Source: Azolla caroliniana
Taxonomy: Eukaryota; Plantae; Polypodiophyta
DNA: 64,000 nucleotides
Assembly (NCBI GenBank): GCA_043228905.1
Contig: JBHGNT010000017.1
Span: forward strand, 14,694,001-14,758,000
Reading direction: 5' to 3'
Each line of letters starts with the position of its first letter. Positions within the stretch are counted from its first letter, which is position 1. Shown in pieces: positions 1 through 64,000 of this stretch. Both the position numbers and the translations under genes were made by a program. The notes beneath the pieces are model-generated. The model ran no database searches. It was not told the DNA's origin and saw only the letters and a list, made by a program, of their open reading frames with translations.

Positions 1-739
1 TGTGCGGTTTGGTGGAGGTGGATGTCGTGAGGGATTCCAGGCATAGAGAGAATAGGGAGTCGATCACGTATGAACAAGAATTTCAGCCACAAGAAGGAGA
101 ACTCGTCGGTCGCATGTGAACGCTTGGATGCAAGGAGGCACGGGAACTAGGCTTATGTATATATTAAGAACATTGTAAATAACATTGGACTAATAAGTAA
201 TAGGAAGTATGATTTAGATGGGTACTTTAAAGTCCCACAAAAGAGAGGAATGAAACGTGTGTAGGGAGGAAAATGAGGGGAGAATCTTTGACAAAATCGG
301 TTGATGTAACGCTGATCCTCCTCTCCTTGGATCTATAGAAGGAAAGGAGAGAGACAATTAGACGGATCCATCGGTTTGGACGACAAAGCATTGTCAGATT
401 GAGCTCTACAGGTTTCCAGTTTTTTGCTCTGTTTATTCGTTAGGTGTCGGTAAGGCCTCTACTTGCACAAGAAGCCCGTGTGCTCCCGACCCGAGGCTCA
501 TCAGCTAGGTGTGCATGTGTGGGAAGAGCTTGAAGCTCTATTGCCAGTCCAGTCAAGTTGTATTTTCTGTGTTTTACTCTATCTGAGTCTCTCTCTACGT
601 TTGAGTCCACGTTTGCATTTTTGTTTCTGTTCAGTATGCACATCTACCTGAGTTTCCAAGCCCGTGTGCTCATCTCCAGATAGTATATCGTTGAGGGCAT
701 GTGTGCCCATGAGGCATCTAGTAACCAAACCAGTCAATA

Positions 740-774
<35 letters not shown>

Positions 775-1725
775 ACTCACTCCTTGGTTCAAGACCCCAG
801 TGGTCCCATCCTGATCCAAGACGTACTCGTCGATTCTCGCGACAACGTCGGATCAGAGTGAGTCTGATGGAGCCGTGAGCGATGGTTTGAAGCCGCCTAA
901 CGAGAACCCCATGATTTGATATGGATACAACGAGTACATGGCGCACCACTATGCGTACATGGTTAAGGTGGCTGAAGTCCGAGAGCCGAAGAGCTACGTG
1001 GAGGCATCATAGGATGCCACATGGAAATTGGCAATGGAGGAAGAGATGCATGCTCTAGCCGAAAACGAGACATTGGATTGGGTTGACCCCCCCCAAAGGG
1101 GTGGCATCTACATCAAATGGATGTAAAGAACATGTTCTTGCAAGGAGAACTTGAAGAACAGGTATATATAATTCAACCCCCCCAATTTCAATGCGCAATG
1201 AACAAGTCAACAATCTGCCAATTGAAGAAGTTCCTTTACGGACTGAAGCAAGCCCCTTGAGCTTGGAACGCAAAGATCACATAGTGCTTGCATCGGATGG
1301 GGTTTCAGCCATCAAAGTTGGACTCCTCCTTGTTCATTAGGCAAGGCCAAAATGGGTCAGTGTGCATATTGCTTTATGTTTATGACCAGGTCATTGTCAC
1401 TACCCACCTTGAAGAAATCGGTCGTGTCAAGTCTCAATTGTCGGCAGCCTTTGAATGGGGCCTTTCATCACTTCCTCGGGATCAAAGTGATCTGCACCCC
1501 GATGGCATATTGATCAGCCAAAGACATTATGTATTCAATATGTTGATCAAATTCTGCATGATGGATTGCCGATCCGTCTCAACTCCTCTAGGTAGAAGTG
1601 CCAAGCTTCACCACGATTCAGTGTTGGCTTGTGATGCGACATGGTTCCGGTAGATTGTCGAAAGCCTTATCTACTGGAGGATCACCCGACCCAACCTCAG
1701 CTATCTGGTCGGTGTGATCAACTAA

Positions 1726-2147
1726 TGTTGAGATACAAGCTCAACATTGGGTGCGTAAACTAGTGCGTAGACTGGGTGCATAAACCGGGTGCGCAACGAG
1801 AGGTCGTAGCGGTGCGTAAACCGGGAGGCCGTTGGATAGATATTCCATGGAGGAATATATTTTGGGAGTTAGTGTAGGCGCTCATTGATGAGCATTGAAG
1901 TACGTGTCAATACTTCTGTCAATCCATATGGACCTATATAAAAGTGCTCTCTGAGCACATCATATGTATAGAGTTTTAGAGTATTGTTTTGGAATAGAGT
2001 TTTCTGTGTTCTGCTCTCTCTATCTCTCCCGCGTACGCTGTGTTGATTAAGCTTTCCATTAAACCTTCCTCATCTTCCTTGTCTCTTTGTCTTTTGGCTG
2101 TTGTTACCCGGTTGTGTTTGTTAAGCTTCTGCACATATTCTGTTACA
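1726..2147 (+). mobile_element. Solo LTR inserted in the copia RT
   Basis: TGTTG...TTACA termini, flanked by ACTAA/GCTAA (5-bp TSD, 1 mismatch). Removing it restores the copia GVIS(Q)FM motif. TATA box at ~1935. Shares sequence blocks with the LTR at 3171-4869. Confidence 0.85.
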
Positions 2148-3423
2148 GCTAATTCATGTCAAAGCAAATGATTGAGCACCTTGAGTGCGTTGCGTTATGT
2201 CAGCGGCACAAAGGATCTTGGGTTGTTGTATCGAATCATCGTAGCCAAACAGTTAGTCAGCTACACAGATGCCGATTGAGCCGGAAATGTTGGCAATTGT
2301 CGATCAACATCAGGGTATGCCTTCTCCTTGGGGAGTGTTGCGATCACCTAGAGCAGCAAGAAGCAACCGATAGTAGCACTATCAAGCACCAAGGCCGAGT
2401 ATCGAGGACTGATTGTCGCTACATGCCAAGCCATACGGCTTAAGCAACTATTGAAGGATCTATAGGTGGAGGTTGTCGATCCGACAATGATCGATTGCAA
2501 CAACCTGAGTAGCATCCAGCTTGCGAAGAATCCTGTCTTCCATGCTCATATCAAGCACATAGAAGTGCATTATCACTTCGTGCACAAGCACATTCTCAAT
2601 GTTGAGGTCGAACAACGACATTTCGGACAGATCGGCAAGTGGCCGACATCTTCACCAAACCCTTTGGACTCGACATGTTGTGGCAATTCTCGGGCATGCT
2701 TGGGTTACAACACCTCGATATGCTGAAATTGAGGGGGAGAGTCGATGGGGAGGGGGCAACTCAAAAGGAAGTGAACTGGCTAGGGGGAGACCAGCCGATA
2801 GGGAGAGCATGAAGAAGATGAGCTAGAGTTGGAGCCACCTGAAGACAAGGAGAGAGCCAATGGAGAAGACAACTGATTCGAATAAAGGAGATGATTCAGA
2901 CAAACCAAATCAAGAGAACGTTGATTGAGCGAGAGGACAGCCGAAGATAATGCCAAGACGGGAGAACTGATGGATTGGAGGGCGCCGAAGACGAAATGCT
3001 GGAGACAAGGCCAATGAAGACCTAAGGAGCAAACAAGCCGACTAGACGGATCGAGGAGCACAAGATCGGTCGGGTCGTGGAGCGTGAACCAAGAGGCATG
3101 CTAATAAAAGGAGCCTAAGAGGAGGATTGGTTGGACCGGACGGCGACCTCAAGTTGAGTTTGAGGGGGACTATTGAGTGACAAGCTCAACATGCCGAATC
3201 GACTAAAGGCCAAATACCGAATTAGCTGAAGAAGCCAAAAGCCTAATCAACTGAGGAAGCCGACATCTGGATTGGCTAGGAGCCAACAAGCCGTTAGAGG
3301 CCTATATTCCTATTTTAGTAATAGGAATATATCATGTAGTTAGTGTCATATGCTCACGTATGAGCATTAAAGTACTTGTCAGTACTTGAGTCAACCCAAT
3401 ATAACAGGGCTTGTATAAAACGT

Positions 3424-4689
3424 TGTCGTGATGTTTTCGACACATCGTGTGAAACCAACCTTAAAAGAGAATAAAATAGTAGTCCAAATAAAGTAATGTT
3501 GTTAAGTTAACTATAGTAATAAATGAAAGGATAAAAAGGTAGAAGTAGTTTTCAAAAGTAGACAAAAGTAGAGAAAAAGATGGGGAGAAAAAAGAAGAAG
3601 CACGCGTGGATATGAGGAGCACGGTAGAGAAAAAAGCTCATAATTGCCTTGTCAGATGTCCAAATTAGAAAAGATAAGATGCATAAGAAAGCTAACCCAA
3701 AGAGCTTTCCAAGAATATCTTGCATGTGAAATTTGAGGCTAGAAAACAGAAATAGTGAGGAAAAGAAAAGTTGACTCATATAGACAAGCTTTTTTAGGGG
3801 GAAAAGGCAAGCAATCCTAAACCTATAAATAAGAGCCTATTCTAGTGAAGAGAGAGGGGGAGGGAGAAGGAATGTGGAAGCTCTACTCAATTGGAAAGAG
3901 GAAGAAGAAGGATCAACAACATCGAGAGGCATCATCAATAAAGAAACTCCTTCTATACTCCACTCCAAGGTTGTTAGGTATGTTAGGTACAGTACGGATA
4001 CCATACGTATATAACGCGTACGTATATAACGTATTAATAACCGTATAGTGCCTCCCAATTTAAAAATGCGTTAAATACGTTTTCTTAATATGTTAAATAC
4101 TTATCAAAAACGTATTTTATGTATAGTACGTTTGTGCTTATTTGTTTGTGTGTTTTGTGATAAGGGAGCGTTTTGGGCTTGCCCATGCACCTCTCCTTTC
4201 ACAAAGGCATTCAAACTTATGTGTCTTGCGTGTTAGTGGAAATCTTACTTGTGTGTTCATGTGACTTGTGGCAAGGGAGCGTTCGGCCTTGCCCATGCAC
4301 CTCTCCTTTCACAAGGCGTTCAAAATTGTGTCTCCCATGTGTAAACCTTGCTTGTGTGTTCGTGCGACTTGTGGCAAGGGAGTGTTCAGGCTTTGCCCAT
4401 GCACCTCTCTTTTCACAAGGCATTCGAAACTCTGTCTCTCGTGTGTGGAAGTAAGCATTTTCCTTGTGTGTCCGTGTGTAAGCCTTCCTCACGTGCATTC
4501 GTTCGCCTTGTGACTAGGGGTTGATTCGGGCTTGCCCGTGCACCTCTCCTTTTCACAAACACGTTCGAATAGTCGTGCCTTGTTTGTGTAAGACTTCCTT
4601 GTGTTGTGCGTGTAAGCCTTATTTCCTTCCGTCCATAACCCTGGTGGTTCCGCCTCACGATCCGCACATAGTGATGGATTTCCACGACA
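3424..4689 (+). mobile_element. TGTCGTG...CACGACA element (solo-LTR-like) with 4-bp ACGT TSD, copy 1
   Basis: ACGT at 3420-3423 and 4690-4693; 7-bp terminal inverted repeat. Removing it restores the host LTR (tataaaacgtgctcactaagcacat, compare tataaaagtgctctctgagcacat in the solo LTR). Internal ~110-bp tandem repeats at ~4175-4580. Confidence 0.8.
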
Positions 4690-4869
4690 ACGTGCTCACT
4701 AAGCACATTGTGATGTACAGAGTATTATCATTTTGAATTGAATTGTTGTCAATTGACTCTGTCTCTCTATCATATTGTCTCACACTCATTCTTTGTGTTT
4801 ACCTAACTATCTATTGTTGTCCGACTATGTCTATTATCTTTACAGCTTCTGCACATGTAAACTCTTACA

Positions 4870-5355
4870 ATCATATATTTGACAACACTTTCCATGATCA
4901 TGATTTCAATGGGAAGTGACCCCATCTCAAGAAGTGGGAGGGGTTTATGGTGTTTGTTTCTTGACTTGGAGAAACTTTGTAAGAAAATTTTGATTTTGGA
5001 CATTTTCAAACTCTTTCCAAGGGGACTTAGGGATGCTACCTTCCCATCCTTCCATCCCATAGAGAGCACTAGTGTCACCTAAGTGTCGAAATGGTATTTT
5101 TTGAGGAACCAACACTTAATTCTCCAAATGCATAATATACTCTTTTTCCCAGGGCTAGCGAATAACACATTCATTCCATCTATTATTTAAACATAAAGAC
5201 CAAGGTAAGCTTTCTACCATTTCAAGTGGCTCATTATTATTTGCATGGTTTATCCATTTTTGGGCTCTAGACAAGCATAATCTTTGTTTAGAGCTATTGA
5301 CACTATCTTAGTATGCATGCAAAATTCTTCCAATGCCCTCATAAACTTTTGCGCA
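4870..5355 (-). mobile_element. LINE (non-LTR) RT 3' fragment
   Basis: Continues the LINE at 22714-25379, with ~85 bp shared by both segments. Degenerate RT C-terminal coding sequence on the minus strand. Confidence 0.6.
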
Positions 5356-8283
5356 TCGGCTACGTCGATTTCGAACAGAGGTACGATCTTCGGATTATCC
5401 TGCAAGTATTGATCTACCTCTTCATCTGCTAATCCGTCCAGCATATTGACGCATTCGGCATATAGGGGTGTCAATTCCTTCCCGGTACACGTCCGTGGTT
5501 GTGTCGGTACCCGTACTTTTGCTTTTCCTTGCCGGAAGGTGATTATATTCTTCCTCCAGTTTTGTTTAATGTGCGCCGTTTTCAACCATGGCCGCCCCAA
5601 CAATAGTGGGTAAGCTCCTTGTGCCTGCAGTTGTAGCACTACTGCCGAGATGCAAAATGTGTGGCCACCGATCGTTACATCCAAATCTCGTATCAAGCCG
5701 GTCGGTCGCATTGAGCTTGTATCCGCCATCCGCAGCCAGAACGGGCATGGTTCCCACTCTTGGATTCCCAAGGTTTTGCACGTTCGGAGGCTAATCACAT
5801 TGACGCCGGATCCTCCATCTATTACTGTTCCAGGTAACTCCTTTCCCTTCACAATGGTTGTGATCGCCGGACTATTTGTGTCTACTACCGCCGGTCCCTC
5901 CTCCGGATTTGAGAAGAATGTTGGAGCCGGTGGTGTTTCTCCTGCCGTCCTGCCTGTCTTGAGTCCTTCTGTGAATCTGGGCACTAGCTGCAAGAGCCAT
6001 CCTAATGGCAGCGTGATTTGGCATTCCCGCAATGCTTGCCAGGTCGCATTTTCGAGCTGACTGCCATCGGCGAGCTCTTCGGTATTTTCCTTTTGCTATG
6101 CAAGCTCTGCCATGTTTTGTGCATTCGCCTTTTTTACCCATTCTGTTGCCTGCTTGCGGATGGCCTCTTGCACCTCCCATTCCGTCTCCTTACCCTTCGA
6201 TCTTGTGGTCACCTGTTGCAGGTCTACGACTTCGGCAACTACCATATTCACCTCTGGTCGTTTATCATAGCTCTTTGCTAGGCATTGATTACTATAATGT
6301 CCTTCTTGTCGGCAATAGTAGCAATATGCTTTCCGGGAGGTGCTGGATTCGGCATTGTTTCCTACTCCCGGTGGAGGACCTGCGGTAACGGCGGGGCTTT
6401 GATCCGGTTGGCTACTTGAGGCGCCCTTCTCCGGTTCCCGTAGGTGACCCCTTTTGTTGAAATGGCGTTTCTTTTTGTTCCGATACTCTTGACGGGGCTG
6501 GTCATCATGTCTGTCGTAGGCTTCCCATCGTTGGTTGTAACCGGGGGATTGGTCCCGATTGTATCTTTCATACTGTCCATTATACTCCCGGTACCGATCA
6601 TATCTCTCATACCGGTCAGGGTTGTCCCTATACCGGACATCCTGTGCTGGTCGGCATTGCTCTTCTCACCTCCAACTTTCTTCTTCCTCCTCCTTGGTAC
6701 TCCGTGGTTCGATTTGCAGAACCGGTGGTGCTTGGCGATTCAACAAATTGTACTCGCACTGCTCCATTGTGTGGTTCCTGGAATGGCACAGTAGACATTG
6801 CGACCGCATGGTACATTCTAGTGCTGAGTGTCCAGCATTTAGGCATGTTGTGCATTGAATAGCTTGTCGAAACCGGAGATCCTCATCAGTTGGTAACGCT
6901 CGTTGGAGTGCTCCCATTGTTAGCCAAGAGCTTGTTTTCTCCATTTCTCTAACCCAGTCGATGACCTGGTCGACGATACTTGTGCGAAAGTCGATGACTA
7001 TGCATACCGTACGTAGAGGTTCCCGGAGCGCGGCTAAGAATATAGCCTATGTTTCTTCCTTCAAAGGTGCTCGGGTAAGCTGACTGTGCATCCATTGAAA
7101 CCGGATGACAAACTGTAGAATGCTCTCCCCAAGGTTCTGCCGGATGGTATAAAATAGGTCCACCATTTCTCTCTGGTCCACCTCCTTCTGAAAGAAGTGC
7201 AAGAATTTAGCTTTCAGGTCCACAAAGGTGGTGATGGTGCCGGGGTCCTGCGTCCGGTGCCATCTGGTGGTCAGTCCTTCCAATGTCACGCCAAATTCGG
7301 TTATCTTAGATCGTTCCTCTTCGGCTGCGGTTAACTGTTGTGACACATGGTTCGCCTCCCATGTTTTTTGAAAAGCGTGAACATGAGCCTCCGCGTCCGG
7401 GTCATCCCTATACTTGGGGTACTGGAACGGCATGTCATCGTCCGGTGTTGGTGCGCAGGCTGGCGGTGTCGGTGGTCTTTCCTGCTCTTTCGTCGACGTC
7501 GGAAGTCGTTGTTGGTCCTCTGTCGGAGTCGGAGGTCTTTGCCGGTCCTCCTTCGGTGTTGCCAGCTCGACTTCCGGTGTCGGAGGTCTTTCTTTGTCCT
7601 CTTCCGTCTCCGAAGGTTGCTCCACGTCTAGTGCCGGAGGTTCCCGGTCTGACAATTCTGGTTCCGGTGTCGGTAATGTATCCGACTCCTCGTCCTGTGG
7701 TCCTTCCGGGGTGTCGTTACTGCTACGATAGTTCGTGTGCGCGTTGTAACCCCCTTCCGAATCCGATTCCAGCGCCGAAAATGCTTCGGATTCGCGGGCT
7801 CCTCCGGCCAAGGCCTGGAGAAGGGATTCCGCTTCCCGGAGACTGCTTAAGTTGCTTCCTTCGTCCGGGTAGGCGTTTTGTTGCAGACGGAGCGACTCCT
7901 CCGCCACTTTCAGGATAACTTTGGAAAATGGTCGATCCGATCAGATTTCTTCTGCCACTTGGTGGAAAGCCTCTCACCACCTTCGTCGTTCAACAAGTTG
8001 ACTTGCTCTCTCCGTAACTGGGTCGTCCGTTGGCCTAGTCATCCATTCCCGCCGTTGTTCACTGCGATTGTGCAGGAATCGTGGTCGCCAAAAACTATGT
8101 TAATCCTTAGGGCCGGACAACAGCCTAACACAGGGTGTCCACTTAAGACACTTCACCAAAGGGTGTTACAGCGAGATAACTTACGACACAACGCTTAATT
8201 GGACCTTAATCGGTTACTTAGTAATACGTCATTAACACGCGTAAGATATACAATAAGCACAGAACGGTGAACAATACTTAGTG
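5356..8283 (-). mobile_element. Ty3/gypsy 5' half: LTR end (8283-8098), PBS, gag with zinc knuckles, aspartic protease
   Basis: LTR end ...ggattaaca followed by PBS-like tttttggcgaccac. Gag ORF 7047-7907. CTTCLNAGHSALEC and CLLCHSRNHTMEQC knuckles in 6666-6944. Protease VIDGGSGVNVI...LLGRPWL in 5250-6032. Confidence 0.9.
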
Positions 8284-10042
8284 ATTAAACAAAACTGGAG
8301 GAAGAATATAATCACCTTCCAGCGGGGAAAAGCAAAAGTAAGGGTACCAACACAACCATAGATGGGTACCGAGAAGGAATTGACACCCCTATATGCTGAA
8401 TGCGTCAATATGCTGGACAGATTAGCAGACGAAGAGGTAGACCAATACTTGCAGGATAATCCGAAGATCGTACCTCTGTTCGAAATCGACGTAGCCGAAG
8501 CCGTATCACCATACATACTGCCACCGGACAGAGCCGACGAGGAACCAAATAAAGAAGTGATCCGGGAGCTACGGCAAGCACAAGAGGCGTTGGAAAGAGA
8601 AATGGTCGTATCGCAACGGGTTAAAGCATCCCAACTACGGAAGAGGCAAGAGCGGTGCAAATCGCCAAGGAAATGACTGCGGAGAACAAAACGGCAATGA
8701 TTACACTTCTCAAAGAATTTCGGGACGTGTTTGCCTGGTCTTACGAGGATATGCGAGGGCTCGATCCTCAGCTATATCAGCATCAAATACATTTGATCAA
8801 AGACGCCAAACCGGTAGCACAGCGACGGTACTGAATGAATCCAAATTACGCCGCCAAAGTCAAGGAGGAAATCGACAAGTTGTTGAGGGTTGGCTTTATC
8901 TGCCCAGTAAAGAAATCTACATGGCTGAGCCCAATAGTAGTCGTACCAAAGAAAAACGGAAAATTTAGAGTTTGTGTTGACTACCGTAAGCTTAACGCGG
9001 CGACGGTAACAAATGCATTCCCACTCCCATTTACAGATGGAGTTTTAGACGTAGTCACCGGCCATGAGGTATACAATTTCTTAGACGGATTCAGCGGATA
9101 CAACCAGATCCGAATGCACCCCGATGACCAGGAGAAAACGGCTTTCGTCACCGAATGGGGAGTGTTTGTTGCCGTAGTAATGATGTTCGGACTAAAAACG
9201 GCGCCGGCAACGTTCCAGAGGATCATCATGGAAATCTTTGGAGAATTCATACCGGCATTCATGCAGGTGTTTCTGGATGACTTTGTCGTCTATAGCCGGG
9301 AAGGAGATCACTTTCAGCACCTCCGACTGTGTCTAGAGAAATGTCGGGCTTATCGGCTAAGCTTGAATCCGGCAAAGTGTGTATTCGGAGTGTCAAGCGG
9401 GGCGCTATTAGGACACATTGTGAGCAAGGAAGGAATTGCCATGGACCCGGACAAAGTAAAAGCAATCTTAGAGGCACCGGCACTAACAACGGCCAAAGCA
9501 TTAAGCCGTTTCTTAGGCCAAATCCGGTGGCATAGCCGAATGCTCCGGTATCTGGCGAACCTAGCTACACCGCTGCATGATGCGGTACACTGAACACCGT
9601 TCCAGTGGACCGACACCAAAGACAAGGCGTACCGGGCACTCAAACTACTATTGTCGCAAGTGCCGGTAGTGCAACCCCCGGATTGGGCTAAGGAGTTTCA
9701 TGTGTTCGTGGATGCGTCCGACATTGCAATCGGAATCGCGCTGATGCAACTTACGGAGCCAAGGTGGTACCGACCTGTATATTACGCAAGCCAAAAGTTA
9801 TCCCAAGCCGAACGAAATTATTCCACCACGGAAAGGGAAGCTTTGGGCATGATCTACAGCGTGACAAAATTCAAACATTATTTGCTGGGAAGGAAATTTT
9901 CCTTCCATGTACGTCATTCGGCACTCCTCTATTTAGTTTCCAAAGTGTCACTAACCGGTAAGTTGGCACGGTGGACATTACTGTTGCAGGAATTTGAGTT
10001 TGAAATATTCCACCGACCCGGCATACAGCACGCAGTAGTAGA
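8284..10042 (+). pseudogene. Ty3/gypsy pol: RT and RNase H (frameshifts and stops)
   Basis: WLSPIVVVPKKNGKFRVCVDYRKLN, LDGFSGYNQI, MFGLKTAPATFQR, VFLDD, FVDASDIAIG, NYSTTEREAL, ARWTLLLQEF. Confidence 0.95.
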
Positions 10043-10597
10043 GGGTAAAAGCATGCGAGTGGAAACACTATTATAGCTAATTAGCTACTAAAATGGCCAT
10101 AGCTAATTAGCTATTTGTTTAGCTAGTGTTTTTTATGGGAAAATCAAATATTTGAAAAACTAATTTATGAAAAAACTCAAATATTTGAACTTCTGTTTCA
10201 GACGTAGTGGAACTTGGGGAATATCACCATCATCTAAGGTCGACTTCAATGTCATCAATTTCCTGTTTAGCCTAAGTCTGATTTTGAACGCAGATGGAGT
10301 ACTCAGAGCACGAACGCAGACATAGCTCCCGCAACAGCAAAAAATCGACATTGCAGATTGAGAGCTACAACACAGAACCCGCTCGATCATCGTCCAGGTA
10401 TGTTTCAGTTACAGAAACCCCAAACATTTGTTTTTTCTTTTTGACTACTGTCTGAACTTTGGTGCCGATTCATATTTCCCCAAAATCGAATAGGGCGAAG
10501 TCCTTGGAGTCCCATACAAGGATGTCTCGCAAATCGGGGAGTAGCAACAGGTGTGTTTATATTACTTTTTTTGTGTGTAATCCTGTCTTTAGTGATG

Positions 10598-11070
10598 ATT
10601 GGGGTTTCTGATTGAAATTTCTGATTAGGGTTTTTGTTTATAAATTGCTTATTAGAATTTCTGATTAGGGTTTGTGATTGAAATTTCTGATTAGGGTTTG
10701 TGATTGAAATTTCTGATTAGGGTTTTTGATTATAAATTTCTGATTAGAATTTCTTAATAGGGTTTCTGGTTACAAATTTTGATTACAAATTAGAATTTCT
10801 GAATAGGGTTTTTGTTTATAAATTTCTGCTTAGGATTTCTGATTAGGGTTTGTGATTGAAATTTTTTATTAGGGTTTCTGATTGAAATTTCTGATTAGGG
10901 TTTTTTATTATAAATTTCTGATTAGAATTTCTGAATAAGGTTTCTGGTTACAAACTTCTGATTACAGATTTTGATTAGGGTTTCTGATTTCAAACTTCTG
11001 ATTACAGATTTTGATTAGGGTTTCTGATTTCAAATTTCTGAATACAAATTATGATTAGGGTTTCTGATTT
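10598..11070 (+). repeat. Telomere-like / telobox-containing tandem array (GATTAGGGTTT(C/T/G)TGATT..., ~26-39 bp units)
   Basis: About a dozen TAGGGTTT cores inside a GT...AG intron (10550-11175). Confidence 0.8.
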
Positions 11071-12039
11071 GCTAAGTTAAAGATTTTGCACCATTTTTGT
11101 TGTTGTTGATTGGGGTTTTTGATTCTCACATATTCTGATTTTGCACTATTTCTGATTTCTGAAATGATATTTCAGATGGCTCATTCCTCCGTATACGAGA
11201 GTGCTAAACTTCGCAAAATTTTGCGAGACAAAGGAGGACTTCCACAACACCTATGGTCTGTCACTCGAGGGTGTTGACCCTGCTGTCCTAAGTGATAAAT
11301 TGATCAGTGATATAGACTGGATGACAGTATATACAGTGCCTAGAGCAAAGTTACTTCTGATGTTACAACAATTAGAAATAAGATTCAGGTAACTATTGTT
11401 TTGCTGGTATGTGATTGTGTTATAAATAACGGGTAAAATGTGCTAATCAAGCATTATCTGGAATAGGTTGCGCAACAGGAGCTTGAATTAGAGGGGCCAC
11501 TGGATCCCCAACGTAAAATAGAACTGCAAATAGAGATCCAGGTTCTTTCAATGAACCTGGACCTTCTAGGTGTAAATACTGTTGCAGATTACAATTTGGA
11601 TAAGCTTCAAGTAAGTTAACGATTCCTGAGCAAAGTTGGTGTATCTTTCAACAACAAGAATAATTAATCGGTAAATTTCTCTGTTGCGTTGAAGGAACAA
11701 TACATTCATCAAGAACAGGTAGTTAGCTGCCTTAAGAAGAAGCTACATTTTGTGGAGGGAATGGTAAGGACCAGACAGGATTTGGACCTGAACATTCTTG
11801 CTCCCTTACCAAATGAAGTAGAACCAGAAAATGATTTATTGACAGTTCAAGCACGTTGCATCGCTTGCGGGTTAGGTGTGGAGGACAAAACTGCGTCTTT
11901 GTTGGTTCACCTACAACCATGAAACCACACATACCATCTGCTTTGTTTTCAACATGCTTGTCGAATTGTTGCATTCTGTTTGGGAGATTGCAGTACAACT
12001 CTACCAAATGAGTGGAGAAAACTAACAGGTATACCATAC

Positions 12040-13770
12040 TGTAGCTAATAAGCTTAGTCTTTTCTAATTAGCTATCCTACTAGCTAATTAGCTACTGGCA
12101 GCTAATGAGCTACTAGCTAATTAGCTATCCTAGTAGCTAATTAGCTATGGTACTAGCTAATTAGCTAGTACCATAGTTGTGTAAAAAAGCTAAATAGCTA
12201 TCCTACTAGCTAATTAGCCACTGGCAACTAATTAGTTATCCTAGTAACTAATTAGCTACAGCCATAGTTGTGTAAAGTAGCTAATAAGCTATCCTAGTAG
12301 CTAATTAGCTATGGTACTAGCTAATTAGCTAGTACCATAGTTGTGTAAAAAAGCTAATTAGCTATCCTACTAGCTAATTAGCTACTCGCAACTAATTAGC
12401 TATCCTACTAGCGAATTAGCTATCCTAGTAGCTAATTAGCTACTGGCAACTAATTAGCTATCCTACTAGCTAATTAGCTATCATAGTAGCTAATTAGCTA
12501 CTGACATAGTTGTGTAAAGTAGCTAATAAGCTATGCTAGTAGCTAATTAGCTACTGGCAGCTAATTAGCTGTCCTAGTAGCTAATAAGCTATCCTAGCTA
12601 CTACATAGTTGAGAAAGTAGCTAATTAGCTTTCATTGTAGCTAATTAGCTATCCTAGCTACCACCATAGTTAGTAAAGTAGCTAATTAGCTATCCTAGCT
12701 ACTACCATAGTTAGTAAAGTAGCTAATTAGCTATCCTAGCTACTACCATAGTAGTGTAAAGTAGCTAATAAGTTATCCTACTAGCTAATTAGCTATCCTA
12801 GTAGCTAATTAGCTATGGTACTAGCTAATTAGCTAGTACCATAGTTGTGTAAAAAAGCTAATTAGCTATCCTACTAGCTAATTAGCCACTGGCAACTAAT
12901 TAGCTATCCTAGTAACTAATTAGCTACTGCCATAGTTGTGTAAAGTAGCTAATAAGCTATCCTAGTAGCTAATTAGCTACTAGCAGCTAATTAGCTATCC
13001 TAGTAGCTAATTAGCTATCCTACTAGCTAATTAGCTATCCTACTAGCTAATTAGCTAGTACCATAGTTGTGTAAAAAAGTTAATTAGCTATCCTACTAGC
13101 TAATTAGCTACTGGCAACTAATTAGCTATCCTAGTAGCTAATTAGCTATCCTACTAGCTAATTAGCTGCTGGCAACTAATTAGCTATCGTACTAGCGAAT
13201 TAGCTATCCTAGTAGCTAATTAGCTACTGGCAACTAATTAGCTATCCTACTAGCTAATTAGCTATCATAGTAGCTAATTAGCTACTGCCATAGTTGTGTA
13301 AAGTAGCTAATAAGCTGTCCTAGTAGCTAATTAGCTACTGGCAGCTAATTAGCTGTCCTAGTAGCTAATAAGCTATCCTAGTTACTACATAGTTGAGAAA
13401 GTAGCTAATTAGCTTTCATTGTAGCTAATTAGCTATCCTAGCTACTACCATAGTTAGTAAAGTAGCTAATTAGCTATCCTAGCTACTACCATAGTTAGTA
13501 AAGTAGCTAATTAGCTATCCTAGCTACTACCATAGTTAGTAAAGTAGCTAATTAGCTATCCTAGCTACTACCATAGTTGAGTAAAGTAGCTAATTAGCTA
13601 TCCTAGCTACTACCATAGTTGAGTAAAGTAGCTAATTAGCTATCCTAACTACTACCATAGTTGAGTAAAGTACCTAATTAGCTATCATACTAGCTAATTA
13701 GCTATCGTACTAGCTAATTAGCTATCCTAGCTTCTACCATAGTTTAGTAAAGTAGCTAATTAGCTATCCT
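12040..13770. repeat. Palindromic satellite (TAGCTAATTAGCTA core, ~20-bp period) filling a cargo-gene intron
   Basis: Dozens of copies of the 14-bp palindrome, with a ~0.78-kb higher-order duplication (12601 vs 13385). Bounded by donor GT at 12029 and acceptor AG at 13793. Confidence 0.95.
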
Positions 13771-14578
13771 AAATAACTGTCATGTTATTGTAGAATCTTG
13801 TGGATTAAGGACGGCACATGATGTGTCTGGTGCTGATGATGCTGCAACAGATGAGGATACTACTGCCAATGTGGCTGAAAGTAAGAGTCCTGCTATCACA
13901 TCTCCTTCAGATCAGCTACACCCTATTCTTTTGGAACAGTGTACTGAATTAGGCAACGATGTGAAATGCCATGAAATAGTGGAAACAACATGTAAAACTG
14001 AGGTTCACAACAACAGTGTTTATGAACACTTGATGCAACATTTCTTCGAGTCTCAAGACCTTGATTCCACTCCACCGAGCCCAACTACTGAAAATGTCCA
14101 AACAGATCCCTCTGTACTTGAAAAGCTAGTTCAAGAAACGGCTGATGTGCAATTAGCTGCTGAGGCGATGGGAAGGTTGTCGGAGGAGGACACACTTGCG
14201 CATTGGGTGAAAGAAGCAAGGCTAAATGGGGAACCAACCAGAAAAAGGCTGAAGAAGGGGCCACGATCGGGAACAAGACCAGTTACTCGGTCAAGGGGCC
14301 CAGACGTAGTGGAGCGAAATACTGTTTAGTTGGATATGATTGTTAGCTTAGGGATTTTGCTAGGGTTTTATGAAGTTTTACTATCCTGTTGGACAAGTAA
14401 AACCTCAGATTGGTTGTTGCTTGATCCACATTATGTAATGGAACTCTATGATGTTTTTCCAAGATAATTTGAAGAGTGTTGTTCTATGACTGAAACTCTT
14501 TGATGTTCAGGATATTGTTTTGTGAGACTATTAGTTACTTTGTGAGTGTGAATATGTTGGTGTTTTCTGATGTTGCAG

Positions 14579-15594
14579 AGTCTAAAGGGTTTGATTCTAT
14601 TGCTCGTAAGGCCAATGGCAGTGTGGATACTGTTGATGTTGCGGCATGTTTAAAGGGCCCCATCTTGAAAGTAGATGTAGCAACTGACACAAGTGATCTG
14701 GTCACACAAGTTGATCAAGCATGTAGCACGGATGACTTGGTGTTGCAGGTAGATGCAACATGTAGCACGGATGACTTGGTGTTGCAGGTAGATGCAGCAT
14801 GTGATACCAGTGGACTGATATCGAGCAGATCAGTAGCTACATGCACTGAGGTAATCCAAGGATTGATAACTAAGTCGACAAAACAAGAGCACCAGAATGT
14901 GAAGCTAGGCCCAACACAGTCGACTAGGGGTTTAAAGAGGAAAAGGACACCAGTTGTGTCAGCCGAACCTGAACTGATTGAGATTGATCGTATCCTACCA
15001 AAAAATGGTGTAACAGCGGCTCAGTTTCAGGAATGGAAACCTAAACCACTAGAAGTCGAAAGAAGAGCCTTGATCTTGGAGCTTGATAAAGTCTTGATGA
15101 GTGTGAGATATATGCAGCCAAGGAGGGACGCAAATCAGTTTCTAGAGTGGGCTGTGGAATACTTTGATTTGTTTATTTGGAGTGAAAAACCAAAATCAGA
15201 TGTGTGGAAGTGTTTGGCAAGATTCTTCCCAAAATGGCGAAGTCGTTTTAAAGGTCAATGGGCACGAGAAAATTGTGAGCAAATGGAAGCTGCAAGATTC
15301 AAGAGACTTTCTGATTTTTGGGCTACTTGGCCTGAATATAATGCCGACAATACATTGATTTTGGATACAGAACATTTCCGACACTACTTCAATATTCGGA
15401 GATGCTGTCTCATTCTACCCGAGGAAATGCCTGAACAGTACCTGGTGCAAATAGTGAGCTGCCAACTAGGTGCATGGTTGTGGACTCCATACCGAGCTCA
15501 ATATGCGGATAATATATGTAGACTCGTTCCACTGACTAGCAAGAGCTTAGCTGTTTATAGGAGATTTGTAGACATTTCCAATGGTAATTTATAA
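14579..15594 (+). CDS. FCP1/NIF (HAD-superfamily) phosphatase-like domain exon with degenerate catalytic motif
   Basis: ORF 14500-15594 with acceptor gttgcag at 14578. RALILELDKVL corresponds to the LVLDLDETL motif; PRRDANQFLEWAVEYFDLFIWS, WARENC, KRLSDFW and NTLILD follow NIF-domain order. N-terminal 13-aa repeats (VDAACSTDDLVLQ-like). Confidence 0.65.
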
Positions 15595-15941
15595 ATATGT
15601 AAAGAGATGGCATTATTCAATGAAGAATTTAATTACTTGTTCCCACTGTACTTATCTACTGTGTAATTTGAGGAATATGTTGCAGATTGTTGATTTCATG
15701 CTATTGATGACTATTTAGCTATTGACAGCTAATTAGCTGCATTTGTACAGCTAATTAGCTACTGATGACTATTTCGCTATAACTTATAACTTAAAACTTA
15801 ACAAAAAAGACATGATTTTATTGAGAAAGAAGCACAGAAAGCAGACTGTATACAAGAAATTGATTCCAAACGAATTTATTTAACTGTTTTCGCGAAATAC
15901 ATGTTTGTTTTACAAGAGAACATGGTAAGTGCTACTTGTAG

Positions 15942-17783
15942 CTACAAATTCCATGGCATACTATTGTAAATACATTCATACACATTAGCACCAACAGTGT
16001 ATAAACCAGAGCAGCTATTGTATTTTGACATTGGGACGTTGATGCACCTGACCAAATGAGAGTACATATACGTCGTTGGTTTGTCTTCTAACAGCCTGTA
16101 CACATATTCGTAGTCATCTAGTTTTGCATAAAAAATGCCTTCGATGTAGAATGTCCCGGCAGATACAAAATTTCCCCATGCATCTACAATATTCTGCCTT
16201 GCACACTGTTTACTAACCGTGCACTTTAATATATAGAAATCAGCACCCTCTGAATTGCCTTCTTCAGCATTTACAGCGAAGTTATCCCCAACGTTCAGGA
16301 CATCACTCAAAGTATCTCCAAGTCCCTCATATGTGAAGTCAGCATTCTGCCCTGTTTCTCCATCAACTGCTTCCTTATCATTCAGAGTGTGATACTCCCA
16401 ATTCTGAATGTATGCTTTGTTTAGACAATATCTCCAATTTCCCTGCACACAATGGAAGCAAAAACAAGTCAATTCTCTAACCACAATACAATGACCATCC
16501 AACCTGGAATAACCGCGAACAGCATGCAGAGATCGCAATTCGGGAATTCCTTGGCACTCCCAGGTCTTCTCCCTATTTACTTCATCTATCTTCACTTCCC
16601 AAAATTCACGTTTGATATCTCGGACTTGCGAGGAATAAACACCTGTGGCACTCGTTGACATATTTGTTCTTAAAAATTCAACTACATGTGATGCACAATT
16701 CATGTGCACACCATCTGTCTTTAGTTGTTCATGGGTAAGTGCCCGCTTTATAACAGCCCCTGCACCATCATGTTCACCTTTACCATGGCCAGACCCAAAA
16801 AAATTCCATCTCATCTCCAAACCTGTTATAGCAGGATACCTCCCCACAAAATAAAATGGACGTCGAGCCTTGAATTGTGACGCAGCTCCGTCAGACCAGA
16901 CCCAATGTTGAGTAAGCTCCAAACGTTGAGCTAATAACCACTGCCAATGTAACTTAAAACAGTGTTGGACGAACAAGGTATCATGCTTCTTATCATCGGA
17001 AATAAAGAAATGAATTACTTTTTTAACATCACCTGAAACTCGAAAATATGTTATGTGCACAAAAATGGTTACCTGAACTGAACACCAATGCATAGATTGA
17101 ATTTCATTCTGCTGCTTGAAAGTATAATTCTCTACGAAATCTACTACTGAGACTACTACATCATTTGGGAAATCAGATATGCAAGTCTTAAACTGATGGG
17201 CCTGCCATGAATAAATGAAGTTGTGTTTAATGAACTTTCCTAGAGATACTACAAACAGAGACACCAAATCCCTTGGTTTAAGCATCTTCCGAACTAGATC
17301 CTTTCTTTTACACACCTTTCCTTCGAAATTGGTGTTCACTGACTCAAATAACTTCACAGAGATCAATATTTCACTACTCAATTCATTTGGACACCACCTA
17401 AATCTAGTAGGGCCACAATCTTGACATAAACCCATGACACATTTATGAATATGGAAGATAGCGTCAGTTTCTCTCAGACACAATATTGAATCTAATAAAT
17501 AACTCATGGAAGAGATAACGTGCTCAGATGATTTACACTCCTCTTGCGGGCTTGATCGACAGATTGGGCACCCACATGTGCAAACTGTATTAGTTAGGGA
17601 TGCGCTATGGTGACGTAGTAGATTAACAGAGTCCTTCAGAAAACCCATCTGTACATGGTAAATGCAACAACATGTGTATCGATCCTTTAAGCGTCTCACA
17701 AAGTGTGGCTTAAGAGACTCGAATGTTCGTAGTTGAACTTTGATAGTTGGATGCATTCGTTTGAACCTAATAAATAAATCGAC
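15942..17783 (-). CDS. Sola2-like DDD transposase (main exon, ~610 aa)
   Basis: Open 604-aa ORF, extended in frame to an acceptor at 17784/17785. Motifs DFVENY, WSDGAASQFK, GSGHGKGEHDGAGAVIKR; Cys-rich CCCIYH, CxCxCxxC and CFCFHC regions. Confidence 0.85.
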   Translation of the reverse strand, partial: VDLFIRFKRMHPTIKVQLRTFESLKPHFVRRLKDRYTCCCIYHVQMGFLKDSVNLLRHHSASLTNTVCTCGCPICRSSPQEECKSSEHVISSMSYLLDSILCLRETDAIFHIHKCVMGLCQDCGPTRFRWCPNELSSEILISVKLFESVNTNFEGKVCKRKDLVRKMLKPRDLVSLFVVSLGKFIKHNFIYSWQAHQFKTCISDFPNDVVVSVVDFVENYTFKQQNEIQSMHWCSVQVTIFVHITYFRVSGDVKKVIHFFISDDKKHDTLFVQHCFKLHWQWLLAQRLELTQHWVWSDGAASQFKARRPFYFVGRYPAITGLEMRWNFFGSGHGKGEHDGAGAVIKRALTHEQLKTDGVHMNCASHVVEFLRTNMSTSATGVYSSQVRDIKREFWEVKIDEVNREKTWECQGIPELRSLHAVRGYSRLDGHCIVVRELTCFCFHCVQGNWRYCLNKAYIQNWEYHTLNDKEAVDGETGQNADFTYEGLGDTLSDVLNVGDNFAVNAEEGNSEGADFYILKCTVSKQCARQNIVDAWGNFVSAGTFYIEGIFYAKLDDYEYVYRLLEDKPTTYMYSHLVRCINVPMSKYNSCSGLYTVGANVYECIYNSMPWNL

Positions 17784-17809
17784 CTGCGTAATAAAGGGGA
17801 ATTAGTTAT

Positions 17810-19020
17810 TCTCGTAACTAGCTAACTATCCTAGTAGCTAATTAGCTATTCTAGTAGCTAGTTAGCTATTCTAGTAGCTAATTAGCTATCATGGTAGCTA
17901 ATTAGCTGTCCTAGTAGCTAATTAGCTATCATGGTAGCTAATTAGCTGTCCTAGTAGCTAATTAGTTGTCCTAGTAGCTAATTAGCTATCATGGTAGCTA
18001 ATTAGCTGTCGTAGTAGCTAATTAGCTATCATGGTAGCTAATTAGCTATTCTAGTAGCTAATTAGCTATCATGGTAGCTAATTAGCTGTCGTAGTAGCTA
18101 ATTAGCTATCATGGTAGCTAATTAGCTGTCCTAGTAGCTAATTAGTTGTCCTAGTAGCTAATTAGCTATCATGGTAGCTAATTAGCTGCTCTAGTAGCTA
18201 ATTAGCTATCATGGTGGCTAATTAGCTTTCCTAGTAACTAATTAGCTATCATGGTAGCTAATTAGTTGGTCTAGTAGCTAATTAGCTATCATGGTAGCTA
18301 ATTAGCTGGTCTAGTAGCTAATTAGCTATAATGGTGGCTAATTAGCTTTCCTAGTAACTAATTAGCTATCATGGTAGCTAATTAGTTGGTCTAGTAGCTA
18401 ATTAGCTATCATGGTAGCTAATTAGCTATCATGGTGGCTAATTAGTTGTCCTAGTAACTAATTAGCTATCATGGTAGCTAATTAGCTGGTCTAGTAGCTA
18501 ATTAGCTATAATGGTGGCTAATTAGCTATCATGGTAGCTAATTAGCTATCATGGTGGCTAATTAGATGTCCTAGTAACTAATTAGCTATCATGGTAGCTA
18601 ATTAGTTGGTCTAGTAGCTAATTAGCTATAATGGTGGCTAATTAGCTATCCTAACTAATTAGCTATCATGGTAGCAAATTAGCTGGTCTAGTAGCTAATT
18701 AGCTATCACGGTGGCTAATTAGCTATCCTAGTAAGCTAATTAGCTATCATGGTAGCTAATTAGCTATCATGGTAGCTAATTAGCTTTCCTAGTAGCTAAT
18801 TAGCTGGTAATAACGAAATAACAAACTAGCTACCATGATAGCTAACTAGCTTCCAGTACAACTAATTATCTGGTAGTACCTAAATTAGCTATTGAGAATA
18901 GCTAATTAGCTATCATGGTAGTAGCTATTGAGAGTAGCCAGTTACCTATGTAGTAGCTATCATAGTAGCTAATTAGCTATCATGGTAGCTAATTAGCTTT
19001 CCTAGTAGCTAATTAGCTGG
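17810..19020. repeat. Palindromic satellite with strict 20-bp period (TAGCTAATTAGCTA plus TCATGG- or TCCTAG-type spacer) upstream of the transposase main exon
   Basis: About 50 units in register (17820-18800); alternating spacers give a 40-bp higher-order unit. Confidence 0.95.
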
Positions 19021-19036
19021 TAATAACGAAACCTTT

Positions 19037-19402
19037 TTAAGTAACATCACTATTAAGTAACATCATTAGACTAGACCTTTTTAAGACAAGATCATCTTCT
19101 GACCTGCTCATGGATACGAAACTATTACGAAGATTATTTACTAAAATAGATGATATGTTTGCATTAAGACCATCACAATCAACTAAGTCCTTTATCGATG
19201 GATCATTACATATTCCATAAAGTACTACCTTCTTTTCTTCATTGCTGATGTGCTTGGTTTGAACATTGAAATAGTCTACAACCTTTCTCTCTATGATGGT
19301 AGTCGCATTACTTACATTCTCAGCTAAACTATCCTTACCTTTACTGAGTGTGGCTTTCGTATCCTTCAACAATTGACGATGTTTCCTTTTTTTTCTGCCC
19401 AA
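19037..19402 (-). CDS. Probable N-terminal exon of the transposase (basic NLS-like start), truncated
   Basis: 121-aa ORF starting GRKKRKHR, on the same strand as and upstream of the transposase. It does not splice in phase to the main exon as assembled. Confidence 0.45.
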   Translation of the reverse strand: MGRKKRKHRQLLKDTKATLSKGKDSLAENVSNATTIIERKVVDYFNVQTKHISNEEKKVVLYGICNDPSIKDLVDCDGLNANISSILVNNLRNSFVSMSRSEDDLVLKRSSLMMLLNSDVT

Positions 19403-19839
19403 TAGTTTCGTATGGCTTGTTGTGTCCTGATAACATCATCCCTATCCTTATGATCATTGAGGGGTAATTCTAAACACCCTTCTTCCCCTTCCATTTGGTT
19501 GGACATGTTAAAACCCTAAATTTCCAGAAAAAAAAACAAGTATTAAAGATGGCTATGGGCAACAACAATACACAAAAATATTCCACACAATACACAAGAT
19601 TAGACACAACAATACACAAGATAATCAATAGACAGAAAAGTTATTGCAATCCAAGACCGAACAGTAGAGGATTTCACTCCGTTGGATCCAACAGTTGAGG
19701 AGGCGATCCAAGACCGACCAATGGCAACAACTGAGTGTAGAATGTTGCCGTTGGATGAGTGAACTCCGTCAAATCGAAATGTGGAAGCAATCCGGGACTG
19801 GACAATAGTGGCAACTGAGTATAGAATGATGGCAATGGA

Positions 19840-20495
19840 GGAGAGAACCCCGTCAGATTGAACAGTTACCGATGATGCTTGAAACGCACATAGAAGGCAC
19901 TTGAGAATAGAGTGGCATAGAGAAGAGAACCCCGTCAGATTGAACAGTTACCAATGATGCTTGAAACGCATAGTAGCGGCCCCTGAGTGAGAGTGGAAAA
20001 GAGAAGAGAACCCCGTCAGATTGAATAGCTCTTTGATTATGCTTGGAACGCACAGTAGCAGCCCCTGAGTGTAGAGTGGCAAAGAGAAGAGAACCCCGTC
20101 AGATTGAACAGCTCTTTGATGATGCTTGGAACGCACAGCAGCGGCCCCTGAGTGTAGAGTGGCACAGAGAAGAGAACCCCCTCAGATTGAACAACTCTTT
20201 GATGATGCTTGGAACGCACAGTAATGGCCCCTGAGTGTAGAGTGGCACAGAGAAGAGAACCCCCTCAGATTGAACAGCTCTTTGATGATGCTTGGAATGC
20301 ACAGTAATGGCCCCTGAGTGTAGAGTGGCACAGAGAAGAGAACCCCGTCAGATTGAACAGCTCTTTGATGATGCTTGGAATGCACAGTAGTGGCCCCTGA
20401 GTGTAGAGTGTCACAGAGAAGAGAACCCCGTCAGATTGAGCAGCTCTTTGATGATGCTTGGAACGCACAGTAGCGGCCCCTCAGTGTAGAGTGGC
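19840..20495. repeat. 83-bp tandem repeat (~8 copies)
   Basis: Unit GAGAAGAGAACCCCGTCAGATTGAACAGCTCTTTGATGATGCTTGGAACGCACAGTAGCGGCCCCTGAGTGTAGAGTGGCACA, decaying leftwards. Confidence 0.95.
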
Positions 20496-20848
20496 GGCAG
20501 GTGGACTCGATAGGGTTTAGCAACAGTGGTAGCAACTAACCCACAGTACTCAACTAGAGATGGCCTACGTGATGTGGCAAAGGATCATGCATAATGGACC
20601 TAGGAATTCGATATATAATTTATGGTACACATTTATGGTGCACACATCAATTTATGTTGCACATTTATGGCACTCATTTACATATGTAATTAAAACACTC
20701 TAGTATTTTCAATGGTAGTTTTTTGCATACTTAATTTATTAATGATGGCTTTTTACTAAAATGACTATTTATCAATGGTAGCTTTTTGCATAGCTAATTA
20801 GCTATGTCAAGGACATAGCTAATTGTTTCCACTCGTATGCTTTCACCC

Positions 20849-22445
20849 TAGACTATTTGAGCCGGTTAGATTCCGGCGAGACTGGTGACGGAGTCCCGGA
20901 CGAGTTTCCGGATGCTAAGCTATTTCGAGTCACCGCGGAAACGGCAACAGATGAAACGGTGGCACAAGAAGAAAAGTGGCTAACGAATATGCAACAATTT
21001 CTGAGCACCGGATTGCCTCCGGAGGAGATGACCTGGGACGAGAGGAAACGCCTGGCGGTACAAAGCCAGCACTTCTGTTTAGTACGGGACACGCTATACC
21101 ACAAAGGCGCGGACGGTATATGGCGACTGGCGGTGCGCAGTGACGAGAAGGATATAATACTACGAGAAGCACACTGCGGAGTCGCCAGAGGCCATTACGC
21201 CGGAGATGCTACAGCAAGGAAGATATGGCAAAGTGGCCTATGGTGGCCGACAACATTGAAAGACGCAGTCCAGTACGCTAAAGAATGTGATCTATGTTAG
21301 CGAATGGGCCAGCCAACCGAACAAGCTAGGATACCGCACCAGCCGGTACTGTCGTTAGAACCATTTCAGAAATGGGTCTGGATTTTGTGGGTCCATTCAA
21401 ACCATCAGTAATGAGAACCGACAACCGGTATGTGATCGTAGCTACGGATTACTACACGAAATGGGTAGAAGCCAAAGCCTTTCGTGACAACATCGCAGCA
21501 TCGACAGCGAAATTCTTGTATGAATACATCTGGTGCAGGTATGGATGCCCGATCGAGCTAATAAGTGACCAAGGAGGGCACTTCCTCGGCCAAATGGTGG
21601 AAAGCTTGACGTCGTTCTATGTCGTGGTGCATAAACGGAGCACGCCATACTATCCGCAAGTAAACGGGTTAGCCGAGTCGACGAATAAAACGCTACAGAA
21701 TATCCTTCGGAAAGTCATTAACGAAAACCGGACAGACTAGAATACGAAGTTGCACAGTGCCCTATGGGCTTACCGGACAGCTTACAAAACAAGAATCCAA
21801 ACCACACCGTTCCGGCTAGCATTCGGATTGGAGGTTGTCATGCCAGTAAAGTTCCAGGTTCCGAGGTTACGGATTCAGATTAGGAAACGGTTAAACGAGA
21901 AGGAATCGGAGGCAATTCGGTTAGCAGCTCTGTGTGAACTAGAAGAACACTGACTAGCAAGTATCATGCACCTGGAACTGGAGCAGCGGCGAAGCAGGGC
22001 GTTTGTGGATCGCCACCGAAAAGGAAATGAAAAGATGTTTGGAATCGGCAAGCCGGTACTAGTGTTCCAGACCCGGATGGGAAAGATGCTGGGGAAACTG
22101 CGGTTTCGGTGGACCGGACCGTACTGGATCACACGTGAGTTCAATGGATCCTACCAGTTAGGGACACTTGCCGGCGAGGTCCTGGGTAAGTGGGTCAACA
22201 GATTTCGACTAAAGCCATACAAGGGACCCATGCCAAGGAACCCATTTGAACAAGGAAAGGCCGATGTCAAACCAGATACCGGCATACCGGAAACAACGGC
22301 AACCCGATTAGCAATCGGCAACAACGAAGCCGGTAAGGGGGACAAAGAGCCGGCACACGGGTTGGATAAGAGGTTGGCAAACCGTCACGAGGCTGGCAAG
22401 ATTCCTCATTCGGGTAAGGGTCTGTTAGGACCGGAGACAAATTAA
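20849..22445 (+). pseudogene. Ty3/gypsy integrase region (continuation of pol)
   Basis: AHCGVARGHY...WWPT...CDLC zinc finger, GLDFVGPF, TKWVEA, ISDQGGHF, YYPQVNGLAE, WTGPY (GPY/F); several stops. Confidence 0.95.
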
Positions 22446-22468
22446 CCTAAAAAAAAAAAAAAGTTTAT

Positions 22469-22713
22469 ATTACTCTCCGTTCATGACTACATTGTAATCG
22501 GGCCTTTATATAGGTCACCGATGCGAAGTACAAAACGGTGCCAACCGGCACCTATTTGGGATCGGTCCGGATCCGGATCGACATACCGATTCGGTCCGTC
22601 CGTCCACATATTAATATATTAAGACTAATAATTACAACAGATTCCTAAATAACAATTCCCCTTTTCACACTCTGGTCTGGACATCTTCTAGCTCCTTTGT
22701 CGGCCGAGTAACA
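22469..22713 (-). mobile_element. 5' portion of the gypsy LTR (continues at 8283-8098)
   Basis: Minus strand begins TGTTAC at 22713 and contains CTATATAAAGG. ATTA microhomology at both junctions (8284-8287 and 22469-22472). Confidence 0.6.
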
Positions 22714-25378
22714 GACAAGCATAATCTTTGTTTAGAGTTATTGACACTATCTTAGTATGCATGCAAAATTCTTCCAATGCCCTCATAAACTTTTGCGCAT
22801 CTCCAAAAGTATTTGTAAAAAGTACTATATCATCTGCATACAACAAAAGCATGATGACTACATTCCCAATGACAAATTCTTCAACATCTTCTTTCTTTAC
22901 AAACTTGGCACAATTTGTTCTAATTCATCAATGCATAGACCAAATAGAGTTGGTGAGAGTGGGCGTCATTACTTAACAACATTAGAATTATTGAAAAAAT
23001 CTAAAATTTCGTCACCCATACACAAACATTATATAACCTTCTCACGAATTTGCAAGCATATATTCATTGGGCACCTTGAGTTCTTCTATTCTCCTCCAAA
23101 GATGCTCACAAGGTACCATATCAAAGCTTTCTTGAAGTCTACAAAGCAACAATATAGACCCTTAGCTCTCAAGTGACTATCACAAATGAGTAGAATAGAG
23201 CAAAACCAAGACAAGACTAAATACTAAGAGAGAGAAAGAGAACAAGAACTGAACTTATGCTTCCTTAACTAGTGTTGTTCCCCTTGATTAGAATCAAGGT
23301 GTGCCTAAATATTTATACAAGAAGGTGGAGGTATGCATGCAAGCTAGGAATAGTCTAGAGAATGCATGAGGATGCATGCAAGCTCGGAAACTTCTAGAGA
23401 ATGCATGAGGATGCATTCTCTAGAAGTTTCTAGAAAGTTCTAGTGTTCAACCTACAATGCATCAAGTTGAATTTAATACAAGGAGTCTCAGATGGATGTA
23501 GCTCGATTAGTAAGGTTGCCCGATGGAGACCATGAGGGCATGAGTTCAACCCCTACATTTTGCAATGGCATCCCGTTAACCTCATATACATGTTTGTGAC
23601 ATTGTCTTTCCTCTATTAATACTTGAAAGACAACAAGGTGATCAATTTTGTTATCGTATTTCCTAAGGCCAACTTGTTCATAAGCTCTCTTGCCATTTTG
23701 TTAGCCATTTTTTTAGTTCGTGCACTTACCTTTGATTCCATTATACATCCAAATAGTTTTGTCATTTGCAAGCCAACCATGATGGTTTGATAGTTGCTTG
23801 CATTATTTATATCGCCACCGTTATATAAAGGTTTGATCCAATTTTTAGTCCAATTGTAGTTCATGCCATGTTGCAATAGATAACTAAACATTATTCATCC
23901 ATGTACTTCCTTTCCCATCCATTTGAGCATTTCAGCCCTTATACATTTAAGATCTCTTGCCTTTTGTGAGGCCAATTTATTGTGTCTTGAAGGGAGACAT
24001 GTGTGAAAGAAACCCATAACACATTATCTTTCCGGCAATTGATAGCTCATATAAATTCTTGCAATGCATAGACAAGTCCATAAGAGTTAAGTCATTGTAA
24101 CTCTCAACACATTTTTCCTTTAGATTCCCCCAAATTTTAGCACATGCATGTAATTTTTCTTGTGTTTGAAGAAATTATTGAGTAATTTCCCATATTCTTC
24201 TCTTTCTTTGAATAAGTCTTTCATACTTGAATGCAATAGCTTTTGATCATTTTTATATCCCTAACTACATCCATAATCATGAGGCACTTTCGTGCTTCGT
24301 AGCATTCTTTATCAAATGATGTTTATTTTGAGCCAATTTTCTTGATGTGTTTTCAAGGTGTGTGCTTAGTTGAAAAGTATTCGTTTTTGCACTTGAAATC
24401 TTTGCATTTGCATTCTATTGTGGCACCATGTTGTATCTTTGTCATTTGTAATATATCCTCAACCATCTTCGAATACATGGGCGCTCGTTGAAGGTGCATT
24501 CTCAAATGCGATTGTTTATTATCTTCAATGACCTTCTCACAATCAAAACTATTCATACATTTGAGGTCAATAAGTAAAATCCTATTATTGGATTCTAAAT
24601 GAGAATTTATGTGTGTGATCCAAAATACCTTCAAAAAGTAGCAAATAATCAATCGCATTCCGTTGTGTTGTTTACATGTAAAACCATTAGAGTTGGGCCA
24701 TAAGGACACCACTTGCAATAAGCATTTTGGTACTATTACACATTTGTAACCCTGACTTACCAAATTGATCTTATACATTTGAATATCCTCTTGCATCTAT
24801 GAGATATGTGGCATGAAATATTATTGTGCATCAAGTTGCAAATTTCTTGTATGGGCATTCATATCATTAAAGACAATAACTTTCCCCTTGACTTTGAAAT
24901 AAGAAATAACATCTTCTAGATTGGCAAAAGGTTGGTCTTTATTCAAATATGCATAAAAGTTAATTGTTGTGTATAAAACTTCTTGTACAAGCAATCATGT
25001 CACCAAAGACAATAACTTCCCCCTTGAATTTGAAATAAGCAATATCATCTTCTAGATTGGCAAAAGGTTTGTCTTTTATCCAAATAAACATAAGTTGATT
25101 GCTTTACATAAAACTTCTTGTATGGCCATTCATGTCACCAAAGACAATAACTTCTCCCTTGAATTTGGAATAAGTAATATTATCTTCTAGATTGACAAAA
25201 GGTTGGCCTTTATCCAAACAAGCATAAAAGTTAGAATCTTGATAAGGGATATAACATCTAACTACAAAAGTGAGCATATCATTTAGTGTTTCTATTTTGA
25301 ACTATATGCAACATTTATGATCATCGGTTTTTATGATCAATCCATATTTCTCTATTTCCCTCTTAATCAAGCATGCCC

Positions 25379-25379
<1 letters not shown>
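22714..25379 (-). mobile_element. Degraded LINE ORF2 (endonuclease-RT)
   Basis: Minus-strand LINE motifs: LYCCFVDFKKAFDMV, WIKPLYNGGD..NYQTIM, LLYADD, GDMN-like endonuclease. ~120-bp internal triplication at 24845-25230; abuts (GA)n at 25381. Confidence 0.8.
23178..23601. mobile_element. Solo-LTR-like insertion in the LINE
   Basis: T(A/G)TCACAAA...TTTGTGACA termini. Interrupts the LINE EES(H)LR..GLYCC motif. TSD is degenerate. Confidence 0.55.
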
Positions 25380-25413
<34 letters not shown>

Positions 25414-28100
25414 GAAGAAGTGTGAACAAGTCATTTGATTGAAACAGTGTTCGATTGAAATTTGGGAATATGAGCATAGATGTAATAAATAGCATATAAT
25501 TAAACTCTCTCTCTCTATCTATCTATCTATCTATCTCTCTAACGTTGGCCCCACTATAAGATGAAAATGCCAAAATATATCAAAGCACATCTTACTTTCC
25601 GATGAGCCTAAACACTTCGTCAAACTTGCTCACGCAAGTTAGGTGTTGAGGTAGCGTCATGCCATCATCACCCTAATATGAAGATATGTAAGCTACATGC
25701 AATGAAACCTTTGGTGGATGATGAATATCACTTACTTCTTGTATGCTCAACGTATAAGGTAATTTGCAAGAATTAGACAAGCATGATAATTTAAGTGTCA
25801 TATTCAAATCCCTAAAGCAAGGCAATTGCATTTGTGCGCGCATTATTTTCACACACAGAGTTTTTACTAGAGAGTAGTAACCCCCTTTCTTAGGAAGGAG
25901 TCGCATGCAAGACGATATATGTATTTGGTCACATAGGCCTAAGTTAACCACCTCGTACACGATAAAAAATCTATTCTTTTCCCTTATAGGAAGTGGTGCA
26001 AAATTATGTGCAAAACCTCTAAGAGAAAGTTAAATTATTTGCAATTTGGTCAAGCCTATACTCTTATGATGTGTGTGTGTGTGTGTGTGTGTGATAGTAA
26101 AAGCACACAATTATTGTATATAAAACCCACTTGTTACAACTTCTTAGTCTCCTATGTATGTGTGCATGTGTGTCTCAAAAGACGAGACACCTAAGATGTA
26201 ATCTCTTGTTTGGTTTTATAGGCCATTTTGTCCTCTTGAAAGACGTATATATCCATAGATTGACCCATGCGTGATATTCGTGAAATGCCCCAAGAATATT
26301 ACAAAACCATTCATTTTAAATTTATATAAAAAATTTATTTAATTCACTAAAACATTAATTAAATCACTAAGACAATAATTAATTCACTAATACATTGCTT
26401 AATTCATTAAAATTTAATTAATTCATTAATAATACATTAACAATAAATTAATTAGGGTTTCTGCTAAACTTAGGGTGTCAGTGAAACTGTGAGTTTGTAG
26501 CCGAGAACAGGATGTAGGATTAGCGTAGAGCATGAGAGGGAGGTGAGGATGCATGCCAAAAAGAAGAAATACGGTCAAAATTAGGATTTTGATTGAAACT
26601 AGGGTTTCAGCCAAAACCCTAATTTTTTGGCCGAGAACAGGATGCAAAGGGAGGCGAGGGTGTAAGCACACACAGAGAACAGTGTGAGGCCCCTCGCTTG
26701 CTGCTTGCTATTCACTCACTCACACAATTTGTTTTTCCAAAGAAAACAATTATTTTTTCGAAAAAAGAAAAGAAAATGAATACATTTAAATGTATTCATA
26801 TTCGCATTCCTAGCATTAGTGGGGCTTGCCCTATGAATGCGAATATGTCAATCTATGTATATATCAAGATGTTTTGGGAGATTATATGGAGAAATCTTAA
26901 GAGAAAGTTAAATTATATGCAATTTTGTTAAAGCTTGAAGAGGAGGCCTTTGATTCAGTACATACAATATACTAGCGCTAGGTAACCTAATTATTTAATT
27001 TATCAAGAGTTAACATGATTTAGATCGTTTAAAAAAGAAAAAAAAACTTTATCTTCTCATAAGGTCATCCCATGCTATGTATTTTCATATCATGTGTTTT
27101 TTATATAGCTTTAACTTTGTTATGGTTTTTATGAATATGGTGTTCCTAATATGGGATTGTGAAAGTGAATGGCCCATTTCATACTTACACCTAAAATAAA
27201 GTGCATTTGAAGTTGAAAGGTGACATAAAAATATATATAGAAGGGCAAGTTTGACCGTAAATACATATCCTTAGGTGTAGTGTAAGCAAAGTATTCCTCA
27301 ACATACAACCTTGGGTTGTTTGATACCATGAAAACCATTGGGGCTATAATTGATATTGCACCAAAGTTTTCTCTACAGGAGGGTAATTTATGATATTTAA
27401 CGTTGTATTATGAGTATGTATAATATTTTCCCAAAGACCACAATCATTTGCCAGTCTTATAACTCTACAATAAAATTCATAGCAACCTTTCTAATGAAGA
27501 ATCGAAAATGTTATTGTTTTGCAATGCAACTCTAACTCTTCAATACATGCATTCTTGAATTGAAAATTCGGTTGTTGTATTTCAATCTTCAATATATGTG
27601 TGCTTTCAATGCATGTATTTGTTCTTATTTATTTTAATGTAAAGCATGACATGTTGCATTGCAATCGTCACCGATTGCATCATAGATCCCCCCCAAGGAG
27701 GATGGATGTATATATATATGTAGGTCAACACACATATATCGCATTAAAGGTATTCATGTTTCTTGTGCAAGAAGTAAGTCGGGAATAGGTGTGTGAGACT
27801 AGGACATGGAAGACGAAAGGTGACACTATTCGAGAAAATAATAAATCGGGGGGCGATTTGAACAAGAGAGGACTACTCCTTGATGTTTGGACGACGAAGG
27901 TAAGTAACGTTTGGAAATTCGAAGAAAACAAAGAGTGGAGGAGGGTGGGGCACATAACACAAACAAATACCTTCCATTTGCTTGACCATTAGTTTTTGCA
28001 TACTTGAAGAATTAGATTGAGGGAGGTGATTAAGGAGAGTGATTAAGGAAGGTGATTAAGGAGTAGTACTTCTGAATTCTAAGGAGAAAGCTTAATTAAG

Positions 28101-29069
28101 ATGGGCACCTTGATAGGCCATGTGGCACCTGGGGCAGGGTTTATCCTCATAGGTCTTTGGCACCTTCTCAACACAATCAAGGCCTATGCCCGACAAGGTG
28201 CTCGGGGTTTCAAATCGCGGCCGTGGTTCCCGGCTGCGCCGCCCGGACATCCCGGCCGGCGCGCCGAGCTCTACCTCATCATCTTGGGCTCGCTCCTCTC
28301 GATCGCGTCCGAGCTCTTCATTTTTCCACACCAGCACCACCCCTTCGTCTCACACACCGACCTCTCGATCCCTGCCCAACACCTCAATAACTTCGAGCAC
28401 TCGACCATCTCCCTCTTCTTGCTCATCTATGCGTCCGTGGCCGCACTCGAGGACGGAGGCGCACTCAATCTTGCCGATGGGTTTGTCCACTCCCTCGGCT
28501 CACTCGCATTTGCGGTCGAGCTCTTGCTCTTCCATCTCCACTCGGCCGACCACATGGGCCTCGAGGGCCACTACCACTGGCTCCTCCAATTGATCGTCGC
28601 GGCATGCCTCGTGTTCACACTTGTAGAGATTCACGTGCCCCGGAGTTTCCTTGCATCCCTTGGACGGGCGACTTCGCTCGTCTTCCAAGGGATTTGGTTC
28701 ATTCAAATGGGGCTAGTGCTTTGGGTCCCAAGGTTTACGCCCACTGGATGCGCCATGCAAGACGCGGGTTACCACCGTGTGGTGCGGTGCGAAGGTGAGG
28801 GTGCCTCGCATCGTGCCAAGGCACTCGCGACTTTGCAATTCGCTTGGTACCTCGCCGCTCTTTGTGCCGCACTCATCACTTGGATCACGCTCACGCTTCG
28901 TGGCCCACATGCCGAGATGTCCAAGTCTTATGAGGCCCTCCGCTTCCACCGCGATCCCGATGATGACGACGAGTCCGACACAAGTGCCTCCTTTAAGTTG
29001 GCGCTTCCAAGAGCCACATCCCTAGAGGGCCTCCATGGAGGCAAATCCATGGTCAACCTTCCTAGGTAA
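28101..29069 (+). CDS. TMEM45/DUF716-family multi-pass membrane protein (intronless, 322 aa)
   Basis: MGTLIGHVAPGAGF..GLWHL, HLNNFEHSTIS, LFHLHSADHMGLEGHYHWLLQ, FQGIWF, RAKALATLQF; GC-rich intact ORF. Confidence 0.93.
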   Translation: MGTLIGHVAPGAGFILIGLWHLLNTIKAYARQGARGFKSRPWFPAAPPGHPGRRAELYLIILGSLLSIASELFIFPHQHHPFVSHTDLSIPAQHLNNFEHSTISLFLLIYASVAALEDGGALNLADGFVHSLGSLAFAVELLLFHLHSADHMGLEGHYHWLLQLIVAACLVFTLVEIHVPRSFLASLGRATSLVFQGIWFIQMGLVLWVPRFTPTGCAMQDAGYHRVVRCEGEGASHRAKALATLQFAWYLAALCAALITWITLTLRGPHAEMSKSYEALRFHRDPDDDDESDTSASFKLALPRATSLEGLHGGKSMVNLPR

Positions 29070-32000
29070 CTTGTCAGCAACACTTTGTTCTCATTTACTA
29101 GGTGATCGACATACCGGTATTCGTCACAAATGTACTCTTCATATCATTATAATTTGTACCTAGATTAGCACCCCACCATTCACATGTATAGGGAGCCTAC
29201 CTAGACTGTATCTAGTTTAGCGCCCCATTCGCATACATGTATAGTAGTCATCACAAATGTACTCTTCATATCATTACAATTTGTATCTAGTTTAGCACCC
29301 CACCATTCACATGTATAGGGAGCCTACCTAGACCATCAAATATCCGTCAAATATCTAAGAAGGTGTGCCCCTTGCATATCACGCTTTACCATATGGTGTC
29401 ATGTCCACCATTCATCATGTATGTGTCACCAATTAGTCATCTGACAGGTACCATTCACCTCATATACATATGTGTACTTTGTCCAATTCAAGGTCAATTG
29501 GCATGTTCATGAAGGTGTTTGGTGCATATCATTTACTAGGTAGTGCTTCTCCTCGATATGTCGTAGGTAATTCATTTTGGGAGTCCCCTTCCTTCTTTTT
29601 GTTAGTCGAGGATCACAAGGTAAATTGGTATTTTCCACCATTCAATACATACTACATCCATTTGTTGCCTCATATAGTGTTCATGTTCACTTGGTTAGTT
29701 GGGCTCCATTAGTCAAGTCCCTAAAGTGTGAGTAGGGGCACATTACCTGTCTATCATTTAATAGGTCGTTTCATTCATGAGGGAAATTTTTATTAGTGTG
29801 AATAGTCATGTCAATAGTTGATACTTCCCACACATTTGTTTCATCCAAGTTGTTCCTTCCTCAATGCTTGTATTCCATGTACTTGCCCACATTTGTTGTT
29901 ATGTTCACCATGTATTTGTACATCATATGTATTCCTTGAACACTAGTTGGACCTCTTAATCACATACTTTGTCATGTATCTCTATTATAGACATGTAAAT
30001 ATTGAATCGCAATGTATATATTCATTTGTCTATTGGATCTTGTTGTTTCCTTATTTTTATGTGTGCAATCAAAATAAATCTTCCAATGTTTAAATCATGA
30101 TAAACTAAAACATAAGGCCTTAAGATGAGGTGAGAACATCAAAAACATAGTTTCTGTGCCAACTTAATTGTAAGTGTTGATGTGGAAATGGAGAAGCTAA
30201 AATGAAAGAGACCCACTATAGTTGTGTTGTTGGGGGGGAACTTGTACACCAACTATTTATTTTGTTTAAATGTGTGGTTGTGTTTTGGCAAATCACCTTT
30301 TTTTAATAACCAAATTGTTGTTTAACCCAAGATATGTTTTATGTTGTATGAGGTATATGATTTTATTTTAATTATGTAGTGCTCAATCTAAAATTCCATG
30401 TTATTAAGAGGCTCGTTGACCAAGCATCTGGATAGGTAGGTAAGGTTTCAACTTCAACATAAGAAAGTATATTTTATTAGTTCGTCATACACATAAGCAT
30501 ATTTTTCGAAATTTTTTCTTGCACAACTTTTTGGATGACAAAGGTGCGAAACAAGACGAAATTTCAATGACAATATCTAGAATTTATGGATGTTTCTCTA
30601 TTCTCCATTGAGTGGATATTCTCAACTAGATGATCATCTTGATAATATAATAAATAGCCTACTTAGACAAAATGTCAAATCACAAATTAAGCTTATATTT
30701 ATAAATAACATATGAATATGATATTGGATCACTTGTAACAAACTGGCAACACTATTGAGAGGATGGAAATTACATATTGTTATACATTCCCCTCGATAGA
30801 ACCCAATCAACAAGTTGTTCTATGGTGTAAAGGATGTTAAATGGGTTCCATCACAATTCACATGACAACAAATAAAACCAATTCAACAATCATGCATTTT
30901 TTTCCTTAATATTTTGTTCACGATTTTACCGACTCCAACCCACACATAAGTGGCTTAATCCATCATGCTTTGAGAGAAACTACCCTAAATTCACTTCAAC
31001 ATCACACTACTGAACTAACACTACAAACCATATTTCATGTTGGGCATACACGTTCATATGAACTTGCCACTTGGTTTCCTATTCCTCAATATCACGCTTG
31101 GTGATCAATTTTAAGAAATCCTTTTTCTAACTATGTCACAAGGTTTTGAATTCCATAAAGCAAGGGTGGAGTGTGTTTCTCTTCCATTAAAATACTCTTC
31201 CAACATAACCTAAACGGTGACTAGAAGACAAGGTTGTAGAATCAAATAGAGAACGCTATTGCGAGTTTTATGACCCATCGATTGCTAACTTCATTTACAT
31301 CAAAGACAATCGTCGCCCAATAGAGAATATCTTATGCAACAAAGAAAAGGAATTGTAAATTTTGCCATCCATTGATTGCTACTTCTCATGCTTGAAAGAC
31401 ACTCATTGGTTGTAGACTCCGTGCCAAGGATTGGTTCTCCTAATACATGAGGCAATTAATCAAGATGAGTGCTACTTTTTCCGCCAAGTACACCAAATAA
31501 ACACTATCCATAAAATTTCACTCTCACAAGTCTTTTTATTTTATAACCAACTCCAAGTATCCATCAAACTATGCTTTCTTTCATGTGTCTGTCTTTCATA
31601 ACCACTAAGAGTGTGTCCATAAAACTGCTTCCATGTGCCTTTTCTCTCATAAACCAACTGAGAACATCCATCAAACTAAACCTCCATCAAGGCTTATCTT
31701 TCATAACCAACTATGAGAATCCATGAGATTTTGTTTTCATATATCTTTTCGTTTATAACCAACTAGGAGTATCCATCAAACTATGCTCATACATGTCTCT
31801 TCTTCCATAAGCCAATTACGGTTCATGCATACGAGTTCGAACCGAATTCGTAATATGACAAGCAAACATTTGAGTAGGAACCACAAATATAGAGGAAAAA
31901 ATTGTACATAGATTGAGCTGAATCTCAAGAGACCGAACCTCACAAGAGGATTGTGCTCCAAATGATTTGATTCATTTTTTGGGGGGGATCTCATGCATTC

Positions 32001-32217
32001 ACAGACGTACCGGAGCATCGTGAATGACTTAAGATGAATTTTGGCAGTACAAAAAAAGGAACGGAAAGAAAGTGAATGAACTAAAAAGAAAAGAAAAGCT
32101 TAAACCCCAACCCAAAAGAATCCTCACTCCCATTTGCTAGCTATTACACCATTATCAAAAGGTAAAAGCCTAAGACCAACCGATCCCGAAAAAGATTTGA
32201 GTTAAATTTCAATACAA

Positions 32218-34982
32218 TCACAACCCTTCTTTCCCATCGGCCGCACGGAGGGAGCCCAACTGAACGGGAGCTTGTGTTTGCACTACCTTCGATGAAGCAT
32301 AGACAGAGAAATCAACACCTTTCTCCTTCTCCTTCTCAAGTTGTTCTTTAATCCAGAAGTATGTGATTCTCAAACCATCCTAGTTAAAACAAAAAGTAGA
32401 ATGGCAAAGGTATTATATGTGTTGCATGACTCAAAATTGATGGTGCATGAGTAAACCGAAAACTCCATAGACAAAGGGTAGTGTAGTGTTAATATACCTT
32501 GAGCTTCATGGATGGGGCCCAACCCAACTTTTCCTTGATCAAAGTGTTGTCCGAGTTGCGACCTCTCACGCCCTCGGGGCCAGGGATGTGATGAATCGGC
32601 AAGCTCTTGCTTTCAAAGCTCAATACAATCTCCGCCATCTCATTCATGCTAACCATCTCGTCACTTCCAATGTTAACCGGCTCCGTAAAGTCTGACTTTG
32701 TAAGCCTACATACATTGTGAGAACCAAATCAACAGGTCTGAATTGTCGATCCGATCCATGGGACGCTAGGACCCCAGCTCTTGATCTAATCCACAGGATG
32801 CATGGATCCAAGCACTAAATCCGTAGACAATTTCCTCACCAATGAATTTCATTCCTTACAAGGGACTTACCTCAACACACCTTCCACACATTCATCAATG
32901 AAGGTGAATGACCTGGTCTGAATACCATCACCCCACATCTCGAAACGGTCGACAGATGTAAGAGCCTTGCGGCAAAATGCAGCTGGAGCCTTCTCACGTC
33001 CACCTGGTCAAAGATGTTGAAAGTGATCACTCAAATAAGAAGGAACACTTTTACCTATTGATATAGATAAACAAAATCACAAGTCCACTAAACTAGGTTT
33101 GTTGTGTATTGGTATATTGTACCTTTCCATGTACCGAAAGGACCATATATGTTATGGAAGCGGCCGATTCTGCACTCGATGCCGAAATCTTTCGTGTAAT
33201 GCTTGCACAACTCTTCAGAAGCAAGCTTTTCCAAACCATACGCATCTTGTGGCTGAAAGAGAAGACAAGTTCCGTAGTACATATAAGCACGACAATCGCT
33301 TTATAGCTTATAAAGAACCCAAATCTGTTCGATTAACAGTAGTAAGACTCACCTCTGCAGGCCATGCATCAGATTCCTTCAAACTCACATTTGTCTCGAG
33401 CTGCTTGAATTCCGGGTAGATGCATGCACTAGATGCATAAAAGAATCTGCCAAATCAAGTTGAAAACCACAAAGGGTGAAAACCAAGGATAGGATTCCAT
33501 GATGGTAGATCTAGCTTTGAAAACCTTAAACCCTAACCAATCTAGGGTATGATTTTGGCCATGACTCAAATTTAAAAGATGTAGAAATACTTGAGATTTC
33601 AAAAACAAATCAACCCCATCTAGGGTACAGGGTTTAGTTTTGGGTTAACTCAAACACCCAAAAGCCTAACACCAACTCACCTACAATATATTTATATGTG
33701 GTCTCAAATTCGGAAGGCATGGATTTTATCGAGATTTCAAAAATATAGGAGAAAAACGATACGAAAATGTGATCTTTTGACTCCGTCAGATCTGTTTAAA
33801 CCCAAAACACTATTCCATCTAATTTTTGTCACTGGAGTGAAATTCTCCATCTTAACCCTAACCCTACACCATCTCGAGAATGTTTATCCCAAATCTGCCA
33901 TGCCTATCCCTAGCCATATTTTATTTGGACTCAATTTGATCCAAGATACTATCCAAACCCTAACCGGTTTATATATATGATTATTGGATATAAACAGAAC
34001 ATTCTAAAGACATGAATAAAGATATATCAAAGATTTTAACCCAAAATCCTAATTCTAAATCATCTAAAGTCGTGGATAGGCTTCAGATCTCGAAGAATTT
34101 CCTGTGAAACCTTAAACCCTAAATCTTAAACCCTAATCCTAAAACACCTAGGATTCGACTCAACATTCCGAAAAAAACGCATGGATCCTAGGATACGACT
34201 CAACATTCCGAAAAAAACACATGGATCTACAATATGACTCAGACATTCCCAAAAAAACACATGGATCTACGATATGACTCAAACATTCCAAAAAAACACA
34301 TGGATCCTACGATATGACTCACATTCCGAAAAAACACATGGATTCTAGGATATGACTCAAAACATTCCAAAAAAACACACACATGGATCTTAGGATATGA
34401 CTCAAACATTCGGAAAAAACACACACATGGATCCTCGGATATGACTCAAACACTCCGAAAAAAACACATGGATCCTAGGATATGACTAAAACATTCCGAT
34501 AAAAACACATGGATTCGATCCAATCCGATCCGATCAAATCAGATCGGGGGAAAAGAAATCGGGGCTCACCTCTTGACGCCGTTGATGCGAGCCGCCTCGA
34601 GCATGTTGAAGCTGATCATGGTATTGTTGTAGAAGATGACCGAGTGGTTGGATTGGATGAAGCCCATGCCGCCCATATCGGCGGCGAGATTGAAGACATG
34701 ATCGACATCTTTGGTGACGGCGAGGCAGTTATCCATGACTCGGAGGTCGACGAGGTGGAATTCATGGCAAAACATGTCTTCGGTCATGTGCTCATTCTTC
34801 TTCCAATCCGATGCGATGATGTAGTGGCCCTCGCCCTTGAGGCGGCGCGCGATGTGAGATGCAATGAAGCCGCCGGCCCCCGTGATGGAGATGCGGAGTG
34901 ATGCCTCGGGCCAGTAGGGCTCGCGCTCGAGCTCCGTGAATGTGTAGTCTCCGAAGCTCGGGCCATTGGTGGGAGGAGACAT
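32218..34982 (-). CDS. GME: GDP-mannose 3',5'-epimerase (379 aa; exons 34982-34570, 33446-33353, 33252-33123, 33003-32871, 32705-32498, 32379-32218)
   Basis: ITGAGGFIASHIARRLK, FNLAADMGGMGFIQSNHS, FFYASSACIYP, YGLEK, GREKAPAAFCRK, WGDGIQTRSF, GPEGVRGRNSDN, LRAADGKE. All introns are GT-AG and phases sum to 1140 nt. Confidence 0.97.
34150..34515. repeat. ~41-bp minisatellite in GME intron 1
   Basis: About 9 copies of CATGGATCCTAGGATATGACTCAAACATTCCGAAAAAAACA. Confidence 0.9.
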
Positions 34983-35429
34983 TTTGTTTGTTGGCCTACT
35001 ATAAGAGAGAGAGAGAGAGAGAGAGAGAGGTTGGGCTATGGTGTCTGGTTTTTGTGTGTTGGTTGATAGGTATACTATAGATGGGTTATCTCTTTACCTA
35101 TATATACTCATATATAGCTTGTATATATACATATATAGTGTATGTGTGTGTGTATGCTTTGTGTGTTCGAATCCTAGCAAAAGCAAGTTACACACAATTA
35201 GGAAAGAGAGATTTTCTTTTAGACAATGTGGACACTACTTTTGGAGAGAAAGAGAGAGAGAGAAAGAAAGAAAGAAAGATATATTAACGTCTTCTAAGAC
35301 CAAATTTGGCCCATGAGACAATTGGTTTACAATAAAAATGGGGTATCTACCCATTCATTTATTGAAAGTAAAAATTAAAATAAAATAAAATAGAACGTAA
35401 GCTAAAGAGTTCTAGAAAATGTGGACACT

Positions 35430-35460
35430 ACATTTAGAGAGAGAGAGAGAGAAAAGAGAA

Positions 35461-35492
<32 letters not shown>

Positions 35493-35501
35493 AAAGAGAA
35501 A

Positions 35502-35532
<31 letters not shown>

Positions 35533-35674
35533 AAAGAGAAAGAGAAATGTGTGTGTGTGAGAAAGAGAGAGAAAAGAGAAAGATAAAGAGAGAGAAATGT
35601 GTGTATGAGAGACAAGAGAGCGAAATGTGTGGGCGTGTGAGAGATAGAGAGAGAGAGAAAAGAGAAAGAGAAAT

Positions 35675-35718
<44 letters not shown>

Positions 35719-35767
35719 AGAGAGAGAAATGTGTGTGTGTGTGAGAGACAGAGAGAGAAAGAGAAAT

Positions 35768-35809
<42 letters not shown>

Positions 35810-35830
35810 AAGAAAGAGAGATGGGGAGAG
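35430..35830. repeat. Compound (GA)n/(GT)n microsatellite upstream of GME
   Basis: Repeated AAAT(GT)n(GA)n blocks; the overlapping ORFs are low-complexity artefacts. Confidence 0.95.
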
Positions 35831-38800
35831 AAGCAACAAGGAGAAAAGAAAGAAAGAGACTAATTTGTCTTCTCATTGGGAAGCCGAATCTCGCATGCCT
35901 TTGCCTTTTTGTGAGAGGAGTCGTGGGCAAAAGTAGCATAATATCCCTCTCGAACATATCCCGAACATGGCAAAATGACAAAAAGCGAAAAAGGTAAAAC
36001 ATAAACTAAACAATAGAGATAGTAAAAACTTGCGATAGATCAAATCGGAGCAAGGCTCGAAATCTAAAGAATCGATAACAAGTTCCAAGCCCTTTAGCTG
36101 TATATATAACCCAATTTATCAACTTGGAATAAATATATATATATATATATATTCCAAGTTGCTAAGATTTATCAACCCGATTACTAGCACCTTGATTTGC
36201 AGTAAGTCTTGAGGTGCACTATTAGAGTTCTCCTTGTGAATATCTTCATTTCAACCGATTTCTCATCCCTCACGTACGAAAGCCGACGATTTGTTCCAAA
36301 ATTTTGATTTTGCGAGTCAAAGGATTATGTGGTACCAAAGTAAAAAGTTTGGTTGTAGAAACCTTAGCAAGAAAGACAATACTTAGACGATGATGCAATA
36401 TAGAGACAAAGATGGAAAAGAAATGAAGAATACTTTCTCGAAAGTAGACGAGGTTCCCAAATCCGTAAGATTCATAGATCTAATTTCTCTTTAAAAAGTT
36501 GGGTAGTTGATTTTGGTTGATGGAAACATGTCAACAATTTGCTTGCATCTAGTGGACAACAATGCGGCAAAAAATAACATGCATGTAGAACATGAGCAAG
36601 ACGATTAAGATCTTGGAATCGAATAAATGGTTTGACAAGGTGAGTATTGTTATGGGTGTCATTACAAAATATGCAATTTAGCAAGCAAGTGTCCTCTTAC
36701 AAAGGTTCCTTCATTGGCTTCCTTTATTGGCACCCTTTGTTTGTGACCTTCGTACATGGCCTTTGTTGCTAGGACTATTCTTCCCTATCTCACATCATTG
36801 CTAGGGTTCTTCATCACTACACTTCATTGTTAGTTCGCTCTGCACCTAGCTTGCTTTGTCTCTAAGCCTTCTTTTGTAGGCTCACTCGAGCTAGGTTTCC
36901 TCATTTTTAAGTCTTTGTAGGTGGTCTCCCAAGAAATGTGATGCCAAGAACTATTGTGGCACTCTTTGTTAAGATGTGGCTTTGTCGTTAATGCACTAGA
37001 TCCGTTGTTTGGAATAGTCAACGTAGTCACAACAACAAGAGGGTTTCAAAGTGAATGTATTAGCATTCAAGTTCCTGAAATTAACACAAGGTAAAGCAAA
37101 ATAATGCAAACAATTCTATTGATCCCAATAATCTTAGATAAGAAGGTGGTTATAGATTCCCACAATTTCAAGGTGGGTTGTGGTGAAAAAAGATCAAATT
37201 TCAATGGGATTGGAGACCAAGAGGCATGTTACCCTTGTTGATCCTTTCAATATTCTCACCATGTTGCATCATAGAAGGAGGTCATCCCAAATAATTCGTA
37301 AGCCAAGAAGAAAATGGTGAAAAGAGAAAAAACCCATCTTCCAAATAGCTCTCTTTCAGGCCTTTATAAGGGTTTGAACTCATTACACATATCATGCCCG
37401 TAATAGTTGCACGCCATCTTCACCTCATCACAACTTTCTCTACACTCATATTTATACTTCACTTCATCAACGTAATATGTTCATATGAAGTCATGTCGCC
37501 CTTTAGGTTTAATTCTTCAAGCACTAGATCCTTGAAAGATGCCCAAGTATTGTTTGATCATTGCAAGTTTATGATTCTTCATGTAATACCCACAAAACTA
37601 GTCAGTCAAAGCACTTCATTTTTCTTGTGTCCTGGGCACCTTTTTGATGCATTTCATTGTTGGATGCTTCCAAGATCCCCAAGATGTTCCAAAACTTTCT
37701 CCATTGCACTATTCTATGGGGACACGATGCATCAACCGAAGAGATAGAATCACCCATCGAAGGATAGGATTAGAACTGTCTACTTCAAGTGGGGCGTGCA
37801 AATTCTTAGATCAATGTAGAGCAAGCACAAACTATGAAACATAAGGGTAGATGATCTAAAGGATGAGCAACAACAAATCTCTAGGGATCCCAATGTCATT
37901 GAAAAACTAGGGATGGATCCCTAAATCTATGAAAAGTTATAACATCCAAGAACTTCAACTCTGGGATGTTTGCCCAAGTTGTTAAAATTTATACACCCAA
38001 CCACCAATACCTTGACTTATGGTAATTCTTGAATAACACTAACAAATTGTTCCTTATCAATGTCTTCATATACACACATTTCCCTTGCCCCAAGCGCCAA
38101 CGTTAAACATTTGTTACAAATATTGAATTTCCAAAGTCAAGTGATTAGGTTAACTTCTACCTTAAAATATTAGGAATTAAATAGTTATGAACTTGAGATG
38201 ATATTCTTTGGAAAATAAACATTTCTAAGTTGACTTATCTCCTCGACCATTACAACTTCCATGATGAATGAAAAAATACAATGTTTAAGGTAGGGTTGAG
38301 GTTGACGCATTTCCTACATTAGTTGCCCACCGATGACAAGATGGAAACTTCATTGGATTTACAAAAATAACATTCAATCAAGTTTAATTGGTGCTACCAA
38401 TTACAAGGTTTATGGTTCTTCGACAAACTCTTCACATGAGGAGTGGCTTCCTCAACCTACTCTATAATAATGTAACCATTGAATGCGATTTATTTTGTCG
38501 TAATAGTATATAATCTTATTATAAAAATAGCTTCTATTCGTGTACCTAATATTGTACTTATAATAGAATATAAAATATGAACTAGGAAACCCAATTAGTA
38601 GACCACAACTTAATGTCTACGTAGACAACATCCTTATATTCGACTACTGACATCTCTACCCAAATCATCTTGGTCCCTTTGGGGATTCTTTCCCTATTAT
38701 GATTTAAATATCTTGAAATTCTACATCATCATTTTCTTTCGTACAAGCGATGAAGTTCTTTGTTTTTTCGTTTTAGACACTTCTACAACTTTTTTACTTA

Positions 38801-41800
38801 TATCATAAATCGGTCATGCAATATACAACTTAATCCATGGGTTAGATCTTCATTTGCAATGTTAAACAACTTATTATTTTCGTTACACCATGCACATAGA
38901 TACATCAATCTAAGCATCTCCCAAGTATCGAAAGTTATATTGTTGGCTTCCCTTCGAAGGATTTCTTTCCATACAAAGGGCAATTATGCTAGAATGCATA
39001 GAGCAATATTGCATACATATATTTACATATTGAACATCTAAGCATCTTCCAAGTATGAGGAAAGATACCAATTGTGTTCCTTTGGAAGGATGTCTTTCCA
39101 AACAACGTACATGCAATGCTGGAATATACCTTGAATAAAGTTAATGGCCTTCCTTTTAGGTTATGAATAGAGGGAAAATAATTCCAATCAGCTTCCCACA
39201 TCTAAAACTTTTTTCATCTTGTTGTTCTTTGGGTAGGTAAGGATTGTTTACATTCCAACATTTCTTTGAATGAGCTATACATCTCTTTATATGAAGCAAC
39301 ATTCGTTTTCTTATCTATGGCCAACTACTTTGTTTCTTGTCTATGATTGACTATAGAGTGACAATGTATCGAATCCAGTTAAAGTGTTTTGACGTTCTCG
39401 CACATTGGAAATCATGTTACGTTTAGAGTGTGGATGTTGACACGATCATAATATTGACAAATGAAATTCTTGACTCTTGAACATGGGTTGTTGAACTTCA
39501 GTTTACAAGCATTCAATAATGACTGTTAAAGTCGTCATATAACTAATTGTTACATCAATTTTGACATCATTATACATTATGAGAAAAAATAAAGTTGTCT
39601 ACGTTGTCATTCATGATGTTAGTTAGACATATCTAGTTCAATGTGAGATATTTTTTGCATGATGCTCGATTGCATGATAATGTATATATATATTGCATTA
39701 ATTTAAATTAAATGATCTAATTATGTTGCCTTATTTTGGTTTTGCATTGTCATTATTTTATTTTATCTATTAATATTCCATGATATTAGCTTGCCTTAAT
39801 CACAATTAACATTACCGAAAATGAAATCACTTTAATTAAGCTATTTTACTTCATGTTCCCCTTTAATGAAGGCCTCAAGCTAAGGAAATTATCCCTTAGC
39901 CTTTCTTTCAATGATTAGAGCAAGGGTAATTTTGATATTCTGAAAGATGTCACACATAGCCGATATTTGTTAAGCATGCATATAGGTTGTTGTGCATTCA
40001 ATAATGCATAATTAAGTAATCATACTTAATAGTAATTGTTTTGTCAAATTTCAGAATCTTCCTCGATGAGAAAATGTGATCTCGCCTCCATTATCACAAA
40101 ATTCACATTAAGATGTAAGACTTAACAAGATATTAGGACTCATACTAGGGCCTACATTAGATATCTTAGGCTTGATGGACAATATACATGTGTACTATAA
40201 ATCAAGTATACCTAGTTTCTTTTAGTAGTTTTTTGGCGATCATGAAAATGAATGCAACAGAAACGAAAATGTTTGAAAAGATAGATAAAAAAATCATCCC
40301 TTGTTTGAGGAAAAGTTTAATGATGTTTGACATGTATATCAATGGTCATTATACCATGTGACCTTCCCAATGGAGATGTTTCTATTTTTACTTTCACGGA
40401 TATTGTTCAAACTATAGCATTAGATATCTTACACTATACATAGTTATTCTCTTATAGCCATACATTATCCTTTTGTACATACCCACATACGATCCTACAT
40501 ATGCATGCCCATAAACATTATATGTATATGTTTGTATCACACATATATCCATTTGTGTGGGTATATTATTTACGTTTTATGTTCAAGTCTCAAAATAAAT
40601 ATTAACTATTGCGTTAAATGAGCAATGAACTGATGTTAATGCAAAAAGTTGAATGGCTTGTACGAATCAAAATAAACATGGCAATTAATGACCCCAATGC
40701 AATTCTAAAATCGTGTTAGATATTATCAAAGTCTTTTATAGTTGTATTCGAGTTCAAAATTTTAGTCCATTTGTAATGATATTGCTCTATTGTATAAAGG
40801 TAGATCCATGCAGTCCACGCATTATCGTGTGCAAGACATGCGAGCAATCATACAAACAAGCTTCATTACACATAATATACAAAGAATAAAAAGTAAAATA
40901 CTATGTCACATTGTCAATTGATTTCAAACAATACGACCTTTCTTGTATGCTTACACCGTACATGCAGAAAAAACAAGTTGTACATGCTTTTCTATGAAGA
41001 ATTAAAAGTATAGACGTACACATTAAAAAAAATCTTGCAAAAGTGATTAGGACAAAGGCAATGAAATCAATGTCACGTTCAACATTGTGGCAAATATTGT
41101 TCAATTTATTAACATGATTGCAACAGAAACACTAAAAGCGATGTAAACATGAATGGTATTAGTAATGGATTGAATAATGACATTTCATGCATTGTTTATG
41201 AACAAAACATGCTAGCAGACATCACTACTCATGGTTTACAGAAGTTAGGGATTAAAAACATCATAATAATATTTGAATGTTAGTGAAAATACATGTATTG
41301 GAAAAAAGTAAAAAATGCATGATGAAGTTGTTAAGAATATTTGGAAGTGTCCATCTACATGTATCATTTAAATAATTTTAGACATAATATAAACCATCGT
41401 TGGAAACAAAAAGAAAAAGTTAGCAAAAATTACAAACTTTGTGGATAAGTTCATATTTAGACAATCTCTAGAAGATATGGCGACTCTTAAGCCACGTGAG
41501 AATTGAAGTCTATACTAAATATAATGACAAGTCCCAACTTACATGTCGAGGTTGCATCGTAAATCCTATACCTCGTATATATACATATTGACAATGTGGC
41601 AACATATTAGGCTAGAATTGTATGATTCCACAACTTTAGCTCAATAGTGCATGGTAGGACCATTCTACCCTTTAGAATGCTTATTCATTCTAAAAATGCT
41701 TTGTACAATACTCCCTCACATTGTCCATGTGTTATCTTCCTTTGACGAATCTCGTCATTGAGTCAATTGAACCATTCTATTCCACAATATGTATACTTCT

Positions 41801-44044
41801 CTTCTCTTGCTCACCACTAAGTCAATATTGGTTGGCTCCGTGACACTTGTTGTGATAGGAAGAATGTCCACAAAATATGTTTGTCAACAACATTTTCAAT
41901 GCCTAAACTAGTTTTTCGACCGGATTATATAGCACACTAAAATGAAAAAGTGCTTTAGTTGGTAAATCACTTCCCCAACTAGCCCCCCAAAAGAGATGCG
42001 TCATTTGGAGCATATAAACCCAACATGAAATACAAGAGAATTATATATTTGGAAACAATCATAGTTGAATCATATGTGTTGAGAAAACAAAATTGAACCA
42101 AAGTGTGAAAACACTAATTCTAAATCTGATTTTAGTGGTTTAAAGGATGATGGCTAGGAAACTAGTTATCTTGGGACTTGGGACTAACCCATAAGGACTA
42201 ATGATGGGAGCATATGGTCGTTGGGCGATATAAAGGTACTAGATACCCCCTTTATTATGACATCTTGAAACATTGTTGAGACTATTGGTGAGGCAAAGAT
42301 CTCTTCTTCCATATCCATTCATATCAACATCCAAGGCATAACATAATGTAATATTCGGTGGTATCGAGGACATCAATGGTATTTCATGTTCGTTTCTTGT
42401 CCTTTGCTAGGAGGTGATTGGTGTGGTTTAGCATCTTAAACCATTCTTTTCTTAAGCCTAAATATTCAGTGCTTATCATTACTATTCAATTCGTAATGCT
42501 ATGGCACATTATTCATAGTGAGATGCGCAACAAAAGTACAATGTCTTAATAGTTATGAATAAATTGTTAATAGAATTGGCAACAAAAACATTGAACAATG
42601 TGTTTTCAAACATAAAACAATATTGATTTAAGTGATAAGGAACTGCAACTTTAATGCACCCTTTATGACAATATGTTCCAATCACTCTTATCTTCTATTG
42701 GTTGTCAGTTGAGCATTGTTATATAAGTAGGAAATTTTGCCATCTAGAATTGCAAAGAGGATTAAATTTAGTTATATATAAACGAAAAAAGGTCAGAGTC
42801 AGCTTCATAAAGTTGTGAATATATTAGTAGGATATCAAGTGACAAGTAGTAAAGGGTCAAATAGACTTGAATGAAGTAAGGCTTTGACATGGTAGGCGAT
42901 GCAACCACAATCTCACTCCATCACCCACCCCCATATAAGTGAAGGAAATCATTCAGTTGTGGTAACGAGAGTGTGATTGCTTAGCACAACAAATGCTCGA
43001 AATTAGAGAGGTAGTTACCTTGCATTGTAACTTTGCATATACCATAATCCTCAATGTAAAATGTTAATTAAGTAGTAATCATTAAGAGATTGATTTATTA
43101 TTAAGTATTAAGTGATTAATTTGAAATGTTAATTAGATTATTCTCACTCCGAAACACATATCTAAAGTTTGAACAGGCTATACATACGAGAAGCTAATTT
43201 AACAAATGTTTGTTATTTACCTATGGGCTTAAAAGTCTTAGCCAATAGACCAAAACATTCCCAACGCTTGAGCTGCCACAATCAACCTATTGCAGTTGAG
43301 TAACAGGGTGACCTTTTGCCCCTAACATTTACCATAATACGTAGTCTAGACTAGCCAACCACCTAGACAACACACTATATGACTACAAACAATAGTTAAT
43401 AATTACAATGGACTACTCCCTTTATTATAGTCAATAAAGTCAAAATAGAATGTCATTCGAAGATGGAAATTCCACCTCTTAATACTCCCATTCAATGCCC
43501 TAGACTTTTCTCCAAGCATTATACCAAAGTCAATGGCTTGCCCAACTCCCACAAGTCCTATGTAACCACTAAAGACTTTTAGCCAATCTTGTTGAACACC
43601 TTGAAGAACAACATTTGCTCCTCAACCTTCAATCCCATGTTTCAACTCTATTATAAGCATAATCTTAAGGATCAATAATAAAATTATTGTTAATGGTTTA
43701 AGGGTAGGATAGTTGGGAAATCAATTACCCTAGGACTTGGCACAAACCCATATGAACTTATGACATGTTGGAGTGGGATCACTTGTAATCTCGGATCGTA
43801 TGATGTTGGGCTAAATAAAGGAGACTAACTAACCCCTTTATGAAAACATCTTGAGTTTTTGTCGAGACTCTTTTGATTAGGCAATTATCTCAAATATATT
43901 CATATCAACATTTAAGGTTGAACATTAGGACCTCCACTCCCCTTTGCATTGACATCCAAGATATAATAAATGGTACCATTCGATTAACATTCAAGGAACA
44001 TACATACCTCCAAATATCCTCACATAGTTATGCACATAAACAGT

Positions 44045-44075
<31 letters not shown>

Positions 44076-45265
44076 CTATACACACCTGCACAGAGGCACG
44101 TACAAACATACACACATGTGCATGTTCACCCTTGGATCCACACATAGAAATATACACACATAAACAACCAATACACACTTATCCACATGAAATACACTCT
44201 CTTGAATTGGAATTGGAGTAGTTGGTCAATGAAAGAGACAACATGGTTGGCCTTGAGAAGATCATGGAAATTATCTTGGAAATGTTTTATCATTTCAAAG
44301 GAAGGAATGTCTTGCATTTCCTTGAAATATATGAGAGAGAAATGTAATTGAGAGGAAGCTCAATAACTTTGTGAGGATGGTAATTAGTGTGCGACAAGGT
44401 CATATCACAAAGCTTCAAGCAGCCAAACTAAGTTTGGAATCCTTAGAAGTTGCATTGCTTGAGGATTTTGGCCTTGAAGAATCTATTGCACAACAAAACA
44501 AGAGCTCACGGATTTGGTAAAGTCCTTGGTAGATGGGGTGAATGCAAAAAACACTATTCAAATGTTTGAATACAATTTGGGAATCTTTCAAAGCTGGATA
44601 GAGCAACACTAGACCCTAGTGAGCTCTCTTTTTTCCTCAAAGCAAGTGGATGCAAAAGATAGACATGACTCATGGACCTTTCTAGAGGGTCATGATGGTC
44701 TAGAAAGAAATTAGGCCATTATAAAGAGGATGTGTGGTCATTTTGACAAGTGATGTCAATAAGAAAATAAAATTTTGTCTTGACTATTTCAGGAAGCCTC
44801 GAAAAAGGGAAGCTTTGGAAGAATGAAGCTATAGTGGGTAAACAAAGGGAATAAGGGTTTTGTGGAAACCTCCTACTAGAAACATGAGGTTCTTGTTGGA
44901 TGGAAAAACAATTTGCCTATCCAAGAAGTATGACAAGAGGGAACCTAAAAGAAGTGAAGAAAAAATAATTTATGTTGCATATGCTAGACTCAATTTGTTG
45001 TTATTTGTACAGGAACTTGGTGGTAATTGGCGAGATGGTTGATGCGGACTAAATGAAGCAAATATTTTGCGTGATAAGGATGATATGGACTGAATGAAGA
45101 AATGTTTTTGTTGATAAGGATGAGTGAAGATGGTGACACCAACCATTGGAATTCATTGGCAAAGTTTCGATCAGATTGTAGGGATTTCTAAAGGTGGCTG
45201 ATTTTGTATGCATGTTAGAAAGATGTAACCTATTTTTGTGAACCTTGTAAGCAGGGTTGACACGT

Positions 45266-46514
45266 TGTCGTGAAGATTTCCGGCAATGGTGAGAAAATCG
45301 GGTACGACGAATAAAACGGGGATGTGCAACGACTTGCACATGCACATGCGAAAATGTGTATAGTAATAAGAAAAGAGGGAAAATAAATTGGAAGTGGCAC
45401 CACTCCCCTGGTGCTATAAAAGGGGAGGGGTGCTCACAAGAAAGGGGTCACCCATTTTGAGTTAGGAGGGTGTACCGTTAGATTTAGGGTTTGGTAGTTT
45501 TCTATTCTTCTTCTTCATTTCTGTAGGGTTTCTACTTTGGTCTTCTTCACCCTATTTCGTTTTAGGGTTCTTCTTCGTCTTGTGGTCTTCTTCACCCTAT
45601 TCCTTCTTCTTGAGTGGAGGTTTAGTGTTCCGTTTTGGTTCTTCATCTTGTGAAGATTTGCAGGAGATTTAGGAATTTAGTTTTCTTTGTGTGATCTAGG
45701 TTTCATGAGTTTGGGGTTTTCGGTCTCATCTTTTCTTGGTTGAGTTAGGGTTTTTGTTTGGGGCTCATACAATGGCGGCCCTTCGGCATCCTGGTGGCGG
45801 CATTTGGTGGTTCGACTTCTTCTCCTCGACGGAGAGCATTTCACGTGGTGGCCGGTTCAAGAAGGGAGGGCGAAGTGGCACAGGAACACTCCACCATCTT
45901 CGGGGCGTGACTAACGGTGGACGTTGCGGTCCCGGTGGCCCACTTGACTCGCCTTCGCCGGTTCTCATTTGTTAACTTGTATTTAGCCTATTGTTTTGTA
46001 ATAGCCACCAGATTCGTGGCATGTAAGCCACCTTGTTGTAAAGCATTTGTAATATATACATGCTTGTGTATATCTCTCTTCAATTTGAATCTATTTGAGT
46101 TGAGTCCTTAATCGTGGCTAATCGTCTTGTTGAAACCAGAATCTTCGTCTGTCGGAAACCGATTCGGTCGTAGCCGATTCGGTAGAGAATCGAAGCAGCC
46201 GGAAGCCCGTAGAGCACGAGACCTTTTCCCCCTTTCACTCCCTAGTCCGAGACCCCCGTGGTTCCGCCCAATCCGACACACGTGTATATCTCTCTTCAAT
46301 TTGAATCTATTTGAGTTGAGTCCTTAATCGTGGCTAATCGTCTTGTTGAAACCAGAATCTTCGTCTGTCGGAAACCGATTCGGTCGTAGCCGATTCGGTA
46401 GAGAATCGAAGCAGACGGAAGCCCGTAGAGCACGAGACCTTTTCCCCCTTTCACTCCCTAGTCCGAGACCCCCGTGGTTCCGCCCAATCCGACACAAACA
46501 CGCGGATTTCGAGA
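45266..46514 (+). mobile_element. TGTCGTG element with ACGT TSD, copy 2
   Basis: ACGT at 45262-45265 and 46515-46518. Start TGTCGTGAAGATTT; subterminal GTGGTTCCGCC..ATCCG motif; right terminus degenerate. Internal 216-bp tandem duplication at ~46067-46497; TATAAAAGGGG at ~45415. Confidence 0.7.
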
Positions 46515-47016
46515 ACGTGCTTTGGAGAAGCTGACTAATCAAAATGAGCAGTCATTCAATGTCCTTAGTTGGGGTTATGTGAGATGGACAATGCCATATG
46601 ATGCTATCAAACTGCATAAAAAATAGACAAAGTGTTGAGTAATATATGGTACAACACATATTTTTGTGGCCCTTGCTTGTTTGCAACTTAAGGGAGTGTC
46701 TCTGGATCCGATAATAGTATCTTTGGACTTCAAGCTTGTAGTGACATAGACTCCATTGATAAAGGCCAAAATCCATATTCAGCTTGGAAAAAGAAGGGTT
46801 TTCAAAACTAGTGTTGGTGGTGGTAATTCCTTGCTTGATATGGATGCTAAATGTGATTGGATTGTTGAAGCTACACGAGTGTTCAAGAGATTTCTAGTTA
46901 AATATGTCGCAATATTCATTGTAATAGTGGATTGTTTTGTATATTGCCTTTGGCCACTTAATTTTAATGCCAATGGAGGATATTTTTTTAGAAAAAAATA
47001 TGTTGCATATGGTAAA

Positions 47017-48922
47017 GGGAAAAGTACCAGGATACCCCTGGAAGTTTGTCTATTTACCAGAATGCCCCTGAAAGTTCCAAATTTACCAAACTACCCCTAT
47101 GTCCAAAAAAATACACTCTATAAAATAAATATACACTTAAATCTACAAGCCCTATTTACCAAAATACCCTTAAACCTAAACTTATTTACCATAATGCCAC
47201 TATATACCTATTTTGACCAATTTATACCACTTTTATTTTTCAAAATACATCATAAATCATATACCCCTCGAACCCTCCACATCCCCATCTGTTCACCATA
47301 TCCATCGTCTTGATCATCATCTTCACCATACTCATCTTCCTCTTCGACATCTACCTCATTCTCTAAAAAAATGCACAGGAATAATATGCACATACTACTA
47401 ATATCGGATTAATTTCTTCCATGTTTTTTGTCACATGAACACATAGTGTTAGCATAAGCTACTACTAATCTCGTAGAGCTCTCTCCCTTTCTTCTATAGT
47501 TAATCATTTCCTTAGAAAAATTTACTTCATTTCATTTGCACACACAACATCAAGAAGGAGTCAAAGCACAAAAATTTCCTACAATAACTCAAATGTTTAT
47601 TTTCATTTTCTTTTGTCAAACAACAATCATGAAGAGTGAAACAACAAAGATTTTGCATTTATGTCTAATTTTAGACGAATTTCTTCCTTTTTCCCATACA
47701 ATAACATTCCACATGAAAGAACAATAGTTTCCACATAGTTACTACTATATTTCTCTCGTATAAGAACAACGACTACTAGCATCAGACATACATAAGGATA
47801 AGTAGCAAAAGCACAAAGAACATTGTACAATAGCTACTAATCTGAGATGAATTTATTCTCATTTTCTCTCTTACAAAACAAAACCCAAAAAAAGTTTGCA
47901 AAACTTTGTTTCATTCAAGTGGGGAAAGCTGAATTTTCGTACATTTTGAGAGAGCATCTTCAACACTTGGAAACAGAGAACAGAAAAATAGAAATAGTGT
48001 AGCTTCAATTTGTCAGGAGTACAACTCATTCCATAAAATTGAGCTAGTTGTGTATGGTACATGGAGATTAATTAGAAGAAAGACAACACATCATGTATTC
48101 ATACAACTAAATGATGGATTATCAACTCACGAAACCCTGCCTAATTAGGTTAATTAACTGAGACCTGCAAGCTTCAGAGTAATCACTTTCTAGTGTTGGA
48201 TCTACTGAAGAATCTGGTTCCAAATCCAGGATTACACTCTGTTGTGTGATAGCTAGCTATGGATGATCTTTGTAAGTTATTAGGGTTAGGTTTAGAATTA
48301 GTTTTGGGGTTAGGGTTGAGGTCAGCATTAATCATTCAAAGTTGCAGACTCGAGCTCCCTTGATCATGATTATGAGAATGGGTATAATTAGTCGAATTTA
48401 CTTGATTGATGTTGTGATAAGTAATACGGTCATGAACAGTTGAATTAGATCTCATATTATTACTATTATTCATCTGATGATAGTCAAACATTAATGGTGG
48501 TGCAATATGTTCAATTAATTGGTGATCTTCGTGCATGAGGAGATCGTCAGCAACAGAGTATTGATCCTTACCACAATTTTCTTCTTCTCCGATGCAACAA
48601 TATCCTACATCGCCATGGATAGGAAGCTTCGAGAAGGTGTCGCTAGAGATGTCTAGGTCCGCAGAGAGGTGTTGCCGTGTGAAGAGATGATAAATTGGGG
48701 GAGGAAATTCCTGATGATGATGGTGGTGGTGGTGGTGACGAGGCAGATGTCGAAGAGGAATATGAGTTTGGTGAAGATGATGATCAAGACGATGGATATG
48801 GCGAACAGATGGGGATTTGGAGGGTTCGAGGGGGATATGATTTATGATGTATTTTGAGAAATAAAAGTGGTATAAATTGGTCAAAATAGGTATATAGTGG
48901 CATTATGGTAAATAAGTTTAGG
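47017..48922. mobile_element. Non-autonomous MULE-like element with long TIRs (Pack-MULE candidate)
   Basis: Left end GGGAAAAGTACCAGGATACCCCTG is MULE-like. ~185-bp inverted repeat between 47175-47358 and 48739-48922; the outer part of the right TIR is missing. Confidence 0.65.
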
Positions 48923-48929
48923 GATGAGA

Positions 48930-48993
48930 TGTCACACTCCAAAGAAGGGGGTTAAACATGAGGAGAGAGAGGAAGGGAAAGAGAGAGAGAGAG

Positions 48994-49026
<33 letters not shown>

Positions 49027-49466
49027 CACAATGAGAGGGAAAATGAAAATGAGAGGGAGGCACAAGTTGAGGGGTAACTTTTCCTTGTTTTTCTTCTTCC
49101 ATTTCATGCCCCATGGGTGGGGTTTATATAGTACAAAATATGACTGTTACATAAGATGATCGTTACAAAAAAGACCGTTGCATACTTGTACACATGCACA
49201 CAAATGTGCATGTGTACATACACACTCATCCTCACACTCACACATTACACATTTCATGTTACACATTACACACCCTATTCATTACACCCTTAACCCTCCC
49301 GTACACATATACGGATAACATGATCATTGATCTTATAAAACATTGTACTGAAGAAGAGGGGATGCATACGATGAATGTACATCCAAATGTTATCTCAATG
49401 GAAGAGTTTGATGCTAACAAGGAGTATGTTGAGAGTGATTACACTAGATCACACTAGGTTGTGACA
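48930..49466. mobile_element. Solo-LTR-like segment (TGTCAC...GTGACA)
   Basis: Inverted termini and a TATA-like motif on the minus strand; no clear TSD. Confidence 0.4.
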
Positions 49467-50199
49467 TTCCAAACTTCAATTTGAAAACAATGATATCAAA
49501 AAGCTTATGGAAGTACTTATTAACCATGGCTCGGAATCGACCTCATGGCCATTGGGTGGTACCACAAAGAGTGGTGCTTGATCAATAGAAATCATGGGTA
49601 AAAGATTCAAGTAGTCACTAGTGAATTTAAACAACTAAATGAGGCATGCCCAACATGATGGTGAAGATTGAAAATACATGAGAATGGACCAATGTTTTTT
49701 TGTCTAGGAATTGGCTTCCAATTTGGTTATTCTTGGAGAACGCTACACAATGATGGCCAAAAGGAGATAAAATCATTATACGACGGTTTGGCCTACTTAC
49801 AAGTCAAGAGTCAAAATGGGAAGAGGTTGGTTCAATGCTTAACCATTTGACTTAGAGAAAAGCTCAAGGGAAAAATTAGGGAGCTTTTTTGCAACATGTT
49901 GTTGAGCTTTGGAAACAATATTAAGGCTATGGCGTGTTAAGTTCTATCTTTTTCAAAAATCCTAATCCTCCCATTAATGATAATAAAAAACATTTGTTTT
50001 CCCCAAGTGGTACTTTTTTGTTGAGAGGAAGGAGGGAAGAAAGCATTGGCTATGATACATAGAGATAAACCTAAGAAACATAAAACACTTGAAGAAGATG
50101 ATGAGATGTTTGGGGCTATAGAAGAAGTGTCACTCAGTAACATGATTGGAGAAATAAGGTTTGTCATCAAGGTGAGTTGTCCTAGAATTGCTATAAATA

Positions 50200-50700
50200 T
50201 GTAGCCGGCCACAACCGGTCAACACGTATAAAATGAGAGACACAAGAACCAAGAGACAATAGACAAGAACAAAGCACAACACAAGATCTTTTAATGTGGA
50301 AACCCTGAACGAGGAAAACCCATGGGAGTCCACAAAACTCCAAAACGAATCACTATGGCAGGAGAAAAATATTCACAAGAGACACTAATGCAACAACCTT
50401 AGGCTCCTCTTCATTTGGCGACGGTTAGAGATTTACAACTCTCTCTCTCTCTCTCTCCTACTCTCACTTAGTTACACCCACAAATGCACTAGTTACAATG
50501 ATTATATCTATAATAATGATTTGCATTAGGTGTATTTATACTCATACACAATATGGGCTATTTACAAATATAGCCCCGAGTCGGCTTCGACCGATTCGGC
50601 TAATAGCCGAATCGATCATTTTCCGGCCTCGACCGATTAAGCTTACTCTTCTGTCCGACTCGTGCTCTCCTTTCCATCCAGAGGAAGCTATTTCCTAACA
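50200..50700 (-). mobile_element. Solo LTR related to the copia LTRs at 52917 and 57780
   Basis: TG...CA ends. Shares GGCCACAACCG, GTGGAAA(A)CCC, TCACTATG and GGCTATTTACAAATATAGCC with those LTRs. Confidence 0.65.
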
Positions 50701-52916
50701 AGAATAAGGAAAATTCAAGTAAAATTTGTTACTATGTATAAATTTGACAAATATACATTGTGGTGTTGTGACAAACAATGTCAAAGTCAATATGAAGTAT
50801 AAGATATTGGATAGGATGATGAAGCTAGTCGTTATTCCATTACCAAGATAGTTGACGATGGATAAAGGAAGTGCCAATTGTCAAAGTAGAAAAGAAAGGA
50901 AGGAAGGAATAATGAAGAAGAAACGACTTAGATTGAGAGAGTTGAAAAACTACAAAATTGACAAGGTAATGTAATTGGTAGAGTAACTTTATTAAGAGTT
51001 AAATGATAATTATATCTAGACGTGACTCAAAAACTAAAGACTAATGTTAAACTATAATGTTTCATCTTGATCAAGAACCTCTTTATTGACAAGGTAATGT
51101 AATTGGTGGTGTAACGTTATTACGAGTTAAAAGGTAATTACATCTAGACATGACTTGAAAACTGAAGACTAGTGTTAAACTACGATGTTTTCTTTTTGAA
51201 ATGCATGAAGTAAACTTAGAGCATATTCAAGGTCATGGAATGCATGGAAGAGACATGCATTATTTGATGATATACATAAATATTAATAATGATGGAGCAT
51301 AGATTCATAACAAGAATAGCCTAATGGTTTGAATTTGGTGCATGCTCTCCGCAAGCTCATGGGTTTGATTGTTCATATCATATGTCATGGTAATCACGAC
51401 ATTGTCCCCCTTCTAGAACAAGTGCCATGAGTGGCTATAGATAAAGGACTAGATTAGTTGGGATAGCGATGATGTAATTCTTTAGCAAGGGCTTAAGTAT
51501 TGGTGAGGTTCTAAACATGTTCCCAATTCTCACTTGGTATATCCCAACCAATTTACTAGATAATATAATGGATTTTGCGTTGTGTTAGAGTCAAGTATAG
51601 TTGCAACTTCATATTCGAGTCCATCATCAAGTTCAATTGAAGATGGGGTTGGCACCACATGATATGAAATATTGCTAATAACACAAGGCTCCAAAAGAGA
51701 ACAATGAAATTTTGTATGACGGCTTACATGTGGCGGTAGATCAAGGAAAAATGCCACCTCATTAATATGTGCAGAAATCACAATTGGGCCCAATCACTGA
51801 TAATCCAAATTATCATAAGGCTTTGTGGTCTTTATGTGACTTCATAACAACCATACTAGATCACCAACTTGAAATGTATGTTAAAGGAGATGATTGTCTT
51901 CGATTGCTTTATGTGTTGCTTGGGGATTTTATTGATGAATTGATAGCTCTTGTTGAACTTGTTATCGTGGATAGATGTTCTTCTACACCAAGATTAACAC
52001 GAACTTTAGGGATTCCCAACCATGTCCATCAAGGATGTTGAAGACAATTATAATTTGTAACTACCTTTTGTGTTGCTTGGGAATTTGGTAAATGAATTAT
52101 AGTTCCTCTTGAACTTGGCATAGTGGGATAAACGACTTTATGTACTAGGATTAGCAAGAACTTTGAGGATCCCCAACCAAAGTCCATTGAGGATGATGAC
52201 CAATATGTATAACGAATGACATGACCTTAATGGAGGAATGTACAGAAATATTTTATGCAAAATGAGGAAAATGTAAAAAATTTGTCCAATATTCATCTTG
52301 TTGATAACTACTAAAACTTTGAAGATATTGTTCTAACATTTGATTTGTCCGATATCGTACCATTTGTATGTGGGTGATAGTTTGACGATAGTTTTCAATA
52401 GATTTTGAGTAATGAAAATAAATGCTTCAAGAATTCAAAGAGAAATTATGGCCCGCGATCACTAGTTAGGTCATCTGCAGACTATGATGTTAACAATCCT
52501 CATGCATAACAAGGTCAAGTATTTCTTCACTACTAATGCTCTCATTACATTGTAAGAAGCTTACCATCTTTCTAAATTGATCGGCCACAAAAAATAGATA
52601 GCGTCAACGCCCTTAGAAGGTGAGAGATCCATAATACAGTCCAAGAAATAAATTTCCATGGTCTTTTTGGAATTGGTAACATCTTTAGTAATTCATATGG
52701 GTGATGTCGAGGCATTTTCATGCAACATGTGTGCATGTAAGAATTTAACCCTCAACAAAAATGATCGAGCAACCAATTCTAATATCTAATGTATCTCTGC
52801 AAAATGTTTAGGCATATAAGCATGATGACAATGCCACAATACTTAGAGGCAAGGACCCTTTGGATATATACAAGACATTATGCCACCTTAATTTCATTAC
52901 AATCCACATATGAATG

Positions 52917-55900
52917 TGACGGGAATTGCACGCTCCGTATACGCAACGCTCGGCCACAACCGAGCTTAGAATCATACACAGAAAACGGGAAATAAATTCA
53001 CGACACAAAGAAGAGAAGAGTACACAGGATGTTTACGTGGAAAACCCAAACTAGGGAAAAAACCACGGCAGCCCACAGGCTGCAAACTATCACTATGTTA
53101 CAGTATACAACAGTAAAGCACCGAGGCAACAACCTCGAGCTTTCTATCTTCGCCACAGGCGGCGGTTACAACAGAGGCAATGACCTCTTTCTCTCTCTCT
53201 CTCTCTCTGTACACGGTTACACACTCTCTCTCTTCTTGCACCAACAAGAATAACCAACAACCACTAAAAGTTTGCCCTAAGTCATATTTATACTAATATG
53301 ACTTTTCGGCTATTTACAAATATAGCCATGATGGACTCTCAGAAACATATTTACGAATATGTCTCTTCATCCGATGAGCACTCCTCCCCGGGTCTGCACC
53401 ATCCGGCTCTCCGTAGTCGGGTACTCCTCATCCGGTTCTCACCGGGTCTGCACCATCCAGCTCTCCGTAGACGGGTACTCCTCATCCGGTTCTCACCGGC
53501 TCTGCACCATCCGGCTCTCCGTAGCCGGGTACTCCTCATCCGGTTCTCACCGGGTCTGCACCATCCGGCTCTCCGTAACCAGGTACTCCTCATCCGGTTC
53601 TCACTGGGTCTGCACCATCCGGCTCTCCGTAGCCGGGTACGTTCATCAACAATGTTCTTCTCCCTTCCCATCCGGAGGGACCTGTCTCCCAACAAACTCC
53701 CCCTTCACTCCAGCATGGGGTGTCTTACTAGTCTGATCCTCTTCCGGCATGCATCCAACTTGTCGGGTATCAGCACTTTGGTCAGCATATCTGACTCGTT
53801 CTCGGCCGTGTGGATCTTCGTCAGTGCGAACTCCTGGTCATCTACTCTTTCCCAGATCCAGTGATATCTTCGCTGGATATGCTTCGTCCGGGAATGGTAG
53901 GTCGCATTCTTAGCAAGATGGATGGCACTTTGACTGTCGCAATAGAGTCGGTATTCATCTTGCCGGATACCGAGCTCTCCGATGAAGTCCTTCATCCATA
54001 ATATTTCCTTGCCGGCTTCCACAGCCGCCATGTACTCCACCTCTGTGGTTGACAATGCAACCGTCTTCTGCAGCCTCAACTGCCACGAGACAACTCCCCC
54101 TGCATATGTCATTACATACCCGGATGTAGACCGGCTGGTATCCACATCAGCCGACATGTCCGAATCGGTGAAACCGTCAAGTTGAGGTTTTTCGGAGCCG
54201 AATCGGAGACACATATTTGAAGTGCCCTTCAAATACCGGAGTATCCATTTGACTGCGTTCCAGTGCTCCTTGCCGGGATTGCTCATAAACCGGCTCACCA
54301 CTCCGACTGCGTATCCTATATCCGGTCGGGTACACACCATTGCGTACGTCAAGCTCCTGACGGCAGAGGCATGTGGAATCTTCATCATATCCGCCTTCTC
54401 TGCTTTCGTCTTCGGGCTTTGCTTACTGGATAGCCTGCAGTTTGCCGGAAGTGTCGATCCGACCGGTTTCGCATCTGACATGTTGAACCGGTGAAGCACC
54501 TTTGTCACGTACTTCTCCTGTGACAACCATAATTGCTTCACTGACCGGTTCCGGATAATATGCATCCCCAACATCTATCTTGCCGGACCCAAGTCTTTCA
54601 TTGAGAAGGTCCGGTTGAGGGCCTTCTTCAACATCCGTATTTTGACTTGGTCCCGTCCGACGATCAACATGTCGTCCACGTACAGAAGGAGTATCAGGAA
54701 GTCGCCTCCTTTGAACTTCTTCACAAACACGCAGTGATCGGCCTGCATCTTGTGGTACCCTTGATCGGTCATGAAGGAATCGAACTTCCGGTACCATTGT
54801 CGGGGAGCCTGCTTTAGTCCGTACAGGCTCTTCTTCAGCCGGCATACCAGGTGCTCCTTCCCTTTCTCCACAAATCCCTCTGGTTGCTGCATGTAGATCT
54901 GCTCTTCGAGGTTGCCGTGAAGGAATGTCGTCTTCACGTCCAGCTGTTCTACCTCGAGGTCCATGCTTGCCGCTATACTCAGCACCGTCCGGATGGAGGT
55001 CATCTTTACTACCGGGGCAAATATCTCGTCAAAGTCCACACCCTTTTTCTGATGGAACCCCTTCACCACGATCCTGGCTTTGTATCTCGGGGGGTTGCCG
55101 GCATCTCCCGGTTTCAACTTATACACCCACTTGTTTCGGAGTGCCCGCTTTCCTTTCGGCAGCTCCACCAATTCGTACGTATGGTTCTCATGCAGGGAAT
55201 CCATCTCATCCTGCATGGCACTTAACCATTTGCGGTTGTGGGTGTCATCCTTCGCTTCTTCGAAGCTTTCCGGCTCCCCCTCATCGGTCAGCAGAACATG
55301 CTCTGCATCCGGAAATCTCCGGGGCGCCCTTCTCTCTCTGAGAGGATATCTCCGTCTTCGGGCTTCGGTAACCGGCTCCTCCATTTGCTCTTCATCCGAA
55401 TCCGATTCGGGGTCTTGGCCGGTTCCAGTTTCAACTTCCTCTACTTCTTCTTCAGCCTGTTCGGTATCCTCACCGTAACTGGCTGGTTCCTCGAGTGCTA
55501 ACCGGTCTCTTGCCGGTTGGGTCTGTTCGTCATAGAGTCGATCCTTACCGGTCGACTTGGAGTTCATTATCTTCTTCTCCGACTCCCAGTCGGCGAGCGT
55601 CTTGTCCTCCATGAAGATAATATCTCGACTCCGGAATACCTTTTTGTCGACCAGGTCCCACACTCGATAGCCGAACTCATCGTCACCGTAACCAAGGAAT
55701 ATGCATGGCCGGGTCTTTGGATCTAACTTTGCTCTCCGGTCCTTAGCTACATGCACGTACACGAGACACCCGAACACCTTCAGATGCCGGTAGGATACTT
55801 CCTTACCAGTCCACACTCTCTGTGGCGTGTCTCCGTCCAAGGGTACTGAGGGTGATCTATTTATTACATATGTCGCCGTTGACAATGCCTCAGCCCAAAA

Positions 55901-58506
55901 CTTCTTGGGTAGTTTTGCATGCGCTAGCATACTCTGGACCCTCTCCATTATGGTCCGGTTCATCCTCTCGGCCAGTCCGTTTAGTTCCGGCGTCTTCGGC
56001 ACAGTAAATTCGAGCCGGATTCCCTTCGAGCGACAATACTCCTCGAACTGCCCCCGGTATTCACCTCCGTTATCTGCTCGAACCGCCTTCAGCTTCCGGC
56101 CGGTTTCTCTTTCCACTCTCGCGTGGAGCTCTTTGAAGACGGATAGCACCTGATCCTTCGTCTTCAACGGTGTGGCCCACAGCTTCCGGTTGTGGTCATC
56201 TATGAACGTCACGAAGTACTGCGCTCCGGCATGTGACTTCGTGTCTACTTGACACACATCCGTATGCACCAACTCCAGTGGTGCATTACGTCTCATCGGT
56301 GGCCTTGGTTGGAAGGAGGTCCGGTTCTGCTTACCGGCCAGACAATCAGTGCACTTCTCCAAGTGCACGTTCTTCACTGGAATGAGGTTGTCGTCTGCAA
56401 GCCTCTTCATCCCCTTCTCGCTCATATGACACAGCCTCTTGTGCCACAGCTCACTGGCAGTGTCGAATGCCACGTTCACTTCTTCCAGACATAACCGGGC
56501 ATTCATCAGGTACAGTGTGTTGACCTTCCGGGACTGAGCCACAATCAAGCTCCCTTTGCTGAACTTCATGACACCGTTCTGGATGCTACCCATGTAGCCT
56601 TCATCATCTAGCCGACTTGCTGATATCTGGTTCAGACGAACCTCCGAAACGTGTCGGACATGCTTCAGTAGCAACTTGCATCCGGTTGGTGTTGTCAGCC
56701 ACACGTCTCCTATGCCGACAATTTGGCATGTACCTTCATTCCCCATTCGGACACAGCCGTGATCACCGGCTGAGTAGAATGAGAAGCATTTCCGGTCCGG
56801 GGTAAGGTGGAACGACGCTCCGGAGTCTACCACCTAGGTCATCTCGTCGCCGGCAAGGTTTATCTCACTCTCCTCGGTGATGAGCATCAACTCTTCTTCA
56901 CTTGCCGCGATTGCCATCGTTCCCTTCCGGTCCGGCCCCCTCCGGTCTTTACCGTTCCGGTCCGGGGTCCGCTTCGAATCGGTACCATCGGTTTCCTTGT
57001 CTTTTCGGAAATGCCGGCAGTTCTTTTGGAAGTGCCCCGGCTTGCCACAATAGAAGCAAGTAGGCCTCCCCCTTGACTTTGACCGTGTCCCCGACTTCTC
57101 CCGGTTCTGGGGACTACGGTTTCTATGTCTTCCGCATTCCGATTCGGTAAGGAGCGCTTTGGAGTCGGAGCTCGTATCTTTATCTTTCCGATGCGCCTCC
57201 TCATCTAGCAAGCTCGACTTTACTCTTGCTAGGGATAATCGCTTTCCTTCCGGCCCGGCGTTGCCCAAAGTGAAAACCAACGTCTCCCAGCTATCCGGGA
57301 GGGAACCGAGCAGGAGTAGCACTAGTACCTCATCAACGAGAGGTACTTCCAATGAAGTTGCCTGGTGGATCGGCCCCTGGAAGGCATTCATGTGCTCCGC
57401 CATGCTGGAGCCATCTTGGTACCGGAGTCTTACTAGCTTCCAGAATACCGAAACCTGATTAACAACATTTTTGTTCTGAAACATAATGTCGATCTTCTCC
57501 CAGAGCTCATGAGCCTTGCTCTCTTCATTGAAGTTGTTGTATAGGCTCATGTCAATGAAACACCGTATGTACGTCGTTGTCTTCATGTGCATCACCTCCC
57601 ATATCGCAGCGTGGTTTTGTCCGGTCTCTAGTCCCCGAATTGAACCGGCAGCGAGAGGTCTTTAACCACGAGCATATCCCTCATCTTCGACTTCCACACT
57701 GAATAGTTGGAACCGGTGAGCTTGAACATGCCGCCCAATGATTCGTCCATTTTCTGTGTCGTTTCGCTTTGATACCACTTGACGGGAACTGCACGCTCCG
57801 TATACGCAACGCTCGGCCACAACCGAGCTTAGAATCATACACAGAAAACGGGAAATAAATTCAGGACACAAAGTAGAGAAGAGTACACAGGATGTTTTGC
57901 GTGGAAAACCCAAACTAGGGAAAAAACCACGGCAGCCCACAGGCTGCAAACTATCACTATGTTACAGTATACAACAGTAAAGCATCGAGGCAACAACCTC
58001 GAGCTTTCTATCTTCGCCACAGGCGGTGGTTACAACAGAGGCAACGACCTCTTTCTCTCTCTCTCTCTCTCTCTGTACACGGTTACACACTCTCTCTCTT
58101 CTTGCACCAAGAAGAATAACCAACAACCACTAAAAGTTTCCCCTAAGTCATATTTATACTTATATGACTTTTCGGCTATTTACAAATATAGCCATGATGG
58201 ACTCTCAAAAACATATTTACGAATATGTCTCTTCATCCGGTGAGCACTCCTCACCGGGTCTACACCATCCGGCTCTCCGTAGCCGGGTACTCCTCATCCG
58301 GTTCTCACCGGGTCTGCACCATCCGGCTCTCCGTAGACGGGTACTCCTCATCTGGTTCTCACCGGGTCTGCACCATCTGGCTCTCCGTAGCCGGGTACTC
58401 CTCATCCGGTTCTCACCGGGTCTGCACCATCTGGCTCTCTATAGTCGGGTACGTTCATCAGCACTGTTCTTCTCCCTTCCCATCCGGAGGGACCTGTCTC
58501 CCAACA
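52917..58506 (-). mobile_element. Near full-length Ty1/copia LTR retrotransposon
   Basis: LTRs 52917-53694 and 57780-58506 (TG...CA); TSD GAATG/AAATG; PBS TGGTATCAAAGC (iMet-type) at ~57766-57777; PPT AAGGGGGAG at ~53697-53705; 57-bp tandem repeats within the LTRs. Confidence 0.97.
53705..57750 (-). pseudogene. Copia gag-pol (gag CCHC, PR, INT, RT, RNaseH) with in-frame stops and a gag frameshift
   Basis: CFYCGKPGHFQKNC, VDSGAS, WHKRLCH, DNGGEY, NGLAERMNRT, YKARIV, LYGLKQAPRQW, LYVDD, KHIQRRYHWI; stops near 56835 and 54575. Confidence 0.95.
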
Positions 58507-59646
58507 AAATGTTGTGTTTTTGAGCAAGGTGTGCAACTCTTATCAATATGATCCAAAAATTCTTGAGTGAAAACATCCATTTGAATATCATGGTAGACAA
58601 TCTCAAGACAATTTGAATCCATTGACATCTTAAAAACTTTGGTTGCTTGTGGTACTGACAACCCCAAACAAATATGCTTTTGATGTTTCAAGGTATGCCA
58701 CCAAGTCAAGATGCAAGCTACGAATGCCAATTTTGTATTGGCAATGGCACAAGATGTGGAACCACCTCTATTGCAAAAAATTTGTCTATTTTTTTAAATA
58801 AGAACAAAGTACAAGTTTTAAATGTATCACATTTCCCCTTTCAATGAAATGTAAATACCATTAACCATAAGATAATATTCTTATATATCTAGTCAATTTA
58901 TGTATAGTATGTAAGTTAAAGCATGAGCGCTAGTGGCCACATCTCTTAGTTGTTAGTGCAAGTGAGATGCTATATAAAGGGTATCTCATCCTAGGTGTGG
59001 ATGAGAAAAAAAAGTACTTATGTATGGGGGAGAATACAAGTGCAACGTGGCTCACAAATTCTCAAGAGGGTTGAAATCCTAGGTTCAATTGTTGGAGCTA
59101 TTCAGGGGTTCACGGGTTCAAAATCTAGCTCGATAAAACAATCTAAATACAAACCAACTTTTCACGGACATGACAATCTAAATACAATCTAACTTCACAG
59201 ACATGACAACGATCATGTCAAGATCCAAACTCGTGACCTCTTGTGTTATAATGGAGTGTTATGTGTTAACCAACATGTCCAATATACAGTCATATACATG
59301 ATTGTTCCTTGCAGCTTTAAGCTAGCATCATGAGCATAATTGCTCCATTGTATTATTCACACTTGGCACATGCATGCGTATATACATGCTCTAGTGTATC
59401 ACATGCATGCCACAGGCATGCAAGCCGCTTAGTACAAATATTTGAGTTCACCTTGAATGAATTCAAGGTGAACAACACCAGTTAATAATACTTGCCCTTA
59501 GCTTGTCAATTGTGTCTTTGTAACGCTTTTAGGCTTGTTGATCACATCCTTGTAGTATCCTTGTAGCTTTGATTCTTCTATCCTTAATAGTTTCTTCACC
59601 TTCCTTTTTCGCTCTCTCCCTCTTCACTAGCCACACATCAAAAGCC

Positions 59647-62280
59647 ATGTCTGATCCATCCGATAGCCTACCCCAAATACTTGCAGCTTTGGAATAACTC
59701 CAAGTTGAGAACGTTACCCTTCGTCAATCTTTACTTGAGCTTCAGGCTGTCACATCCTCGGTTACCCCAACCACCACAATCAACCCACCGCCACCATCCC
59801 AAGAACCCTACTATGAACCCAAGGTTAGCCTTCCTGATAAGTTCGATGGAACGTGTGCACGACTACGCTGTCGTGAAGATTTTCGACAACGGTGTGAAAA
59901 TTGCATGGAATGTACAAAATCGAGTGTGGTTCTTCACACAAGACATGAAACAATAACATTGAAGATACTATTTTAGATTAGTTTAATATCTTGGAATGGG
60001 AAGATGGAGGTCTTCAAGAGCTTCCGAATGTACTTTACTACATTTGAAACGGACAACTAAATGTCAAGTTATATGAATGTGAAGTTTGAGAAGAAGAAGA
60101 GAAAAACAAAACTATGAAATATCCCACATAGATAGGACAAATCAGGATCCCACAGTATATAAGCAGAGCCAGAACTTATTACTTTTTGCTTATGTGTGGA
60201 GCATAGAATGTTCTTGGGCTAAAATGTGGCTTAACTACTTGTAATGGTTTTGGAGGACCAGACGGCGACGGAACCGGAATCGGAACGGACGAACGGACGA
60301 CACTGGATGGACGGGATAGGCGGATTGATTGAATAGGTTGATCGCGACGGTTTCGGTGTGAAATGAACAAAATCATCTAAACTAAAAAACCTAGTAAAAA
60401 TTTGTATGCAAAGGAATGTAAGCAAGGCTTGAACCCTACACCTCCAAGATAAGTGGCAATAAACTTACCACTAAGCCAAGTCGTTTCCTTAAAAATGTGA
60501 TTCCTACCAATAACATAGTTTCACATGTAAATTCTCATATTAGAGCTTGAATGAGTGACATGGTTATCATGCATCACATGTAATGCATGAGTGCCAAATG
60601 GCAAACATGTATCACATGCATTCCATGCATTGTATGCATTGCTTGTACCCTCACATGCATCATATGCATGGGGGAATCTATAAAAGAGGGGATGAAAAAG
60701 ATCAAAGTGGGAGCTATGTATTAATCAAGAAATTAAAAGTAAGAAAATTTGTTATCCAATTGATGATATATCTTGTTCCTCAAATCTAAAGTCAAGGGTT
60801 CAATCTTAATATCTCTCTCCATTTCAATCTCTCTCAATCTAAAGTCAAGCATTCTATCTTATCTCAGTCTCTCTCTCTCTTTCAATCTATCTTAAATCCT
60901 CTCTCACTAAAGCTAGTGCAAACTTCGAGTCCTTCCGGTCAAGAAAATCGGTGGTTCCGCCTCACAATCCGCATGTAGTGACGAATGTTTTTCATGACAA
61001 CGTGGCTTCCTTAATCAGATCTGCCTCATCATCTACCTACAACCCCGTCATTACGCCACAAGGTTCCACCAGGTCGGTCTCTTGGATTCGCTACTGATGG
61101 GACAAGCGGAGGCGTGGTTCGCTCCCTTGGTGGAAACAACATCGCCACTTTTGGAAGATTTCCCAACCTTTCTCACGGAGTTTAAAGCTACTTTTGAGGA
61201 GACGGACCAACGTCGAGCTACGCTCACTAAGATATGTTCCCTATAGCAAAGTAATCACGCAACCTCCACCTACGCCTCTGAATTCCACCAACTTGCCTGC
61301 AATGTGGGGTGGGGCGATCAAGCCCTACGTGACCAATTTCGTCGGGGATTGAGAGGTGATGTAAACAATTTATTACTAAATTTTCTAGAGCTGACCTCAC
61401 TAAACGAAGCGATAACACATGCAATATGTTGTGATAACCATCTCAAGAGAAACGTACGACCCGAGCAATAAGGCTTGGGCCATCTTCTTTTTGGCCTTCT
61501 TCCTCTCAATCTCTAACCCTGCCATATGTCCTGAACCAAGTCCCAACCACTGATTCACCTACACCGATGGAGGTGGATAAAGTGGGACCTCGATCGTTGT
61601 CCAGTGCACAATGATAACATCAACAGGACAACAACTTGTGTTTCTACTGTGGCGTGTCTGGACATGTTGTTGCCTCTTGCCCGGTGAAAGGTAGTCGCAT
61701 ACCGGGAAACAGGTGGGCCCAGGTGTAGTAAGAGCTATGCAACTAGGCTCCATCCGTCAGATGATCAACTCTACTCATGAGGCACCATCTCGAAATGGTT
61801 TTACGGTACCAGTGAGCTTGCAAATAGGGACTTGGGTGATATGCACCACTGCCCTACTTGATTTTGGATCCACGACATGTTTTATGGACGTGCGCTTTGG
61901 CCATACACACTCCATCTCTAAGGTCTCAAAACAAAACCTATTCTGGTCGAGGTTATTGACAGACGACCACTCCTGTCGGGTGCCATCATAGAAGAAACGA
62001 TTGTAGTAGAACTCACTATGGGATCTCATCGGGAAACGATCGCATTCGATCTAATTTCTTCCCCTCGACATCCTGTCATTTTATGATTGTCCTGGTTAGT
62101 GACGCACAATCCCACTGCGGATTGGCGTAGGCAATCCCTCGACTTCACAACTCGGATGGGCAAAGCTAATAAAAACTTCAAAGTTGTTCATGACATCGGC
62201 GCTTCGCCTGGTCAGGTAAAGCCGGAGGATGACCATCCCGCTCAAGCTGCTACTACGGTCGAACATTAAACCTCAAACAC
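59647..62280 (+). mobile_element. Degraded gypsy (chromovirus-type) gag-protease, preceded by a probable LTR (~58910-59640)
   Basis: EPKVSLPDKFDGTCARL|RGFLNQI gag split by the ACGT element; CFYCG..GH zinc knuckle at ~61640; protease ALLDFGSTTCFMD. Confidence 0.75.
59869..60999 (+). mobile_element. TGTCGTG...CATGACA element with ACGY TSD, copy 3
   Basis: ACGC at 59865-59868 and ACGT at 61000-61003. Removal restores the gag frame (CTA CGT GGC TTC CTT AAT CAG). GTGGTTCCGCCTCACAATCCGCA motif at ~60951; TATAAAAGAGGGG at ~60680. Confidence 0.8.
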
Positions 62281-62749
62281 GTTTGTGTTCACAAGTGGAA
62301 GGATCGCACAAAAATGGAAGGATAAGGAATATTTCATTTGATTTTGGGGTTTATATACCCATTTCACAAAACACAATGATACCAATATCACACGTTCTCA
62401 AAAATTCGTTGGAAAAGCTTAAAGATCCACAATTTAATGAAGTTGGAAAGTCATAAAATTTAGGCTCTGATCCAAAAGTTACAATGTGTATTTTCTTGAA
62501 AAAACAAGTAATGTTTTTTTAACAAACAATCTTCATACAAAGCGACAAATTTCAAAACATAACCTTTATGTCATTCGAGTATTACAAACAAAATTTGATT
62601 ACAATTTGATACCAAAATTACATTTAGGAGTTTAGGGTTTACATAAATCACTCCGTTCATGATCTAGAATCACTACTATAACTAATATACAAGGTTGATT
62701 ATTCCTCGTCATCCTCAAATGTACCTATTAAAGCATTGTCTTCATTTGA

Positions 62750-63300
62750 AATCAGATGGTGTGATTCTAAATTATTTGTTGAAGATCTTGTAGAATCAGT
62801 AATTTCTCCTTATTATGTCTATTGTTGACTTCCCTAAATGTCTAGCTTTTGTTAGCGTAAAGTCGTAAACAATAATATCCACCTCACAAATGTCAAGGGA
62901 TGATGGATGATGTGTTACAAATGTTTCTTTTCCTCTTTCTATTTCCTCTTGACCTTGGACATTCCATCATCTCTAGAACACATACTTACTTGTAAATGCA
63001 TTTTTGCTTTGAGTGTTGTACCAATGCACCTTTATAGACTAGATTTGATTTTAGTTATCATGCATCACCATGTCCAAAACCTTAACAATCCAAAATTGGT
63101 GCCCTAGCTCATTATCATCAACATATGTAGCAATTAACATTCCCACCTTGAGTTCTTGCAAATTTCCTTGCCACCTAACTTTAGTTGCTTTGTCATCCTT
63201 GGTCCAACATAAATGGCTTTGTTTTAGATGGAGCAATTTGTCATTAATCGCATTAGGTGCAGGATCCTAAGTTTTGTTGATCATACGATCGTCGACAAGG
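62750..63300 (-). mobile_element. Remnant of a DNA-transposon-type protein C-terminus
   Basis: LKVGMLIATYVDDNELGHQFWIVKV...VHWYN, loosely like the VGDNFAV..ADFYILKC C-terminal region of the transposase; many stops. Confidence 0.3.
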
Positions 63301-63490
63301 AGTGCGCATGGTGTATCATCGGTGCACGGCTTAGAGAGCATGAGAGAGAGATTAAACCTTCATAACTTAAATTACTATAAGGATTAAAACTTAAATATAA
63401 CTAAAATATCTAAAACTATAATGAGAAAGGGAGAGAGGGCTAGTCATTAGGTATTAATTCAAAAGACAAACAAATGTTACTAACATGTTA

Positions 63491-63543
<53 letters not shown>

Positions 63544-63625
63544 TTAAAAGCAAAGCTACTACTAATTATCATTAAGATTAGGAAAGAAAAGAAATTACAT
63601 GGGGATATGGTCATGAGCAAACTAG

Positions 63626-64000
63626 TTTCGCCCACTATGGGGCTCATCAGTGCTAAAATGACCATTAGGGTTGGATAGGTTTATATAAGGAGTTTTAGGA
63701 GAGGGTTTAGAGAAATGACAATAGGGAGTGGGGGTGTGTGCTTATGGATATGATTTGGAAAGGGGAAGATTTGGAGAAGAAGGAAAAAGATACTATGAGC
63801 TTTAATGATCCTAAGTCACATTAAAGCTCATAGTATCTTTTTCCTTCTTCTCCAAATCTTCCCCTTTCCAAATCATATCCATAAGCACACACCCCCACTC
63901 CCTATTGTCATTTCTCTAAACCCTCTCCTAAAACTCCTTATATAAACCTATCCAACCCTAATGGTCATTTTAGCACTGATGAGCCCCATAGTGGGCGAAA
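63626..64000. repeat. Perfect inverted repeat (arms of at least 182 bp, 11-nt spacer 63808-63818), running off the window
   Basis: 63819-64000 is the exact reverse complement of 63626-63807. Confidence 0.95.

What the first reader, a model, noticed from the sequence alone, without database searches (positions are those of the whole stretch)
10043..20848. Large cargo-bearing Sola2-like DNA transposon in a plant-type genome
Seen: 25-bp GGG...CCC TIRs, a TAGA duplication, clean interruption of a gypsy pol, and a long open DDD-type transposase (DFVENY / SDG / HGKGEHDG). Known: Sola elements have DDD transposases and 4-bp TSDs; Sola2 has GRG termini and was described mainly from animals and protists, while the plant example I recall is moss Sola1. 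Inference: this is a little-described plant Sola2 lineage with a CACTA/MuDR-like two-gene convergent layout (transposase plus accessory gene) and three distinct internal satellites.
Basis: partly seen in the sequence, partly recalled or inferred. Interest (0 to 1): 0.85.

Follow-up and report, generated by a model that had tools for sequence, protein, structure and literature searches.

The report
Plant Sola2 transposon with phosphatase-like passenger
This is a real, recently spreading 10.8-kb cut-and-paste jumping gene of the Sola2 type in a land plant; besides its transposase it carries a passenger gene resembling a likely dead RNA-polymerase phosphatase, a combination my literature searches did not find, though this particular copy is broken.

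Summary
The element is real and is a Sola2-type DNA transposon. TIRs match at 23 of 25 bases. The 4-bp TAGA duplication is shown by empty-site gypsy contigs. Nineteen other ends have unrelated flanks, and only 7 of 19 have A next to GGG, so the AGGG/2-bp alternative fails. The transposase shares the motifs of a published Sola2 alignment and has an integrase-like fold. Corrections: the 'open' ORF is only exon 2; exon 1 has a frameshift and lacks about 100 codons with the HTH, so this copy is defective. There are four arrays of three unit types. Plant Sola2 is not new: a cypress preprint lists it as the commonest DNA transposon, and relatives occur in Klebsormidium, a liverwort, ferns and conifers. 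New here: the convergent passenger has an FCP1/NIF phosphatase-like domain with E in place of the catalytic D in 29 of 29 relatives, a RING-H2-like exon lies upstream, the transposase ends in a predicted BAH-like domain, and a 14-bp palindrome fills subtermini and introns. Passenger function is inferred, not shown. New variant of a known kind.

The parts
10039..10042 (+). Left copy of the 4-bp target site duplication TAGA
   Evidence: empty-site contigs
10043..10067 (+). Left TIR, 25 bp, starts GGG
   Evidence: 8 other left ends with unrelated flanks
10074..10113 (.). Two subterminal copies of the palindrome TAGCTAATTAGCTA
   Evidence: the palindrome lies within 80 bp of the TIR start in 15 of 19 other ends, and 3 of the 4 misses are contigs ending within 49 bp
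10596..11069 (.). Array A, 13/40-bp CTGATTAGGG-type units, probably in a 5' intron of the passenger gene (inferred)
   Evidence: intron placement read from GT/AG positions by eye
11176..11610 (+). Candidate first passenger exons: ATG at 11176 (internal structure unresolved, stops in that frame) and an open exon at 11467-11610
   Evidence: AG/GT borders; not checked with RNA
11695..12028 (+). Exon with RING-H2-like motif C-x2-C-x17-C-x-H-x2-H-x2-C-x11-C-x3-C; in-frame stop at 11920 in this copy
   Evidence: 7 of 7 relatives have Cys there; Pfam RING hits below cut-off, E 0.01-0.9
12064..13771 (.). Array B, built from the 14-bp palindrome (36 exact copies), in a predicted intron
13794..14329 (+). 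Acidic low-complexity exon or ORF ending in a basic NLS-like stretch
   Evidence: no Pfam hit
14494..15594 (+). Open ORF ending in an FCP1/NIF (HAD) phosphatase-like domain with ELDKV in place of DxDxT (Glu codon at 15079)
   Evidence: Pfam NIF E 2.7e-7, above cut-off; ESM Atlas 0.93; low-confidence model matches HAD, TIM50, UBLCP1, SCP1 and Fcp1 folds; E in 29 of 29 relatives
15975..16328 (-). Predicted BAH-like C-terminal domain of the transposase (residues about 486-603)
   Evidence: VIA Z 6.3-6.9 to eight BAH-containing chains over the same range; covered in 30 of 42 aligned rows, with conserved aromatic residues
15942..17783 (-). Transposase exon 2, open for 613 codons: Cys-rich region, RNase H-fold DDD core, BAH-like tail
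17826..19018 (.). Array C, 20-bp units of the same palindrome (21 exact copies), in the transposase intron
19037..19506 (-). Transposase exon 1, defective: frameshift near 19390, truncated at about 19043, HTH-bearing ~100 codons and splice donor missing
19838..20495 (.). Array D, 8 copies of an 83-bp unit, upstream of the transposase
20791..20804 (.). Right subterminal palindrome
20824..20848 (-). Right TIR, 25 bp
   Evidence: 11 other right ends
20849..20852 (+). Right copy of the TSD TAGA

Best explanation
This is a defective copy of a young, multicopy Sola2-type cut-and-paste transposon family whose ends, 4-bp target duplication and DDD transposase are shown, and whose convergent passenger gene likely encodes a catalytically dead FCP1-type phospho-protein-binding domain that the family keeps for its own benefit. 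Shown: GGG-ended 25-bp TIRs, a 4-bp AT-rich duplication, many unrelated insertion sites, Sola2 motifs and an integrase-like core, and the passenger beside the transposase in at least two further subfamilies. Inferred: the transposase, made from two exons, grips the TIRs and subterminal palindromes through its N-terminal HTH and inserts the element with a 4-nt staggered cut. The intronic palindrome arrays are expanded binding sites for an element protein. The BAH-like tail reads chromatin to pick targets. The passenger, possibly spliced to the upstream RING-H2-like exon, acts as an adaptor or decoy at phosphorylated Pol II tails or related substrates and helps the element stay transcribed. This copy cannot make a full transposase; it was either moved in trans or decayed after insertion.
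For: TIR and TSD. Nineteen other ends with no two flanks alike; the 4 adjacent bases are AT at 60 of 76 positions against 59% background. L015 is 99.3% identical over 554 bp and L016 99.8% over 488 bp; their contig labels show coverage 102 and 64, against about 1-13 for the other 17 loci. Window motifs DFVENY, QNEIQSMHW, SDDKKHD, SDGAASQFK and FFGSGHGKGEHDG line up by eye with the Sola2 alignment in PMC3627910 suppl. S10. The model (pLDDT 86.8) matches integrases and Mos1 at Z 9-10. Passenger: Pfam NIF above cut-off; open in four clusters at 68-98% identity; the NIF part is more conserved than the linker in the most distant subfamily (73.5% vs 65.5%); ELDK in 29 of 29. Five contig lengths (8892, 9606, 10576, 12681, 17573) are shared between transposase and NIF cluster members, about 0.01 expected by chance.
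Against: No Sola1, Sola3 or other reference transposases were in the tree, so membership rests on motifs and ends. A TSD was shown for one insertion only. Co-location rests on contig lengths, and 8892 also appears for a more distant transposase, P0191. NIF relatives were found only at 68% identity or more, so the passenger may be limited to this family in one plant group. The NIF domain is less conserved than the transposase between subfamilies (73.5% vs 87.7%). The NIF model is poor (pLDDT 48), the BAH Z-scores are middling and the RING hits are below cut-off. Whether RING and NIF form one protein is unresolved: the simplest splice at 14305 is out of phase with 14579.
Confidence: 0.72

Rival explanations
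1. The element is Sola2, but the passenger is a neutral hitch-hiker, as in Pack-MULEs: host gene pieces captured once and copied along with the family.
For: NIF relatives were found only at 68% or more. This copy's RING exon has a stop. The catalytic Asp is lost. No RNA joint was seen.
Against: The frame is open across subfamilies that differ by about 30%. The NIF domain is more conserved than its linker. ELDK is invariant in 29 of 29. The RING Cys/His residues are kept in 7 of 7 relatives except for two truncated or divergent C-ends.
Confidence: 0.18
2. The passenger is an active but altered HAD enzyme (Glu as nucleophile, or a non-protein substrate), or a purely structural transposition cofactor like MURB or the Harbinger Myb protein, unrelated to Pol II.
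For: The second Asp of motif I and a 'LILD' motif-IV-like stretch are kept. The best fold rows are generic HAD hydrolases. TIM50, an FCP1-like domain with a non-catalytic role (role recalled), tops.
Against: HAD catalysis needs the first Asp (established knowledge). No binding data either way.
Confidence: 0.2
3. The transposase belongs to another superfamily with AGGG ends and a 2-bp AG duplication.
For: The window copy alone can be read this way.
Against: Only 7 of 19 other ends have A beside GGG (T 5, G 5, C 2). The motifs are Sola2-like. The nearest ESM clusters are animal transposase-like proteins.
Confidence: 0.02

Closest known systems
Sola2 DNA transposons (Bao et al. 2009, recalled and not readable; Sola2 alignment in PMC3627910 suppl. 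S10, read)
   Same: DF(A/S)ENY, QxEIQSxHW, SDG..QFK and HGK..DG motifs; short G-starting TIRs; 4-bp AT-rich TSD
   Different: Plant host, two-exon transposase with a predicted BAH-like tail, convergent RING-like/NIF-like passenger, 37% tandem arrays
Sola2-Fanzor1 elements of Dictyostelium and Polysphondylium (PMC3627910; passages, suppl. S10 and S11 read)
   Same: Sola2 element with a second gene, short TIRs, 4-bp AT-rich TSD
   Different: Their cargo is a Fanzor nuclease; here it is a phosphatase-like/RING-like gene
Sola1-1_Ec32 of Ectocarpus (PMC12477816; passages read)
   Same: Large Sola element (21.5 kb) with an accessory gene on the opposite strand, proposed to act on the element's own epigenetic state
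   Different: Sola1, brown alga, ParB plus DNA methyltransferase cargo
Sola2 of Cupressus sempervirens (bioRxiv 10.64898/2026.07.23.736688; section 7 read, Table 3 is an image, supplements closed)
   Same: Sola2 abundant in a land plant
   Different: That section gives only a superfamily label; no structure or cargo
Arabidopsis BAH-PHD-CPL2 complex (PMC7718874; abstract read)
   Same: A BAH reader (AIPP3, one of the fold matches) coupled to a Pol II CTD phosphatase
   Different: A host silencing complex with an active phosphatase and a PHD finger; here a likely dead domain and a RING-H2-like motif. Analogy only.

Membership tests
Sola superfamily | DDD transposase with RNase H fold | tested here: met
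   D215, D298 and D339 lie on the first strand, at the end of the fourth strand and at the start of the following helix of the model; Z 9-10 to integrases and Mos1
Sola superfamily | 4-bp target site duplication | tested here: met
   TAGA with empty-site contigs; shown for this one insertion only
Sola superfamily | Terminal inverted repeats on a multicopy mobile element | tested here: met
Sola2 | Sola2 signature motifs | tested here: met
   By-eye match to PMC3627910 suppl. S10; motif table
Sola2 | GRG...CYC termini (recalled from Bao 2009) | tested here: met
   GGG in the window; the 19 other ends were found with a GGG pattern, so they do not test it independently. Amoebozoan Sola2 ends start GAA, GAG or GTT, so the feature is not universal
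Sola2 | Clusters with Repbase Sola2 rather than Sola1 or Sola3 in a tree or HMM test | not testable with these tools
   No reference sequences or profiles on hand; Pfam gave no hit, and PMC5751038 states Sola domains lacked Pfam matches
Element with AGGG ends and 2-bp TSD | Invariant A outside GGG | tested here: not met
   7 of 19 ends
FCP1/SCP (NIF) phosphatases | FCP1-homology HAD domain | tested here: met
   Pfam NIF above cut-off; Atlas
FCP1/SCP (NIF) phosphatases | Catalytic DxDx(T/V) motif | tested here: not met
   ELDK(V/I) in the window and 29 of 29 relatives
RING-H2 E3 ligases | C3H2C3 zinc-ligand pattern | tested here: inconclusive
   Eight ligands present, last pair spaced by three; Pfam below cut-off
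BAH domains | BAH fold with aromatic cage | tested here: inconclusive
   Z 6.3-6.9 within a 613-residue model; domain not folded alone; conserved aromatics not mapped onto a cage
Autonomous element | Intact full-length transposase | tested here: not met
   Exon 1 frameshift and truncation

The most novel reading that the evidence does not exclude
DNA transposons of non-flowering plants carry their own counter-silencing kit: a BAH chromatin reader on the transposase plus a RING-linked dead FCP1-like domain that decoys or degrades host CTD-phosphatase silencing machinery such as BAH-PHD-CPL2, recruited through palindrome arrays, and captured repeatedly by Sola and CACTA elements.
Probability: 0.17. 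Interest if true: 0.82.

Novelty: new variant of a known kind. Interest (0 to 1): 0.52.

Why it matters
Sola2 appears to be a long-standing part of streptophyte genomes, with named relatives from Klebsormidium to conifers, yet my searches found only labels for it in plants and no anatomy. This family gives one: ends, target preference, exon structure and cargo. If the passenger proves to be a selected pseudo-phosphatase/RING protein, it would be a new type of transposon accessory factor aimed at Pol II phosphorylation rather than DNA methylation. That is directly testable in moss or liverwort models.

Tried and rejected
No whole genome is held, so copies could not be collected end to end. Only one left/right 4-mer pair (AAAA, L001/L002) matched among 8 x 11 ends, and it is unverified as one insertion. 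The AGGG/2-bp model was rejected. Viral contigs gave 60 pattern hits and 0 relatives. Genome contigs gave 2 of 31, both in sparse, eukaryote-looking DNA inside bacterial MAG records, so not taken as bacterial Sola2. No RNA holder is on record. Three runs guessed to be RNA cover parts of the coding stretches but show no splice joint, and one X18 contig looks like a deleted copy, so expression is undecided. Pfam has no hit for the transposase. PDB sequence searches gave nothing for the NIF alignment or the transposase tail. Foldseek alone gave only weak rows. My first joined exon model was off by one base and was discarded. The tree is the quick one, with 76 rows; P0069, P0071, P0073, P0076 and P0079 were left out; long-branch warnings apply, and no reference Sola sequences were included. 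Paper searches for the cargo combination found nothing relevant: 2 unrelated papers; 0 each; some searches gave only general mentions. Repbase itself could not be searched, so the family may already be catalogued there. Read depths are not copy numbers and are not used as counts.
Full report
Observation. The element spans 10043-20848 (10,806 bp). Its 25-bp ends match at 23 positions, begin with GGG and are flanked by TAGA on both sides. It interrupts a gypsy pol between the RNase H and integrase domains. Laying public contigs on the left junction showed other gypsy copies running from 10042 directly into the letters found at 20853 (30 contigs in X10, 10 in X14; 8 in X8 with a variant 4-mer). 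Exactly four bases were therefore duplicated. The window is land-plant DNA, judged from a GDP-mannose-epimerase-like exon and gypsy and copia elements (read by eye). The nearest named short matches are fern proteins (Adiantum, 66-72% over 9-12% of the query), but the host was not determined.

Family. An exact TIR scan of metagenome contigs found 19 further ends, 8 left and 11 right. No two flanks are alike. The base outside GGG is A in 7, T in 5, G in 5 and C in 2, which rules out AGGG ends with a 2-bp duplication. The four adjacent bases are AT at 60 of 76 positions against 59% in the flanks. L015 and L016 are 99.3% and 99.8% identical to the window over about 500 bp, and 13 of 22 listed runs hold half or more of the element's words. 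The family is young and multicopy.

Transposase. The 613-codon ORF has 80 relatives among 3,766 candidates. Named hosts are Calypogeia, Cryptomeria, Taxus, Adiantum, a thrips and Klebsormidium. Its motifs DFVENY, QNEIQSMHW, SDDKKHD, SDGAASQFK and FFGSGHGKGEHDG match by eye the Sola2 alignment of PMC3627910, supplement S10. The model (pLDDT 86.8) aligns with integrases and Mos1 at Z 9-10 over residues about 196-392. A quick tree puts the window in a 67-row group (SH-aLRT 84) that holds all named plant rows kept, but it has no reference Sola sequences. Residues about 486-603 align with eight BAH-containing chains (DNMT1 BAH1 Z 6.9, rmsd 2.8, 86 residues; also MTA1, EBS, DIM2, ZMET2, two ORC1 chains and AIPP3). 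This is middling support. The region is covered in 30 of 42 aligned rows and has conserved aromatic residues. The ORF begins at a splice acceptor and is exon 2. Exon 1 starts at 19506, has a frameshift near 19390 and stops matching at 19043. Relative P0169 continues for about 100 more residues with an HTH-like stretch (Pfam E 3e-4, below cut-off) that is absent here. This copy is defective.

Passenger. On the plus strand, 14494-15594 ends in a Pfam NIF (FCP1-like) domain (E 2.7e-7; Atlas 0.93; weak model with HAD-fold matches). The catalytic DxDxT reads ELDK(V/I) in the window and in 29 of 29 relatives that cover the motif, so it is likely a pseudo-phosphatase. Four clusters at 68-98% identity keep the frame open, and the domain is more conserved than its linker in the farthest subfamily (73.5% vs 65.5%). 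Five contig lengths are shared between transposase and NIF cluster members, with about 0.01 expected by chance, so the two genes very likely travel together in two further subfamilies. One of those lengths also occurs for a more distant transposase. Upstream lies an exon with a RING-H2-like motif, broken by a stop here and with Cys at that place in 7 of 7 relatives. Whether RING and NIF form one protein is open: the RING exon is in phase with the 13794 exon, but the simplest donor at 14305 is not in phase with 14579. RNA gave no answer.

Arrays. Four arrays cover 37% of the element. Arrays B and C are built from the perfect palindrome TAGCTAATTAGCTA. All 60 copies in the window lie inside the element, three of them subterminal, and the palindrome recurs near the TIR in 15 of 19 other ends. 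This pattern suggests binding sites for an element protein (inferred).

Mechanism. Shown: ends, duplication, mobility, Sola2 motifs, fold and linked cargo. Inferred: HTH binding to ends and palindromes, a 4-nt staggered insertion at AT-rich sites, chromatin reading by the BAH-like tail, and an adaptor or decoy role for the dead FCP1-like domain, possibly with RING-based ubiquitination. I put the Sola2 assignment at about 0.93, a selected passenger at about 0.7, and the specific counter-silencing role at about 0.17-0.25. The analogy to BAH-PHD-CPL2 (PMC7718874, abstract) is a lead only.

What is known. Reviews list Sola in moss and Capsicum (PMC10741241, PMC9033089; passages). Ceratopteris has a 'Sola' row (PMC6890710). 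The Cupressus preprint names Sola2 as its commonest DNA-transposon superfamily (table image and supplements not seen, and they may hold more). Cargo-bearing Sola elements are published: Sola2-Fanzor and Sola1-1_Ec32. Searches for an FCP1/NIF or RING cargo found nothing relevant; Repbase and the original Sola paper were not available. Unchecked notes of this scan mention FCP1-like cargo in a moss-like Sola element and a moss CACTA element in other genomes; no look-alike sequence was found. These are leads, not support.

Verdict. A real Sola2-type element and a new variant of a known kind. The plant host is less novel than claimed and the copy is dead. The pseudo-phosphatase/RING cargo, BAH-like tail and palindrome arrays make it worth follow-up. 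Interest 0.52.

Noticed in passing
L001-L019, 6 bases outside the TIR: G at position -6 in 11 of 19 flanks and A/T at -4 in 18 of 19; a possible target motif beyond the 4-bp site. The window copy has A at -6 on both sides.
   Followed up: partly
window 18793-18818 and 19006-19031: A stretch of about 26 bp of array C's end is repeated right at the point where exon 1 is cut off, suggesting the deletion arose by slippage or recombination with the array.
   Followed up: partly
window 5250-8500: The gag/protease part of the host gypsy lies on the minus strand while pol lies on the plus strand; 5353-5570 and 8284-8501 form a 218-bp inverted pair (93%), pointing to an inversion or a second element.
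   Followed up: no
window 52917-58452: Near-complete copia element on the minus strand with 673-bp LTRs 95.8% alike, each holding a 54-bp tandem repeat; L017's copy of the Sola element is inserted in a related copia.
   Followed up: no
window 47175-48922: Element-like stretch bounded by 183-bp inverted repeats (96%), possibly a Mutator-like non-autonomous element.
   Followed up: no
window 28083-29069 and 34566-35093: Host genes: a GC-rich single-exon membrane-protein-like ORF and the first exon of a GDP-mannose-epimerase-like gene (read by eye).
   Followed up: no
L020 10001-10475, L021 10001-10478: Animal-type Sola2 fragments in gene-poor, eukaryote-looking DNA (collagen-like exons in L021) filed in bacterial MAG records; likely host contamination.
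   Followed up: partly
window 15727-15760: Two degenerate copies of the palindrome lie between the convergent 3' ends of the two genes.
   Followed up: no

Follow-up and report, generated by a model that had tools for sequence, protein, structure and literature searches.

The locus analyzed here raises the question of why a DNA transposon should carry, inside predicted introns of its own genes, kilobase-long arrays of the very palindrome that adjoins its terminal inverted repeats (TIRs). In the 64-kb stretch of DNA under study (64,000 nucleotides, hereafter referred to as the window), the motif-bearing element is a Sola2-type transposon spanning positions 10043-20848, with 25-bp TIRs and a TAGA duplication; it interrupts a Gypsy pol gene at a point between the regions encoding RNase H and integrase. 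Its ends are as follows:

10039..10042, unstranded: left copy of the TAGA target-site duplication, read from the sequence (right copy at 20849-20852)
10043..10067, plus strand: left TIR, 25 bp, beginning GGGT, with 23/25 bases agreeing with the right end
20824..20848, minus strand: right TIR, defined by comparison with the left end

Joints expected of the empty site (10039 to 20850) were present in contigs from all four DNA runs. The match of a second insertion ends after 20848, which favors GGG..CCC ends flanked by a 4-bp duplication rather than AGGG..CCCT ends flanked by a 2-bp one; the 4-bp duplication is read from one complete insertion only. GGG is found at both ends of the window element, and GGGT..AGCA also marks the 5′ ends of loci L002, L006, L045, L050 and L052. 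Sola2 termini begin with 5′-GRG. By its motifs, duplication and ends, the element thus classifies as Sola2-type. It shares with Sola2 elements the DDD transposase motifs (DFxENY, QxE(I/V)QSxHW, ISDD..HD, SDGxxxQ and WxFFxxxHGKxxxDG), short TIRs and a 4-bp duplication, the latter being described for Sola elements in the available text of PMC3627910 and PMC10741241. It differs from them in being a spliced, two-gene plant element that carries motif arrays and a RING+NIF-like accessory gene, and in a duplication that reads TAGA, not AWWT. In the literature searched, which leaves aside most subscription papers including the original Sola paper, such arrays were not found described for Sola elements. 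Atlas searches yielded only leads under 0.8, and the array pattern occurred in 0 viral contigs.

The palindromic 14-mer TAGCTAATTAGCTA is present in 60 exact copies in the window compared to 0 in 100 shuffles. With up to two mismatches allowed, 126 copies were counted, 69 of which fall in array 1, 52 in array 2, two in the spacer between the convergent genes (15726 and 15748), two at the left end and one at the right end. This confirms the original prediction that the end motif had been expanded into two arrays. All copies lie within 10040-20860, and none was found elsewhere in the 64-kb window at this threshold, so that, as had also been anticipated, the motif does not occur independently of the element there. 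The sites are distributed as follows:

10074..10113, unstranded: two subterminal 14-mers starting at 10074 and 10100, 26 bp apart
12029..13793, plus strand: predicted intron with array 1 (about 12061-13772; 69-70 copies; periods of 18, 20, 33, 41 and 42)
15700..15780, unstranded: motif variants in the spacer of the convergent genes, from the motif scan
17784..19040, minus strand: remnant of the transposase intron with array 2 (17826-19019; 52-58 copies; 20-bp period), its donor deleted
20791..20824, unstranded: subterminal 14-mer (20791) and half site (20816) around TGTC-N3-GACA, touching the TIR

The distance from motif to TIR is thus 7 bp or nil. Coordinates first proposed for the motif and arrays proved good to within a few bases. 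The end copies at 10074 and 20791 and the partial copy at 20816 stood, while that placed at 10099 starts at 10100 (10099 being the A of a 15-mer), and the array spans, given as ~12040-13770 and 17810-19020, were adjusted to about 12061-13772 and about 17826-19019. The 20-bp period, earlier described as strict, is dominant only (44/51 steps in array 2 and 35/68 in array 1), and its likening to two helical turns fits loosely, unit lengths across families being mostly 18-22 bp. Array 1 does lie inside a phase-correct intron (12029-13793), the GT..AG borders of which are predicted to preserve the frame upon joining; the similarity of relatives P0081 and P0082 stops at the same residue as the exon. 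Three of four runs presumed to be RNA have contigs on the element, with the arrays nearly uncovered and no contig joining 12028/13794 or leading into 17783, which speaks neither for nor against splicing there.

Array 2 belongs to the transposase gene, of which two exons were delineated:

15942..17783, minus strand: catalytic exon of a Sola2-type DDD transposase (D215, D298 and D339 of the exon; invariant columns in agreement with the published Sola2 alignment)
19043..19510, minus strand: upstream transposase exon, ending at residue 156 of the L001 exon, with the part coding for a putative helix-turn-helix (HTH) missing

Searches of exon 15942-17783 against Pfam families returned no match; 80 relatives were recovered, the named ones originating mainly from a liverwort, ferns and conifers, and the assignment to Sola2 was made by comparing invariant columns by eye with the alignment published in PMC3627910, as available. 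Relative to L001, whose transposase is 96% identical, the window is devoid of L001 positions 559 to about 905, a loss that removes the donor, the beginning of the intron and, in the upstream exon, residues 157-251. Contigs of run X1 continue as L001 does past the loose end at 19043. The loss of the last third of the upstream transposase exon, together with the true donor for the intron of array 2, went unnoticed in the original prediction. The HTH (residues 150-188 of the L001 exon) falls within the deleted part and, the HTH and splice donor being gone, the window copy is dead. In L001, the HTH matched HTH_29 with an E-value of 4e-5, below the Pfam cut-off. A low-confidence model of the transposase N-terminal exon (pLDDT 67) shows helices at residues 161-168 and 172-183; a Foldseek search with this model gave no match under E 0.001, and its best fold match, a repressor (Z 6.7, rmsd 3.0, 71 aligned), was within background. 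The second HTH helix varies among families. The predicted array-2 intron is well supported by length comparison across loci: among the best 80 of 413 loci, it was absent from 10, 89-92 nt long in six and 0.3-3.1 kb long in the others.

The relationship between arrays and ends was then compared across families, using the same best 80 of 413 loci, which formed 39 clusters with the window. As anticipated, the sister copy L001 (96% transposase identity) carries the array of the transposase intron, in the same position, the two arrays being 78% alike compared to 96.7% for the exon. L002 (60%) carries a different array in that intron, the unit of which, ACTAATAGTGCT, is also found just inside the L002 TIR. 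The repeat of L006, AGGTGAAA, is present in the L006 end, and L052 and L066 share the repeat TTAGTACTAA in a different intron, TTAGTACTAA being likewise carried by the L052 end. When arrays were matched in a matrix to the 100 nt inside each TIR, the own array hit the own subterminal region in 4/4 close families with a recovered end (p = 0.002 for the window, 0.002 for L002, 0.008 for L006 and 0.002 for L052), the close families having first been chosen by eye. The only cross-family signal among these four came from the L002 array on the window ends (p 0.03-0.04), L002 being the window's sister family. The L052 array had no match in the end of L045, a relative of L052 (p 0.19), and 0/5 distant families with a candidate end gave a match, these ends being uncertain and the copies decayed. 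Partner ends of L020, L028, L033 and L062 were not found, and a blind search for TIRs and target-site duplications in long loci returned nothing usable, the window's own ends being absent from its top rows. Long inverted arms in L063, L069 and L073 were set aside as looking like unrelated structures.

In an unbiased test, the intron was compared to the 600 nt behind the transposase stop in 31 families drawn from the best 80 of 413 loci. A repeated intron was present in 8/31 families and missing from 23/31. Three of the eight (window, L004 and L007) matched their own spacer above all cross scores, with 18, 32 and 22 hits against at most 4, 6 and 12, respectively; L002 and L006 failed this test. 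The window, L001, L002 and L004-L008 form a clade with an SH-aLRT of 99, outside of which L052 is placed, in a quick-search tree of 35 loci (about one per cluster, five short clusters being left out) and seven proteins. Motifs are common to sister pairs (TAGCAT in L004/L005, TGGTAC in L007/L008 and TAATTAG in window/L002); related families having a common ancestry, the similarity between sisters is not independent evidence. Unit lengths of 18-22 bp are found in the window, L002, L004, L005, L008 and L052, and the arrays of L002 and L005 are one-directional. With motifs picked while the arrays were already in view, the unit core CTAATTAG was 87-100% conserved among units compared to 41-90% for the spacer, motif copies in exons numbered 0-2, a background level, and motif flanks fell into 4-13 distinct contexts per intron. 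The motif is thus confined to the ends, introns and 3′ spacer, and varies among families in step with the ends. What appears to be new here is that transposase-intron arrays of related families consist of differing motifs, each recurring in its own subterminal region (4/4 close families with a recovered end) or behind its own stop (3/8). Amplification of the own end motif in predicted introns is a clade-wide pattern, stronger than the single-copy observation.

The reading that we favor, with a probability of roughly 0.5, is that the subterminal palindrome, amplified in predicted introns, offers the transposase encoded by the element densely clustered sites to bind. A palindromic motif that touches the TIR and varies with the HTH helix is most simply read as a transposase site; the likeliest binder would accordingly be the N-terminal HTH of the transposase, the RING+NIF-like accessory protein being the rival candidate. 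A dimer of the HTH would recognize the palindrome, initially at the transposon ends in order to pair them. Motif copies would then have been seeded in non-coding DNA, grown by slippage or unequal exchange, and the resulting clusters retained for loading transposase onto cognate copies, keeping them transcribed and unmethylated; the same binding would, as a side effect, titrate the transposase in the manner of a sponge. Loading for self-activation is favored because, in the available text of 10.64898/2026.08.24.746577, the AtMu1 transposase is described as activating cognate copies and lowering their methylation, and TnpA as requiring dense motif clusters. As described there, Spm TnpA and the AtMu1 transposase offer a precedent for transposases as activators with HTH binding to clustered family-specific motifs, for which the HTH of the window's family is a candidate, but their clusters and effect are terminal whereas most sites of the window element lie in intronic kilobase arrays. 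The earlier interpretation of the arrays as binding sites stands in its comparative predictions, namely the sister copy, the element-confined motif and the own motifs of related families.

A neutral by-product is a serious, if less likely, alternative. The end motif, as a transposase site, would now and again have been copied inside the element and, being a short AT-rich palindrome, have expanded by slippage in tolerant introns, leaving functionless arrays. The element harbors two further arrays:

10596..11069, unstranded: 13/40-bp array (TTTCTGATTAGGG) in an intron of the accessory gene, without match to the subterminal regions
19838..20495, unstranded: 83-bp tandem array lying 5′ to the transposase exons and bearing no relation to the motif

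Neither is related to the motif, so that minisatellites arise in the element in any case, which speaks for a neutral origin, as do the rapid turnover of the array between the window and L001, the lack of the same intron, or its reduction to under 100 nt, in other families, the 23/31 families devoid of a repeated intron, and the lack of an array in most of the distant families. Palindrome cores can persist by template switching without selection. Tetris is reportedly a case of tandem repeats or satellites arising inside DNA transposons. The window arrays resemble such repeats, as described in the available text of PMC9659126, in being internal and turning over fast, but differ from them in that the unit tracks the family's own subterminal motif. 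It is the fact that four families, at three kinds of site, have amplified the motif of their own ends that argues against a neutral origin, together with the many different flank contexts of the motif copies and the clustering of unit lengths at 18-22 bp in the six families listed above.

Binding by the transposase has next to be weighed against binding by the product of the accessory gene:

10160..14329, plus strand: 5′ part of the accessory gene (start not fixed), encoding an N-terminal domain without known family, a coiled coil, a RING-like finger and an acidic linker
14579..15594, plus strand: exon for a NIF/FCP1-like HAD domain (PF03031, E 2.7e-7)

The latter exon is likely the 3′ part of the accessory gene. 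A splice joining it to the 5′ part was not found in the window copy; the RING-like finger and NIF domain share one protein in fern relatives P0091 and P0109. Fern relatives are proteins of about 800 amino acids combining the N-terminal domain, coiled coil, RING-like finger and NIF-like domain; 56 relatives were found in a fern, the named ones all from Adiantum nelumboides, which points to a land plant, likely a seed-free one, as the host, and the window product is 48% identical to P0091 over 42 amino acids. RING matches were below cut-off, a search for longer homologues of the NIF domain found none, and the model of the N-terminal domain had a pLDDT of 38. Spliced GT..AG joints (10395/10492, 10547/11173 and 11386/11465) were seen in two runs presumed to be RNA, originating from a relative. 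In the window copy, two lesions break the gene, namely a deletion near 11343 and a TGA codon at 11920; family contigs have loose ends at 11342/11345, and contigs from all four runs read another base than the window at 11922 (A>C).

It is unlikely, in our estimation, that this protein binds the motif and lifts silencing in the manner of VANC, e.g., by ubiquitinating or dephosphorylating chromatin or polymerase factors. The layout is that of VANC targets, which are tandem, family-specific and located in introns and in intergenic and terminal non-coding DNA (available text of PMC5735166), and the accessory gene behaves as a fixed passenger, with NIF-like partners adjoining the transposase in L004 and L006, 56 fern relatives and spliced contigs in a relative. 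Against this stand the position of the motif, which touches the TIR where the transposase is expected, the gene end beside the spacer of L002, which gave no NIF match, and the profiles of seven full-length accessory relatives, in which no DNA-binding or VANC-type Pfam family was detected. VANC-family proteins contain DUF1985/DUF287 domains; at the profile level, neither was matched in the window exons or in these seven relatives.

The layout of the window element shares much with the VANDAL system, a likeness already drawn in the original prediction; related families repeat this layout with their own motifs, as VANDAL families do. VANC targets are short family-specific motifs, in tandem, that diverge fast between families (PMC5735166 and PMC10398659, as available). 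In the window element, too, the tandem motif occupies introns and intergenic and terminal non-coding DNA, with exons at background, and differs between related families, five distant families being negative. In contrast to VANDALs, which are Mutator-like with degenerate TIRs, the window element is Sola2-type, with TIRs matching at 23/25 bases and a 4-bp duplication, and its motif is palindromic and also TIR-adjacent. CG cytosines were scarcer in arrays than in exons at 6/6 loci as well as in the window, which could also result from decay of methylated cytosines or mere motif composition. We tentatively raise the possibility that a family-specific anti-silencing code akin to that of VANC arose independently in Sola2 elements of seed-free plants. 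The transposase end motif would here be amplified into helically spaced, CG-poor intronic arrays co-diverging with the HTH, and the RING+NIF-like passenger might be the effector recruited to these arrays. In flowering plants, Mutator (VANC) and CACTA (TnpA) elements are known to counter silencing in a sequence-specific manner; if the proposal is true, Sola2 elements of what are likely ferns would have acquired this ability independently, as a third case, by amplifying the end-binding site, and would yield a binding code for Sola2 transposases that is the first within the literature searched. The window/L001, L002, L004, L006, L007 and L052, with their different motifs and different HTH helices, make up a ready specificity matrix, rendering the idea directly testable.

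Finally, it is very improbable that the arrays serve as intronic RNA hairpins processed to siRNAs for self-restraint or as a decoy, an option of the original prediction that weakened upon analysis since, although 200-nt segments fold with energies far below those of shuffled sequences (z -7.9 to -15.3, 7/7 segments), any palindrome array folds likewise, array 2 has no perfect inverted repeat of at least 21 nt and the palindromes of array 1 reach at most 32 nt, CG and CHG cytosines are scarce in the arrays (about 2% and 7%, respectively), those of L002 and L005 are one-directional, and the match between arrays and ends is left unexplained.

All 30 bins of the element, arrays included, were covered in four DNA runs bearing three species labels, with hundreds of variant places, pointing to a many-copy family. 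Contig joints internal to array 1, from 12074 to 13562 and from 12074 to 12628, may represent array length variants or misplacement among repeats.

A TGTC-N3-GACA core was found by sequence comparison to be common to three transposon families, namely that of the window's Sola2-type element, its sister family at locus L002 and a further related family at locus L006, while the arms around this core differed by family, following the subterminal motif of each. The features considered here are the following (window positions unless a locus is named).

20801-20824; L002 1814-1845; L006 63-95: TGTC-N3-GACA core, adjoining the inner edge of the transposase-side TIR
10596-11069: 13/40-bp array, core CTGATTAG
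10160-15594; fern relatives P0091 and P0109: transposon-borne accessory protein family (unknown N-terminal domain, coiled coil, RING-like finger, NIF/FCP1-like HAD domain)
5250-7940, minus strand: gag/protease-like frames of the host Gypsy element
5353-5570 and 8284-8501: inverted 218-bp match in the same Gypsy element
52917-58452: Copia-type LTR retrotransposon, pol frames on the minus strand

In a contig from sequencing run X19, position 10080 was joined to 20786, linking both subterminal motifs and omitting 10705 bases. This contig likely represents a short non-autonomous derivative generated through recombination between the end motifs. The core of the 13/40-bp array, CTGATTAG, differed from CTAATTAG by one base; comparison of the array with the transposon ends yielded no significant match.

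The accessory protein had 56 relatives in one fern. Within the family, the DxDxT catalytic motif was changed to DLNG or ELDK.

The Gypsy element surrounding the Sola2-type transposon (5250-10038 and 20853-22445) was nested and rearranged. The L002 element sat within a LINE reverse transcriptase frame (L002 950-1789), a further case of nesting inside a retroelement. The Copia-type element contained 54-bp repeats, and its LTRs were 95.8% alike across 673 bp. Two host genes were also present: 34566-35093 presumably holds exon 1 of a gene resembling that for GDP-mannose 3,5-epimerase, and 28083-29069 an intronless membrane protein gene whose product we take to be TMEM45-like.

Follow-up and report, generated by a model that had tools for sequence, protein, structure and literature searches.

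Does the interval 11467..15594 contain, as a first-pass annotation proposed, a transposon cargo gene for a RING-H2 finger with a choice of two last exons, and what would such a gene do? The window analysed here is the whole 64,000-nucleotide stretch of Azolla caroliniana contig JBHGNT010000017.1 (14,694,001 to 14,758,000, forward strand), and positions are counted from its first letter. It holds a complete Sola2-type DNA transposon of 10,806 bp (10043..20848), identified by TIRs, a 4-bp TSD, an empty-site joint and transposase motifs, and the sequence features described in the annotation belong to the second gene of this element. Sola2 termini follow the rule GRG..CYC. The 25-bp TIRs, at 10043..10067 (plus strand, starting GGG) and 20824..20848 (minus strand), match at 23 of 25 positions and are flanked by TAGA at 10039..10042 and 20849..20852. 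The empty target site was found as a joint of 10039 to 20850 in three DNA contigs (X8), and the host site is the pol region of a Gypsy element. DNA depth across 10000-21000 was between 28,000 and 85,000 in all 30 bins, and a metagenome scan reduced 42 candidate stretches to one truncated locus. A 4-bp TSD is given for Sola2 in PMC10741241 and PMC3627910, and PMC6786969 describes SOLA elements as more abundant in Azolla.

The main transposase exon (15942..17783, minus strand) is convergent with the accessory gene. The transposase had no match in Pfam or the PDB; the translation of 15942-17801 matches the DDD transposase motifs of the published Sola2 alignment (PMC3627910 supplement) one by one, as judged by eye with no profile score. 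A probable 5' exon, recognised by its translation, lies at 19037..19505 (minus strand), with its frame broken in the window copy; six DNA contigs have an extra T behind 19386. A splice from this exon to 17783 would join the two parts of the transposase, and the putative intron between them holds a palindromic 20-bp array (17800..19018). A further array, with a unit of about 20 bp and the palindromic core AGCTAATTAGCT, occupies 12064..13772 in an intron of the accessory gene. All 83 copies of AGCTAATTAGCT in the 64-kb window are inside the element, in introns, between the two genes and close to both ends.

The exons, phases and motifs first assigned to the accessory gene (plus strand) stood, while its start at 11467 did not: exons begin at about 10160. 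Exon 1 (10160..10397, 5' end approximate) was placed by its frame and by a GT..AG joint to 10494, and exon 2 (10494..10550) by joints on both sides. These are among three GT..AG joints in the 5' region in X18 and X19, runs guessed to be RNA from one study of a relative. The ATG at 10294 is the likely start codon. The remnant of exon 3 (11176..11388) matches residues 59-100 of the Adiantum model P0055 (48%, E 1.6e-9) and has, in the window copy alone, lost internal sequence and shifted frame at 11342-11345; loose contig ends flank 11342/11345 on both sides, and some 469 nt of spliced sequence appear to be gone. Exon 4 (11467..11610), reached by a joint from 11388 in both X18 and X19, likely encodes a coiled coil (by eye), and a tblastn match of P0141 spans 11503-12012 (E 2e-9). 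The N-terminal domain had no match in Pfam or the PDB, and ten long Adiantum models together with the exon-3 piece gave no Pfam match to DUF1985 or DUF287 at E up to 1. The frameshifted product reaches a stop at 11491, inside exon 4. Since the deletion and frameshift lie upstream, neither isoform is encodable by the window copy. The accessory gene of the window copy has two inactivating lesions.

The RING exon (11695..12028) ends in the phase-1 donor CAG/GTATAC and encodes a C3H2C3 ligand set at 11857-11991, in the pattern CIAC-x18-(TGA)-N-H-T-Y-H-L-L-C-x10-C-L-G-D-C. The exon end, its phase and the RING-H2-like pattern broken by the TGA (11920-11922) were all confirmed in the sequence. It had been asked whether this codon is TGY elsewhere in the family; DNA contigs read TGC (C at 11922 in 14,050 of 14,108 depth, 15 contigs), and Cys is present in seven of seven homologs. 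Only the window copy has TGA in place of this RING Cys, and its finger therefore lacks ligand 3. All eight ligands occur in four of seven local relatives and in 23 of 66 Adiantum models, representing two subfamilies with 25-35% identity. The alignments support RING-H2-type ligands as a property of the family, including a Cys where the window copy has TGA. The window RING exon had no Pfam match, and the RING missed every Pfam cut-off (its best score was 17.5 bits where 27 are required; best E 0.003-0.3). Twelve of 14 PDB sequence matches were RING E3s, yet weak (E 0.12 or worse); Atlas feature matches were RING clusters at 0.92, but only 142 of 256 features were shared, and the predicted structure was poor (pLDDT 53). 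The last ligand pair is C-x3/4-C with no Pro, in which it differs from canonical E2-binding RINGs. On its sequence, the family RING may have E3 activity, which we rate a little above an even chance.

Both acceptors downstream of the RING exon proved to be phase 1 and to resume with E-S, as had been described (TTGTAG/13794, KLT-ES-CG; TTGCAG/14579, KLT-ES-KG). The exons that follow resemble each other neither in DNA nor in protein, so that their common E-S start seems coincidental; the absent similarity also ruled out an origin of the two last exons by duplication. The acidic exon or ORF (13794..14329) runs to its own stop and has the acidic tail and basic end reported for it, with 20% D/E over the first three quarters and 10 K/R among the last 35 residues. 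Its 177 codons were open in 0 of 10,000 shuffles, and the other frames contain 11 and 16 stops. A candidate internal phase-1 donor is present at 13880 (AAA/GTAAGA); near the end of the ORF there is no strong phase-1 donor, only a weak GC at 14297. The acidic block of the Adiantum models agrees with the window exon in position, length and composition only; homology was not detectable by profile, and in the pairwise comparison 121 of the 462 shuffles reported reached the score of the real pair.

The NIF exon (14579..15594) encodes a low-complexity linker, a basic patch and, from 15064, a NIF/HAD domain. The domain matched the NIF profile of Pfam (PF03031) at 30.9 bits (cut-off 21.8), over profile positions 35-125 and hence beginning after motif I. 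The domain model (pLDDT 92) resembled SCP1 (1t9z; Z 17.0, rmsd 2.7, 146 aligned), Tim50 (Z 16.3) and UBLCP1 (Z 16.2). UBLCP1 was the best PDB sequence match (E 6e-19 by profile), with Fcp1 a weaker, structural one. ELDKV, at 15079-15093, lines up with NIF-family motif I; a NIF-like domain with ELDKV in the place of DxDxT and Glu instead of the catalytic Asp was thus recovered as first read. Motif IV is DT, departing from the pattern of active CTD phosphatases, DxDx(T/V) plus DD. Fetched relatives have LILELDKVL in 18 cases (many near-identical) and DLDKVL in one.

The comparison with FCP1, SCP and CPL enzymes did not hold. The NIF domains of the fern families form a deep clade of their own (29 rows, support 100/99) that is separate from the host-type proteins of Sphagnum and Hibiscus, and the usual motif in this transposon clade is DxNG. 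Asp occupies the nucleophile position in 35 of the 43 rows with a residue there, and most fern members also keep motif III Lys (present in 48 of 48 rows) and motif IV Asp. Asn or Gln replaces the general acid, Asp+2, in 32 of 43 rows. Loss of the nucleophile has happened repeatedly, to Glu in the ELDKV branch and P0079 and to Asn in P0053 and P0062. Compared with its fern relatives, the ELDKV branch also has about 23 residues fewer behind motif I, and these two changes make the idea of a Pol II CTD reader weaker. The Fcp1 nucleophile is Asp170, and an Asn in its place abolished the hydrolysis of Thr1-PO4, according to PMC4436666. A changed motif is no proof of lost activity, because human Tim50 is reported, in PMC13216928, to be active though its motif is non-canonical. 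Judged from the residues, phosphatase activity has probably been lost in the ELDKV branch.

Differences were fewer in the NIF core (6/118) than in the remaining exon (29/203; p 0.015), which supports constraint on the core; a second test for constraint fell short of significance (p 0.087). A single DNA relative, compared over 195 nt, showed one synonymous and four non-synonymous changes. Contigs guessed to be RNA contain frameshifts over the NIF. The 28-codon stretch before the NIF acceptor varies more than the core and is tandemly duplicated in P0237.

Downstream of the RING profile, 36 of 66 A. nelumboides gene models with such a profile match the NIF profile, at about 30% identity to the window family; precomputed PF03031 annotations are on 20 of the 66. 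In P0156 a C-terminal piece of a Sola2 transposase is joined to RING-NIF (E 3e-8). The window gene lies inside a complete Sola2 element, and its description as transposon cargo is supported. Among longer proteins, the search with the RING matched A. nelumboides only. Related NIF domains are present in Ceratopteris, and the named NIF models examined there had no RING. Being gene predictions with inconsistent splices, the Adiantum models show adjacency better than fusion; their joins into NIF are of at least five different kinds. Contigs from four runs guessed to be RNA lack coverage of 12010-12200 and 13729-14110 and have no joint at acceptor 14579, and so carry weight neither way. We consider it probable that RING and NIF reach one polypeptide. 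A route in which the acidic exon is internal in some transcripts is possible, at somewhat under an even chance, and one by skipping of the acidic exon, with alternative last exons, is slightly less so.

The alternative that survives best is the original proposal of two mutually exclusive last exons, one giving an acidic, nuclear-targeted RING form and the other a form with a dead reader of the phosphorylated CTD. The matching phases and strong AG contexts of the acceptors suit it, as does an acidic ORF open to its own stop with only the weak GC donor near its end. The Adiantum models point both ways: P0055 omits the acidic block and nine of the 38 models extending to the end of this block read in frame past its late donor (P0151 stops there, P0135 joins NIF later), but in 27 of the 38 this donor leads from the acidic block to NIF. 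Moreover, the donor at 13880 would also permit RING, a short acidic exon and NIF in succession, and the phospho-CTD reader is at odds with a shortened domain placed in the DxNG clade rather than with CTD phosphatases. We regard the proposal as unlikely.

Plant DNA transposons counter their hosts via accessory genes such as VANC and MURB; to our knowledge few kinds of such genes are known. The explanation we prefer, and hold at even odds, is that the window contains a broken copy of a Sola2 accessory gene, intact members of which likely encode a nuclear RING-H2/NIF protein that aids propagation of the element. The intact protein would comprise, in order, an N-terminal domain, a likely coiled coil, a RING-H2-type finger, an acidic linker and the NIF domain. 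The RING is predicted to recruit ubiquitination, possibly onto host proteins, and the NIF to act as a catalytically dead binding module. RING and NIF are found paired in fern transposon families that have diverged from one another, and the pairing therefore likely helps the element spread; that the gene serves the element rather than the host seems likely to us.

Slightly less likely than the original proposal is a reading in which the accessory protein turns over or activates the element's own transposase, not host silencing factors, and in which the DxNG domain was ancestrally an active phosphatase or a substrate trap. The prevalence of the nucleophile Asp and the mostly kept motif III Lys and motif IV Asp favour it, and MURB binds the MURA transposase in MuDR (PMC12973397), whereas the replaced general acid and the repeated nucleophile losses argue against it. 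It is doubtful that the fern Sola2 protein is an anti-silencing machine whose N-terminal domain binds AGCTAATTAGCT arrays and whose RING ubiquitinates silencing or chromatin proteins, with splicing toggling a dead NIF that chooses phosphorylated targets; if true, this would be a VANC-like strategy independently built from an E3 and a pseudophosphatase.

We find it improbable that the NIF exon is transcribed as a unit of its own, with an ATG at 14503 or 14554, and that the RING gene ends at 14329. In many relatives (14 proteins) an open frame beginning with an ATG precedes the acceptor, and NIF stands alone in the Ceratopteris models and in several Logan/ENA ORFs. However, the 28-codon stretch is T-rich and was open by chance in 13% of shuffles, its variability and duplication are intron-like, only 249 nt separate the stop from the acceptor, and T-rich read-through precedes the NIF exon in several other families (P0211, P0116; by eye). 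Neutral, Pack-type capture of host RING and NIF fragments that decay without function would fit the decayed window copy (deletion, stop, broken transposase 5' exon) and the frameshifts over the NIF, but is largely refuted by the deep fern clade, by eight RING ligands and a domain order retained at about 30% identity, and by flanks less conserved than the NIF core.

The preferred reading, a Sola2 accessory gene, can be set against known systems. Like Sola2 in Repbase and in PMC3627910, the window element has the motifs C-x-C-x2-H, DFxENY, QxEIQSxHW, ISDD..HD, SDGAxxQFK and FFxxxHGKGxxDGxG, and it shares the short TIRs and 4-bp TSD. Its TSD is TAGA, whereas AWWT is reported for amoebozoan Sola2; palindromic satellite arrays fill its introns; and it has a second gene, as Sola2 elements are known to have in Fanzor1, but here this is a spliced RING and NIF gene convergent with the transposase. 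We found only genome papers on fern Sola elements, no literature on fern transposon accessory genes, and no published description of RING and NIF as transposon cargo, although Repbase entries or subscription journals may contain one. The RING and NIF cargo, found across diverged Sola2-linked families of Adiantum and the window genome, is a new architecture. Many hypothetical genes annotated in ferns as 'FCP1 homology domain-containing' are likely transposon parts, and if the cargo counters silencing, it would give an explanation, open to test, of how Sola2 came to thrive in very large fern genomes.

VANDAL is likewise a transposon with TIRs and an accessory gene, and it too has a short motif in tandem in introns, intergenic and terminal non-coding sequence; its VANC has DUF1985/DUF287, not found in the Adiantum models and exon-3 piece searched, and was shown to bind its motif and demethylate (PMC5735166). 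Within the PF03031 family (SCP1, CTDNEP1, UBLCP1, Tim50, Fcp1), the window NIF shares the fold (Z 14-17) and retains motif II Ser, motif III Lys and the first motif IV Asp, but differs in motif I (ExDKV, with DxNG in its nearest relatives) and in Thr for the second motif IV Asp. Tim50 and the fungal NIF pseudophosphatases also have a degenerate DxDx(T/V), with non-catalytic use known or presumed; they are host genes, whereas the window NIF is transposon-borne and RING-paired (for the host proteins, PMC13216928). A 2015 paper on the N-terminal RING of Chapaev transposase and RAG1, a ubiquitin ligase in RAG1, states that a RING finger is known from no further transposable elements (PMC4411706). 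There the RING, also from a DNA transposon, is fused to the transposase, while in the window it belongs to a separate RING and NIF accessory gene, in another superfamily and in plants; transposon-encoded RING fingers now extend beyond Chapaev and RAG1.

Fern Sola2 elements carry a real, conserved cargo architecture, RING plus NIF, that apparently has not yet been described; the copy found here is a dead one. Repbase and subscription journals aside, no description of such a cargo, or of transposon NIF domains, was found in the literature. A second gene (Fanzor1) in Sola2 elements is already on record (PMC3627910), and so are RINGs encoded by transposons (Chapaev/RAG1; PMC4411706).

As the first-pass annotation had proposed, the accessory gene is cargo of a transposable element. 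It lies within a complete DNA transposon (10043-20848) with 25-bp TIRs (23/25 matching) and a TAGA duplication, and the empty insertion site was seen as a 10039>20850 joint in three DNA contigs (run X8). Sola elements are recognised by a TSD of 4 bp (PMC10741241). The ORF convergent with the accessory gene (15942-17801) had no Pfam or PDB match; compared by eye, it agreed motif for motif with the Sola2 transposase alignment in supplement 10 of PMC3627910. DNA depth was very high across all 30 bins of the element, indicating that the family is large, and the named close relatives are all fern proteins (Adiantum nelumboides, A. capillus-veneris and Ceratopteris richardii), which makes a fern the probable host. 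The palindrome AGCTAATTAGCT occurs 83 times in the window, every time inside the element: in the two long introns, in the gap separating the genes and close to either end. The second intron of the accessory gene contains another kind of tandem array (13/40 bp, GATTAGGGTTT-like; 10596-11070), in which CpG is absent and CWG has an o/e of 4.7. Upstream of the transposase, still within the element, an 83-bp unit with 92% matches is repeated eight times (19838-20495).

The insertion target was a Gypsy pol region (RT, RNase H, integrase), now in parts at 8835-10042 and 20849-22445; a related gag-protease region occupies 5250-7940 (minus strand), accompanied by two inverted copies of 218 nt, one at 5353-5570 and the other at 8284-8501. 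Elsewhere, the only clear host gene examined (28083-29069; DUF716, E 2.7e-48) is intact, intronless and GC-rich. A Copia-type element at 53268-58793 (minus strand) has in-frame stops and a 54-bp repeat close to either end. An inverted pair at 47175-48922 (183 nt, 96%, 1.4-kb spacer) is possibly a non-autonomous element, and a perfect hairpin of 182 nt where the window ends (63626-64000) may be an assembly artefact.

The exon structure first read from the window copy held. The pattern CIAC-x18-[TGA]-N-H-T-Y-H-L-L-C-x10-C-L-G-D-C is encoded by exon 11695-12028, whose donor is phase 1. Phase 1 also applies to each of the two acceptors, 13793 and 14578, after which translation resumes with E-S. 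The ORF from 13794 is acidic but turns basic at its end, and ELDKV is present at 15079 in the ORF from 14579. As no sequence relationship links the two exons, their common E-S start looks like chance. The acidic ORF stays open for 177 codons, which none of 10,000 shuffles equalled. Three GT..AG joints (10397>10494, 10550>11176 and 11388>11467), from two runs taken for RNA (one study, related organism), place the beginning of the gene more towards the 5' side and show that at least one relative splices it.

In exon 3, similarity to the N-terminal part of Adiantum proteins extends to 11344, where DNA and RNA contigs continue into other sequence on both sides. The 469 nt absent from the window copy, a figure that assumes that the 1,252-nt contig of run X19 also carries the 11342-11512 piece (same depth), equal 1 modulo 3, exactly matching the observed frame shift. 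From the likely start at 10294 the window copy encodes 132 residues before a stop at 11491. The TGA in the RING exon is a second lesion, private to this copy; Cys had been expected there, and C was found at 11922 in 14,050 of 14,108 depth in DNA contigs and Cys in 7/7 homologs. The 5' exon of the transposase also looks broken. The window copy is dead, and the functional question concerns the family.

In favour of a RING, the Atlas look-alikes are RING clusters (0.92) and RING E3s account for 12 of 14 PDB matches, all weak, while Pfam RING matches of intact relatives were sub-threshold. The structure model was poor (pLDDT 53). All eight zinc ligands are complete in 4/7 local relatives and in 23/66 Adiantum models (two subfamilies, 25-35% identity); the RING core is spliced out in many models without the full set. 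The final ligand pair, C-x3/4-C, is atypical for RING. In all likelihood the domain binds zinc as a finger of the RING type, and ubiquitin ligase activity is predicted for it.

Those 66 A. nelumboides models came from a RING-exon profile search among longer proteins, and 36 had a NIF profile match downstream of the RING; one RING-NIF model (P0156) also carries a C-terminal piece of the Sola2 transposase. After the RING these models have an acidic block of ~170 residues with a basic end, resembling the 13794 exon in position, length and make-up, although no alignable sequence was found between the two. Among 38 predicted models reaching the block end, 27 splice onward to NIF from a late donor, along several routes that differ, 9 continue through it in frame, and 2 stop at that point. 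Where the RING exon ends, 20 of 22 scored predictions enter the block, one (P0055) skips it and one goes elsewhere; all these counts are of gene predictions rather than RNA. The window acidic ORF has no strong late phase-1 donor; a strong one lies at 13880. Since the Adiantum models show a comparable arrangement, the order of RING, self-terminating acidic ORF and NIF exon is conserved; the acidic exon may serve as a last exon, as an internal one or as both.

The NIF-like domain was confirmed (PF03031, above the Pfam cut-off, E 2.7e-7). Its model (pLDDT 92) matched PDB structure 1t9z with Z 17.0 and rmsd 2.7 over 146 residues, followed by Tim50 (Z 16.3), UBLCP1 (16.2), CTDNEP1 (15.4) and Fcp1 (14.2). 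The FCP1-type DxDxT ancestry first assumed for ELDKV was not upheld: across 48 aligned rows, the residues at the nucleophile (D 35, E 6, N 2, gap 5) and at +2 (N 28, D 9, Q 4, E 2, gap 5) indicate a DxNG parent clade, and the motif III Lys is invariant. In a tree of 51 NIF domains (rows <100 residues excluded), 29 rows group in a single clade (100/99) whose named members are without exception fern proteins; the Sphagnum and Hibiscus proteins fall outside it. Five members of this clade from C. richardii (P0020, P0022, P0025, P0195 and P0196), annotated as 'FCP1 homology domain-containing' or uncharacterised, are probably transposon parts. A single Hibiscus syriacus model with HMG-box, Ulp1 protease and NIF (P0109, KAE8667071.1) may be an independent flowering-plant case of NIF beside transposon-type domains.

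Sister to the window NIF family is a Ceratopteris family (100/98); in both, Glu stands at the nucleophile site, motif IV has Thr or Ser in its second position, and motifs I and II are 32-33 rather than 53-59 residues apart. Because the Fcp1 nucleophile is Asp170 (PMC4436666), this branch is probably inactive; human Tim50 is an exception to such motif-based calls, as reported in PMC13216928. The stretch absent after motif I likely includes the SCP-type pocket hairpin. In SCP-type enzymes this hairpin shapes substrate pockets, and its likely loss argues against the proposed reader of the Pol II CTD.

We give about an even chance to an accessory protein that serves the element, which selection would retain in active Sola2 lineages: the RING would recruit ubiquitination and the NIF domain would act as a binding module without catalysis. 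A live alternative is action on the element's own transposase, for which the binding of MURA by MURB (PMC12973397) offers an analogy. Neutral capture of RING and NIF fragments is unlikely; the window copy and the protein P0223 differ at 6/118 positions in the NIF core and 29/203 in the remainder of the exon (p 0.015), a contrast weaker against P0002 (p 0.087). Anti-silencing, by analogy with VANDAL/VANC, would be a doubtful role, because VANC domains are absent from the accessory gene relatives and DNA binding is only putative. That absence sets it apart from VANDAL/VANC (PMC5735166), whereas the likeness lies in the motif arrays in non-coding regions.
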